Shown: positions 1 to 64,000 of the stretch, in pieces | How the letters are laid out: every line of letters starts with the position of its first letter | Position numbering within the stretch: position 1 is the first letter of the stretch | Source: Marsupella aquatica | Lineage: Eukaryota; Plantae; Marchantiophyta | Length of the DNA: 64,000 nt | Direction of reading: 5' to 3' | Assembly: GCA_973895155.1 (NCBI GenBank) | Contig: OZ316898.1 | Coordinates: 7,489,079-7,553,078, forward strand | Made by a program: the position numbers and the translations under genes | The notes under the pieces: generated by a model | Databases searched by the model: none | Seen by the model: the letters and a program-made list of their open reading frames with translations, nothing else | What the model was told of the DNA's origin: nothing

Positions 1-206
1 TAGACGTGGGTGATTTAGCCTTAATTTATGATTCTCGTTTTATGTTGTTCCCTGGAAAGATGCATACTCATTGGCTAGGACCATATCGTGTTACCAACAT
101 ATGGAGTAATGGATCTGTAGCGTTGACTACCCTTGATGGTCATCCTTTAGATACTCGAATAAATGGCTTCCGTCTTAAACGCTATCATTCACCTGCCCCA
201 GACTAG
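1..206 (+). CDS. C-terminal end of Ty3/gypsy pol (integrase C-terminal SH3-like/GPY-F region), truncated by the window start
   Basis: GDLALIYDSRFMLFPGK..HWLGPYRVT.IWSNGSV.L.TLDG.....INGFRLKRY is the typical non-chromovirus (Athila/Tat-like) integrase tail. It is followed by a PPT and an LTR. Confidence 0.9.
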   Translation, partial: DVGDLALIYDSRFMLFPGKMHTHWLGPYRVTNIWSNGSVALTTLDGHPLDTRINGFRLKRYHSPAPD

Positions 207-230
207 GCTTGTGAGGGCACTGCGCCGTTT

Positions 231-240
231 GAAGGGGGGA
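231..240 (+). promoter_or_regulatory. Polypurine tract of the gypsy element
   Basis: GAAGGGGGGA lies 3 nt upstream of the TG that starts the LTR. Confidence 0.85.
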
Positions 241-243
241 TTA

Positions 244-1672
244 TGTGGTATACCCGTTAGCGATAATCTTCTAAATAGGAGACATTTTTAATTTTTTTGG
301 ATGGAAGTTAGAAACTTTGAGGTTGTAAGCAGGATAATTAGCCATAAAGAGCATTAAGTGAGTAGGGAAGAGGAACGGCCTTTACCAAGAAATGAGCGCT
401 TCAACCTGGTGACCGGTAGCAGTAAGAGCGCGAGAAAGAATGAGTACTGGCGGAGGAGCTATGCAGGTCGAGGAAGAAAACCGAAGGCTTAGGACAATTG
501 TTGAAGCTGTAATGTGACACCACTGATTGAAGACAGGGCGCTGCGAGTAAAACAGGGATAATTTTTGGGCAGAAGTGTCAACTCATAAGAGGCGCCCTCT
601 GTTAGTAGTTCTTAAGACAGCACTATTTACTTACTCAGAGCACCTTTAGTAAGTTTACTAAGTAGATGTTCACTATTGTTTTACCGACAGCGCTACTAGT
701 TGATTTTCCACCATAGTAAGAAGTCTCTTTTCTAGTTAGCAGCACTCAGTACTCTACTACTTTTCATACTAGTTAAAACTACAGTATGTAGTTTAGTTTA
801 GATCAGCCTTTCTAGATCTCATTTTAGTTACTTTTCTTTCTAGATTCTAGGGAACACTTTCTCTGCCCTGACTTTGATGATACTTAAGCCCTTGTTTTTC
901 CTCATTTCGGGTGAGAAGGACTAAATTGGAAGCCTGGCTGTAGATGCAAGACTCCCGGTCGCTCCCTTTGTTTGTGATCTATTCAGTTGTAGAGATTGCA
1001 AATGAAGTAAATGTTTGTGTTGAGGAATTTGTTTTGAAAGATTCCTCGATAAACAAGTGTATGTTCAACTTCTGGAAATCAAGATGAATTTTATGATTGA
1101 TTGCTTACAGTGATGAGAATCATTCAAAATTCAAAGATGAATGTTTATAGGAAAGTGTCAAATCTATCATTGAGGGACAAGAGTACCATTATTATGCCCT
1201 GGACTTTTGCATTAGTGTTTTGTCTATGCCATACCTGATGCCTAGCCAAACCGTGTTGCCATCATTTTAATGCAAAGCTCGGCAATTATAATCTGAAATT
1301 TACCTCGAAAATGGTAGAGATTATATCTTTCCTGTGATCTTCTCATGACAAGAGCGAGATTTTGAAGGAGAAGAATATAGGAGAATGGGTTGAGTAAGAC
1401 CCTAATCTTTGTTGAAGGAAGGGCAATGCCATTCATATTCCTTGAATTCTTCCTTATGTAAATCCACCTTCAATCATGATTCCAGAATTAGTTGTTACTG
1501 GTTGATTTTATTCTGTGTTTGATCGGTTGAAGATAGAGAAATTTGAGAGGTCAGCTTATATCTCTTCATTAACACTATTTCCTTCAATAGCTTCCACTTT
1601 GTTCTTTACGGGATCGACTTTGGGTTATCTTTGGCTTTAAACCTTGTGTTTTATTTATAGACCTATACCACA
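244..1672 (+). mobile_element. 3' LTR (1429 bp) of a Ty3/gypsy retrotransposon
   Basis: Begins TGTGGTATA (244) and ends TATACCACA (1672), a perfect 9-bp terminal inverted repeat, directly after the PPT. The next 5 bp (TCCAC) are the expected target-site duplication. Confidence 0.85.
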
Positions 1673-2503
1673 TCCACGGCCTGGTGTCCCCCCACGGCCT
1701 GGGGTCCCTCCACGGCCTGATCTCCCCCCACGGCCTGGATTGCATTGTCCAAACCTCCCTAGAGTCCCTGCACATTTACAGGATCCATTTACAGTCACTT
1801 ACATTAGGTAAGTATGAATCATAAATCCCGCTGCCAAATATACAGTGGACTTCAGAACAATTCTGCAATGACCAAGTTACCTCTCCCTTGGCGCATAGAT
1901 GGTTCTAGACCACCTGTCCTATTGCTTTGTCTTGATGAATTAGGGGCGTTTCTCCCGCCTGTGAATGATTGCCTCCTATCTGAACGTGGATGGCCTTTGT
2001 TGTTTTCGTGATTGTCCCAATCAGAGTCTGCATACCAACAGGTACATGCCACACTCATGGACCTGTAAGATAAACTCTTTGCCCTAGCTACACATCAGAT
2101 AAGTGCATATTGAGCTAAATCTCTACTACCATCACAAAATCACTAGCACAAGGCACTTACTTGTCCAATCATCCTCCTCACCTTTCCATTGCCCTCTGTA
2201 CCCGTCTCTACCACGCTCTGGGTGTTCATATTCATCCCATCCATCTTCTGCTCCATCATAGTCATCATCATAATTATCAGGCGTCCCTTGCCAATAACTC
2301 TGGCTCCTTCTAGGGTATGGATTATGTGATTTCTCTCTAGCTGCCCACCTACCTGGGACTTGATGAGGGCCCTGTGCATCTTGCACATGTGCATTTTTCT
2401 GTGAGCCCCCTGCATCTGGGTCTCCATCCATATCCAATCTTTCCTCTTCACCCCACTCTCCAAGCCCCATGTCTGTCTCCATGTCATCACCCTCTTCCCC
2501 CAT
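1673..2503 (-). CDS. Putative TnpA-like (second CACTA gene) 5' exons: acidic Gly/Asp-rich start and 18-bp RPW repeats, truncated by the LTR
   Basis: ORF 2132..2503 (MGEEGDDMETD...) has an acceptor TGTGCAG 5 nt before its ATG and GTAAG donors downstream. The 18-bp repeat CCACGGCCTG..CCC at 1673-1740 encodes RPWGEI/RPWRDP/RPWGDT. Exon phases are not fully resolved. Confidence 0.45.
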
Positions 2504-2680
2504 AGCTTCTGCACAGCACCCACAACCAAACAGGGAGAATCAACACACTAAATTCAAAGTATCAATCAATTTCATGCATATCCAACTATCCTAAACATCA
2601 TTCCAGGCAGCAATTCCCGTTCTATGACTCTGTGCAGGTAGTCATCCTCAACCTCATACTTGCCAATCGCCAGCTGTTGC

Positions 2681-5600
2681 CTATTGCAAATCATCAACCT
2701 CATCATATTCCATTTGCCCAGGTTCATCATATGTCTCTCTCAATGTTAAGGGGATGTAGTCAGTCCCTGCCCGAGTTGGAAGTACAGTCTCATGACTAGG
2801 ATGCTCGAATGCAGCATGGTCATCCAAACTGAACTCTACTTTACTTCCATCCATCCGCCTGTTCCGTGCTTGGCTATGGCATACCACCCTCCAGCCATGT
2901 GACTCCTCCACATCTGCAAAGAAAGCCTGTTCAACTTGGCTAGGGAAAACAAAAGGCTCAGACCATTCTGGTACTCTGGACCTAAAATTGGCCAACAAGA
3001 ACCCATCATGATCACGCTTCATGGTGGACCTTGGTCTCTGCCACTCTGATTTCACCCATGATCCCTTCATCAATATCACTGGGACACTTGTGTTACCATA
3101 ATTCAACACCCAAATGTCGGTCAACTCCCCCACGTAACCCATCTTCATCCACCCCCTCTGTTCTTCAGAGGTTCTCTGCTCAAACACAGAAATCAAACCA
3201 CAATCATATGATACACAATGGTCACCCTGCTCATCCCTCACTCGATAATGATTTCCATAAGCTCTCATCCGTTTGTAGGTCAGAATAGACAATCGTGGTG
3301 GCACAGATAGAAGATACAAATCCTTCTCCATATCTGGGTGATGTCTACTATGCTCTCGAATTGTCACCCGAATCCACTGCTCGAACTGTGGGAAGGGATC
3401 CTGCTGCCCAGAGTGTGCAGCTTTTTGCATATCATATTCCCTGCAATATGAGGTACAGGCATAGTTAGGTCTAAACAACACATGACAACCTAAGATCACC
3501 CTTGGAACAGACAAGAAGCATCACAACAAAGGCAAGTCAATTCAATCACTCACCTCCACCATGGTTGCATAGGCTCTGTGTTTGCCAGCACATATGAATG
3601 AGCCTTGTCTCGAATCGCAATAGGCAGCTGAACAGCACGTCCCACACCTTCAACAACCTCGCCACTCACTCCATCATCTTCACCAGATTTCCAAACTCTT
3701 GTCATAGCTTCACCAGACCCAGCCATGTACTCTGTTAGGAATCCCAACGTCTCATCCTTAATGTACCCCAATGCCATGGAAGCCTCTGGCCTGTAGTATG
3801 TTCTCACATGACCTTTCAACAACTTCATGTATCGCTCCATAGGGTACATCCATCTGGTACTGACTGGCCCATACTGCCCTAGCTCTTCTACCACATGGAT
3901 TAGGAGATGAGTCATAACATCAAAGAAAGCAGGGGGAAGTATATCTCCAAGTCACAGAGGACATAAGCAGCATCCTGCTTCAACTGCTCCAATCCTTGGG
4001 GATCCCACACTTTCACACATATACGGCGAAATACATTGCACAGTCGAAGAATGACATTACAGACTGGTTTCTGCATGAGACCTCTGAGGCATAGGGGCAG
4101 AATGTGCTGCATCAACACATGGTAGTCATGTGTTTTCATACTGCCAAGTTTATTCTTTGTAATATGCTTCTTGAAGGCACCAGCATAGCCAGAGGGCACT
4201 TTCAGACAGCTCAATCTATACAAGAATGTCTTCCATTCATCCTGTGTGCACACATAGGGAGCTTGGAACTTGAGAAGTACATTGGGATTGCTTGCATGGG
4301 GCTTCAACCAAAGGTGAGGGCGAATCCCCTTCTGTTGCATATCAGCTCGAACTGCTCCTGTATCTTTCTCACCCGACAAGAACTTCAGCAAGCTCTCACA
4401 AATATTTTTCTCAATGTGCATGACGTCCACATTGTGTTTGCTGGGCTCGAATTCCTGCACTCCACAAAGCAAAGAATTCAACAACAGAAACACTAATTAA
4501 CCACATAGGAGGATTGTAACCAACATCAATCCACCATTGCTCCAATCTAAAATTGCAATCATACAGGGGCTGGAGGCTAAGTACATTACCCTCCAGTACT
4601 CCAACTCCAAGTCCATCAAGGTCTGTCTTTTCACACCGTGTTTCACCACTGGATCCTCAGGTTCTCGATCAGTGGCACTTCTCTTGTCCCAATCAGCCTT
4701 CCTGGCTGCCCACCTCAGGACTTGCTCTCTGGTGACCCTCTGTGGTGGGCCACGAAGCTTTGTTTTGTTGTTGAAGTGTGCAATTTGAGACCGTGTGTGC
4801 CTGTAAGGATGATCAACAGGCAGATACCTTCTATGCCCCTGAAATTTCATACTGTGCAGGGCATGTGACCACTCACTTGTCACATTTTTCCCACATGGTG
4901 TGCACCCCACATAGCCCTTTGTCACTCGTCCAGATATGATGCCATGGCCTGGGTAATCTGCTATATCCAGCAAACAAATTGCATGCAGTCTAAAGGGGCT
5001 GGGTCGAAGAAGCCCCTTCAGAACATCATGGGTTAACACCCCTTCTATCCACAAAGTCTTCCACTCTTCCACTGCTGGAGCCAACATGATATCTATGAAT
5101 TGCTCGGTCACAGAAGCTGGTCCAGGGATTAACAGCACCATCATGACAAAAAACCTCTTTGTAGTCATCCATGGGGGAAGGTTGTAATTTAGCAGCATAA
5201 CCGGCCAACATGAATAACGGTTGTTTTTGTCTCCAAATGGGTTTACTCCATCCAGTGATAGACCAAATCTAAAGTTCCGCTTCTCTGCAGCAAACTGTGG
5301 CCACCTCTCATCAACAAATTTCCAATGGTTGGAATCTCCAATGTGACGCTGCAGGCCATCACTGCTCTTGTTATCAGGAGTCCATGTCATCAGCTTGGAA
5401 ATGGCAGGGCATCTAAACAGACGTTGTAGTCTAGGAATGAGAGGAAAATGACGAAGAACCTTGGCAGGGTGTGTACATTTCCCTACATTCTTGTACCTGT
5501 GCTTACCACAATGAGGGCATGTCAATTTATCTGCATGCTCTTTGCGAAAGAGAACACACCCATCAGGGCATGCGTCAATAGACACATAGTTCAGCCCAAG

Positions 5601-6380
5601 GTTAGACATCAATTTCCTAGCCTCGTACATATTTTTTGGAATTGAATTACCATCTGGTAACACATTTCGGCGCAGGAAGGTCAACAACTCTGTCACAAAT
5701 ATATTGGGAACATTGTGATTGCCACAGATGTTCAACAACAACACGACAAAACCCAGCTTGGAGCAGTTCGACCCCTCGTAGATAGGAATGCAAGCTTCTT
5801 TGATGTGTTTTGGGCCCCCAAACACCCACTCCCTCTCTGCTGCACCTTCCCCAATGTCAAAGTCAGGTTCAGCTTGGCCGTCGCCAATGTGTGGCTGCGG
5901 TTCATTGTCCTCTTCTGATTCCACTGTGTCGTAAAAAGCATCAAGGTCTTCAAAAATCTCTTGAACCATTCTTGGGACATCCATCCCACCGTCCTCAGTG
6001 ACTGCCTCTCCATCTCCATCTTGGTCATCCACGTTCTCATGTTGGACCCCAGGACCATCCTCTGCACAGTCTATGTCCTGCTCTACGTAGTCTCTACGCC
6101 TAGCTGTATTAGAATCCACAAAGTCAGCTCTCCACTCTTCATCAGAGGAGTCTTCTTCTGCTGGTACATTCCAAACCCTCCACCGAGGGTGCCTTTCATG
6201 CCGCAGCAGGTGAAGGTGCACAGTGTTCAAACTCAACGACTTGAATCCTTGGCACTGTGTGCATGGGCATCTCATCCTCCTACTCCTACCTTGGGCGGCC
6301 CGGGCTTGTTCACGCATCCACAATTTAGAATCATGATGCCTAATCCTAAATGGGTTGTGAAGAGGCAACCTTGGAGCCAT
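2681..6380 (-). CDS. CACTA TnpD/TNP2 transposase (Transpos_assoc, Transposase_21, DUF4218, DUF4216); exons about 6380-4590, 4454-3554, 3440-2681; one 1-bp frameshift at about 3934
   Basis: Motifs CPCTQC, IDACPDGCVLFR, LRHFPLIPRLQRLF, GLSLDGVNPFG..NNRYSCWPV..NYNLPPW, DVMHIEKN, KTHDYHVLMQ, HVVEEL..YGPV..RWMYPMERYMK.LK, PFVFPSQVEQAFF. GT-AG introns at 4589-4455 and 3553-3441 join in frame. One extra G in the 3932-3936 run restores FPPAFFDVMTHL. Confidence 0.95.
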
Positions 6381-6706
6381 CACTATACACACGCACTTAG
6401 CACCCTGTCATTTTATTATGCAAGTGAAAAATACACTTCCTGTTAAGGATTTCACCCCCGACTGTACTTGCCAAAATACGTAACGTTCCAAAAAAACAAA
6501 AAAACAAAAAATATAGGTGCCTGAGTCATGTACCTATTCTCAAGTGAATGAGACAAAATTCCTAAATGTTTGAGGGTGTCAACTCCTCCGCTGTCCTCAC
6601 ATGTACTGCCTCTGCACGTACATCCATGACCATATCAGAGTCCAATCATGTATAGTCATAGACACAGGTGCCAGGTGCGAGACCGGTGTGAGATGTCCTC
6701 ATCTTA

Positions 6707-7240
6707 CTACCACATCAAATACGGATACCAATCCTGTTGTCGATGCCACTCAGCCTTGAGGTACTCAGGCATGTACATTAAGTCATCAAGGTCTAAACCC
6801 TGCTCATGCCATGGTGGTCTTCGATCCGTGCCTACAAGCAGTGGCAGCAGTGCCCTCCATGGTGCACATGTTGCTACCAAGTCCCTCCACTGGGTACTAA
6901 TTAGTCTATATTTGCAGATATCTTGTGCGCCAGACACCACAAGAACCCTCGACCAGACATGTGTAAGAACTATATCATCTACCAAATCAGGCAACAAGGA
7001 ACCACCTACAGCATCGTGCTTGTCTAACTCATCTGCTGAAAAGTAAATGTCCTCTTCCGACTGTGCATCCTCATTCACCACAGCATTCACAACACATCCA
7101 AGGTCTGCAGGCATTATCTCGGATGGAGCTACACTCTGTCTGGTTACCAATCCACACAAGTAAGCCCAAGCAGTAGCCATGCACGATGCAACCCGTAGGA
7201 GGACCCTACATAGGGCCTGACGGTCTGGAAGAGGCAGCAT
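6707..7240 (-). CDS. F-box-like protein (CACTA cargo ORF)
   Basis: SLLPDLVDDIVLTHVWSRV........ICKYRLISTQWRDLV matches the plant F-box pattern LLP.LPDDI....L.RV...LRLVS+.WR.LV. No substrate-binding repeats follow. First in-frame ATG is at 7240. Confidence 0.55.
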   Translation of the reverse strand: MLPLPDRQALCRVLLRVASCMATAWAYLCGLVTRQSVAPSEIMPADLGCVVNAVVNEDAQSEEDIYFSADELDKHDAVGGSLLPDLVDDIVLTHVWSRVLVVSGAQDICKYRLISTQWRDLVATCAPWRALLPLLVGTDRRPPWHEQGLDLDDLMYMPEYLKAEWHRQQDWYPYLMW

Positions 7241-7416
7241 ACCCACCAAAGTCTTTAGCCAAACAGAGCCCAGCAAGTAGATTCACAGTCATACCCCACG
7301 CAGCAGGAAACAACAATCACTTCAACTGCGACCAACCATGACAAGATGAGTTAGTTCAAGGATCACATTTATTACAAAATTGTGATTTATACAAAAATAT
7401 GAGGGACTCCTACTCC

Positions 7417-8265
7417 TCACTCTCTCCCACCTTTGCTAAGCATACATCTCCGCTGAATCTTGGAGGGCCAGGCCTCAAAAATATCAAAGTCCCAAGCATT
7501 CTGTCGCTTCCCTCTAGCTGCTGATTCCAGAAGCCAATCAGGGGAAAGCACCCAAAGATTGTTGTTCATGACAAAATCACGCATTGTTGTCTTAAAGAAT
7601 TTTCTGCATATTTTCATGTATGACAGACCTACAACATGAGTGGAGGTTTCTGTTAGACTCTCCTCCACTGTCCCACCTAGCTCAACAACTATAGACTTGT
7701 ACAATCTGCACTTAGTCTCCCCAATTCCTTCTTCTGCAAATACCACACTGAACCCCTTCATAATGGTATTTCTCTCCTTGCCATGCTCATTCAATATAGC
7801 ATCTGCACGCATAGGATGGTGTCCTATGTTGACAACAGGTCCATATTGGACAGAAGCAAAGTTGGGTTTCTCTGCCGCTGCTTCATAGGCTTCCTTTTCA
7901 GCCAAAGCCTCTGCAGTGGCCTCCTCACTCTCCCACAACTCATATTGCTCAGTACTCTGTACACACCTATGTTTAAGAGAATCGGTCAGCCAAGAGACTT
8001 CAACTACTTTTAGACCTTGGTTGGTAATGGCAGAATCAATGAAGGACCATGACCAGTTGTTCATCACATCCAGCCATGTCCCCGCAACAACATGTGTAGT
8101 CTGTGGAGTGATGTCCTTGACTTCAGTCCCATGGAACTCTGAGAATCGTTTTTGTACGATTGGCCAACTCACTTGGGTGAACCCATAGTGGCCAGGAATC
8201 AAAATGGCTTTGATTCCAGCCAACAGAGGTGGGTGGTCAACCTTTGTACGTTTCCTAGAGGCCAT
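7417..8265 (-). CDS. Tandem BRCT-domain protein (CACTA cargo ORF), intronless, with an NLS-like N-terminus
   Basis: Two repeats carry BRCT hallmarks: HGTEVKDITPQTTHVVAG...LKVVEVSWLTDSLK and ELGGTVEESLTETSTHVVG...LWVLSPDWLLESA. Starts MASRKRTK. Confidence 0.85.
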   Translation of the reverse strand: MASRKRTKVDHPPLLAGIKAILIPGHYGFTQVSWPIVQKRFSEFHGTEVKDITPQTTHVVAGTWLDVMNNWSWSFIDSAITNQGLKVVEVSWLTDSLKHRCVQSTEQYELWESEEATAEALAEKEAYEAAAEKPNFASVQYGPVVNIGHHPMRADAILNEHGKERNTIMKGFSVVFAEEGIGETKCRLYKSIVVELGGTVEESLTETSTHVVGLSYMKICRKFFKTTMRDFVMNNNLWVLSPDWLLESAARGKRQNAWDFDIFEAWPSKIQRRCMLSKGGRE

Positions 8266-8863
8266 GTACACACGGGCCACCTAATCACTGCAGACCGGAA
8301 GATAATGCGTTCACCTGATAATCGGAGGGCCCTTAAAATGCTGCGTTTATAACTTGGTCCAGTCCAGTCGTCTGGTGAGTCTCTGCTCCGATTCCAAACG
8401 GGAGAAATATTGGGACAAACGTACTAGACACCTGCAAGCATGCACGTCATAGTTTGAATATGTGCCTTGACAATATTGAAGGTGACAAGTGCAATTGTTT
8501 TGTGATGCCACATACAGATGTTGTAAATGGGCAGACATTCAATGAGAATAGAAAATGTTGGTACACTTTAAGGGAATTCTCGCAAATTAAATAGCCTTGT
8601 AACTTATATGCTCATAATGAGAAGTCCTGATTTAATTTAAGCAGTGTCATGTAAGTCGTGATCAAAATGATTGCAGAGTTAAAAAAGTTCCTAGAAGGCT
8701 TAAGGGGAGTTTTTGAAGGCATGTACCCAGGAACAAGTAATGAACTTAGGGTACTTGTTGCCTAAGCATCCTCTCCTACAGAGGTCCTTCTTCTCAAAAT
8801 TGGAATGTCTGCAATCTCCAAGGTATCCACATCAGGTGCACTATGCATGTACATTATTCAGGT

Positions 8864-9544
8864 TCAAAGCCAAGAAATGTGATCTCTCATGGGAGTGTGC
8901 AAAGTAGGATCTATGGCATGGCGATGACAATAGAAGATCCATCGATCAACACCATGTGCAGAGTGATGATAGATGTGTCTGTCACAAGCATAGCCTTCTG
9001 CTTGACGCTCCTTCAAACAATGAAAGTGCCACATGGTGGGACACCTAACACAGTGGACTATGTCCACCCAGAAATCTTCATCGTGCTGACCACATGCCTT
9101 GCACTTATGAAGTGGGCAAGCTGTGGCAAGATCGGGCAAACATGAAAAACAAAAGAACCTCACACAATATCTGTCAGGGCATTTCCTAACAAGTGGTGGA
9201 GCATCAATAGAGCCCTCATAAGACCCCAACTTCCCACACTGTGCACACTTAGCCTGCTTCTCCAAACAATCAGTGCACATCCAGCCTCCCTGGTGTGCTG
9301 ACGGGAGGCCCACCCCTGGACAGTTGTTTTCTGCAGCAAGGTCAGACTCCGGGTTGAGGTGGAAATGCCTCATGCAAGGGCCCTCACATATGGCTAAGCC
9401 ACCACCATCGTCACAAATGGCACAACAATGAGCTGCCTTCTGGAAAATCTGACTTGCGGAGAAGTTACTACCATCTGGCCCAACTACACCTGTGTTGCTC
9501 ACCTCTGTCCCCCGCTTCTTGGCTCGGATTTTAGGGCATGCCAT
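8864..9544 (-). CDS. EDM2-like composite PHD-finger protein (CACTA cargo ORF), intronless
   Basis: CAICDDGGGLAICEGPCMRHFH...WMCTDC; CAQCGKLGS...CPDRYC..FFC..C...CPLHKCKAC; CVRCP..WH..CL...IFYC.RH.ID..L.TP.RDHI. This is the Cys/His order and C-terminal signature I recall for the EDM2 PHD cluster. Confidence 0.85.
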   Translation of the reverse strand: MACPKIRAKKRGTEVSNTGVVGPDGSNFSASQIFQKAAHCCAICDDGGGLAICEGPCMRHFHLNPESDLAAENNCPGVGLPSAHQGGWMCTDCLEKQAKCAQCGKLGSYEGSIDAPPLVRKCPDRYCVRFFCFSCLPDLATACPLHKCKACGQHDEDFWVDIVHCVRCPTMWHFHCLKERQAEGYACDRHIYHHSAHGVDRWIFYCHRHAIDPTLHTPMRDHISWL

Positions 9545-10544
9545 GCCTACGCCTGAGACAGATAGTACAATTTAGTAGAGTGCACAGACAATACAATTTA
9601 GTGCAGTGTACAAAAAGTACAGTGTAGCATATAGACTAGAGTGGCAATTGCTACTGCAATGAAATGTTCACACACATGTGCAGAGTAGACATACTTTTTG
9701 GTTTGTTGAGCCCACACTAAAAACTGATCCCCTCGTACAATAGCTCCACCTACACCTCAATTTTGTGGCTATGATTCACCAAAGGAGATCTGCAACAAGA
9801 TTTAATGCATTTGAATCACATATAACAGTCGTGACATGTAAAACAGGCATTTTTTGAACAGGATTGGTATCAAGCAGTGTGATCAGGGTTGTAATTTATA
9901 CATCCTAAATAGGCTATGATAGTGAATGAGACAAATAAGTTAGGCATAAATCACTTTTTCCAGGTTATCACATGGCCCATTAATTCCAGTCTTTGAAAGG
10001 AGACTTTTAAGTGAGCTTGCTAGCCTCTTAAATTAGGATATTGTACTTAGTGCAGCCATAATAGGATAAGTTATGTACTGTTGACCGTAAACCCTGGACC
10101 CAAAATTGCTCATAATTCAAAATCTTAAGTAAATATCCTCTCTGTTCAAGTCAAAGTGTTAAGTTATAGGTCAATGGTCTCTGGTCTGTGCATGCGGTGT
10201 GACAAGTGGTCTTCTACAGCGTGTGATCCAAACATGTGTAGACACCAAAGTGACCGGTGGTGGGGTCTGGGAGGGCAGGACAAGTGACATCGCCAGGCAC
10301 ACTGCAGGATGGCGAGTGGTTCCAGATGATACATTGTGCTCTGTGAAAAAACTGACATCCAAGAGAACGATCATCCAACTCTAGGCCAGAAGCCCTACAG
10401 GCAGGACAGTCATACTGGCAACTGTGCACACACCCTTGGGCCCTAATTTGTGGCGGGTCATGTACGAGAGACAAAAATACCAAGGATGTTGGGAAGGGTG
10501 GAGAAGTAGGTACAGGGCGGCTGTAGTTATTCCTGGCAACAACT

Positions 10545-11520
10545 GGGTACTCAAAGTACCATGCAGACTGGGCTGGAAGGATCCCAAGTCTGACATACTC
10601 AAGGTGCAACATCTCTACCTTGCGTGCAAGCCGCACATGTTCAGCATTGCGGGTCCTCACCATAAGTGTTGCTTTTGTGGAGTGTCATGTGTTCACGTCC
10701 TCTGATAAGCACCTTCGATCAACAAGGTGAGCAGGAGCTGTACTTGCCTCACCAACAGCAACCAACCTTAAATTATCAGTTCCCACTCATTGTGTCATTC
10801 CATTGGTTCCAGCTAGGGGTCACAATGTAAACATAGCATGAAACACTCCTAATCAACTTGCTTACAAACTACAATACCCAGAAAGAGTGAAAGTCTCACC
10901 CTCCAGTGAGCAGCAGAGAGGTAGTTCACTGGATGTGTTGATGTGCAGTTAAACCTCCACTATTGCTTACTTCCGGTGTATGCTGCTCAGTCGGAGACAT
11001 ATTAGTAGCAGCAAATTGCAAATAATGGCCATAAGCAAACCGTGAGAGTACTCAAAGTACCATGCAGATTGGGCTGGAAGAATCCCCAGTCTGACATACT
11101 CAAGGCGCAACATCTCTGCCTTGAGTGCAAGCCACACATGTTCAGCGTTGCGGGTCCTCACCATAAATGTTGCTTTTGTTGTGATGTCCTCTGTTCACGT
11201 CCTTTGATGAGCAAGGCGAGCAGGAGGTTGACTTGCCTTGCCCACAGCAACCAACCTGCACTTATCAGCTCCCACTCACTAAATTGGTTCCAACTACAGG
11301 TCACAATATACACATAGCATGAAAGGTGCATAGTACATATTTGATGCTAAGTTCCTGAGACAAAGAGCATGTATATAAAACCATGTTCTCCATGGACATG
11401 TACATAAATCATATTTGGATCCTGTTTTTTCATCCAGAAAGATCGAAAGTCTCACCTTGCAGGTTGCAGCAAAGAGAAAACTCACTGGTTGTCGTGTTGT
11501 GCAAGTGAACCTCCACTGAG
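10545..11520 (-). repeat. Segmental duplication carrying two copies of a small ORF (MVRTRNAEHV..EYVRLGILPAQSAWYFEY)
   Basis: About 10545-10840 aligns with about 11047-11325, and about 10890-10965 with about 11445-11520. ORFs 10214..10663 and 10967..11164 share 35 of their first 39 aa. Confidence 0.8.
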
Positions 11521-13174
11521 GTGGCAAAAAGCAGACAAAGCTTCAGGAAGATGGGAAAGATGATCCTCGCCCATCATCCCCTATAAAATCTACACATAGG
11601 ACGGACGCCCGGGGACATTTATCATGAAAATTGAAGATCCATTCAACAACTCCATGACAGCCTATTCCGCATTGTGTCCGCCCCATGCAAGCGAGGGGTG
11701 TTCAGCCGAGCTTAGTCTAACCATGAATGATTGTTCTGGAAGCAGTTGCGACAATGTTTTGGTTTTTTTCTCCTATCCAACTCAATAGCTCACAAACATG
11801 GCATTGGACCCATTAACAAATTATACTTGCCATCATTCTCAACTGTATTACATGGCCCACACTGCTGACGTCCCTGACTCTTAAGGGAAACTCATCTCCT
11901 GGGCCAGCAACATCTCAGATTCTTCAAAAATGAGAAACTATGAAGACTTCTTGAACTCCTATCCTGTGACTGTAGCATGTATGATTTGCTGGGACTGCAG
12001 GCAGTTCTGGATCCTGTTGCGGTTTATATACAGCAGCAACCTGAGCTCCATGAATTTGTTTTTAATAGACATGCGTTTGACCACGGCTACAACTCCAAAA
12101 CAATCACCAAATCAAATCATAACAAAACCCACTCGAAAGCTGAACACTAGAACACTGGAACACACTCAAACAGGTTCTGCAAGGATGGCTCTCTGTCGGA
12201 TCGGCTAGAGAATCAGGCAGGCTTCCTATTACGGTCTGCTGAGAGCCTTACACTCTGGATTAGACTCTGAATCCAAACGCGAGTCTACGCTTTCCGTTGC
12301 TGGTCACAGCGACGGGCAATCAGGATGATGCCATGCCGAGTAGAAGAACAAGAAAGCATTCCATAAAAGGCACTGAGATGAACCGTATAGTAAAAGTGGT
12401 AGTACTTCCGGTAGCGCGACCGACTCGCTATGTGACAGTCCGGAAAAAAGCTGAAAGGCTGAACTTAGGAGATAGATTCCGTGCTCAATGTGACAGGTTT
12501 TTTGAAATGATCAAGCCAAGGTGCAAAGGAAAACTGATTGAAGGTGGCATGGGAAAGTTGTCAATGCAGGAGAAACTCTTGCCTTAGAGTAACCTTGTAA
12601 CCAGGTAACAATGCAGGAGAAACTCTTGCCTTAGAGTGCTCGACGCTCCTTCAGCTGGATAGGGGCAGCTCCAAGTACACGGTCTGGTCCAATCACCACC
12701 TGCTTTGTTACAAGAAGGTGGACTAAGCCACAGCTGACGTCAATCATGCTATAAAAAATGGACAGATGAGCCGTGCACAGTAAAAAATGGACAGATGAGC
12801 CGTGTCACGGAAGCATATAGTCATTCCTCAATATTAAACGAGACTATGAGAGGGCATATATAAGTTCACGACCAGGAAAGAGTCTCACCTTGCAGCACGG
12901 AGATTCTCAAAGCGCACCAAGATGAGTCCTTGTAGCAGGTGAATGTTGGGCGGTGTCATGTAAGGCGCAAATCAATAGCTCGCTACCTCCTGTCTCCCCG
13001 TCTGTCTCCCGTGCACTTCTACCTCCCCGTCCGACTTCCCGTCTGTCTCCCACGTACTTAAATTGAAGTTTTAACAAAAACTATCAACACCAAGTGCATC
13101 AAATGCCAACATATTCACATTGCAGAGCATAAAAGTAGTCACAGTTCATGAATCAGTTCCCTATCGAATCATGG

Positions 13175-13680
13175 GCACTACGCCGAGCACTGCGCAAGAG
13201 ACTGGGATAGACACTGCAAACATGGGGACTTTTGTTTGGCAAGAAATCTGGACATCAAACCTTCAGCAGCGGCAACGGGAAGCATTACATCAGACGAGTG
13301 GACATCAAATGAGCAGTCCAATTATAGGCAAACGGCGACTGACATAGAAGAGGGAAAAAATGTGCATTGACATAGCGGACATGCGCGCATTGACATAGCG
13401 GAGGGGAGCAAAACTACATAAGCCAAGTGACCTTTTTAAGGCCCACAATTTCAAGGGGAGGGACAAAGAGAGCAAGCACTCCAATCTATTCAATCCCTTT
13501 CGCAAGTAGCCGCCGAAATCTACTTCTTGGGGTCCAGCCCACGGATGTAGATCATGCAAGGTGGTCAATCACAGTAAGTGTAATCACTACGCCGAGCACT
13601 GCGCAAGAGATTGGGACAGAGACTGCAAACATGGGGACTCACAGGCAAGAAATCTGGACATCAAACCTTCAGCAGCGATC
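13175..13680. repeat. Direct repeat (~95 bp, two copies) inside the CACTA 5' region
   Basis: CACTACGCCGAGCACTGCGCAAGAGA...GGCAAGAAATCTGGACATCAAACCTTCAGCAGCG occurs at about 13175-13270 and about 13585-13677. Confidence 0.85.
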
Positions 13681-14769
13681 GATGGGCCTTAATTCACAGG
13701 TCGCCTAGCTCGGTCCCTTGTTGCAGCTCGCCCAGCTCCACAACACCATAGACAAGGAGTTCGCAGGTCCAGTTTCCACCACGCAGCGTTAGCAAAACAA
13801 AAATGCTTGATCTTCGCCCTCCGCCCTCCGCCCTTTGCCCGAACCCCAAAATATCACAAGCGCAGCTCCAACGTCCAACCGACAACCCTCCCCCGAGCTT
13901 TGTTAGACAAAAATCAGCACAACACAACTGAGCTCGACGGAAATAAGCTCAGCACCCACCGCAGCTGAACAAAGCTCACACAAGAGCTCATACGGGAGCT
14001 TGCTGTGGGAGTAAAAGAAAAATAGGAGGGCCGATGGCAGCCCACAACTCCCACACCCTGCTCCTTCACAACTTTGGCGAGCTCCTTTGCAACTCCAATG
14101 CAAACTACTATCCACAATTGTAAATGCACATCGATCAGCCAAACCTAAACCCTCCCACTGAGCTCAAACTCCCGCGCAGCACTCCCGCAGTAGCACTCCT
14201 GCAACAACACATTGCATAGCACTCCCGCAGCACATTGCACATCCTCCCGCAACACTTTGCACAGCGCTCCCGCAGCTCCTGGAGACCTGATTGAAGCCTT
14301 GATTGCACACTCTTCAGGCAAAACAGCAGCGCAACCTTGCTAAACCCCTTGACCCTCTCGCCCTAAACGCTGAGTGGCAGACACTAACCGCAACATTCAA
14401 CGTTGAGCCTCGATACTTTGTGAGAAAAGTAAAACACGACTGAAAGGCGCGAGGGTGAAAAGGGTGCAAAGAGCCGTTTGGCGCCAACCTTGCTATGACA
14501 TGGCAGCCCCTAGAGTGATCTCAGCCATCCGGATGAAAAGAGATTGCCTTGAGTGATCTCGACCATCAATATGCAGGTTTCATGTTAACCCCAGGCCCCC
14601 ATTCCCTCTACTTCAAGTGTCTAAATTAATTACACTCCAAGCCTTGTCTAGCCCCTAAAAAACTAGTGCTAAGTCATGACTACTCGGCCCTCTCAAAGTA
14701 TAGCCCAGCTGAGTAAACTTCCAATATGCGACTTTTTGATGGTGGGGATCGATGGACTCCATCCAATGG

Positions 14770-15260
14770 TCCCTAAACCCCCCATCCCCTTAACCCTAAA
14801 CCCCCCACCCTTGACATCTCAACCCTCCACCCTTGACATATAAACCCCCCCTAAACCCCCTTTAGTGAAAACTCAGCCACCCCCGCACCTTGACATATAA
14901 ACCCCCTAAATGTCTTGACAACTCGACTGTGGCCAGACTGTTTTTGCAATGCCACGGGCCGTTTTAGAGCGCCGCTTGCAAGCTCAGGATCAATGAAGCA
15001 TGTTGCCTCCAGCTCTCCAAATCCTCCCAAGGCAGCAAACAAGTTAGGGTCCACGGTCCCTGTTCGTTTACCCTAAATCGCTGCGTCACTATTTCAATTG
15101 AGTGTTCTCTGACCCTAAACCCCCTTTACTGACCCCCACCCCCTTGAGACCTAACCGGCCCACCCTTGGCATATAAACCCCCCTAAACCCCTTTAGTGGT
15201 GAACCCCCACACCCTTCGCATGTAACTGGCCCACCCTTGAGCCCTAAACCCCCCCAAACC
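14770..15260. repeat. CACTA subterminal repeat arrays (candidate TnpA binding sites)
   Basis: CCCTAAACCC at 14771, 14794, 14849, 15113, 15181 and 15242, interspersed with CCACCCTTG(A/G)CAT motifs in two blocks. Confidence 0.7.
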
Positions 15261-15495
15261 CACTATGGAGTATATTCAAAATTAGGGAATTTCAACATTT
15301 ACGCCGTTTGTCCGTGTTCAAGTTAGCGGGATGTTGGTAAAGAGGTCGTCAAATGAATTGTGCCCCCCCCCATATGCCCATTATCAAATGAAAGCCCACA
15401 ACTAAACCCTACAACCCATCATGTGCTAGAGTGTTCATACATTCACAAAGAAGGGTACTTTTCATAGTCTTATCCAAAACCAAAAAGCACTCACA

Positions 15496-15508
15496 GTCTT
15501 TTGTAGTG
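15496..15508 (-). mobile_element. Putative CACTA terminal inverted repeat (5' end of the element)
   Basis: The minus strand reads CACTACAAAAGAC, about 250 bp outside the subterminal repeats. The predicted 3-bp TSD is TTC (15509-15511). Confidence 0.65.
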
Positions 15509-17179
15509 TTCATGTGAACCGTGGCAATGGTTTTGAGTCATTTAAGGTTGCCAAAAAGGACTTAGTGGCCTTAGTCCTATAAGGTTTGGTCTAAATTGCC
15601 CCAGTTTCTACTAGTGACATCCTAACCATAGTTCAACCCAAGACTGAGTTAACCTCTACATATATTTACTTTTTTTAACTTGATGGCCTTACACATTTGA
15701 CCAAAGGTAAGTACCCTTTCCTAGAGCCTAACTAAAGTGGTATGGGTGCAAGAAAGGTCAGCCCCTAAATCTGGTATTCATTCCCCTATGCCGACTTTGG
15801 TTTGCAAGCTATCGGGACCCCCTCATGGCCTCGGCTAAAAGTATATTTGAGTGATTCTTTTTCTGGGTTTCCACCTTCACCAAGGGGTGCCTTACCTTCC
15901 CCTAACTCAGCACAAAAACATTTGGGCCCCAACGGATACCCCTAGCCGAAGTTATGCCCATTCTCCCAAGGCCTAGTTTTGGTGTAAAGCGGTGACCCGA
16001 TTACACTTACCTTACACGCCCCTTATGGAGATTCCAAGTGTCACCAGGGGAGACTCTCGTGCTTATGAAGGGAATTATATTTACTAAGGGAGAGAGAGAG
16101 TGGCTCGGTTCACAAGAGGATTGTCCAGCAGCATGTCAATCCTCCATAGCTCTAATTCTCCATCAGCCAGAATAGCTACTTCTCCAGCAGCCATAACTTG
16201 CAGCTATTTGTAGTATTGCACTAAGAACATAAATCAGCACTTAATGTCCAAAACTCGGTATTCGATCCCATGGAAGAACAAGAAAGGAATGATTTTCTAT
16301 CATTTAACACTTATGAATGATTAAGGTAACAAAAACATAGGTTTGAGCCTTTTACTATGATTGCCCAGCAAGGCATAGATTTGAATGTTTGCTTAACATT
16401 GTAAATGCAATTAATAAAATGGAAACAAATAACAAAACACAATAAAATCTTGAGGTATGATGAGGGAGTCTGAAAAACACCAAGGTAACTTCTCATCAAT
16501 ACTTCATTTGATGTGATTTGGGTGGTATATCCGTAAGAACATTTCTGGAATGGTTTACTGTACTAGGATGATTACTAAAATGCCGTCAACACGTCTCAAC
16601 TTTTCCTTCCAAAGGTACTCAGAAGAAACTAGTAATCAATCACTTCGATATCCAGTCGGTACTCTGAGTCACGAATAATAAACACCATCATGATCAAATT
16701 GAAGTCACAGGTAATTGGTGAGTAACAATCTTTGCATCCGTGCACAAGCAATATCACGCCAAAAACTATGCATCAAGAACTCAAGAAGATGGGTTATCAC
16801 CACTTAAGGAATCTATTCCCTCATACTTCTGAGATTCAACTTCATACAAGTAATTTTACTTCAATGATCTAAACTCTCAATCATTCAGACCAAGGAAGGG
16901 AGAAGAATTCCTTTGTATTTGCAAGCTCCATACCATACGAAAACACACGGAAGCTTTGCAAAGGTGATTATAGTACTGCAGCACATGCCACAGGCACTAC
17001 TTTATTTCTTCACACTTGAAAATGACACAAATTCTACTTCATATAGGCTAGCAGGAACCCAAGGAGACTGAGATACTGAAAGGATATGCCCTTTCATATC
17101 TAAAGGGTCTTGAATAAACTTAATGACGGTCATCCTTGAAAAGTGAATGGACACTGCTGAAAGTGTCGAAAATGCAGGG

Positions 17180-17763
17180 GACGCTTCAGAAAGCGTCGAG
17201 GTTTGAGCGGACGTTTTGCAAAGCGTCGGTGTTTGCGGTAAAACTAATAAACAGTGATCTTAATCTAATTTTAACTTCTAAACTGAGAGTCGAAATGAGT
17301 TGAAACTTTTCTAGGGTACTCTACTACATATAGTCTATATGCTTGAAAAGTTTCAGACTTTTCTGAGACTTCTAAGTGCCTCAAATAAATCGGTAAAAGT
17401 GGCGCGGTGTTATAAAAGTGCGAAAACTGAAAAAATTTCTAAGTGTCGGGAACATAGTGGACGCTTCAGAAAGCGTCCAAAACTACAAAGGACTTTTGTG
17501 GACGCTTCAGAAAGCGTCGTCGAAACTTTGATGTCTTGGCCGCAGCGTCCGTCTTCTGGTCTTCGGGTGGGACGCTTCAGTGGCGTCGCAGTGTCGATGT
17601 CGCCTTCGGGGTAGCGGACGCTTCTGTGGGCGTCGCTCCTCATGTGGATTGCAGAGCGTGGGAGTACAGCTGGTTGGGTGGCGGACGCTTCAGAAAGCGT
17701 CATGGTCTTGGGTGGACGCTTTTCAAAGCGTCCAAAAATACAAGGGACGCTTCACAAAGCGTC
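17180..17763. repeat. Array of ~9 palindromic motifs GACGCTT-N4-AAGCGTC
   Basis: Copies at about 17180, 17210, 17460, 17501, 17571, 17617, 17684, 17715 and 17746, some degenerate. Confidence 0.8.
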
Positions 17764-20700
17764 GGCGAAGTCGCGGCTATGCAAAAAACAGCAAAACTAA
17801 ATTAATTTTAACTTTCAAACCACATGTCGGTTTGAGATGAAACTTGCAGGGATGATTCTACTACGCAACTACTACCTCCTGAAAAAATATGAGACTTTTC
17901 TGACCATGATAGCTATTTAACTAAAATAGCAGAGATCGGCTGATTGTGATAATTGTATACAGAGCTCATTCTTGTTGAAAAAGTGTTTTGGAGGCCGGTT
18001 CTTGAATCTTCTAGTCTGCATTGCTTCTCCAATGATGTCCAGTCTTCTTTCTTGGTAGCATGTAAAGAGCAAGGATTTATATTGGCGATCCTTGTCCAAT
18101 AGAGGCAATAGCCTCCGATGAAGCATAACATTAGGTAAAGTGTTTGGTTGATCTAAATTGCTACAAAAGGTAATTGGATTGTACCTTGAGTTAGAAAAAG
18201 TTTAAAATTTATAAAATTTCCATCATTTCTAACTAATGTATAGCATTACACTATTCAATTCATTAGCAGCGACAGCCCACATCCAGCCATAGCTCACAGC
18301 TCACCTAGTCAATTCTGCAGCTAGCCCACCTCTTCAATTTCGTAGCTAGCAGCACAACAGCACATTCTAAGCATAGTAGCAGATTCAAAGCATAGCAGCA
18401 GCAGCCATAACTTGATTCCTTCTCAGTAACTAGCTCTATTCCAATCACTCAACCAAGCAGGTCTCTCTTCTCAATTTTGTAGCTGCCCACCTCTGCAATT
18501 TTGTAGCTAGTAGCAATCCTATTTTGCAGCCATAGCTCTTCAATTCATAGCAGCAGCCATAGCTCGATTCAATAACTAGCCCTCTTTCTCTCTTGCAGCT
18601 GGTCTTTGTTGATCCGCTACTACATTCAATCAATTCTTGTGTAGTAGTCCATCTGATCAGCCGCCAGCCCTTCAATTTTGTAGCCCACCATAGCTCACAG
18701 CCAGCCAGCCATCTCTTGATCAGTAGTAGCCCATTTTCTCCATAGCACGCAACTTGATTCCAATCATGATCATCAAGGCGGCCAGCCAATTCTGATCAGC
18801 AGCATGCAGCCAGGTCAATTCAAGTGGCCCTTCTTTCAATTCAGTTGCCCTTGTGCTCAATTGGCACTTCAAGCAACATGCAGCACCTTTGGATAGCCTC
18901 CTTGTGCTTGACTTCCTCACTGGCCTCATGCTTGAGTCGTAGCTTACGCATCGTCGTTCCCCAACACTTAGAAAAAGGTCATTTTTTCTGGAAAAACCTG
19001 CATTTTTAGGCTGTTTTTGACTGCCATGAGTCCAAAATGACTTCTGAGTAGATACACATATTCTCTGGACATAGGCCTATGTCCTGGTTTACTACTATCT
19101 AGACAAAACCTTATCACCAATTTTCTAAAATTAGTTAAAGTGGGTTAATTATTATGTTTTCCAAAATTCTTCTCAACTTTGAGATGCTCCCAAAAAGTAA
19201 CCAAGGATAATCAAGTTCTACCACAAGTTCCCAAGGATAGAGTGGACCATATTTAACCCACTTCCAAACTTGGAACTCCTAAATTTACTCATCAGCTATT
19301 TTCCTGGGACCCGTTATTTTGTTAATTTAAGTCACACCGAAACACAAGGAAACCCTAGGTTGAGACCCCACTTGACATCTAACTTTTTAGAGGTGCTCTA
19401 GGGACCTCCTAGCATCTAGGGGAAAAATCTGAACCAAACTAAGACTTCAAGTGTCGAGTTGTTTCTCCGGCTCGGAATAGTCGCCTATTCTAAATAAGGA
19501 CGAAACATTGTATGCTCCATCATAAAGACTTTTCTTATCCCTTGTCACTTGCTGACAACTCAGTAACCTTCCATTCCACTGTCTTTCCTATTCTACCTAC
19601 TTAAGTTCCTAAAACCTAGTTACTCCGATAGCACTTAACACATCTTTCTTACTATTCCTTGTTCAAAAAGCAAAAACAATGACAAGTTTCTTACATAAAC
19701 CTATATCAAGCCATTCCACAATCCCGGGCTACATTGAGTAGCAAATTGAGTTCAAAAGGCGGGAGGAGGAAATTAATTGCCAATGGGAGGCAGCACAAAA
19801 TCTCACTTTCCTCGAAGAAAGCTCCAACGCATTCAACTAGAATATGGCTACTCCACCGTAATTGACTACCATCCGGCCTATCATCCTGGTCACGCGGATA
19901 CCAACCAATCAGGCCCAGGTTCACACAAAAATAAAAAAAATAGACTACAATAATCAGAAAGAGTCAACTCTACACCTGGTTGTCCAGATCAAAATGCAGC
20001 ATACATACTTCTCGAATCATTCAGATTTGGCCTTGCCATTTTGTTGACAATAAAGGTTCTACGTCAAGTTTTATTTAACTATTGTGTCACAAAATTCAGG
20101 TTGTATAATGAAATATAGTACATATACTTTTGGAACCATTCACATTTGGCAATGGTATACTATATTGTTGTAAGTAAAGGTTTGAATTAGAAGTATTTCG
20201 GGAAATTATTCATGAAAAAGAGGAATTATGAATGTAATCTCATGAAATTCAGGATGGCTGAGTTCTTGCCAGCTGAGGAAGAAAATGACACAAGTTGATA
20301 TCTGAACAAGGCTTTCAATGCCTCACGCAAAACCCTATAAACTGGCAACTTGAACAACTACAAAATTGAGAAGAGAAGCTCTTGGTTGGCTGAGTGAGGA
20401 GAGCTATGGTTGCTGATTGGAATAGAGCTGGCTATTGAGAAGGAATTGAGATGGCTGCTGTTGCAAAATTGAATCATGCATAGAGCTATGCTGCTGGCTA
20501 GTGAATAGGCTGTTGTTGATCATAATAGACAGCTGCAAAATTGAGGAGAGGAGAGTTGGCTGTCTTGATACTGCTTGAGAAGAAGTAGAGCTCAAGCTGA
20601 GCTATGGTTGTTGTGCTTTGAAGCTACTATGATGGGCTACAGTGTTGATTGGGCTACAAAATTGAAGGTTGGCTAACTGATTGCAAGGCCACTTTGAATT

Positions 20701-23700
20701 AGATTGAGAGGGTGCTAAGTGAATGACCGACTGGCTGATTTGAGGATCAAGTAGGGACAAGGGGCAACTACAAATACAAGATGCTTCATGGGGCTGAGCT
20801 ATGGAAGGCTGGGAGGAGGGCGTAGCTATCCCAAGAGAAAACACAGCCATTAAGAATCAAGAGTGATTGCTGAATCAACAAGCTATGGTTGTTGTTTCCT
20901 TCTGGACAATTTGAAATTTCTAAAATTTCTTCCATAGCCTTGACATTCTTGAGTTATAGTGAGGATTCCTCCCCTGGTGACACCTGAAATCCCCATAAGG
21001 GGAATGTAAAGGCTAAGTGTAAATGGGATGATATTTATACCTACTTTACAACCAAAATAGTCAAACTAAAATGGGGATAGCTTGGGCTAAGGACATCCAT
21101 TGGGGCCCAATTTTTTTTGTGTTGAGCAGGGAAAGTAAGGCATCCCTTAGTGAAGGTGAAAACCCAGGAAAAGAAATACCCAAAGATATTTTTAGCCAAG
21201 ACCAAAAGGAGGTCCCGATAACTTGCAAATCGGAGTCCACATAGGAAAATGAACACCAGATTTAGGGACTAACTTTTATCGCACACATACCACTTTAGTT
21301 AGGCTCTAGGGAAGGTACTTAGCTTTGGGCAAAGCTACAAGGTCGTTAGGGTAAGGAAAGTAAGTTGATAGAGCAGTTTACTTAGGGTAGTAATAGGGTT
21401 ACAAGTCAAATAAGACCAACTTTGACTAGGCATAACTTGGGACTCATTCACTCTTTTTGTGAGCTTTTAAGTGGGTTGGAAAGCTAGTGAAGAGGATCAT
21501 AAGTGGGAGCAATTTTGTCCAAGGTCAAAGCATGCATCCATGTATGGTATATTCCAGGGCTGGGAAGGAGTCAAAACAATAGGTTGTAGAGTGGGCTATG
21601 AACTATAGATTTGGACTTTGTGTGTTAGAAAGACTTGGGGGAGTTGTAGTTGAACCCAGGTTAAGCTTAGTGTGTTGTGGAATGAGAATAATATATAAAG
21701 TATAAGTTTTTATTTGTTAAGGGCGCAGAAAAAGTCAGCCCCGCATAGGGAGGCAAGCCGAAAGGGCCACCAAGGCGACACACGTTGAAGGGAGAGGCAA
21801 GTTAATTCTCCCCAATGTTGGGGAAGTAGGTACAAGGCCCCCAGACCTGGGGAGGGCAAGCAAAAGCCAAGGAGGGCAGTTAAAGGGATCCCCTAGTCCA
21901 GGGGGCATAGATCAAGGTGCAAAGGAGAAAGGTGAGGCATGTAATGCTCTCGAACCCCAGGAGGCATCAATGGAGGGGGTAAAGGCGAGTGAGGAAGGGG
22001 GCATCGATGCTCCCGGCTCCCAGGAGTGGTAAAGAGGCAAGGATGCAGTTCAGCCCCGACCTTAAGTGTGCGCGTGATTAAGGGGGATTTGGTTGCCAAG
22101 GAGCAAGCATAAGAGGGAAGTACTGTATTTTCCCCCTCAATTTTCTTTCTTTTCCTCACATTTTTTAGAGCTTCCCTCGAGCTTCTGAGAGCGTCCCTCA
22201 AGCTTCCGAAAGCTCATTTTGAAGCTCCACAATTTTGAATAATGTTGTGTCAACAATCCTGGCCTTAAATTTGGGCTATGCTTTTGGGGGGCGCATGACC
22301 ACCAATAAAGGTGAGTTTCGGGCAAGAAGGGGTGTCAGTAGTGGCCTTGGTTAGTCTAAGTCAAGCTATATACATAGCGAATTCTATATTGTTTTGTATT
22401 CACGGACATCATAGATATATTTGGATTCCACCATTGGAACACACCCACAGTTAATGGCTTGGACTAACTCTTGGCTTGGGGACTTTCAAGCCATTGCCAA
22501 CAACAAGAACTTGCGACGTCTTCAACACACTTTCTCACAATCCCAACCATTAGTCCGCACCTTGTACGTCCATTGAAATGGCACCTTTGTCAAAGACAAG
22601 TTATGCACAATACACATACTACTCGCAAAGATCAAAGGGAAAGACCAAGTTTGCTTAGATAAAGAAGTAGCATGTACATGGTTGACTCAACTTCTAAGCG
22701 ACCAGCAGGCCTAACAATAGTCAATGCCCAGTCTCTACGAGACCCTGTCTCGCACTTGCCCAACTTGCACTTGCCCAATAAGCTCAACTTTGTCTCTCAC
22801 TCCTTGATGCTCTCTAATCCCCGTGCACCATACGTGTTGTCGGATGCCAATTTAGGTGATAAGTAGGAACTAGAGAAAAATAGAGTAACCATAGTTAGGA
22901 GTAACCATAGTTAGGAGTATGTGTAGGTATAGAGTGAGGAATGATGCATAGTAGAAAGTAGAAGGACAAAATAGTTGAATAGTGACTGCCAAAAATGGTT
23001 AGATAGACCTTGGTTATGTTAAGGAGAAGTAGGTTAAGTTGAGTAATTTAAACACTTACAATATAGAAGACACCGGATGGCCTACTCTGCTGATTTATCA
23101 AAAAGTCACAAGGTAAAATTATGTCATGACCTTCACAGCATAGGTAGTGTTAGGTCCAAAGAACGCACTAACAAAGTTCTATCCCAAACAAAGGTCCCAA
23201 TAACAAGAAAAAAATTTGGAGAAATTAGGGCTTTGTGATGAGGAACTGAAGTAAGGAAGGATTCAAACCAAGACAAAAGTGGGCTATGAGAGTTCATACA
23301 GGGTGCCACATGTCTTCATCAGACTTAGCCTCATTAGGAGACAAGATACAATAAAATAAACGTAGTTGTAAGGAGAGACAGGAAAAATCCAAGCAATAGT
23401 TTAAGGATGGCAGTTGGGTGCAATGAATGGAAACTAAGTCCTTCCATAAGGACAACATTAGTTGACTCGTGAAAAGCAAAGAGAACACACAAAGTAGCTT
23501 AATTTTAGGCAGGGAGATAAGGAGATAGTTGGCTGATGGTTGTGTGGATGGAGAATTCACTTCTACTAAATGGGATCAACTGGCCAATGCTTCAATTGAA
23601 TTTGTTCCTCCATCTAGAAGCTCGTTGCTGTTGGAGGAGTTCTATGTTGTGCTACTATGGGGAGTGAGGCGCTGCTTCTATTGAGGTTGCTAGCTACAGC

Positions 23701-26700
23701 TTCAATGTGTTGCTGACTCAATTGAAATAATGCACTGCTAGAGAAGAATTGGGAGCTGTTGCTTCAATTCAATCAAAGCTGCTGTTGGATGTTGTTGCTT
23801 GATGCTGCTGCTTCAAGCTACTGATATGGGAACTCGTGGTGCCACTACCTAAATTGATGCTCATTGCTGATGCTTAAATCAATTTTGCTAGAGAGAAGCA
23901 GCTACGTTGCTCAATTAGAGATGTGCTCAATTAGAGATGTGCTCAATTCAATTGTTGTTGTTTCTAATGAGTCAATGTTGTTGAGTTATGGAGGCGTTGC
24001 TTCTATTTGAACTATGGAGGTGTTGCACTATGAATCTGAGCTATGGAGGGGCGTTCGAGCTTTGCAAACAAAAACAAAGTTGAAGGGCATGTTGCGTTAC
24101 ATCCAATGGTTCATGAAGGGAGTGCTTCTATTGAAGCTATCTCTGAATTTGAGCTATGGAGGTGTTGCACTGTGAATCTGAGCTATGGAGGGGCGCTAGA
24201 GCTTTGCAAAAGAAAACAAGTTGAAGGGCGTGTTGCGCTACGTCCGACGGGTGAATGGAGTGTTGCTTTGCATCCGGCTGCGCTAGATCATACTGCTATG
24301 CGTAGTGTGCTACAAAATATTGATGGTGAGGGAGCAGTCGACAATCGGGTTTGAACACATGACCTGCTACTTGCTAAGGGATCTGAGTGGGCTACCAAGG
24401 GAGCACTCCTCACTCTTCGTTTTAGGAGCTCCCAACAACTGTACTTAAACTTGCATAAGCATTTATTTTAGGCCATTTGGAGGACTTTGAGGCCAGTTCG
24501 AGGCAGGGTGAGGGGCCAGGGCGAGTAAGGGAGGACCCAGCAAGGGTGCCTCAACTTCATGGAGGCCGAGGAGACCATTTTTAATTCATATGGGATGTGT
24601 TAAGGAGTTTTCGTGTAGGCCTTAAAAAGTGGTCTTGTAATAAGATGTCGGGCAATTATGAAGCCCGCCACTTGGTGGATGCAGGTGGGTTATAGTGTTG
24701 TTGTTAGGTAGGTAAGTCATTCACTTGCAAGCAATTGTAGACTAAATGCTAATGTCAGCAATCTACCAGAAGCAAACTCAAGCGAAGTATTCTGTGGGTA
24801 AGTTTACAATTCAGAGAACTTGGATGACCTATGCATCTATGGTAACCAAGTCTCAATGGCAAAACCTGAGACTTAGCGGTAACCCGGAACTCAATGGTGT
24901 ACTGACACTCAATTGTTGGCCAAACTTAGAGTTTTTCCGTGACAAATATTGTTTAAATATGGATAGTTTGTAACTTGGGTGATTGTAAGAGTTATCAAGG
25001 GGGTACCCTGGTTACTCGGGTCACCAAGAGGTTGCTGCTGTTTGTAACGTGTGTGGAAACCAGATTACTGGTTGTAGTTAAGTTGACCCGCGGTTAAAGT
25101 AGAAACTTAACCCAAGTTAAACTTTAGCAGTTCAAAAGTAATTACACTTGGGTTGAGTTCCAAGTGACCATTAACCTGAGTTAGCACCCTAGGTTTGGTT
25201 TAGTTTGAAGCCCTAGAGTGTTGAATAAAGGTAAAAGGGAGAAGCAGGGGGTTGCCTCCTCACTTGTTCACTTACAGTACACTCTCGTGTAGGCTCAGAG
25301 CTTGGGGATTGGGCTCTCAATTGGAGGGCAGCAACATAGGCTTAAGGCACTAAGGAGAGTGGATAGAGAACTCGTCCACTAGGTAGGCAGCAAGGGGAGA
25401 GTCGAGGGAGGTGTTGTGATCTGAACTTGTACTATTCCTTATAGTAAAGGCTCATGTGTAAGCCTTAGCCTTGAATCTACTATCCAGTGAGAATGTGAGT
25501 CCAATGAGCATGTATGTAGACTCGGGTGTTACTCAACACTAGAGGGGTGAAGCTTGAAGCTTGTGGATGAGAGAGGAATCGAGCACTTGTCTTGTTGCAA
25601 TAGACAGTGGCCGTCCAGAAGCCCTTGGTGAGGGTAGCTGAGGTAACTCTTGGATATCAGTCACATTGGGAGTCAGTGGGGATAGCTTGTGGGTGTGCAC
25701 TTGCCGTGTTGTGATTGGGAGTGGGGGTGTGTGAGTGTTTCCCAGCGGGGGAGCAAGGGAGTGATAGCCACCCTTCAAGGTTAGCTTTCCAGCGGTGGAA
25801 ATAAAAACGTACTAACTAGTTGGGTGTGTGAGTGAGAAATAGAGAGTTAGAAAGAAAAAGATATCTTGTCCTGCTATTTGCTCATCCTAGTAACCCGAAC
25901 AACAATAAAAGGGGCATAAATGATGAAAATAGCTCTAGAGGAGAGTTAAGCCCCATTGCAAGATGTTTTCATGTTATTTTACTGAAATAAACCATAGGCC
26001 CCTGCTTAATTCCAGGTGGAAGGGGGTCTTTAATACTACTTGCCGAAGGATCGGGGGAGATGCTACGTTCCCCAAAAACTCCTTGACTAACTACCTACTG
26101 ACGTAGTTGACTGTCAACCTAGTGACCCCGTTGACTGTCATGGCTAGAGTGGTTGACGATGATGCTAATCCCTAAGTCTTATTGTCAATCATTTCTAACC
26201 CGTTGATTGACACCTATCCTACGCCTAATGGTCCTAACTAGCTAGCTTATCCTAATCCTATCTATTGTGATGCTACTTGGCACCTAATGATAACTATTCT
26301 ATCGCTACAACTAACCCAAAAAGTTGTCATTGGATTGCTCCTGTCCCAGGCGGCTGTCTGATCGCCTCCTTCCCTAATTACTCCTCGCGTGTGTTACACT
26401 GCTGGCCTAGGACTGGTCCCTTTGTTGGGTTGGGACCTTAAGCCACCTTGGTCAGAGGCATCTCTCGCCCCGTCCTGTTGGCTCACCAATAGCGTAACCC
26501 GGTCTTGCAAGGCCTGGTTATCCCGAGTTGCCTCCTCCACTTCATTTGAGACCTCGTACACCTCATCCTGTAGATGTGCCACCTCCATGTTGAGCAGACC
26601 AATTATTTTGAGGTTGGCCAAGTTCTATACCAAGCACTTATCTCGATCGGTGGTGACAGTGTTCACCTGTTGAGCCGCCTGCAAGAATTGGTTATTTAGA

Positions 26701-27514
26701 TTGGTCAGGCTTTTAACCCAAACCATGGACTCCTCCTCTAGTTGAGCTATGACAGCCTCCAATCCAATAAGGTCCGCTTGAACCTTAAGTAGCTCTTGGT
26801 TAGTCCATCCTGTTGGTTTGAGACGTGGACTAAATCTTCTTCAGTTGGTGGATGATGAGTGTCGTCTTCAGGCGCTCCACAGTCATTTGGAGTGCCCCAA
26901 TATCATATCCCTTGGCCATAAGTTTATGTTCCAAGTTTAGGGTCATAAGCTCAAGACCTTGGTGGCAGGCTATCAAACACTTGTCATGAAGCTTAAACAT
27001 GACTTTTATCCTAATTTTTTTTACCTAATATATACCTGCTCCATGTCATATCAGGGTCACAAAGGATTGACAAAACTTTTAAAATATGCTTGCAAGTTCT
27101 AATCACACCATACATAAGTAGTTTAAGCTCTCCACTTCTAGAGAGGTAGTCACCTTGGCTACTCTTGCACTCACACACTTCCTCTCTCCTCTACTCCAAG
27201 GAGTAGCAAGGGGGATATCCACTCCAATCTGTCACCTTAGAGTAGACCTTCACAAAAATACCTAAGAACCCAAAGTACTTTCCTCTTCAAGCTTGAGCCC
27301 CCCCTCAAGACCCTCAAGGTAGTAAACTTACTCCTCAACCTTGCCTTCCTAGCCTTGGTTTGGATCCACACATCCTCTTTGAGCTCTAGGGAAAACTCTT
27401 ATATCAAAGGCTTTTTTTTGCTTGTTCTTATTTTTTCTCAACGTCACACACCAGGCAAGGTAATTTCCACCCTCAAGCTACAACCCTCTCTAAGTTCCAA
27501 AGTAGTGCTCTACC

Positions 27515-27811
27515 CTCGGGGTTCTCACTATATGGGGACCTCCCCATCGCCTGCGACGTTTTTAGGCCTCGGACCCCCTAAAATGTAAGAATTTTTTTTA
27601 ATTTTTTAACCCCTATAAAGTTGGAATATTCTTGGAATATTCTAAAAATTGGATTAAAAAGACCCTAATATTCTTATAAGTCTCAAAATTGAATTTAAAA
27701 AACCCTATTGTTCTTCTACAAAAATTCTGAAGTCTTCCCTTAGAACCAATAAAATGACCCTATCCTTCGTCGCACGTGATATGTCATTTTTGTGGAAGTG
27801 AAACCCCCGAG
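27515..27811. mobile_element. MITE (297 bp), CTCGGGG-type TIR, 8-bp TSD GCTCTACC
   Basis: TSD at 27507-27514 and 27812-27819; ends CTCGGGGTTCTCACT / AGTGAAACCCCCGAG. Same family as 42144-42471. Confidence 0.85.
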
Positions 27812-28699
27812 GCTCTACCTTAACCATACCTCCCTAGCCTTGGTTGTGTACCAGCACCTTCCTCATCAATCTTAGACCAAGATTGCGCCCTAACATAGAC
27901 TCTTTTCTTGCTCTCATACATTTCAAATTCATTCACACTTAATGGTCACAATGAAGATTGGAAAGACTTCTTTCATAATTACATACTCACTCCTTACAAT
28001 AAAAGATCTTCTACCAAATCCTCACACTAAGTATGGACCTCACATCTTTTTCCAGCTCTTTTTCTAGCTAAGCCCCAACTTAGCAAGGTAGAGCTTCTAC
28101 TTCAAGAATTGAGAATTTTTGGGGCTCTTCTTTGGCCCCTTTGAGCGCGCCTCCCTATGTGGGAGCTGCCCCTTTTTAGCCGGGCCTCCCAACTCAGCAT
28201 GCCTCCCTTTGGCGGGGTCCCCCTTGCTATTGGGCTCTCCTTAGGGCACACCTCCCTATGCAAGGGCTCTATCTAGCTTGTACCCTGTTGGGCCCTCCTC
28301 AGTTAACGCCTCCTTTCTTTGGCTGTCGAGCTCCTCTATTTTATTTTTTTAAGGGTACTCCCTTAGAAGCCCAGGGTTATTTCCTCCTCAGTCCTAGACT
28401 AGCAAGCCTTAAGGGAACCAAGGGCAACATAAATAATTTGAGTTTTTCTACTAGCTCCAAGGGACTCCGACTCTCCGGTGCACCATGAGCTTACAATGGC
28501 ATAATTAAATTAGTTAAAATAAAAAAATATGGAAAGATCTTATTTACATTGGCTTATTTACATTCACATCGCTCGGTGAATAGCTTATGGTGGTTCTCAG
28601 GGATAGGGACCCTGTCACATATGGGGCCAATTACATGTAGCTCATTTGCACCTTCACCTCTTGTTGATAAAAAACTTGGAAGTGCAGTTATCAAGATTG

Positions 28700-29480
28700 G
28701 TCTTGCCGGTCACTGGGATACGAAGGAACAATATTACAAAAAATCAAGAAACCCAATAGATGTCAAGGAAGCATCGGCCAATTCAACAAGGAATGACAAA
28801 GATGCAATAAGTCTCGCCCAGTTTAATTCTCCTATTTACGGGCCTATTTATGGGCCTTTCAACTTAAGTAGTCTATATTTGTATGTTCAGCCTTAACTAC
28901 TCCCTTATGTACTTCTAGCAATAGTTGTGGAGGACTCCAATAGTTCATTGTAAGATCTTTGCACGTTCTATTATCAGACTTTGACAAGTAGGCAATGCAT
29001 TTAATGATTCAAGCATAGACTGACATGTCTAAGGAGTGACCTAAGATAGGTCTTTCAAAGGTTTTGGAAATCCAGGAATTTGACTGCCATCAACAATAGA
29101 AATGAGTTCATCTAACCCCTTAAAGTCTGTTTCAAGACTATAATTAATCAGTCTCCCTTGACTATTCTTGTAAAAAAAACTAAGAAGCGCACCGATGCTT
29201 GTCAATGTTTTCTCCAAGGTTGCGCTTTGGGCATTGGCGTTCTTCTCCATCTTTTTTTCAAAGGTTATCAATTATGCTTTGGTGGTCTCCTCTACCTTAC
29301 GTGCTAGTTTCTTCAATTGATTGTCCAAGCGCTCGTTAAGTTCCACTTCCACAAGTCTCGGCAAAGCAGTTAACCTATCCAAGGCCCTTCTTCCATACAA
29401 TGCAACTTTGAGCCCCCATAAAGTTGAGTCTTGGGAATTGGGATGGCTTGCCGAGCTGTCCCATACTGCCCCGGTTTGGA
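28700..29480 (-). pseudogene. Decayed ORF of unknown type with a helical/coiled-coil-like segment
   Basis: ORFs 29272..29538 and 29041..29271 are in the same frame, separated by a single TAA. The frame continues through further stops that look like CAG/CAA/CGA>T changes. Confidence 0.4.
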
Positions 29481-29662
29481 CTTTTCCGACAAATGAGACA
29501 TCGACATGTGTCACACCTGGTCGTCCTGGCCGGCCCACAACCCGCCCTGATCCAGCCCAGCCCTGGCCTGGCCTGGCCTGGCCTGGCCCAACCCCAGCCT
29601 ATCTCGGCATGTCTCGGCCCAACCCTCGGCCTGTTCCGTTCGGCTGGGGAATATAGGCAAAA

Positions 29663-29884
29663 CAACTTTTAAGTACATTGCCACTAAAGACTGTTTGAAT
29701 TTACAATATTGCCACTATTTTTTTCTGTATTTATAAAACTGCCATAGTTTCCGTATATAGTTTCCATGGTTACCTTGGTAAACTTGTCATCCGTATACCA
29801 AACCATGACATTTTTATAAATGCAAAAAAACAATGACAATATTATGAATTAGAACATCTTTAGTGGCAAAATGATTAAAAGCTG
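29663..29884. mobile_element. Foldback (Mutator-like) MITE
   Basis: Long imperfect TIRs (CAACTTTTAA..TTGCCACTAAAGA / TCTTTAGTGGCAA..TTAAAAGCTG). The flanks ATAGGCAAAA and ATAGGCGAAT resemble a degenerate ~10-bp TSD. Confidence 0.7.
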
Positions 29885-30090
29885 ATAGGCGAATATTTGA
29901 CATTTGACCCCTTTCTGTAGCCAACTAATGACAAATTGTCGTGTCGGACACCATGACAACATGTCGGTCAATTCAAACCGGGCAGACTGCTGAGTCGGAG
30001 TTGATAGTACCCACTAAAATTTGAAGGTGAGATCCTTTCCTAAGTGATCTTGGGGGGTGGGTGCGGGGGTGGGCTGTGAACCAGTGCACA

Positions 30091-31350
30091 TCTATATCTA
30101 TAATATTGAATCCCGCTCTTTTTAGTCCTTCATCCCATTACAAAATGCATTTTGGGCGGGAATCAATAACAATCGTTAGATCTTTTGGGTGATTTTTTGT
30201 AACCATTTGATTATTAATTTCGTGACCAAGGTACATATAAACACATAATGACATTGCAATAGTATGCTTGAGAACAAGAACAATTATACTTGAGAGTACA
30301 ATTATGAATTGTACTAGTTTATCCTTTCTACTCTCCCATGGGGACTGCAACTCTAGGTGCTCTGATTATATTATACTCTCATAAAAATATTAAAACAAAG
30401 CATCCAAAGATTAGGGAGGAGGTAACAAGAAATTGACATGGAAGAAAAAATGGGGAGGGCCAGATAAAGGAAAAAAGAACAAAAATTGAGGAAGGGGAGA
30501 ATGAAAAAGGTAAGGAAAATAGAGAAAGGAATAAAGTGAGATTATTTTGCATTTTCCTGCCCCCCAATCCTTACAAAATAAGCATGTATATATTTATGTA
30601 TTAAAAACATTAATAATTTTAATTTTAAAAATAAATTCATTAATTTGTTGGGTGATCGGGTGACCATGCTACGACTCCGTGATGTAATGGTCATTGTCAC
30701 CCATCTTGCATCTCCATGTTCTCACCTTCATCCTCAACAATAACATGTTCACAATAATGACCAAAATGACAACATTTTTGCAACAATGACATTTTTTATG
30801 CTACATTGTTTTTGCGGCGCATAGGGAATGAGTTAACTTGCACTTTTTATGCGTTTCCTCGACAACTTTGCCTCACCTTGACATTTTCTTTTCCTTTCAA
30901 TATATTTTCTTCACCTCAACATCTTTTGTGCAATGCATGGACATTTTTTGTGTTCTTTACCTCACCACAACATCTTTCCTTCATTCTTGACATCTTTTCT
31001 CTTCTCGACATGTTTTCTTCATCTTTACATCTTTTTCTCACCTTGTCATCTTTTCTCTCCTCAACATCTTTTTTTCACTTTTGACTTCTTTTCCTCATCT
31101 CGACATCTTTTTCTCTAATCGACAACTTTTTTCACACTAACATCTTTTCTTTGCCTCAAATTATTTTCTCTCATCGACAATGTTTTTCACACTCAACATC
31201 TTTTGTGCAATTTGCATTGGGCATTTTTTTCACACCAACATTTTTTTTCACTTAGACATCTTTTTCTTTCATTTACAACTTTTCTCACACTCAATATCTT
31301 CTTTCATTGACAACTTTTCTCACACTCAACATCTTTTGTGCAATTTGTAT
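30091..31350 (+). repeat. Possible Helitron 5' end followed by AT-rich DNA and a degenerate ~20-bp pyrimidine-rich tandem repeat (30840-31350)
   Basis: A|TCTATATCTATAATA at 30090/30091 is a typical plant Helitron start. No hairpin-CTRR 3' end was found. Repeated (T)CAACATCTTTT units follow. Confidence 0.35.
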
Positions 31351-31947
31351 TGGACTACCGTAGTGGAACAAGGAAAGGCCAAAATAAATGCCTACCAAAC
31401 CTACGTGATTACGAGAGGACTCGCCAGGCAGACTACCGTCTACAAATTAATGTGAAAGGAACGGCTGTTATCGAGGGACAGACTCCATGCGAATTTCGAA
31501 ATTTATACATGCGCTCAATTTACTCTTCACCCCTTGACGTTTGGGGTCGATGCCGATTTATGCTACTGAGACGGATAGAACCAACCTTTCTGATGCGGGT
31601 ATAGTTTTGCTCGATTGCTCGATTGCTCGATTGTGGGAGTTTCTGTTTGTATTCCGTAGCATTCTGCGAAGTGACAGGAATATGCGAGTGTTGGGTAGCG
31701 AGGCTTTCGGATCAGGCTGATCTTTTGGAGAGTGCAAGAAGTAGAGTATTCCATCACTGGGCGACTAAACGGAGTGTTGAGAATCAGTAGGTCGGATAGA
31801 TCGAGGTGAAGAAGGGAGGAGCCAACGGAGCCTGGGGTGGGGGGTGTGGGTTGGAACTTCTTTCCTTTGGACCAGGATTAATGGGAGTTGGAGAGGCACC
31901 AGTGCGATAAAGACGGAGTGAATTAGGAAAATCAATCTACTGAAGGG

Positions 31948-34079
31948 ATGTCGTGGGCAGGACCCAACACCTTCCCTGCTACTTCTCACTCGCAGACAAC
32001 CTTGACAGTATGTCCCTGCCCCTCAAACGCGTCTGTTTTTAGGCTTAATTTGATTGCTTGTTGGTTTATTTTGCCGCTTAATTCAAGGGTCGACCCATTG
32101 GCACTTTGTCATCTCAGGATCTCTTCTCGTGCAGGGTCTCGTGTCCCTGCTTTGGTGATCTATTCTGTATCGTTGAGATCCTCCTAATCTAAAGTACCGC
32201 ATTGAAGCACCGGCTCGGAGGCATTTGTATCTTAGACCTATTTAACTTCTTATCACAGACGTCTAGCAGTTTGTTGGGTTCTTACATCTGCGTTCTCTCG
32301 TATTGTCTTGTCGTAGCAATGTTATCTTAATCGGATTTTCTCAAGTTGTTCATTCCAATTATTGCATTTTCGGCTTACGAAACCCTTGGCTTCTTTGGGC
32401 ATAATCACGGGGTTTGACATCATTCTGCTTCTAACTTTTCCTCAATGACGTCTTGCTAACAGAGAAGCTTCTGGTCATTCTTCGTGATGGAAGAAAGCTT
32501 GTCGGAGTTCTTCGGTCGGTCGATCAGTTTGGTATGTATGCGATTCTGGTACAATGTTTCGAAATTCAGCAATATGTCGCTTGGTAAGAGTGCTGGGAAA
32601 GTCGTAAACAAGTCAAGCAAAGATTGAGGACATCACGACCAATCAGGATTGACTGAATGTTAGGATCTGTATTTAATTCCTCTTAGTTTATTACGTGCCA
32701 GACGTTGGTGAAAGTGCCAAAGGACTGCTTCTGTAAGTTACGACATGCATTTATTTGGACTGGATCACAGTCTGTTCTTGTTCACCATTAACACTCTCCT
32801 CTCTGATCTTTCTGTTCAAACCAAATCTGCAGACTCGGGAATCTTCTACCACGGTTTGTGCAACCAGTGCAAGTAGTAGCCAAGGACGGACAACCATACA
32901 TAGTTGGTTTTATTGTACACTTGATTGTAAGCTGTAAGTAATATCACTAACTGAGACACCTTGTCGCTCTTCAAGGGTTTTGGTTTGTAAGTGTGTAGTT
33001 AATGGTACTGGGATATCAGAGCCTCTCTGCTGACCTTTGGACTTTGTTGATGTACTCTGCAGCCAACGTTGTGTTGGAGCGGTCCATTGAGCGTATCATT
33101 GTCGGGGACCTTTTTTGTGATCTCCCACTCGGTCTTTATGTTATACGCGGTGAAAATGTTGTTTTGATTGGGGAGCTGGTGAGCTGCTCCTGTGTTGTCA
33201 TCCGAACTGTGATGCTTTTGGCAGCTATTTGTTTAGTTGAGATTCCCTGAATAATAGGTGACCTATTCCAATGTGCTCGTATGGAGCATGGATTATTACT
33301 TGATCTAAGTGCGATCCGATGTATTTAGTGGCCTGTTGACTTTGGAGCAGATAGATGGTAACATGTTAGAATTGTATTAGCTATAAATCAAGTTATCACA
33401 GTTTCTCACTGTCCTGCCTTATAAGTCATGCTACTTTGCAATCAACGTAGCAGTCGGTGCCAGAATTGAGTTTTTAACCTGTTCTTTGATCATAGTAAAT
33501 GTGTTCGTAATTATTCAAGGCTGGGGATCGTGTTTAAAAAGTGACGGACTTGTGGAGGGAGTTTAGCCTTGTTATGAATTGTTGAAAAACATGCGTTTTA
33601 TACACAAGTATTTGTTAGCCGTTTTTCGAGAGAAGGGCGCAGTACTGCTAGCTCAGGAATGTATTTCCTAATAGATGGCCGTTGATCTTTACAGGACCCA
33701 GATAAAGATGACTTGCCCTCTGAAATGGTCAGAGTATGTCCTGCAGACATAAGACAGGTATACATTCGCTACTGTTTAGTCAGTTGCTATCGAGTTCTTA
33801 TGAAAAGGAAATACGTATATTTGTTGGGTTCTTCAGTGTTGGTATGTGCACGCCTTGTTCGACATCCGTGACTTTACTTCTAAGTGTTTTAGTCATAGAC
33901 GGAAAGAAGTATTCTATTCGCTTGCAGTGTGATGTGAAACTGTGCATGCACGTAATCGCTTCTTGCGGCTTACGACTTCTGATTTCCAGTATTTGTTTCA
34001 GGCTCAAAAGGCAGAAAGGGACGCAACGGAACTTAAAGGCACAATGAGGAAGCGGATGGAATTTCTGGACTTGGACTAG
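31948..34079 (+). CDS. LSM1: Sm-like protein LSM1; exons 31948-32007, 32463-32531, 33063-33178, 33695-33757, 34002-34079; apparent 1-bp deletion in exon 1
   Basis: MSWAGP...SLADNLD|KKLLVILRDGRKLVGVLRS.DQF|ANVVLE...ERIIVGDLFCDLPLGLYVIRGENVVLIGEL|DPDKDDLP.EMVRV..ADIRQ|AQKAERDATELKGTMRKRMEFLDLD*, with GT-AG introns. Confidence 0.93.
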
Positions 34080-35499
34080 TAATTCAACGTCCGGTGGGCT
34101 TCACAACGCCTTCGAAGTCCATCTTCTCTACTAATTATTGTCTAAGTTCAATTTCAGAAGGTCGCACTTTTCTAGGAGGACACTGACATGCCTCAATAGC
34201 GACGTCTCTTGCAGGAAATGGTGATATTTCTTTGAGGCTGCCCGCAAGTGTCTCGATAATGAGTTTCACTGTCATAGTGCTGACCGCGGATTATAGCCCA
34301 AATCTTGATCCGCCAATATCGTGTACGGTGATTCGCCGAGAACTCCTGATGACAAAATCCAGAAAGAAGGGTGGGTCAACAAAGCTGATCTGCCGTGACC
34401 CTCCTCCGGATACGAAACAAAATGGTGGAAAGCTGGCAGGATTGCCCATAATGCAAATGTCTAATCTAAATTTATCCAATTTGCAATGTCAACTGGCAAC
34501 CGTCAAGATCTGATCTAGATCTTGGCTACATGTTTCCGATTGGGTTTCACAAAACCCACAAACACTCCAAGATCAGAAGAAATGACTACAGAACTTCCCA
34601 TTTAATTTGACAATTCTCTTCTTCGTCTTTTCGCAGAAAAGATCGCTTGTTTAAATCCTCTTCCGCCCCCCTAGTGGGAGCCCGACTCTTTTCCATTGTC
34701 ACTTCTGGGTTTACTTGGGTCAAAGATTTCAAGTGGTAGCACGCTTTCGACAAATCCTTCTACAGATGGGAAACTTTCTCCCCCTAACTCCCCAGCGTCA
34801 GTGGTCCAATCACGATGTCCTGCATCTCCTCTACTGCCCAGGGTTCCTTGATCGCCAAAACCTGCATCAGACATAATGCAGTTAGTGACCTCTGTTTTTT
34901 ACCTTCAATAAGCTCTTTGCCTCCTCCTATCCCTGCTTGGCATTCTCAGGTCTTGCTTACGCGCGTGTGCCGTAGACCGACTCTTGTGACTCTTGACTAT
35001 ATAAGCTTCGTATTCTAACATTTCCACATTTGACATTTCATACATTTCATAATACTAAAATTCCCCAGCACCAATTTCAGAAATAGATCGAGCAGATCGA
35101 GCGGTAAAGCACAATTTCTCCTTGCTGAAGCCGCTGCATTTCTTTCCTGATCGGTACAAAGCTTTTTGCAGCTGCATTATGAGCCTTGGAAGGGCCAGCT
35201 TGATTTCCTGTCGGTAGTAGTGCATATGGCATTGATGAAGATCTGAGAGTCCGGTAAAAGGGTTTGCTCTTCCTCAATTCTGTGGGTCTTTGTTGGAGTG
35301 AAAACTCTCCCGTCCTGTTTATCATGCAGCAGCTCCTGCTCTAACTGAAAGTAACTCAGTCTGTTTACCTTGAATACCTGATGTATTATTCCCGGCAAGG
35401 AGTATTTCCACCAATTTAATATCTTCAACAAACAATGGGGAACAAACCGCAGGTTTTTCCGCTCCACATCGGTCTGGCCCATGTGTTTGCACAAACTCT

Positions 35500-36250
35500 T
35501 CTCTCACCTTCTTGTTCTCCTCTGCACATCTGATCTCTTCTTGATCAGGTTCGAGTGCCTCTTGTCGTCCTTCTCCTCAAGTTTGTCTTCCGCCATCTGT
35601 TGTTTTTTGTTGGTTTCTGATCCTTCCCTGCAATCTCTTATCACATGACCTTTCTTGTTACACTGGTAGCCGTGATAAGGATTATGTTGCGAGATGTAAC
35701 AAGTTGCCAAATCACAATGTCTTCTCCAATATTTACTTTTGCTACATTGGGGACTTTCCCTGTCAAAATCCCAAAGAATGCATGCTCTATCATGAGGAAA
35801 AGAACTGTACTCATATCCTGGAATGTAGTGGAGAAGTCTGCCAAATGACGCAGCAATGAAGCGATGACATCTTTCCAAAGCCCTAAACTGGAAGCTTTGT
35901 AAAAGACTCACTACATATATCAAACATTGGATCCCATGGGAAAGCATAGACAAAATGATGATCCATGAACCAAGGTGCATTCTCTAGTGCCAAGTCTCTG
36001 TGATCCAGATCTTCAAAAGCCACCATGTAAATGTAATTTCCTACAAACTTAATATGTACCACAGGCCAATTATTTTGTTGCACCATGACCGCCTCAACCC
36101 AACTTCTGAATGCTGGAAGCAGTGGAGTCCTATCAGTGAAATAGCACATGATTGCTCCATTGTATAATTGCTTGACATTCAAATCAGTTTCCTCTGCTTC
36201 ACTCTACTGTAGCGTGCAGCTTCTACTCCCAGTCCCCTCTAGAGTTGTCA
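35500..36250 (-). mobile_element. Degenerate L1-type LINE ORF1 (DUF4283 plus zinc knuckle)
   Basis: YMVAFEDLDHRDLALENAPWFMDHHFVYAFPWDP.F......KLPV; then across frameshifts IAASFGRLL...RACILWD and YQCNKKGHVIRDC. Confidence 0.8.
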
Positions 36251-37189
36251 GCATCCTCCTTGAGTATGCAAAAACAGTACTTGTTTGTTACATTCAATTT
36301 TATTTGAGAGAGTCAAGAAAAAAGTGCATGCTCATTTTATTCTAGCTCATTCTTTAATTGGTCAATTTTTTTTATTTAATATTCTTATTCTTTACATATT
36401 GCATACCTGAATTGCTCTTATGATCAATGTAGATAATTTCAAGTACGAGTTTGCATGCATAAATTGACATTGAGTTATACATGAATAAAAATTGATATTT
36501 TCTTCAATTTTTCTCAATCTTTCTGTTTTTGTTTGTTATTACATTATCTTCCAAAAACTTTATCCTACTTCTCTCACATAAATTTTGATCATAGATCATG
36601 CACAAAAAACAAGGGTTAATTTATTTATAATTGATATTTGATCATGCATGTATGAAGAGTGTTTGTCATTATTTGATTTTATTCAAAAACATAATATGAA
36701 TTCAACATCCATAATCATCTGGCTTATTTTTACAAATATACTAATGCACATATTGAATATCCATTTTAATTGAGCATGTTATATAAGTATTGAGTATCAA
36801 AATAGACTTAAAAAATTAATCTTCTATTCAGATGGTATCTACCGGTTGTCATACTCCATTTATATGTAAAAACAATTAGCTTTTGAAATATATAGATTTT
36901 GTTGTTAGGTTTTCAAATGTAGAGAGATAAATGACAATTTTGAGGATTTCAACTTTACTCAAATTCATTTCTCTCACAATATTTTAAGCTTTTCAATGTG
37001 CTTTAAGTACATACATTGCTAGATTTGCAAAAAGAATATCAGTTTCAAGAACAATCACAATTGCAGTGCAATCCACCTGAAAGTTGTTAGGCAAAAAAAA
37101 CATTGGCTTAGTTTTATTTTATTTTAGTTTTGTTCAGTTTTAGTTTTAGTTTCTTGATTTTTTAATTTTATATATGCTTAGAAGACTTG

Positions 37190-37550
37190 TGAGCACATCA
37201 AGAACTACAATGATCACAAGGATGATACACTAGGGTATTTGTTCAGGATTGCTCTTAGTCTTGTGACTCAAAGGTTACGGCACTTAGGCTAACCACAGTT
37301 AGGGTCTTAGCTGAGATTAGGTTAGTCGTGCGTGACCTTGTATATACCAAGGCTAGTGTAAGTCGCTAGGGTGCGGTGCTTAATTACTCATTGTAACGGA
37401 GCAACTTGAGGAAGAGGGAGAGCATGTGTGTTCGCCTACTCTTGAAGTAAAGCTTGAGTGTTCGTGTGGACGTAGCCTTGGAGAAGAGGTGAACCATGTA
37501 GAGATTGTGTTGACTACGTGTGCATGGAATGAGTAATGATTGGATCGTCA
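37190..37550 (+). mobile_element. Probable Ty1/copia LTR fragment
   Basis: Contains GTGGACGTAGCC...GGTGAACCATGTAGA.ATTGTGT, a motif common near the 3' end of plant copia LTRs. No TSD was found. Confidence 0.45.
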
Positions 37551-38209
37551 TGAAGGAAGACGTCATAGTTCAACAGTATTTGCCTAACCAGGTAATATGT
37601 TCACCCTTCATTTCATGAAATTTCAATTAGTCCACAATTGCTTAATTAGCTTGCATTTTAAGTAAGATGCGTTCTCAAGGCAAGTGGAGATTCCCGGGAA
37701 ACCGCTGATGTTTGTGATGTGGTATATGTTTTTGTGTTTGTGACCCTTTAACGAGCCCTTTAACCATTTGGAACCCAAGGGGTATATAGTCAGGGTTGAA
37801 AGCCCCAAAGTTCTAAACTTGACAAACTCCGCATCATAGATGCCATTATTGTATATGCCACACACACCTATTCCAATAAAGGTTGACCAAGTGGACCAAT
37901 CCTATTGTGACGTGTGTCACATCCATATTACACTACACCTTGAAGAATATTAACTTGGACGATATTTATGTGAGCCCATATTAGTTATAAAGGGTCCGTT
38001 GAATAAAACCATCCTGTTACTTATACTTTCAAGCCAATTATAACAATTAAATCAAATTGGATTTTTGGCACCCTTCATCTGTTTGCACATCCAACCCATT
38101 CTTAATAACACTAGGGGCCAGGGAGATTATCCAAAATGACCATATTTTTGAAAACACATAATTTCAATCGGTTGATAAACATGTTATTCTAGTTGTGATT
38201 ATTGGATTG

Positions 38210-38760
38210 GGTGGGAGAAACTTTGTGATGCCCTTTAGCCATTGGGCAAGCTTTTGAGATGCCTGGGTATGTCAGAATGAGCAAGAGGATGACAGGGCCA
38301 CAATGCGGATATTTGGAGTAGAGGTTGTTTTCAAGTTGGAGAAGACACTTCCCCCCTATATTTTGTTGGCTAGGTTCATTTCCTCATGCACTTTGTGCTC
38401 CAGGTTGCAATCGCAAGCCCCGTACATTATCGATGAATGTATTGGGTAGAGCATTATAAGAGGGGGATGATGTTGTACGCCTCTAATCGGGCTAGGGTGG
38501 AAGGTAGCATTGCAAAGCGTCATCCTGGAGCAAAGAATATGTTTAATTGTATGAACATGGTTGCCACACTAGATCCAAATGCCTCTAGGGGATGGATAGA
38601 TGAGGTGGCACAAGAGGCAGAATTAATACAAGGGTGATAGACTCACTGGGGCATTGGGAGAGAGTCTCTTAGGCTCAACGTAGAGTTTGCAAGTTCTCAC
38701 AATGCCATTTATGTTGTATAACTCACCAGAGATTGTAGGGGAATGGAAAAGATTTTATGA
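38210..38760 (+). pseudogene. Degenerate CACTA transposase fragment (DUF4218)
   Basis: HFLMHFVLQVAIASPVHYR*MYWVEHYKRGM..YASNRARVEGSIA corresponds to the conserved GPVxxRWMYxxERY...EGSIA motif, with a W-to-stop change. Confidence 0.8.
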
Positions 38761-39113
38761 GGAGACAAAGTCTGGCATTTTTGCCTTTTATATGGCTGGT
38801 GGTGGTTTAATTTGATAGGATGACTTTGTTTCATTGAAATTAAAAACAAGTCTAATGATATTGGGCATCCTATACGAATATACACATACTTTTTACAGAA
38901 AAAGGCCAAATAGAGTACAAAAGAATAAACAAGAGAGGTCCCAAGTGGACAAAACCAAACGCAAAAGAAGTGAGCAAATGGAAACCCTAAAAACCAAGAA
39001 AGAGGAACTAAAAGAAGTGAGCAAAAGGAAACCCCTAAAAACCAAGAAAGAGGAACTAAAACTACCGCAAATGGACCGAGGTCCTCATCATACCTAGCAA
39101 ATGTGGCAACAAG

Positions 39114-41330
39114 CTAGTGGTCTACATCAAGTGTCAAAACTAGATCGGCAAGTGGGACAGGAATGTCCTCTAGGGGGGCTAGCCGCTGCGGAGTCACACT
39201 AGCACCCACTGTCAGAGATCGACGATAGACGGCCCGAGCTTGAGCACGCTGTAAGGTGACTGAAATGCGTTGGCGAAAGTGCATGGTCAAAATAGATAGC
39301 GGGGGCCCGGTGGGACCCATCCGACCGTGAACATCCCGAGCAGCTTGGCAAAGAAGCCCGTCGAACTGATGATGGAGACGCCCAAATATCTCAAGAGCAA
39401 GGGGCAGGAAGCTATCAGATGAAGCTCGTGCAACATATTTGGCCTCCTTCGTTGTTGCTGCTCGTGATGCTGCTGCCCCTGCCGTTGTTGCCGCTGTCCC
39501 AATGATGCCTTGGCGCAATGGGTTTGCCACCACTACATCTGCCAAAGTACGGTGACCTTCACGGACCATGGTAAGATCCACCCGTAACTGCTGTGATGGA
39601 GGACCAGGTAACTCGAGCACCACCTCCCGCCGCGCGCAGACCAAAGAGCCAGAGAGAACCTGAGTAGTCGCATCTCTCACAGCATCGTGAACAAAAATGG
39701 TTTCGCCGCCCAAACTGCATCGAAGAAGATGGACACCTGTGGCATCACAAGGCTTCCCACAAGTGCAAGTAGGAGGTAAACCAGCAAGAAGTGGGTGGGG
39801 CAAGCCCATACGAAGACGCATGGCTGTCGCAAACTCCGCTGAAGACATCCGCAGGTGAGGAATGATTGGATTGGCCTGAAGCCAGCCTCCTGCGCCCTTC
39901 CCTCCAGAAGAAAGAATCCGAGCTCGGTCCGTGTCAGGTGCCTCGGTGAGGATGCTGGAAAGGGTGAAAGCGTGCATACGCCCAACAAGGTCTGCCTGAA
40001 GACGGACGGGGTCCAAGGATAAAAACTCCTGGAATGAAGGTAACACAGCTCGAACAGGATTGGGTAATGATGACCGCGCCGTGCGCAAATGAACCTGAAA
40101 TGGGAGGGAACCCTCCTCGACCTCCATGAGAGACGAAAGTAAAAAAGGTCGATCCTCAGTAAGGAAACGATCTGCCAACAATGAGAAGGCGGCCGCCCAC
40201 GCACCCAAGAAGGCCAAAGGTGCAAGGCGCTCAGTGGAAGTAAGCCCAAAACCACCGTGAGAAATAGGAAGATTGAGCTGTCGATGAAGCCACGGAGATG
40301 AGAGTAAAGTACTTGGCCCTAAAAGAGAGGCCAAAGTCTCACGAATGGAGACATCAAATGCTCGGAGGTGTAGATAAAGATCCTCGGTAGGGGGATGTGT
40401 CCGAGCCAAATAGGACGCACGAGGGTGGATGCATCTCAACAACAACCCAAATGCTGCCTGAGAGTCTGCTAACTTAGGGAGCATAGGAGTAGGGGCTAAG
40501 GCATCCTGGAGAGCGTCAGCAATGAAAGATGAGCAAAAGGAGGTGGTACCGACTGGGGAGCCAAGGACCCGAAGACCGTTGGCTGGACGTAAGAACCCAG
40601 GGGGAAGCGCAAGATCAGAGGGTAACCCAGTTGGACTCCATGCATGACTCTTCACCGGCTGAACTCGTAAACAGAGGCCCAACAAATGGGTGGAAAAGGT
40701 GGTGAGGGCAGAAGTAACAACAACAGGTGGACCAATGATGTGGGTGTCATCTGAAAGGGAGGGGAAGATACACTGGGGGTGGGCCGCGGAGGCTTCCCGT
40801 AAAGCAGTAAAATGGGCAATGGCAAAAAGAGGCCCACCCAAAGGGTCACCCTGACGTGTACCTTCTGCAGAAGAAAGAGTGGTATACACTCTTGTAGAGG
40901 TGTGATGACTATAAAAGAGGGGGGCCTCGAACCCATAAAAACAACGGACAAAGGGGATAAGGGACTGGATGTCTGGATCCGCTGCCCTCAAAGCACGAAA
41001 AATTGCTGCCCGAGAAACCGTATTGAAAGCATTGGAGACATCAACCTGGAGGACAACCCAATAAGGGTGGAGGTCCAAGGTAGTACGAATACCCGCAATA
41101 ACTGTCTCACAACCGCCAGGAACGCCCACTACAAACTGATGTGGAGAGAGATGATCCGATAGTGCAGAGCGATACTGCGATGAAAGTGTGCGAGACACCA
41201 GACAAAGAAAAACCTCTCCAATAGCTATGGGCCGAACACCCGGTGAAGACTTAGCCATGGCCAATAAACGAGAAGCACTCAAAAGCCGAGAGACGGGAGG
41301 AGGCAAACACCGGCAGCAATACACTGGCAA
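39114..41330 (-). CDS. Reverse transcriptase and RLE endonuclease portion of the CRE-like element
   Basis: RT: GVRPIAIGE, QVDVSNAFNTVSR, EGTRQGDPLGGPLFAIA, FPSLSDDTHIIG, GLRVLGSPVG, LPISHGGFGL. Zinc knuckle CTCG..CD..GVHLLRC. RLE: HDAVRD, RVDL..LADVVV, KEAKY, FLPLALEIFGRL. Confidence 0.92.
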   Translation of the reverse strand: MPVYCCRCLPPPVSRLLSASRLLAMAKSSPGVRPIAIGEVFLCLVSRTLSSQYRSALSDHLSPHQFVVGVPGGCETVIAGIRTTLDLHPYWVVLQVDVSNAFNTVSRAAIFRALRAADPDIQSLIPFVRCFYGFEAPLFYSHHTSTRVYTTLSSAEGTRQGDPLGGPLFAIAHFTALREASAAHPQCIFPSLSDDTHIIGPPVVVTSALTTFSTHLLGLCLRVQPVKSHAWSPTGLPSDLALPPGFLRPANGLRVLGSPVGTTSFCSSFIADALQDALAPTPMLPKLADSQAAFGLLLRCIHPRASYLARTHPPTEDLYLHLRAFDVSIRETLASLLGPSTLLSSPWLHRQLNLPISHGGFGLTSTERLAPLAFLGAWAAAFSLLADRFLTEDRPFLLSSLMEVEEGSLPFQVHLRTARSSLPNPVRAVLPSFQEFLSLDPVRLQADLVGRMHAFTLSSILTEAPDTDRARILSSGGKGAGGWLQANPIIPHLRMSSAEFATAMRLRMGLPHPLLAGLPPTCTCGKPCDATGVHLLRCSLGGETIFVHDAVRDATTQVLSGSLVCARREVVLELPGPPSQQLRVDLTMVREGHRTLADVVVANPLRQGIIGTAATTAGAAASRAATTKEAKYVARASSDSFLPLALEIFGRLHHQFDGLLCQAARDVHGRMGPTGPPLSILTMHFRQRISVTLQRAQARAVYRRSLTVGASVTPQRLAPLEDIPVPLADLVLTLDVDH

Positions 41331-42143
41331 AAGGAGAAGAAAACTGGAAAACCAGACTGAGGATCCTCAGGGGGGAATAAATCACGAAAATGCTCAAAGA
41401 CATAGCCAGAGGGGCCACCAGCCGCGCAACGCGGAGCATGGAGGAAAGCATAGGTGAAGTGGTCCCTACTAAACTGAAGATCCTCCTCAGGCTCAAAATC
41501 CTCCACGAACAAAGGGAGCTGATCATAGGGCTGCGGATGGAGATCCTGAAGGGCCGTCAAGGTGACCTCGCCAGGGGGGCTGGTGTGGTGGGAGAAAGGG
41601 CCTGGACCGCATGATGATATTCACCAGCCTGGGCTAAACGACAAGAGCGACGAAGGCGTCTGTGCTCTGGAGGATGAGAGTGGCGAGTTGGGTCAGACAA
41701 AGCACGGGTAGTAAAGGAACGGGCTCGAAGAAAGTACTCTTCCTGAAGCTGTGCCCAATCTCCCCGCAGAAAACGATGGATACGAGAGGCAGTCTCACGA
41801 TGACCCACGCGACCACCGTGACTAGGGAGGGTAAGAGTCCACTGTGGAAAAAGCATGAGTAAAGACCAATAGGAGACCTCGATAGGATGCGTCAAGATAA
41901 GCTGCATGAGTTGCAACAAGGATGACCGAACTAATGGGCGCAACGCTAGTGGGATGTGGTTATAAAGGCAAGGTCTAATGTACCCTGGATGGTAGGCTGG
42001 AAGGGGGTCTAGAGAGCGAACCCAACTCCATGCCTGCTCGGAAGCCTCCAAGGAAGGAGGGACAAAGCTAACTGGGTCAAGAGGGGGCTGGGGCTGGGAT
42101 TGTGCTTGCTGGCGACGTTGGCACCGGCCCCGCCCGCGGTGAT

Positions 42144-42471
42144 CTCGGGGGGGTCACTATATGGAGGGTCATACATCGCGTGCGACGTTTTAGGGTTTGA
42201 CCCCCCTAACTTTAAAGTGAAAAATATTTTTTTGCAAAGCCCTTTCTTTCTTAAAATTTTGTCATTTTTTATTAAAAAACCCCTAAAAACTTTATAGAAA
42301 GTATTTTTTGCAATTAAATAGGCCTATGTGTTCTTTAAAGTCGACCAATCAATAAAACATGCCCTATGTGTTCTTCCACCAAACTTTGGAAGTCTTCCGC
42401 CACACCCATTTAAATGGGCCTATACTTCGTCGCACGTGATGTGTCACTTCCGTGGAAGTGACCCCCCCGAG
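42144..42471. mobile_element. MITE (328 bp) with a perfect 15-bp TIR and 8-bp TSD GCGGTGAT, inserted in the CRE-like ORF
   Basis: CTCGGGGGGGTCACT ... AGTGACCCCCCCGAG; TSD at 42136-42143 and 42472-42479. Confidence 0.92.
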
Positions 42472-44168
42472 GCGGTGATGAGGAAGGGAGAGGCCAACCC
42501 AGCCACACTCAGGACAAGTATGCAGGGGACGCTCGTCTGGGGAGGGAGTAGGGAACGACTGGACAGGAGGTGGGGGGGAACCGACGTGGATGAAGAGGCC
42601 GGAGGGGGATGCTCGAGGGGTGAAGGGGGAATGGGGTGGGGAGAGGAGCCAGGGCGTCGATGGGGTGGGCAGTAGACTGGGGGGACTGGCAGAACATCGG
42701 GCATGGGGTCATCACGAAGATGAGAGAGATCCAATGAAGAAGAGCAAACACGAAGGCGACCACGAGGCGGGGGGGAGGAGGGGGGAGAACTGTGTGGGGG
42801 GGCTGGGCGCTTGCCCCGCGCCAACACTCTCAACGTAGACATGACAAGTCGCAACCCGATAAAAGCAAAAGCGCATCAAGAAGCGACAAAAGGCCCAACC
42901 AAGACATGTGAAAAGAAAGGGAAGGCTATGGAGAGAGCCCACCGCGTCAAAATCTGAGAAACGGCGCCACTGCTAGCCTAGAAAACCGTTGAGCACGTGC
43001 AGGCACAGCCGGGAACAAAGCTGGAGCACTCGTCGATGTGTCCGTTGAGGAGACGATGCGAGTGAATATCTCTCCGCTGATGTGAGCGTGCTGCTACAGC
43101 TCCCAAAGATGGTGGAATGCAAACTGGTCCACTAAACTTGGCAAAAGCCACCTTGTCAGAACTGAAGAAGAAAGGCAACCACCAATCGGAGGAGAAACGT
43201 GGCAAGACCGGAATGCTCCAAAGCTGATCAAGGGAAACCGTCACCAAAAATGGAGGAGTAAATCAGAATCATAATCGGAGCCGAAAGTGGTTGATATGTC
43301 ACCGAAAGGACCGCGATAGGGATAGATGTTGCACTCCCGGACAAGAGCTGGCCAAATCACATGAGAATGCCGGATTCCGTGAACGAGGAACTGCTACAGG
43401 ACCCCAAAGCTAATTGAAAGTGAGAACGGTGGAAATTGAAGGAAAAATGGGAGAGCTAATCAAAGTCAAATCGGGGCAATAGGAGACCAATTGGACCGCT
43501 CTTGGGATCAATCTGATTTTCCCGGAGAAGAGCTATACAAAGCACTTGAGAAATCTGAAATCCGTGAAAGATTGACCGAGATATGACCGTCGAAAGGAAG
43601 ACGAAAATCGCAGAAAAACGACTGAAAAACGGCGAAAATGAATGTGACCATAAGTATGTCGATACGGCACCGTTTTGGACGTGTTTTTCTTTTGATCTTT
43701 TTTGTTTCTAATGGTTATCTTATAGTTTCTAATCCCTACAAGACAAGGCAAGATGGGGACGGAACTAGACTTTGCCCTGTATGGAATAAAGGTCACCATT
43801 GTGTAAGCATTTTTGGAGGCCCCTGCAACTTCTGTAGTCTCCTGCTTGGAAAGTCATGATTGCTAACTTTTCCCCGCACCATAATTATGTACTGTAATGA
43901 CTGGCTGAACCCTGCTTTGACAATGCTCAGAAAAACTTCCAAGTATCTCCAATCAGCATTTTTATACTTTTTGGTCACAAGATTTGTCAAAGCAATGCCA
44001 CAAAAAAAATCTTATGGCGATCACACTTTTGGACTTACCAGCCTTGATTACCTGTACGTTGAACAGAAAGAGAGAGGTGAGGACAAGAAAGTACCTTGCA
44101 CAAAAAAGATTCCTGGCTGTTTCATTTCATATTTAATTCTCTGGGTTTTTCTGTGCTTTGTAGGAGTA

Positions 44169-44286
44169 GAGTCATGGTCTAGAGAATCCACTCTAGAGGG
44201 TTTAGGGTTTAGGGTTGGGTTCAAGCGCCAACTACAAGCTAAAGTTGGGGCCTAGGCTTCTAGAGTGAAGTCTCTAGACATAACTC
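44169..44286. repeat. Short inverted-repeat element enclosing telomere repeats
   Basis: Arms GAGTCATGGTCTAGAGAATCCACTCTAGA / TCTAGAGTGAAGTCTCTAGACATAACTC flank GGGTTTAGGGTTTAGGGTT. Confidence 0.6.
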
Positions 44287-45158
44287 CATGGCTTATCATG
44301 TGGATGGTAAAACTCATGACCATGATATATGTCAAATGACAAGCATGTATGCTTTTTGTCATGATTTTTATTTACATTAAAAAATGTGCCTTATAACCAT
44401 CATAACATATGTGCATAGAAAGCGGGACGTGCATAAAAAAGAGTATGGTATGTTGTATATGATTATTAAAATGATTACATGCATGATGGTTTTTTTTTAT
44501 CATTTCATTAAATTTCAAAGAATGTGAATAAGTAATATATTTTGGTGACATTTTTTATTGTACTCTCCACTATTCTCGTTCAAAGAAAAGGTAGTTCAAA
44601 GAAGGGGTAATTGGTGCTAGTTATCAATAAGATGAACCTTAGGGGCAGTATTTAGGTAGCCCATAAAAGCCCATAATTTACTTCCAAATTTACATGACAA
44701 TTTGTTTTATGTCCTTGCCTTACCTCACTGCCCCCTCCTTACTGTAGTGACCCTGTGCCCGTCATTGTTTACAACTATAATAAGTGATTCCTCCTTTTTT
44801 CTTTCTTGGTCCCAATATAAAAAAGCTCTTGGACTGAAAAGATGCACAGCATTGGATTAGATTGAGTTTGGATTAGATTGAGTGTTTTTTCTGATCATTG
44901 ATAGATAAAATGGGTAACCCTGACGCATAGGTGCTTCCACACCCCATAAATACCATGACCCAACTCCCTATGGGCCCTCACTTGCATAGGGCTCGTCCTT
45001 TATGTTGGGCCAGGGGGCTCGTCCTTTATGTTGGGCCAGGACTGAGGGCGCCGGGCTTTAGAGCAAGGCCTCCAAAGGACAAAGAAGACAAGGGCTGTGT
45101 ACCCATCGTCCGCCCTTCGCTTCGCTTGTGCTTTGGTGGAAGGAAGTGGCAGAAAGCT

Positions 45159-47028
45159 ATGGCGGACAAGCTCATGGCAAGCTGCACGAGGAGCTGCATC
45201 TCCAGCACCGTGAGCCTGCCCTCGCAGACAACCATCCCACGCCCACTTCGGTATCATCATCAGCACCGTTCTTCTTCCTCTTCCTCGGTGGCCTCGTGCT
45301 CCTCCTCCTCCTCTGCTCCTTCGTGCACAGCTCGGCTTCTGCGGGCGCCTGCAATCTTCTTCCCCCGAGCAGCATCTGGGCAGACAGCAAGAATCATCTG
45401 CCTCTTTGGTGGAGAAAAGCGGGTACGATTTCCCCACCGCCCCTCCCCCCTTTTTCACAATTCCACTCTTCTGTCTCTTTTTCCTCTTCATTATTTTATG
45501 TGGATGGGTTTTAGATTTCTCTCTGAAGTCCAAATGCAAATCCTATTTGGACGGAGCAATTTTTGGCTCAAGTACAAATCTGTGAACCAACGAGGAAGAA
45601 GGGTTCGGAAAATCGACTCTGCTAGTGTCTGGTGAATGAGATTATCAATGAATAGTCAGATCCGGATTCCTAAACTGATTTTCAGCTCAATTACAACCAC
45701 TGACGAGGTTCTTAGAATCGAGTTTCTATGAACTTTGGGGTGGTGTCATCTCCTGGAGAATGAGATTGTGAATGGATGGTGAGTTCGGTCCCCAAAGTTC
45801 CGGAAGAATGCATCTCAAAGAGCATGTATCTGGTGCGTCCAAATTTGCCATCTGCGGCGGGCATTAATTAATCCATGGATCACAGGATGCTGCTCGCAAA
45901 GCATTGGAGTCCGCGCTAGGTGAAAAGAAGGAAGTGTACACAAAATGGGACGAGGAGATAAAGAAGCGGGAAGCAAGTGGCGGAGGAGGTCCTCCCAAAG
46001 GCAGGGGAAGAGGTTGGGGTAGCGGCGGCGGCGGTGGTGGTGGTGACAAGGGCGGAGGAGATAACTTGTCTGAGGGCAGCGAAGGCGGGTTCCAATCTGG
46101 CGAAGCACTTCAGGTTGTCTACGCATTCGCTGGATTGACTGGCCTAGTAAGTCACGATCTCTACCCTCGGTACCCTCTTCTGTGTTCGTCATGGATGATG
46201 CCCACTGATTCATAAAAATCCAAAGGGCCACAGTAGAGAGTCTGGTCTAATCAATCTACGTTCCGCACATGACCCGAACCCTTAAACCCCTTGGCTGAGC
46301 TGGACCATCAGAAAGGACTGGATCAGCACATCGAGGAAACAAACGAGTGAAATCTTGCTGAAGCTAAAATAGATATCAGTGGACATTTTTGGACATGATT
46401 GTAAGATAAGCAAGGCAATTGGAGTTAGGGAGACCTCGAAGCCAACTAATTTCTAGCTGACAGGTTTCTAGAGACCAGGGGACAAATATCAGGGATGCTA
46501 AATGCCACCTCAAGCACGCAAAGACGGGGATGGAATGTGCTGTAGAGCTTCTGTGGGAGATTTTGTGGACAAGACCGAGAATGAGTAATTGCATTAGAAC
46601 ATTCATGGGGCATCCCAGGGGCATATATCAGTTTGTATAGAGCGAAAATCGAACAACGAGGCGAAGGCTAAGTTTAGAGCACGTCGTACTGTACGTTACC
46701 GAGGGTTTAGTGTTGACAACTTCTGATATCAACAGGGAGTAGAGACTTTCTCGTCCTACTAATCTCTTTGTGGAGTCGTAGTGAATCTGTTGTATTCTAA
46801 CTACTGCCATCCTTCCCTCGCCCGATGGGCTCATGCTGATATGTGTCTCCTTTGCAGTATCTTGTGCTCACCCAGGGCAGTAGGATCTTGGCGCTTGTCT
46901 TGAATGGTTTTCTTTTCGTCTCCCGTGGGTTTAAACCTCGCCCAAGACCCAGATATGCACCTGTTGACAATCAGGTACCTGGAGGTGCCGAAGCCCACGT
47001 TAGGAACAAGTGGGGATCTGATGATTAA
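45159..47028 (+). CDS. Conserved plastid-targeted Gly-rich membrane protein of unknown function; exons 45159-45422, 45886-46146, 46858-47028
   Basis: Ser-rich transit-peptide-like N-terminus, CLFGG, DAARKALESALG.KK....KWDEEIKKRE, Gly-rich linker, hydrophobic segments and C-terminal V..KWGSD. GT-AG introns are in phase. Confidence 0.82.
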
Positions 47029-48081
47029 AACTGGGCAGCGTAAGTCAGCCGAGGCATGGGGTGGCCCTTCGGTGTCAATAGTTCATATTGGATCGGTACC
47101 TATCATACATTCAACAAGGGATACCTTACACGTATCGGGCATATCTGACCAATGTCCCAGAAGTAGTATTGGATAGAATCTGTTCCTTTTACGTGCAATT
47201 GCAGGCTTCCAAACTCGAGGTTGGTCTGGCTACAAGTTTTGTAGATTTAGGTGGAAGTTACGTGTGAGGGGCCATCAGCATTGAATCCGACCATTGTATT
47301 CTGTGAACCAAGAGTAATATTAGGCCTCCAACTTGTGGAGATTTCTGTCTCATTTCCCTACTACTGTGTCTCAACGGTACTGAATGCGTAGTGTAAACTC
47401 GTTTTGACTAACTGTTTTGACTCCATATAATCGTGCGGTCCCCAAACGGCTTCTTCCCGCTGAGGAAAAACTCTGCCAAGTACTACAACTTCTTCCCCTT
47501 ATCGGTTTCTTCGTTTAACCTTCCACAGGATCCGATGAGGCCCCATTATATCTTAGCGACATTTATTCATGACACATTCAATCAAGATCAAACATCTAGC
47601 TGGCCAAGTATTACTTGGAACGAAAGAATGAATGTTATCAGAGGGACATGTCTGATAGCATACACTCATATGTCCTTTGGCTGAGACATCTTTCCAGAGA
47701 GTCGTATTACAACAGCTAGTTCTCGGGCCAAAATTGGATGACATCTCAACTGGTATATCTGAATAATATCTGGATGAACATTTACTAATGGACAAGTTGG
47801 GTCACGAAAATCTCCCGACCTCGTCATTTTTCATCTTCCAATTTCGTAGAGCAACATTTTGTCCCACGACCCCACCAAATTCCACTTTTTTGGAACACTG
47901 GCTTGTCAATCGATGGGACCACGACAGTATCAGCATCTAACCCTATCCTTTTCCATCTAGGGAATTTGCGGAGCATTCTCAACACCCACATTCTCACCCC
48001 TTGCACTCCTGGCACAATTCTTCCGGAGCACAACAATTTCAACTCAGGAAGCCTAAAGGATGCTGCCAACATGAATTTCAC

Positions 48082-51000
48082 TCAGTGTGGAAGATACTTC
48101 ATCACTGCGGGTGGTAACTTAGACAATACCAACTTCTTTTGATGATCATAAGTTTTCAGTGCGTCACCCACAAACCGGTCAACTTCCTCCTCATATTCCT
48201 CATAAAAGCGAGGAAGAGTAAAGATTGCAAGTAACCCTGCGTCCACAAAACAACTATTATTGATGCGACTTTGAGAGGAAGAACTACCTTATGCTCCCTC
48301 ACAGATTCTGAATTGTGCTGTACATGTATTGTGAACGAGGAGGGGTGGAACCACTCAACTTACCTAGAGTAGCCTGTGTCTGAGCTGAAAAACGTCCAAG
48401 GAATTTGATGATCCGCAACAGCGACAGCAACTATAAGAAAACAAGAAAGATAATTTATCAATATAAGGCTTCTCCAGAGACGGTTCTCTTTTAGTCGTAG
48501 TCTGTGATGCCCAGCCTGCAATCAACCACTCGATTGAAACAGAAACCAAGACAGAGTAACTTCTTGGTCCCAGACGAATTCATTCATACTCTTGTAACTT
48601 CCCAATTCGACTTTTAAAATAACGTCGTCCACAACATCACCACCCGAAACGTGAAAAGCTTGATAGCGTGGAACAATTAAGCAGGTGACTGAAGCTGAGA
48701 GCCATACACACCTTGAAGAACAAAGACCGATCCTTCCCGCTTTTCAGTTTGCCAGCGACCTCAGCAGCAGAATTCCAGAGGGACCTAACGATAAGCGCAA
48801 CGTGCTCTGTGGTCTCCTCAGATACTTCAAAATACTCAAATGAGGGAATCCTGGGCACTTCCATTCCAAACCTGCACCAAGATGAGTTGTAATTAATTAA
48901 TCTGTCTCTACGAACACACGCTTACTGCAATGCGAGGTTTGTGATATAGGATAGAGTGAACGTGCTGCGACACTCCACTTCACAGTCAAGCGACGGCAAA
49001 CCTACAATCGATCAGTGACGTTAAGAACAACTAGGACGAAAAAGCAGAACAACAATCCACTCTACCAATTGAACATTTTACAGATGAGGCATTGGATGAG
49101 GGGGAACGTACACAGTTTCCGGAAGACGGCTCAATACAAAGAGAGCCAAAAGGGAAAAACATAAAAACTTCGCAGCAAGAGACACCATTGTATAGCCTGA
49201 TGCAAAGTATAGGTAGGCCATAAATGACAGGAATGATAGCACAGTCAAAGTTTGCTTTGTATCAGTCCACAAGATCACATCTGCAACTGCACGCCAAAAG
49301 ACATGAAGTCAGAACACATAAGCTGATTAGTCTACATTTTATGAAAGCATATCACGCCTCTGCACCATATCTCAACCTACCACCAGAATTCTCGTATTCA
49401 TCCCGATAAGACTATACTGATTGTATTCCAATACCACGCAGTTATAGCCCCAAAGAAGGAAACTTGATCACATTCATGAATGATGTTTGCGTCCTACGTC
49501 CTTTGGGACGTGGACTAGAGCACAATGTGCAGTAAGCAAGAAAAACTGAAGAGCCAAGTTTGCTGAACATGCTAGGATGGCCGCGCTGTATACATCACTA
49601 TACTTATTAGTGCTAAACGGCTCGTCTTGCCGCGACCCAAGGCTACTTCATCGCTGCGTAAATGAAGAATCCCGATACCGTGAGGGGGAAGTAGACAAAG
49701 GGATCATGCTAGGGGTCATAGTGGATTATTGTTGATATGCTAATCACCTGTCTCATCGCCGAGCAATACTCGCATCTTGGATGTCTTCAAACTTTTGTCT
49801 TTAGTTTTCACTGTCTTATCATTTCGCAGGTCTGAAAAGGAATCAATTGTACGCTTTATACCCTCCTGAAAGACAAGTGATAAGATCAGTGCTGAGATTA
49901 TGAACAGGACAATTCATCATTTCGTAGTGTGTTTCAACGCCCCGATGGGTCTCAAATATGTGTTTTGGCATAAACGAAATCCAGTAATCTAAACTCGACA
50001 AAAGGCACATCATTTACTCTGTATTGGGACCAGATACCTTTTCTCATCGTATGACTGTCAGAACAGGGATTCATAGCTATTCGTTCGTAAATGCAGGAAC
50101 CATCAGAGTTGGACAAACCTTTAGAGGCACAGGGGGGACATATCCAAGAAGCTTGTTGGCCCTTTTAATATTGAATGTACGTGTCGTGCTCATGAGTCGC
50201 ACCCTTGTAGGAGTAAACTGGGAATGCTTCACCCCAAAAGGAGCTAGTCGTCGGCACGTCCAGTCAACAATGTACGCAAATGGCATCAAGAGAGGCACCG
50301 GAAGGCCATATTTGGGACTGCATGGAACCAACTGCTTAGTATCAAGATAAACTATCCGTTGCCATTCACGGAAAGTTTGTGACATGAAATCCTTAACAAG
50401 TTCATGGTGTGCCAGAAAGTTACGTACCCAGGGTAGCCGAGACCTTCTAAGATGAGAACAAAGAATTCCCAAAACCTTATTGGCTCATCGTTTGTTATGA
50501 AGTAGGCCTGTTATAAAAGGAAATGATCAGTATAGCCGATGACTAAAAGCTAAGACCATATATCCGAAAACAATTCAATCGGTGACATGCTCGACTGAGT
50601 AGTTGACTAAGTTTGAACTATAGCATGCATTGGAGATGTCAATTATCTCCAGGTTTCTATGGTAATCCGAGAGGGCACAAGAGACATTCACCTTCCCAGC
50701 TGCGACATTTTCACCTTCAACTTCGCCCGGAACAAGGGAGTTATCAGCACACAAGTGAGCGTTTGCCACATTCTCCACATATGTCCAGTCGAACGTGTTC
50801 TCCCCATTACCAATGAAGAACTGTATATGATGATCACATAATTTTTAAGATCAGAAAGCAACCGTCGCAAACCCTGCAATTCTAATTTAAAAAAGAAGAA
50901 GAAAACATTTGTGTCCTGTGGCTCATCACTGCTTTTGCTGTGATAGAGAATTCAACAAACTAGTTACCTTAAGCTTGCCAGCTTTAGCAGCAGCTACTGC

Positions 51001-52489
51001 TGATGGAACGGCTAATCTGTCACCAGGCCCGAATATTCCACTGGGACGGATTGCACAAGTCAGCAAACCATTTTTCCCATTAGAACTCAGTACAAGTGCC
51101 TCAGCCTGAGCCTTTGCTTCTGAGTAGAAATCATTGTGCTGCCATCAAAATCCCACCGACCCAACATAAGCTTGAAGAAATTCGGCATTTTTGAGTTACA
51201 CGTACCAACCAACAATCCAAGCAGCACTTTAAAGCAATTCAAAGTTTTCAAGTCATGCCACCAAATTTTGGATCTTATAGGTCATTTCATGATATCACAA
51301 ACGGAGGAGTCATTCAAGAACTTATTTTATCGCCGAAGTTGTATCTGCTGGGAATTAGGAAACTTAAGCAACACAGTGAGACCGGCAAGTTTGCACACCT
51401 TCTCAGGTATTCGGAAGGACTCGTCAACGTTCACCATAGGTTCAAAACCATCAAAAATCACACTGGGGGAGCTGGTGTAGATAAGTTTCTTCACTCCCTG
51501 CTTGATGCATGCATCGACAATATTTCGCGTTCCTGCATGGGCCACGGATCACGATCCTATTTAGAAAATTACAGAGAGCTAGTTACAGTACTTCCCTTTT
51601 CGACCAGTACCATCTAACGATAAATGTTGGTTAAAATCAGAGACTACTGCAAGGTAATCTAGATTTAAGCCATAGTGCAGAGATCACAAAAATGAAATTT
51701 CTCACTGGTCATCATCACAGAATTAAGACAAAGTTACTCTAGCTCATGCATAGATTAGTAGGAAGAATGGGATTACGAGTCCACAATGGCCACAGCATTG
51801 GTAACAGAGTAGGGGGTTGAGGAGAAGAGACCTGTAACAGTGACATCGTAATGAAGCTGGAATTTATTAATGCTTGAATCAGGTGCTGCCATGTGAAATA
51901 CTGTTGTCACTCCTTCAACAGCTGTGAAACATACACGGTGTTCATGAGAACTTGTCCATGAAATTCTTCAAAAACGCATGGTAATTCGATAGAAGTATTA
52001 GTCCACAACACGAATACGAATGGGAGTTTCTACTCTTTTGACGTTTAACGAGGAGCACAGGTATTTAAGGGAATTTCATTGAGATCTCATATCCTAGTAT
52101 CTGTTACCCTCCGACCAACCCTAGGCCCGAAGCCCAAGAAAGACGGACCAAAGAAGGGCAGCATTGTGAGTAGCAGAATCAAATCACACCCAGTAACCCC
52201 TCTTACAAACAAAAGATGTAATAAACAAACACACATCAGACATACCTTTGAGAACCTTGTCCACATCTCTCAAATCAGCCTGAAAATAATGCACCCTCCC
52301 ATCTTCCACAGCCTTCCCAAGAACCCCGGTCTTTTCGTCCTCCGACAGATTGATTTCCGGCGCCAGATCCAGAATCCTCAGCACATACTCCGTCTTCTCC
52401 AGCAGCTGCAGCACCATGTGCCGGGCTACAAATCCCCTCCCGCCGGTCACTAATGCCACATCCGGCACGAAGTCCTCCTCGAGCCCCAT
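48082..52489 (-). CDS. 3BETAHSD/D: 3beta-hydroxysteroid dehydrogenase/C4-decarboxylase with a C-terminal reticulon domain (multi-exon)
   Basis: ALVTGGRGFVARHMV, VFHMAAPDSSINKFQLHY, GTRNIVDAC..GVKKLIYTSSPSVIFDG, DFYSEAKAQAE, AIRPSGIFGPGD, ENVANAHLCA, AYFITNDEPIRFWEF, QFTPTRVRL; then reticulon ILW.D.KQT...FFK...FYEEYEEEVD. Stop at 48082. Confidence 0.92.
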
Positions 52490-52804
52490 TGTTCTCTCTC
52501 GCTCTCTCTCTCTCTCTCTCTGATTGATGCAGCCGTCCGTTTGATCTGGCTGGCGACGACGATTGGATCTTTTATCAAGTGATGGTATAAGCAAGCCACG
52601 CGCGGCGGCTTTCCCCTCCCACCGCAGTCCGCTAAGTATTGCTTCAGTGCAGTGTAACGATTGTCAGTCTCGTGCGGAGGTGTTCGTTGTTGCTCACATT
52701 GCCAATCGATTATTCAAGTGCTCGACTTTTTTGCTTTCAGTATCGGCGGCTTCAGAAAGAGGTGATTTCTACAATAGTCATTCATTTTCCGGACAGCAGG
52801 AAGC

Positions 52805-53541
52805 ATGAAGGCTCTTATATTGGTGGGAGGATTTGGCACTAGGCTGAGGCCACCCACGTTGAGAGTGCCGAAGCCCCTGGTGGATTTCGCCAACCAACCT
52901 ATGATTCTGCATCAGATTGAGGCATTGAAGGCAGCTGGGTGTAACCGAGGTAGTGCTGGCCATCAACTATCAACCGAGGCAATGCTCAGTTTCCTGAAGG
53001 AATTCGAGACTAGTAGACTTGCTATAAAGATTGCTTGCTCGCAAAACACAGAACCTATGGGAACTGCTGGCCCCCTTTGCTCTGGCATGGGATAAGCTGG
53101 ATGATGGATCTGGCGGACCCTTTCTTCGTCCTTAATAGTGATGTCATCAGCGAACACCATTTGAAAGAGATGACTGCTAGCAAAAGCGAGAGATTTGTAG
53201 GCACAAGCAAAATGAATGCACGGTTGACTAACAAGGATTTGGTTGAGTGGGTGCAGGCCACATTTGCCAAGTTAAGATCTCTTATTATAGGGGCTCTTAT
53301 ATATATGCACTGACTTGCCATAAGCAAAGGGGAGAGATTTGTAGGGGTTGAGTGGGTGCAGGCCACATTTGCCAAGTTAAGATCTCTTATACTGGCTCTT
53401 ATATATATATATGCACTGATTTGCCATAAGCAAAGGGGAGAGATTTGTAGGCACAAGCAAAAGAATGCAGGGTTGACTGACAAGGATTTGGTTGAGTGGG
53501 TGCAGGCCACATTTGCCAAGTTAAGATGTCTTATAGGGGCT

Positions 53542-53596
<55 letters not shown>

Positions 53597-54205
53597 TGAT
53601 TTGCCATAAGCAAAGGGGAGAGATTTGTAGGCACAAGCAAAAGAATGCAGGGTTGACTAACAAGGATTTGGTTGAGTGGGTGCAGGGCACATTTGCCAAG
53701 TTAAGATGTCTTATAGGGGCTCTTATATATATGCACTGATTTGCCATAAGCAAAGGGGAGAGATTTGTAGGCACAAGCAAAAGAATGCAAGGTTGACTAA
53801 CAAGGATTTGGTTGAGTGGGTGCAGGCTACATTTGCCAAGTTAAGATCTCTTATAGGGGCTCTTATATATGTGCACTGATTTGCCATAAGAAAAGAATGC
53901 ACAGTTGACTAACAAGGATTTGGTTGAGTGGGTGCAGGCCACATTTGCCAAGTTAAGATCTCTTATATATATACACCGATTCACCCTTTGATCCTGGTAA
54001 GTCACAAGCTGGGAATGCTCTTATCATGGTCACTAAGCTGAAGTTGATGAGCCTTCAAAGTACCCAGGTGTTTGTTTGGAAACAAAATCAATGCTGGTAT
54101 CTACCTTCTCAATCTGAGCACCCTGAATCGGATAGAACTCCGGCCTACATCCATTAAAAAGAAAGTTTTCCCCAAGATTGCTGCCGAGAGTAAGCTTTTC
54201 GCTAT
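52805..54205 (+). pseudogene. CYT1: GDP-mannose pyrophosphorylase (CYT1/VTC1-like) processed pseudogene; frameshifted, internally deleted and split by a tandem repeat
   Basis: MKALILVGGFGTRLRP.TL.VPKPLVDFANQPMILHQIEALK, GVTEVVLAINYQP (shifted frame), EPMGTAGPL, PFFVLNSDVISE; after the repeat IMVTK..VDEPSKY and GNKINAGIYLLN...NRIELRPTSI.KKVFPKIA. No introns in the aligned part. Confidence 0.92.
53178..53975. repeat. Tandem repeat, ~140-bp unit, about 6 copies, each ending in a variable (TA)n tract
   Basis: Unit starts GCACTGATTTGCCATAAG at 53413, 53593, 53733 and 53873, with a variant at 53307. A long (TA)n lies at about 53544-53592. Confidence 0.95.
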
Positions 54206-55554
54206 TTGGCCCTTGCTTCTTTGTTGGCTTTTGGTTGGGGCCCCCTTGGCTTGTTTTTCTTTGGGCCCTTTCCCCTCTTTTCCTTCCCTTCATTGGGTTG
54301 CTTTGCCTTTGGGATCATGTCTCCCTGTTCGGCATTTTTTGCACTTGGGCACCGAGATATATACTACTCTAACATTTACCAAGTTAACACAAGAAACGTA
54401 AGAAACTTTTCAAATTCTCTAACATCTTCAAATTCTCTAACATTAACCTGGGCATTAACCAAGGTAACTTAAGAAACCCTTTGCTACTATGGATAGAAGA
54501 GTAACAAGTAAAGGTAAGAAACAAGATAACTACTATGGACAAAGTAATATTTTGCATTAACTATATGAAATGTTAGATGTATTGTATAGACATAGAAGTA
54601 CTAAGAAAGACATTTTACATGCAGAATTACCCTTGATATTACCATGAATGTACTCTTATTTGTTTTCAATGAAAATTTTCTAACTACCTTAAAATTCACT
54701 TCATTTAGAATCCTTCATTCAATCTTAGTTTGTCCTCTCATTTATCTATTCCAATGTGCAACTCTTCATGGTTTCAAATAGTTCAATAAAACAAGCTTAC
54801 ATAACCAAGCCAGGGGTCCTTGAACTAATTGGAGTGTATATTGTCACATCCCCCCCCCCCCCTTTTTTCAAAAAGGGGCAGAGCCCAAGATCTTTATTCC
54901 ACCCTAAACCCATGGAGAATACAATAACTGCCTGAGAAGGAAAAATGAGCAATTAATGGGGCAAGGAGAAGGAATTAATGGGGGCAAGGAGAAGGAGCAC
55001 CCCATAGAGAATAGAAAGAGACCAACCACCCAAAACTGCCAAAATGAGGGGACAGAAAAATGAGGGATGAAGGAACTCCAGAAGCAAAAAACCAACAATC
55101 TAACCTGAGAACAATCATGCAACCGATGGCAGCCAACCAGTGAGAGCGAAAACACCCAGGAAAGAACCGGGCAACAGCCAAACCCATCCACCACTGGCTG
55201 CCAATCCGAATTGCCACATTGTCTCCAACCATCCACCACTGTCTGCCAAACCAAACTCCCATATGTCTCCAGCTGTATAATCTCTTATAACTCATAAATA
55301 TCCATTTTCCCCCACCCTGCAGCTTGAGTGAAAAAAAGGTTAATATTCCCTAGAAGTTGGTGATCATGCCAAAGGCCCTCATGCATAGAATTTCAGAACC
55401 AAAGGGAAACAATACTTCCGGGCAGGATCTATCAATTTCAGTCTGCAATGATCCATCAGTCTGCAATGATCCATCAGGTGGAAATCACCTATTTTTAAAC
55501 CAGAACTTGGATAACATTTTGCAAATGTGGCCCAAAATCTAATAATTACTTAAG

Positions 55555-55950
55555 ACAAGGTAAATTTATATAACAGTGCAAACAAACACAAAAATGCCAA
55601 ACCAAGAGACAGAGTGGCCAAACCAATATAAATTTATATAACATAATTGCAAAAAAACAAAAAGGCCAAACCAAGAGACAGAAATTTATATAACATTGCA
55701 AACAAACAAAAATGCCAAACCAAGAAACAGGGTAGCAAAGGCAAAATAACCTAATAAACTCCAAACTGGAGTCGCCAAACCAAGAGAAATTTATATAACA
55801 GTGCAAATGAACAAAAATGCCAAACCAAGAGACAGGGTCGCAAAGGCAAAATAACCCAATAAACTCCAAACTGGGAGACAGGCTAGGGTCCCAAAAGCAA
55901 AGCACCCAAAGGCAAAGCAATCCAACAAAGGGGAAAGGTAAGACAAGTGC
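55555..55950. repeat. Degenerate tandem repeats, with an inverted partial copy at about 54265-54350
   Basis: Repeated AAATTTATATAACA.TGCAAA...AAAATGCCAAACCAAGAGACAG units. The reverse complement of 54270-54345 matches 55800-55940. Confidence 0.7.
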
Positions 55951-56280
55951 GTGTAAAACTACACATTTACTCATTTACTGTACATGAAGAGTCTCGCCCT
56001 GTGACCCGGTCCATCGCCCTGCGTACAGGGCAAATCGGACGAATGGATAGCAATCTGGTACGAGAGCTCGCGTTTCGCTTTGCTCGGGAATGTTTCGAGT
56101 TCGACACCAATTCCATCTGGAGAGAGCTCTCCCGAGCAGCACTCACTCTTTGACATAGCTGCTGAGTCGCAAGCTTGCAAGGGACTGGGTCTTTCGTTTG
56201 ACATTTATCAGTCTCATTAGGCTTGCACGAAATGCTTGAAATCTGACATAGCCGAGTCGCGCGGGCTAGCAGCAGCAGCT

Positions 56281-57828
56281 ATGGAGGTCATGGCTCTAGC
56301 TGCTGGGTGCTGCTCTCCTCCTCTCACCTGTGTATCAGTGAAACCCAGTGCCACATTTCGATACCCTTCTACTTCTTCGTGGGCTTCCAATTCTTTAGCA
56401 ATCAGATGTGTCCAGGGCCACAATTCAAGGGCTCTGAGGCGGACGAGCAGTAGGTGTACAGCAGTGGGCCGCATAATTTCTCCTTTCTCTAAGACGGCTG
56501 CTGCTGAAAGTGCATCAGCTTGTGCAGCCCAAGCGGAGAAAAATGCGTTTGTAGATGTGCAGCTGGAGGAAGAAGAGGCTGAGTCAAGCTGGGGAGAAGA
56601 GGAAGAAGCAGCGGCGGAGGCCTTTGGGGAGGTGGATTTAATCTTGGCCAGCAGAGTAGTGGATCGGAAGACCCAATACCTGATTCTGTGGAACGATGAT
56701 CATCCAGACAGCTGGGAGCCGGCGGACAACATCGCCAGGGATGTTGTGGGCGAATACGAGAAGCCGTGGTGGCAGGCTGCGCGTAAAGCAGACGTCGAGA
56801 AGCTAAAGGGGCTATTGGACGACGAAGAGTTGCAAAGAGACGTCAACGCTGCAGATGAAAATGAGAGAACAGCGCTTTTCTTCGCTGCAGGACTGGGATC
56901 TGAAAAGTGTGTTCGGCTTCTTGTTGAGTATGGAGCCGACGTACATTGGCAGGTATTGTGCAACCCTCTGTGTCCCTCCTCCTTTTATGAGAATGTGTAG
57001 ACCAGTCTTGTGAATGTCTGCTGTTACAATTGAGATCATTAAAATTAATGAGTTGTGTTCTCCTAAACTTGACAGTGAATTGAGGTCATAGCTCACTGTA
57101 GTTCCATTGAGGTGAAGGGATGGCTCCTGATGCTTACCCAGTACTCCACTAGTAGAGAACCTTGCATGAAATAGTGTGCCCACAAATCCTCTTTCAGAAT
57201 GGGTTTGAATTGAATGAAATTGATTTTCAACTCCCTGCTTTGAACTTAGGCATTCCAAAGAATATGGGCTTACCCTTGTTTTACAGGATAGGGATGGTTT
57301 TACGGCCCTGCATATCGCATCTGGGTATGTGCACGTAAACACCGTAAAAGCACTGGTGGAGCTTGGAGCTGATCCTGATCTGGAGGATGCAAAGGGAAGG
57401 TCGGCTCTGTCGTTAGCCCAGGAACTCCTGGACAACACACCGAAGGCCAACCCGTTACAATTTGCTCGAAGACTTGCACTGGACCAAGTCGTCAAAGCTT
57501 TAGATGAAGTCATGTATGAAACGGTGGAGGTGGAGCAGGTTCTCGACAAAAGGATGGGTGAAGGTGAAGTTCTTGAGTATTTGGTGAAGTGGAGCGATAA
57601 TTCTGACAATAGCTGGGTTCCTGCAACGGACATTGGTGAGGATCTAATCAAGGATTATGAGGATGGACTAGAGTATGGAATTGTCGAGCAAGTTCTTGAC
57701 AAGAGGGAGACTGACGGCGAGGTGCAATACTTTGTGAGGTGGTCAGATGGTCAGGAGACCTGGGAGCCGCAGAAAATGTTGGAGAGGAAGTTGTTGCAGA
57801 GTTCAACAACTCACAAAATACTCAATAG
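56281..57828 (+). CDS. cpSRP43: Chloroplast signal recognition particle 43 kDa subunit; exons 56281-56952 and 57287-57828; apparent 1-bp deletion at about 57767
   Basis: Transit peptide, chromodomain 1 ([11 protein letters not shown]...[33 protein letters not shown]+KAD), ankyrin repeats ([15 protein letters not shown]; [11 protein letters not shown]), chromodomains 2 and 3 (EYLVKWSD; DYEDGLEYG; [13 protein letters not shown]). Confidence 0.96.
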
Positions 57829-59912
57829 TCACATAATTATTCACGCATAATTCTAGTGAAAGATAGCTCGAGAGGGGTTAAACTTTATGAAGGGAACGTT
57901 GCAGACGAGACAATAGTAACAGAAGTTTTGGATCACGCATGACTTGGTGCAGGTCGAGTTTCTCTTATGCAATTCTCTTTGTATATCATTTTGAGCTGGG
58001 ACCAAGTTGCTGAGCGCAATTGAAAAGAAAGCACTGTCGAATAGACAGACTGTTGTAGATTAACCAGAGCGAGCTGGCAAACGTCTCTCATTTGATCTCT
58101 CCCTGCGCTACTCCCCACTTATAAGCTACCTTTTAAGCTACCTCACATCGAAAGTTTATCGTGACCCTCGTTTCGAAGCTTAGTATAACTCAAAATGTTC
58201 TTTTGGGCAGGGGTTAGAGTACATATTTCGATGTGAGGAGAGTTCTCCCTCCAAGATTAGCCTAGTGGATTTCCCTTTCACCGTAAGAAAACCATATCTT
58301 TTAACGAAGTAGCAAGTGAATTGGTCTTGACACCTGACGGTTTCAAGTTGGCATGTCCTTCAAGCTGCACTCCTTTTTTTTTTCCAAAGGAAACAGTCGA
58401 AAGCATGGGAAACCATCTTCCCAGTTTAGGCTGTGAAACTAGCATGGTGACAGAATTCTCTCGAAGTTGTTTTCTTGTAAATAACTGAGCGGGAGGGTGC
58501 TTCAGCCCTGAATGGAGCAAATCTAAGTGAAGCCACAGAGATGACTCACCGGTTCGAGAGAACACGGTATAGTGGAAACCTGAATCCTTCATGTTAAGAA
58601 TTGTCACAAGAGTCTGAAGATTTTCCTATGTGTCCTGCATAATCATTTTGATCCCAATATATTATACTCCTCGAAAATCTTTCACGAATCCTGTGAGCAT
58701 TCGTACTGTTATTTGTTGAGACATGGAAGCAGTAGCTTCGATAATGACCCAAGCAAAGTTGTTTCGCTTGGTAACCACGGCTTCGAGATGCTACGCTGTT
58801 CCTTCAAGGTATAAAGTTTGTCAGGCTAGTTGACTCTTTTTTTCCAATCAGGACATGTGTCGTCTCCCCTAATTGGCCACCATTCATTTGTTGACCTAAA
58901 CGATACACAGGAAGATGGTTTATCAGTGAGAAAAAGACTCCATAACCCTCAGAATCCGCCTGTTAATCAGTCAGCTCTGTGTTTGCCCCCCTGGATTTCC
59001 TAAGGGCACACACATGGAATTGAAGAGTGCTCTGTGATGTTGGTTCTCTTCCCAAAGAATTATGTTCTAGACTGTCAGGTTCTCTAACAGGAAATATTGG
59101 ACACCTGTGAGGCAGTTCGAAAGCTGCTCAAATACAATTGGATGATGTGTCTGTCTATCATATTTCCTGTGGAGAAGACGTTACTATAGTTCGGTGTCCA
59201 ATTAGAGACCTTGGTAAATCTATGAATTCTTTTCCACACCAAGGAAAATATCCGTAAAGTTCAATCTTTCTAGTCCCTCGCCGTGAACTGGCTCGATTGT
59301 AAATTACTTAGGAATTGTAATATTCCAACACATCCCTCCTTCCTAACGTCTGTTTTGAAACCAGGAAAAATATTTTCTCCAAAAATGAGTTTACACCGGT
59401 CTCCTGTTATTTGCACTCTAGCGGTAGTTATTTTAGAATTCATATCATGCACACCTTGTCTCCTTCACATGGGGGTGCAATTGCCACTGTACCATTGAAA
59501 AAAGATCTTCATATGATTCTTATCGTCGGACTGCCAGAGGCACAAACAATGGCCCGCATGTTTCTTTCACAAACAATTCGAAAATAGATGGGAATTTTCA
59601 CCTGCAGTCCCTTCAGAACGAATTCTCCCGTCTCTTTGCCCTGGATTGGCAGTAGACAGGAACGGGTTTTGCAACTTGGGAGTGGCTGTGAAAGATTGAA
59701 AGGTACGCACACTTCGGAAAATCCAGAGTCCATGCCAACCAATCGTATGCAAATCGCCGTCATGTTCTGGATAGGACTGGACCATTTTGGGTGCAAGGCA
59801 AGGGATCTCACAAGTTGCAGGCCAGTAACACCTGCAAACAGTGCTCCCTTGAGGAAACTGTAGTGTTGCAGACATTTCTTAGCAAAGGCAATGTGGTACA
59901 CGAGAAAATGTG

Positions 59913-62900
59913 TTACTGATGTGTAAGAGACCACTCCAAAGTTTCACCTGCACAAATGGGAATGACAATGCCGGAGCCAAATTTGTAATCCGTAGGAATC
60001 TTCCATGGAACTCTGTCTAGTGTTACTGTAGTTCTATTAACAGGAAGCCCATAGAAAAGAGGGCCATTGAAACTCGCAAATGCCTCAAGTTTGTCAAGTG
60101 CTCCTGCCTGAAACAATCCAGGAATATTAAAAGTCGGGTTAGATGTTGCATCCATTTACTGACCTATTCTAAATACCAATAAGCATATTCCAGCACTCCA
60201 TACACTGCCCGGCATCTGCAGCGATAGGCGAAAGAGTGGTATGATGAAACCAGTTCATGGCAGCCACGAGCTTCGATTTGCCAGTTTATAATTGCCCAAC
60301 GGGGGAAAAATTGCTTCTTATGAGGTGCTGTTTTCAGGAATATTTCCTTTTGGCTTTAACTGTTCTTATTGCAGAAAACTGTGCTCCGTCGACCATAGAC
60401 AGTGATCTCTTCGGATGACAATGTGAATTTGATCGGTAAGAAAACAAAAAACGGTACTCAGGTGCATACATCGACAAGTTGAGTTCCTCTTGATAGATTG
60501 CACGAGAGACAAAAGCAAAATAGGACGTAAAACTTACTTGATCAAAGACTTGAGCATAAAGAGGTAGAGCAACAGGCGCAGAGTAGATGCCGGCGCATCC
60601 GCAAGAAGTCTCTTTTGCCTGTCGTTCATGTGGAGCACTATCTGTGCCAAGGAAATACTGTTTGCTTCCACTGGTGACGGCTGACACTAAAGCTTGTCCT
60701 GAGCATGCAAACAAGTGAATAGTCCAAAATTAGAAGCGAAGTCACCTTGTACATGCTACAGGTGTACAACTTACTCAACTTCTTATGCTTAAACAACGAA
60801 ATATTTGATTCAGGAGTTCACTTCAAATACGAATCTCGATGAGCTGTTTGGATGAATACAATCTCTTGTAGACATAAGATATACATCTAGGGGATGAATG
60901 TAAAAAGTGAGAGTGGAATCAAGATACAATCGGGAGATAAAAGAAGAGGTACCTACTGTGCTTCTCCCGCTTTAACACAGGTAGACAATAGTTGTGCGGT
61001 TGCAGTCCACCTTTAAAAATGGCGTTCCGATTGAGAAGCAAATGCTGCGGCGTTACAGTTGCAGATAATAGTCCTGACAACGGAGTTTAGGACGGCCATT
61101 TTGTGAATTAGACAGAATACAGACGAATATGTTGATCTTCAAGTCAATGCATCCCCAAAAACGCAAGAGAAAAAGTACACACAGGCTATTTGCCACAAAT
61201 GACGAGTATCCCTAACCACAACATCCACCTCGGTTGGAAAAGAAGGGATTATGCCATATTCAATCAACACTTTGCCACATTCATCAGTCGTAGTGCGGAT
61301 TGTACCATTAGAACGCGATTTGATGAATTCCACAGCATCTTGTGTGGTTATATGCTCCATCACAACCTTGAGGTGTGGTATCCTTTCCACCAGTGGCGAT
61401 AGCACTGTTTCAATGAAAACCCGTTCACGATCAAAGATATCTACATCTTGGTCAGCGACTTCTCCATGCACCTGCATATATTGCAAGAAAACAACCTTAA
61501 TGATCCAAAAATGGAAATACAAAGCTAAGGACACACTCGAGGAGTATCCCAATAAAGCCTTTTCTAGTTTTATCTGCAAATCTTCACTAGGCAAGGGAAT
61601 CAATACTTTACTCAACAAAGAAACATTTCTGACATTTTTGATAGACAACATTGTAATATTTCCTAGTAGTATTAGTTCGAGAAATCATGATACCGCTCTC
61701 CCTAAACCCTAAACCCTTAATGGAAATTCACAGATGTATAGAACAGAAAGGCAACGCGCTGTCTTGATTCGTCGAATTCTGTGAGGCCATCCTCACAGAT
61801 CAATGCTTACCAATAATGGAAGCCCTTGCTCGGCCATTTCTTCAAGCACTGGCATACACTTGCCAAACAGATCTGTAACACCTGCTTGTGAATTTGTGGT
61901 AGCCCCAGCTGGGTATAATTTCACAGCAACTACGATCCCACTTTCCTCTGCCATGTAAATGGGGCCCATCAGAACCACTCTAAAATCTTGATAACCAGTA
62001 GAGCCGACTCAGAATTCCTTTGATCATTTTGCTAAACCAAGCATGAAGTTTTTCTTCTTTCAGCATATTATCAGAATTTCAGGGCAGGCACCCAAAATGT
62101 TCCCATTAGGTCAAACTTGAATGGTATGTACAATGTGAGTGCAGAGATCTACTTGCAAGCTTGATCTCATCCCTTGTTGTAGAATCTGTCAAGTACAGGG
62201 TCATGAGTGGCTCGAATTCAGAATTGCTTGGCAACACTGATAATATACGTTCTCGGTATGCCCGCGCAGCAGCAACCGTTGTCACTGGAGGCTTTAAATT
62301 AGGCATTATTATCGCACGCCGGAATGTTGATGCACTGCATGTTTAAGAAGATATTTTCCAGTCAAGTACCTATGAGATCTATTACATCATATGTCGTGCT
62401 CAAAATAGATGATTCATAGAGTCCATATTTCTTCCCTCAAAACAGAGTAGAAGAATGAAATTCAAAACTAGTGTGTACCTATGAGGAACGACGGATGAAA
62501 GAACATCCCCATCGCGCACATGAAGATGCCAATCGTCGGGTCGCGTAATAGTCAGACGTTGTATTTGGTTCGAGGACACATTCACTTTCCCCTGTGATGC
62601 CGTTGCGTCTTGGGTTGCCTGCGCTCTGCAACATTAAATAAATTCTCACAACATGTAGACATTGCACACGGAGCTGTTTCTCTACCAAAAGTCTCTACCA
62701 AATTCGAGGGAAATATAGAGAGCATCTTGGCAGTGACATCTCAACCGAGATTATTGAAAGCTACGGTTGACTGATACGACCCGTGCAACTCAGGGCAACA
62801 CTGACCTGCGCAGCTCGCCATCTGATGGAGAATTCAACCCTGAATCGCCTTCCATCTGTTCACACCCACCCGCCACAGGGTAAAGGTTGACATCCCAGAA

Positions 62901-63154
62901 ACGCACAAAGAATTCTTCCGCATTCTACAGTGATGATGCCATTCCCACATTTCTCGTCGTTCGACGCAAAACCTAAATTTTAAAAGCCAGACTCTCAAAT
63001 TTGACGAAAGCAAGGAAATCCTCTAATCCCAACATCCTACCAACTGCTGCATTTTTCCGGTTGGCTTACCACAACGGTGCGTCTTTTGTGGGAGGCGATT
63101 AGAGGGGAAAAACATTGGAGCAGCAGCAGCAGAAGACCTCATTATGGACGCCAT
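59913..63154 (-). CDS. PYR4: Dihydroorotase (multi-exon, organellar targeting peptide); 5' exons less certain
   Basis: [86 protein letters not shown]...[48 protein letters not shown]. Putative start [12 protein letters not shown] at 63154. Confidence 0.93.
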
Positions 63155-64000
63155 CGATTCTCCGCTTTGCCCGGCCCAATTTCGACTTTATGCAGGTGGA
63201 CTGTCTGATGCCAGGCCCGGGCAGGCCGGGCGAAAGCTGACCTTCGTTTGGGAACTTTGACAGATATCACCTTCTTATCGTAATAACGCTCTTCCACATT
63301 CGCTCTTTCGCACTTTTGCTCTTGGCTCCTCTCATTCCTCGAACATCAGAGCTGCAGGAAGTCAGGAACCTAAAGCCACCGAAGCTTAACGACTTCCACC
63401 TTTGACTGGATTGCTCTTTAATGGAGCTCCTGCGAGTTTCTGCTATCATTGAAAAGCTCGTTTCACCTTCGAGACGCACATGCAGCAACTGTCCGAACTC
63501 GCAAAACCTTTACCATGATGTGCAGTCTTGCTTCCTTGCTGTGGGCCATAGCCACGAGCTCTACGCATATGCAAACACACGACTGACATTTAAGGTTTAG
63601 TACCACGATTACCCACATAGATATGAATAATTTTTTTTGTTTGCATAACATCTTTTTTATGCTATTTCAATTAATCTTTGTCCCATATTTATTTTTAACA
63701 CCAAAGCCCGGATGGATTGGGAGGTTGTCTCCGAACATCCCGTGAGCATCTTAGACCTAATGATGAGAAAATCTAGGTAATATTCCTTCTCTCATTACCC
63801 GTTTACCCACAATTTAAGTACGTTGGGAGACTTTGTGCACCTAAAAGTGAACTGCAAACATGCATGAATGAAATAAAGGTGAAATAAAGACCTCTACAAT
63901 GGCAAAGTACTCCAAATGCTTATTGTAACAAGAGCAACTCTCTCAAAAGATTTCTCAACCATACCCTCTTAAATTAAAATCTCAGGTAACTTTGCTGCAA

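What the first reader, a model, noticed from the sequence alone, without database searches (positions are those of the whole stretch)
2503..12888. Each ORF in the CACTA has its own upstream 3' splice site: possible shared-leader, alternative-terminal-exon cassette
Seen on the minus strand. PHD: CTAAA..TCTGTCTCAG, AG at 9554-9553, 8 nt before the ATG. BRCT: AG at 8289-8288 or 8282-8281, ATG at 8265. F-box: AATAAA 7373-7368, CTAAC 7354-7350, CGCAG with AG at 7327-7326. TnpD: AATAAA 6417-6412, CTAAG 6400-6396, TAG 2 nt before ATG 6380. TnpA-like: TGTGCAG 5 nt before ATG 2503. Upstream there are three copies of a donor-like G|GTGAGACT (GT at 12888, 11455, 10899). Known: maize En/Spm makes TnpA and TnpD by alternative splicing from one promoter. 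Inference: one promoter may serve five or more ORFs through splice and poly(A) choice. The transposase would then need read-through of proximal poly(A) sites, which is the step host EDM2 controls. That gives a possible self-regulating switch.
Basis: partly seen in the sequence, partly recalled or inferred. Interest (0 to 1): 0.78.

Follow-up and report, generated by a model that had tools for sequence, protein, structure and literature searches.

The report
Six-gene transposon with likely shared leader
A high-copy jumping gene, likely from a leafy liverwort, lines up six reading frames on one strand, most with a splice-site-like signal in front, so it likely makes their messages by splicing one long transcript in different ways, as maize Spm does for two genes; no RNA was available to test this.

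Summary
All named motifs sit at the stated coordinates, in a CACTA-type element, likely of a leafy liverwort. Scored with a model from 17 host introns, acceptor-like sites before the five start codons beat spacer shuffles jointly (p 0.002-0.004); TnpD's is weak.

Corrections:
- The PHD acceptor at 9554-9553 is private to this copy. Five of five read sets have another base; a TAG 2 nt before the ATG remains.
- BRCT's best acceptor is at 8432.
- A sixth ORF lies upstream.
- The three donors are duplicated modules, each with a local acceptor.
- AATAAA alone is not enriched (p 0.14).

For linked transcription: the F-box acceptor lies 91 nt after the BRCT stop, less than any host intron measured. 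Against: strong local donors, TATAAA in three spacers, and 5'UTR introns near ATGs are common in moss. No RNA run was listed, so no junction was seen.

Best reading: a multi-ORF spliced unit extending the Spm plan (0.5). The EDM2-like self-switch is speculative (about 0.08). The scan noted this gene cassette before on other pieces of this genome.

The parts
15605..15616 (-). CACTA-starting end motif, inferred 5' terminus; the other end is not in the window
   Evidence: single occurrence of the 12-mer, no reverse copy in 64 kb
14774..15262 (-). subterminal repeats rich in TTTAGGG and TGGGCC
   Evidence: (families D9, D20)
12700..12960 (-). leader module 1: exon-like stretch, donor GT 12888 (score 7.3), local acceptor 12701-12700 (6.9); low contig depth in this region
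11256..11515 (-). leader module 2: ATG-free 60-nt exon-like stretch, donor GT 11455 (7.3), local acceptor 11257-11256 (6.5)
11048..11179 (-). duplicated start of ORF0, 93% like 10547-10678, then breaks off
   Evidence: (D11)
10767..10959 (-). leader module 3: ATG-free 60-nt exon-like stretch, donor GT 10899 (5.3), weak local acceptor 10768-10767 (0.9)
   Evidence: joint removing 10794-11283 in 4 of 5 runs
10214..10663 (-).
   Evidence: no Pfam hit; no Atlas hit
9694..9791 (-). candidate ATG-free non-coding exon 9789-9695 (acceptor 6.6, donor 9694 score 9.0, rank 5 of 932)
9547..9576 (-). PHD acceptor region: CTAAA at 9576; AG 9554-9553 private to this copy; TAG with AG 9548-9547, 2 nt before the ATG
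8864..9544 (-). stand-alone NSD/EDM2-type PHD ORF, 226 aa, no intron
8281..8433 (-).
7417..8265 (-). BRCT ORF, 282 aa, two BRCT stretches
   Evidence: PF00533, E 2e-14
7326..7391 (-). TATAAA 7391, AATAAA 7373, CTAAC 7354, AG 7327-7326 (7.8, rank 13 of 987), all within 91 nt of the BRCT stop
6707..7240 (-). F-box-like ORF, 177 aa from ATG 7240; label weak
   Evidence: E 0.074, under cut-off; F-box cluster, score 0.90
6383..6533 (-). local donor 6533 (9.1, rank 4 of 932), AATAAA 6417, AG 6406-6405 (4.0), CTAAG 6400, AG 6384-6383 (1.0)
2681..6380 (-). TnpD-type transposase; inferred introns 4589-4455 and 3553-3441; one-base frameshift near 3931 in this copy
   Evidence: (PF02992 E 3e-59, PF13963, DUF4218, DUF4216)
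2509..2659 (-). local donor 2659 (5.3), 22 nt after the TnpD stop, and acceptor 2510-2509 (6.6), 5 nt before ATG 2503
1673..2503 (-). acidic, low-complexity spliced ORF in the TnpA position; label positional only; broken off near 1672 by a different repeat
   Evidence: no Pfam hit; loose end at 1673 in X1

Best explanation
The element packs six same-strand reading frames head to tail and likely transcribes most of them from an upstream promoter as one precursor, from which a short non-coding leader would be spliced to alternative acceptors in front of each frame. Shown: order, strand, spacer lengths (176-669 nt), motifs, and their retention in family contigs for F-box and TnpD. Inferred: the GTGAGACT module is the 5'UTR exon of ORF0 and may also jump to later acceptors, as may ATG-free mini-exons at 9789-9695 and 8431-8315. 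Inferred: the AATAAA sites after BRCT and F-box lie inside what would be introns, so ending the RNA there competes with splicing onward (intronic polyadenylation). Inferred: the TnpD RNA would run on through donor 2659 into the TnpA-position ORF, like the two-ORF tnpD RNA of maize Spm. Whether the PHD protein affects this choice is untested.
For: Acceptor enrichment Fisher p 0.002-0.004; rough likelihood 261:1 over none, about 8:1 over a moss-like 40% rate. The F-box acceptor (rank 13 of 987, CTAAC 25 nt upstream) is 91 nt after the BRCT stop, while 17 of 17 host introns are 110-461 nt, so its donor and promoter would lie in or before BRCT. The TnpA-position donor is 22 nt after the TnpD stop. 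With family letters, the path from acceptor to start is ATG-free for all five ORFs. An upstream ATG lies 6-13 nt before the acceptor in four of them, and in the fifth only with the X4 letter at 2519. This copy's extra ATG at 7292 is private (5 of 5 runs). The donor 9-mer is the longest identical run among three diverged modules (39 of 122 columns identical, p 0.0015, biased because the motif defined the modules). One diverged X4 contig stays alignable from the PHD ORF to 9575, the branch-like motif, then runs on unlike (record 11; one contig, a hint). Precedent: Spm is one alternatively spliced unit and tnpD carries two ORFs in tandem (PMC1636069, passages).
Against: No junction seen: the laid contigs span the inferred TnpD introns, and none of the 15+15 listed joints (78+8 hidden) has intron ends. 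The TnpD acceptor is weak (p 0.33). Local donors at 9694 and 6533 outscore the leader donors (chance of a donor of 9.0 or more in such a window is 0.097 each). TATAAA occurs once each in the PHD, BRCT and F-box spacers (3 observed, 0.63 expected, p 0.024, post hoc). In moss 40% of genes have multi-exon 5'UTRs and about half of such introns lie within 65 nt of the ATG (PMC3729371, passages). Four Arabidopsis En/Spm families use separate tandem genes (PMC13547354, section 6) with their own start sites (bioRxiv 10.64898/2026.08.24.746577, passages). 7 of 17 host acceptors also have ATG in their last 15 nt (read), so the upstream-ATG pattern is partly host composition. The matrix rests on 17 introns from two genes.
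Confidence: 0.5

Rival explanations
1. Each ORF is a compact separate gene with its own promoter. The acceptors end ordinary local 5'UTR introns (9694-9547, 8726-8432, 6533-6405, 2659-2509) or are unused.
For: Local donors scoring 9.0, 7.1, 9.1 and 5.3 give introns of 148, 295, 129 and 151 nt, within the host range 110-461. TATAAA sits 356, 86 and 151 nt before three ATGs, 3 of only 4 in the element's minus strand. 5'UTR introns near the ATG are common (PMC1482700; PMC3729371). Split-gene En/Spm families exist.
Against: F-box and TnpA-position promoters would have to lie inside the preceding coding sequence if their acceptors are used. The would-be TnpD first exon 6706-6534 holds 7 ATGs in 173 nt. 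TATAAA is also one mismatch from AATAAA and may be a poly(A) signal. The stricter TATAWAW pattern is not enriched (p 0.16).
Confidence: 0.3
2. One precursor is spliced only locally, removing each spacer intron, to give multi-ORF RNAs that end at different poly(A) sites and are translated by leaky scanning or re-initiation.
For: Every acceptor has a donor scoring 5.3 or more within 60-320 nt, including 7430 inside the last BRCT codons. Spm tnpD RNA carries two ORFs.
Against: A donor of 5.3 or more occurs in 71% of random windows. Translation of the fourth to sixth ORF behind long ORFs is inefficient in plants (recalled, not from a call).
Confidence: 0.12
3. The motifs are chance matches in T-rich spacers, and the upstream ORFs are expressed unspliced.
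For: One named acceptor is a private mutation. No single ORF reaches p under 0.02. AATAAA is not enriched. Half of all ATGs have a YAG within 25 nt.
Against: Joint p 0.002-0.004 after keeping each spacer's composition; p 0.0003-0.02 against other ATGs over three window sizes, two sequence versions and three nulls.
Confidence: 0.08

Closest known systems
Maize En/Spm and Arabidopsis EN/SPM3, EN/SPM7 (PMC1636069 passages; PMC2613891 passages; PMC13547354 section 6)
   Same: CACTA element with a Tnp2-domain transposase followed by a second ORF; one unit alternatively spliced; tnpD RNA carries two ORFs in tandem.
   Different: There two proteins matter and tnpD is described as holding the tnpA exons plus intron-1 ORF sequence. 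Here four extra intronless ORFs lie before the transposase, with AATAAA between some of them, and splicing is only predicted.
Arabidopsis EN/SPM2, 5, 6, 9 (CAGE passages in bioRxiv 10.64898/2026.08.24.746577)
   Same: Non-overlapping head-to-tail ORFs in a CACTA element.
   Different: Shown there to be separate genes with their own start sites; this is the rival model here, with two genes rather than six.
Adenovirus major late transcription unit (PMC3283702 passages)
   Same: Works-like analogy only: one promoter, common multi-exon leader, alternative 3' splice sites and poly(A) sites, regulation by a product of the unit (L4-33K).
   Different: A virus with proven RNAs; no homology; here nothing is shown at RNA level.
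Plavaka (EnSpm/CACTA superfamily) of red algae (bioRxiv 10.1101/2025.02.11.637652, section 8)
   Same: Giant elements with a three-gene accessory cassette, including predicted chromatin-related genes, beside the transposase.
   Different: Different cargo (SET/DNA methylase, ParB/2OG oxygenase); the section read says nothing on a shared leader.
EDM2 and the ASI1-AIPP1-EDM2 complex (PMC7472560; PMC7529245; PMC10241880; passages)
   Same: The TE protein aligns with the PHD region of proteins that carry DNMT1-RFD plus NSD-type PHDs; the complex promotes read-through of intronic poly(A) sites in heterochromatin.
   Different: The TE protein is 226 aa, PHD region only, 31-35% identical, in its own long-branched clade. 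It lacks the RFD and, by its length, the methyltransferase-like and other EDM2 domains.

Membership tests
CACTA / En-Spm | Tnp2 (Transposase_21) transposase with DUF4218 and DUF4216 | tested here: met
   PF02992 E 2.8e-59, DUF4218 E 3.2e-22, DUF4216 E 1.5e-5 (under its curated cut-off)
CACTA / En-Spm | terminal inverted repeats starting CACTA at both ends | tested here: inconclusive
   one CACTA-starting 12-mer at 15616, no partner in the window; the copy is broken off near 1672
CACTA / En-Spm | 3-bp target-site duplication | not testable with these tools
   second end outside the window; no genome held
CACTA / En-Spm | subterminal repeats | tested here: met
   families D9 and D20 at 14774-15262 (one end only)
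CACTA / En-Spm | TnpA-like second protein | tested here: inconclusive
   ORF from 2503 has no Pfam hit (first exon only) and is truncated; label rests on position
Spm-type single alternatively spliced unit | one start site and a shared first exon joined to alternative acceptors | not testable with these tools
   no RNA holder listed; laid contigs behave as DNA
Spm-type single alternatively spliced unit | acceptor-like site before each ORF | tested here: inconclusive
   joint p 0.002-0.004; TnpD p 0.33; ORF0 acceptor 0.9 in module 3, 6.5 in module 2
Alternative-terminal-exon cassette | poly(A) signal after each ORF | tested here: inconclusive
   AATAAA in 2 of 5 spacers (p 0.14), one-mismatch variants in two more, none after TnpD. 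One host 3' region has AATAAA 520 nt after the stop, the other none in about 600 nt
EDM2 | NSD-type PHD cassette | tested here: met
   81 of 150 top hits match a profile of the N-terminus of six RFD-positive hits
EDM2 | RFD, methyltransferase-like and other domains in the same protein | tested here: not met
   226-aa ORF with PHD matches only; relatives of 217-245 aa
EDM2 | binds H3K9me2 and AIPP1 and promotes distal poly(A) use | not testable with these tools
   needs binding assays and 3'-end sequencing

The most novel reading that the evidence does not exclude
A plant DNA transposon runs an adenovirus-like late unit: one promoter, a multi-exon leader, six alternative acceptors and intronic poly(A) sites. 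Its own miniature EDM2-type reader, made from a promoter-proximal ORF, licenses read-through to the transposase, giving a self-timed switch that turns a silencing mark into permission to jump.
Probability: 0.08. Interest if true: 0.85.

Novelty: new variant of a known kind. Interest (0 to 1): 0.45.

Why it matters
If the shared-leader reading holds, it shows how a cut-and-paste transposon can add many accessory genes without adding promoters, extending the two-product Spm plan to six. It would put transposase output under control of splice and poly(A) choice. The family is abundant and little diverged in several read sets, so ordinary RT-PCR or long reads could settle it. If the genes are separate, the splice finding is ordinary and only the cargo, already noted by this scan, is of interest.

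Tried and rejected
- No genome is held for the window, so copies could not be aligned directly.
- No RNA holder listed; this says nothing on expression.
- Searches for related loci found none: metagenomes with the PHD alignment (475 pattern matches, 0 confirmed) and with TnpD (50, 0); genome contigs (50, 0); viral contigs (18, 0).
- The DNA around the four close PHD relatives could not be fetched. Cluster look-up gave no accessions, so acceptor conservation at 40-81% protein identity is untested.
- Rfam: 0 matches in 1600-16000. The bacterial promoter scan is irrelevant here. No second copy of the element in the window.
- I considered that the leader modules are coding exons fused to ORF0. In this copy all three frames hit stops before the ORF0 ATG, so this is not supported.
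- I first took the one-base difference at 10682 for an ORF0 frameshift. It lies upstream of the ATG and does not bring the ATG at 10688 into frame; rejected.
- A donor overlapping the F-box stop (6707) and one at 7420 scored poorly (-0.1, 1.6); dropped.
- Lower contig depth left of 11,500 is not a copy number and was not used as proof that the 12888 module is rare.
- Literature searches: CACTA+PHD finger+BRCT+transposon+bryophyte, 4 of 5 terms, 0 papers; DNA transposon+accessory genes+common leader exon+alternative splice acceptor+single promoter, 3 of 5 terms, 1 unrelated paper; liverwort/CACTA/EDM2 (15 of 100 listed) and transposon/EDM2-like/PHD/accessory gene (10 of 257 listed) showed nothing on this element; one search did not show which EDM2 domain binds AIPP1; (listing only) gave no liverwort poly(A) consensus.
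- No supplements were read; those of PMC13547354 (Suppl. Fig. 4) and the bioRxiv CAGE figure bear on the comparison.
- The PHD tree is the quick tree. It used 63 rows: the window protein, 7 short relatives, the first 30 of 79 RFD-positive and the first 25 of 50 other usable hits.
Full report
Setting. The minus strand from 15616 to about 1672 holds a CACTA-type element. It has a CACTA-starting end at 15616 with no partner in the window, subterminal repeats, about 5 kb without long ORFs, then six co-directional ORFs. These are an unnamed 149-aa Cys/His-rich ORF0 (10663-10214), an NSD/EDM2-type PHD protein, a two-BRCT protein, a weak F-box-like protein, a Tnp2 transposase and an acidic ORF in the TnpA position. 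Host genes in the window best match Calypogeia fissa proteins (82% and 91%, one hit each at strict thresholds), so the host is likely a leafy liverwort. No genome is held. Five contig sets from three studies hold 38-70% of the sampled words; none is on record as RNA, and their contigs span the inferred TnpD introns. This copy is likely dead: it has a frameshift near 3931 that the main X1 contig lacks, and another repeat replaces the end near 1672. Earlier notes of this scan describe the same gene cassette on other pieces of this genome. A word search for the splice architecture found no note with all words, only analogous ideas in other elements.

Checking the observation. All motifs are at the stated places. 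Simple proximity means little: 197 of 377 other ATGs have a YAG within 25 nt. I mapped 17 introns of two host genes with the two homologous proteins (110-461 nt, 16 CAG, 1 TAG) and built weight matrices; leave-one-out acceptor scores ran from 0.2 to 10.4, median 7.6. The two inferred TnpD introns rank 1 and 9 of 987 AGs, a useful control. BRCT has a better site at 8432 (rank 5) with 166 ATG-free bases to the start. Against shuffles of each spacer the five best sites give Fisher p 0.0024, or 0.0041 with family letters; TnpD alone is at chance. AATAAA is not enriched (2 against 0.66, p 0.14).

Family evidence. The next AG, a TAG 2 nt before the ATG, scores 6.2 with family letters and is not listed as changed, though the tables are cut. 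In favour: the two main X1 contigs over the F-box and TnpD junctions differ at only two known places each. One changes CTAAG at its purine position and one removes an upstream ATG in front of F-box, while both AATAAA, CTAAC and the AGs stay. These copies are about 99.5% identical to the window, so retention shows the motifs are not private but is weak evidence of selection. One diverged contig aligns from the PHD ORF up to the branch-like motif at 9575 and then runs on unlike; another joins 6320 to 6631 without aligning across the TnpD spacer. Each is a single contig.

The donors. The three GTGAGACT sites belong to one duplicated module: a 60-70 nt ATG-free stretch, the donor, and an acceptor 133-200 nt later. 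Modules 2 and 3 each lead into the start of ORF0. A joint deleting 10794-11283 appears in 4 of 5 runs, so copies differ in module number. The 9-mer is the longest conserved run among the modules (p 0.0015, biased), which suggests a real donor, but its simplest role is the 5'UTR intron of ORF0. Donors of similar or higher score lie locally before PHD (9694, 9.0), BRCT (8726, 7.1) and TnpD (6533, 9.1); random windows reach 9.0 in 9.7% and 7.1 in 32.5% of cases.

How it most likely works. A rough likelihood calculation favours acceptors at all five ORFs by 261:1 over none and about 8:1 over a 40% rate, the rate of multi-exon 5'UTRs in moss (PMC3729371, passages). Geometry adds to this. The F-box acceptor is 91 nt after the BRCT stop, less than any of 17 host introns, and the last ORF's local donor is 22 nt after the TnpD stop. 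The would-be private first exon of TnpD holds 7 ATGs, whereas the module exons and two mini-exon candidates hold none. I therefore favour one precursor with alternative acceptors, with AATAAA at 7373 and 6417 acting as intronic poly(A) sites that compete with onward splicing (0.5). All RNA steps are inferred. The main rival is separate compact genes (0.3): TATAAA occurs once in each of three spacers (p 0.024, post hoc; stricter pattern p 0.16), UTR introns near the ATG are normal (PMC1482700, passages), and four Arabidopsis En/Spm families have split genes with their own start sites. Locally spliced multi-ORF RNAs (0.12) and chance (0.08) remain.

The EDM2 switch. A profile of the TE protein and four relatives (40-81% identical) finds 439 proteins at E up to 0.001. 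Of 20 top hits scanned, 7 carry DNMT1-RFD plus NSD-type PHDs, an architecture I take as EDM2-like (name recalled; no hit was named). 81 of the top 150 match a profile of that N-terminus. The stand-alone proteins form their own long-branched group (SH-aLRT 100, quick tree, midpoint root) at 31-35% identity to the long ones. EDM2 has further domains (PMC7529245, passages) and promotes distal poly(A) use with AIPP1 and ASI1 (PMC7472560, passages). A reader alone could recruit that complex, compete with it, or guide the transposase. An unchecked note reports a small PHD gene in a P-like element of the same genome, which suggests a general role. I put the self-regulating switch at about 0.08.

Comparison and novelty. 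The plan extends maize Spm, one unit whose tnpD RNA carries two ORFs (PMC1636069, passages), and works like the adenovirus major late unit (PMC3283702, passages) without being related to it. Multi-gene accessory cassettes are known in Plavaka elements (bioRxiv 10.1101/2025.02.11.637652, section 8). Searches listed no paper on this element or on a six-ORF shared-leader DNA transposon; the library lacks most subscription journals and no supplements were read. Verdict: observation partly confirmed, interpretation partly supported, new variant of a known kind, interest 0.45.

Noticed in passing
window 15715-16052 and 20969-21315: Long inverted repeats (about 340 nt in three pieces, 82-88% complementary) with inner inverted arms at 18415-18485 and 20355-20446: a probable second DNA element next to the CACTA end.
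   Followed up: no
window 39114-42875, minus strand: GC-rich 750-aa ORF and neighbours that look like the reverse transcriptase and endonuclease of a non-LTR retroelement (label from recall, not scanned).
   Followed up: no
window 14366-15250, minus strand: Ten TTTAGGG copies interleaved with TGGGCC in the subterminal region. Telo-box plus site II is a known plant promoter pairing (recalled), so this is a candidate for the element's promoter.
   Followed up: partly
window 1-1672: A different repeat replaces the rest of the TnpA-position ORF; it begins TG on the minus strand like an LTR end (inferred). With the frameshift near 3931 this copy is likely dead.
   Followed up: partly
window 8680-10877: Contig depth is about twice that of the transposase region in X1 and X4, with a 43-nt insertion at 9986: a sister family seems to share ORF0 and PHD but diverge over BRCT to TnpD.
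   Followed up: partly
window 9806-9790 and 8636: ATTAAA lies just before a CAG in the ORF0-PHD and PHD-BRCT spacers, like AATAAA before the CAG at 6405; seen post hoc and not tested.
   Followed up: no
window 48088-52489 and 59913-63154 (minus), 56221-57850 (plus): Host genes: 3-beta-HSD/reticulon-type gene with 11 introns and dihydroorotase-type gene, 82% and 91% like Calypogeia fissa proteins over the query exon; an ankyrin/chromo gene resembling cpSRP43 (recalled label).
   Followed up: partly
window 30848-31353, 53151-53988, 55562-55874: Tandem arrays: 19-nt units, 105-250-nt units and about 110-nt units.
   Followed up: no
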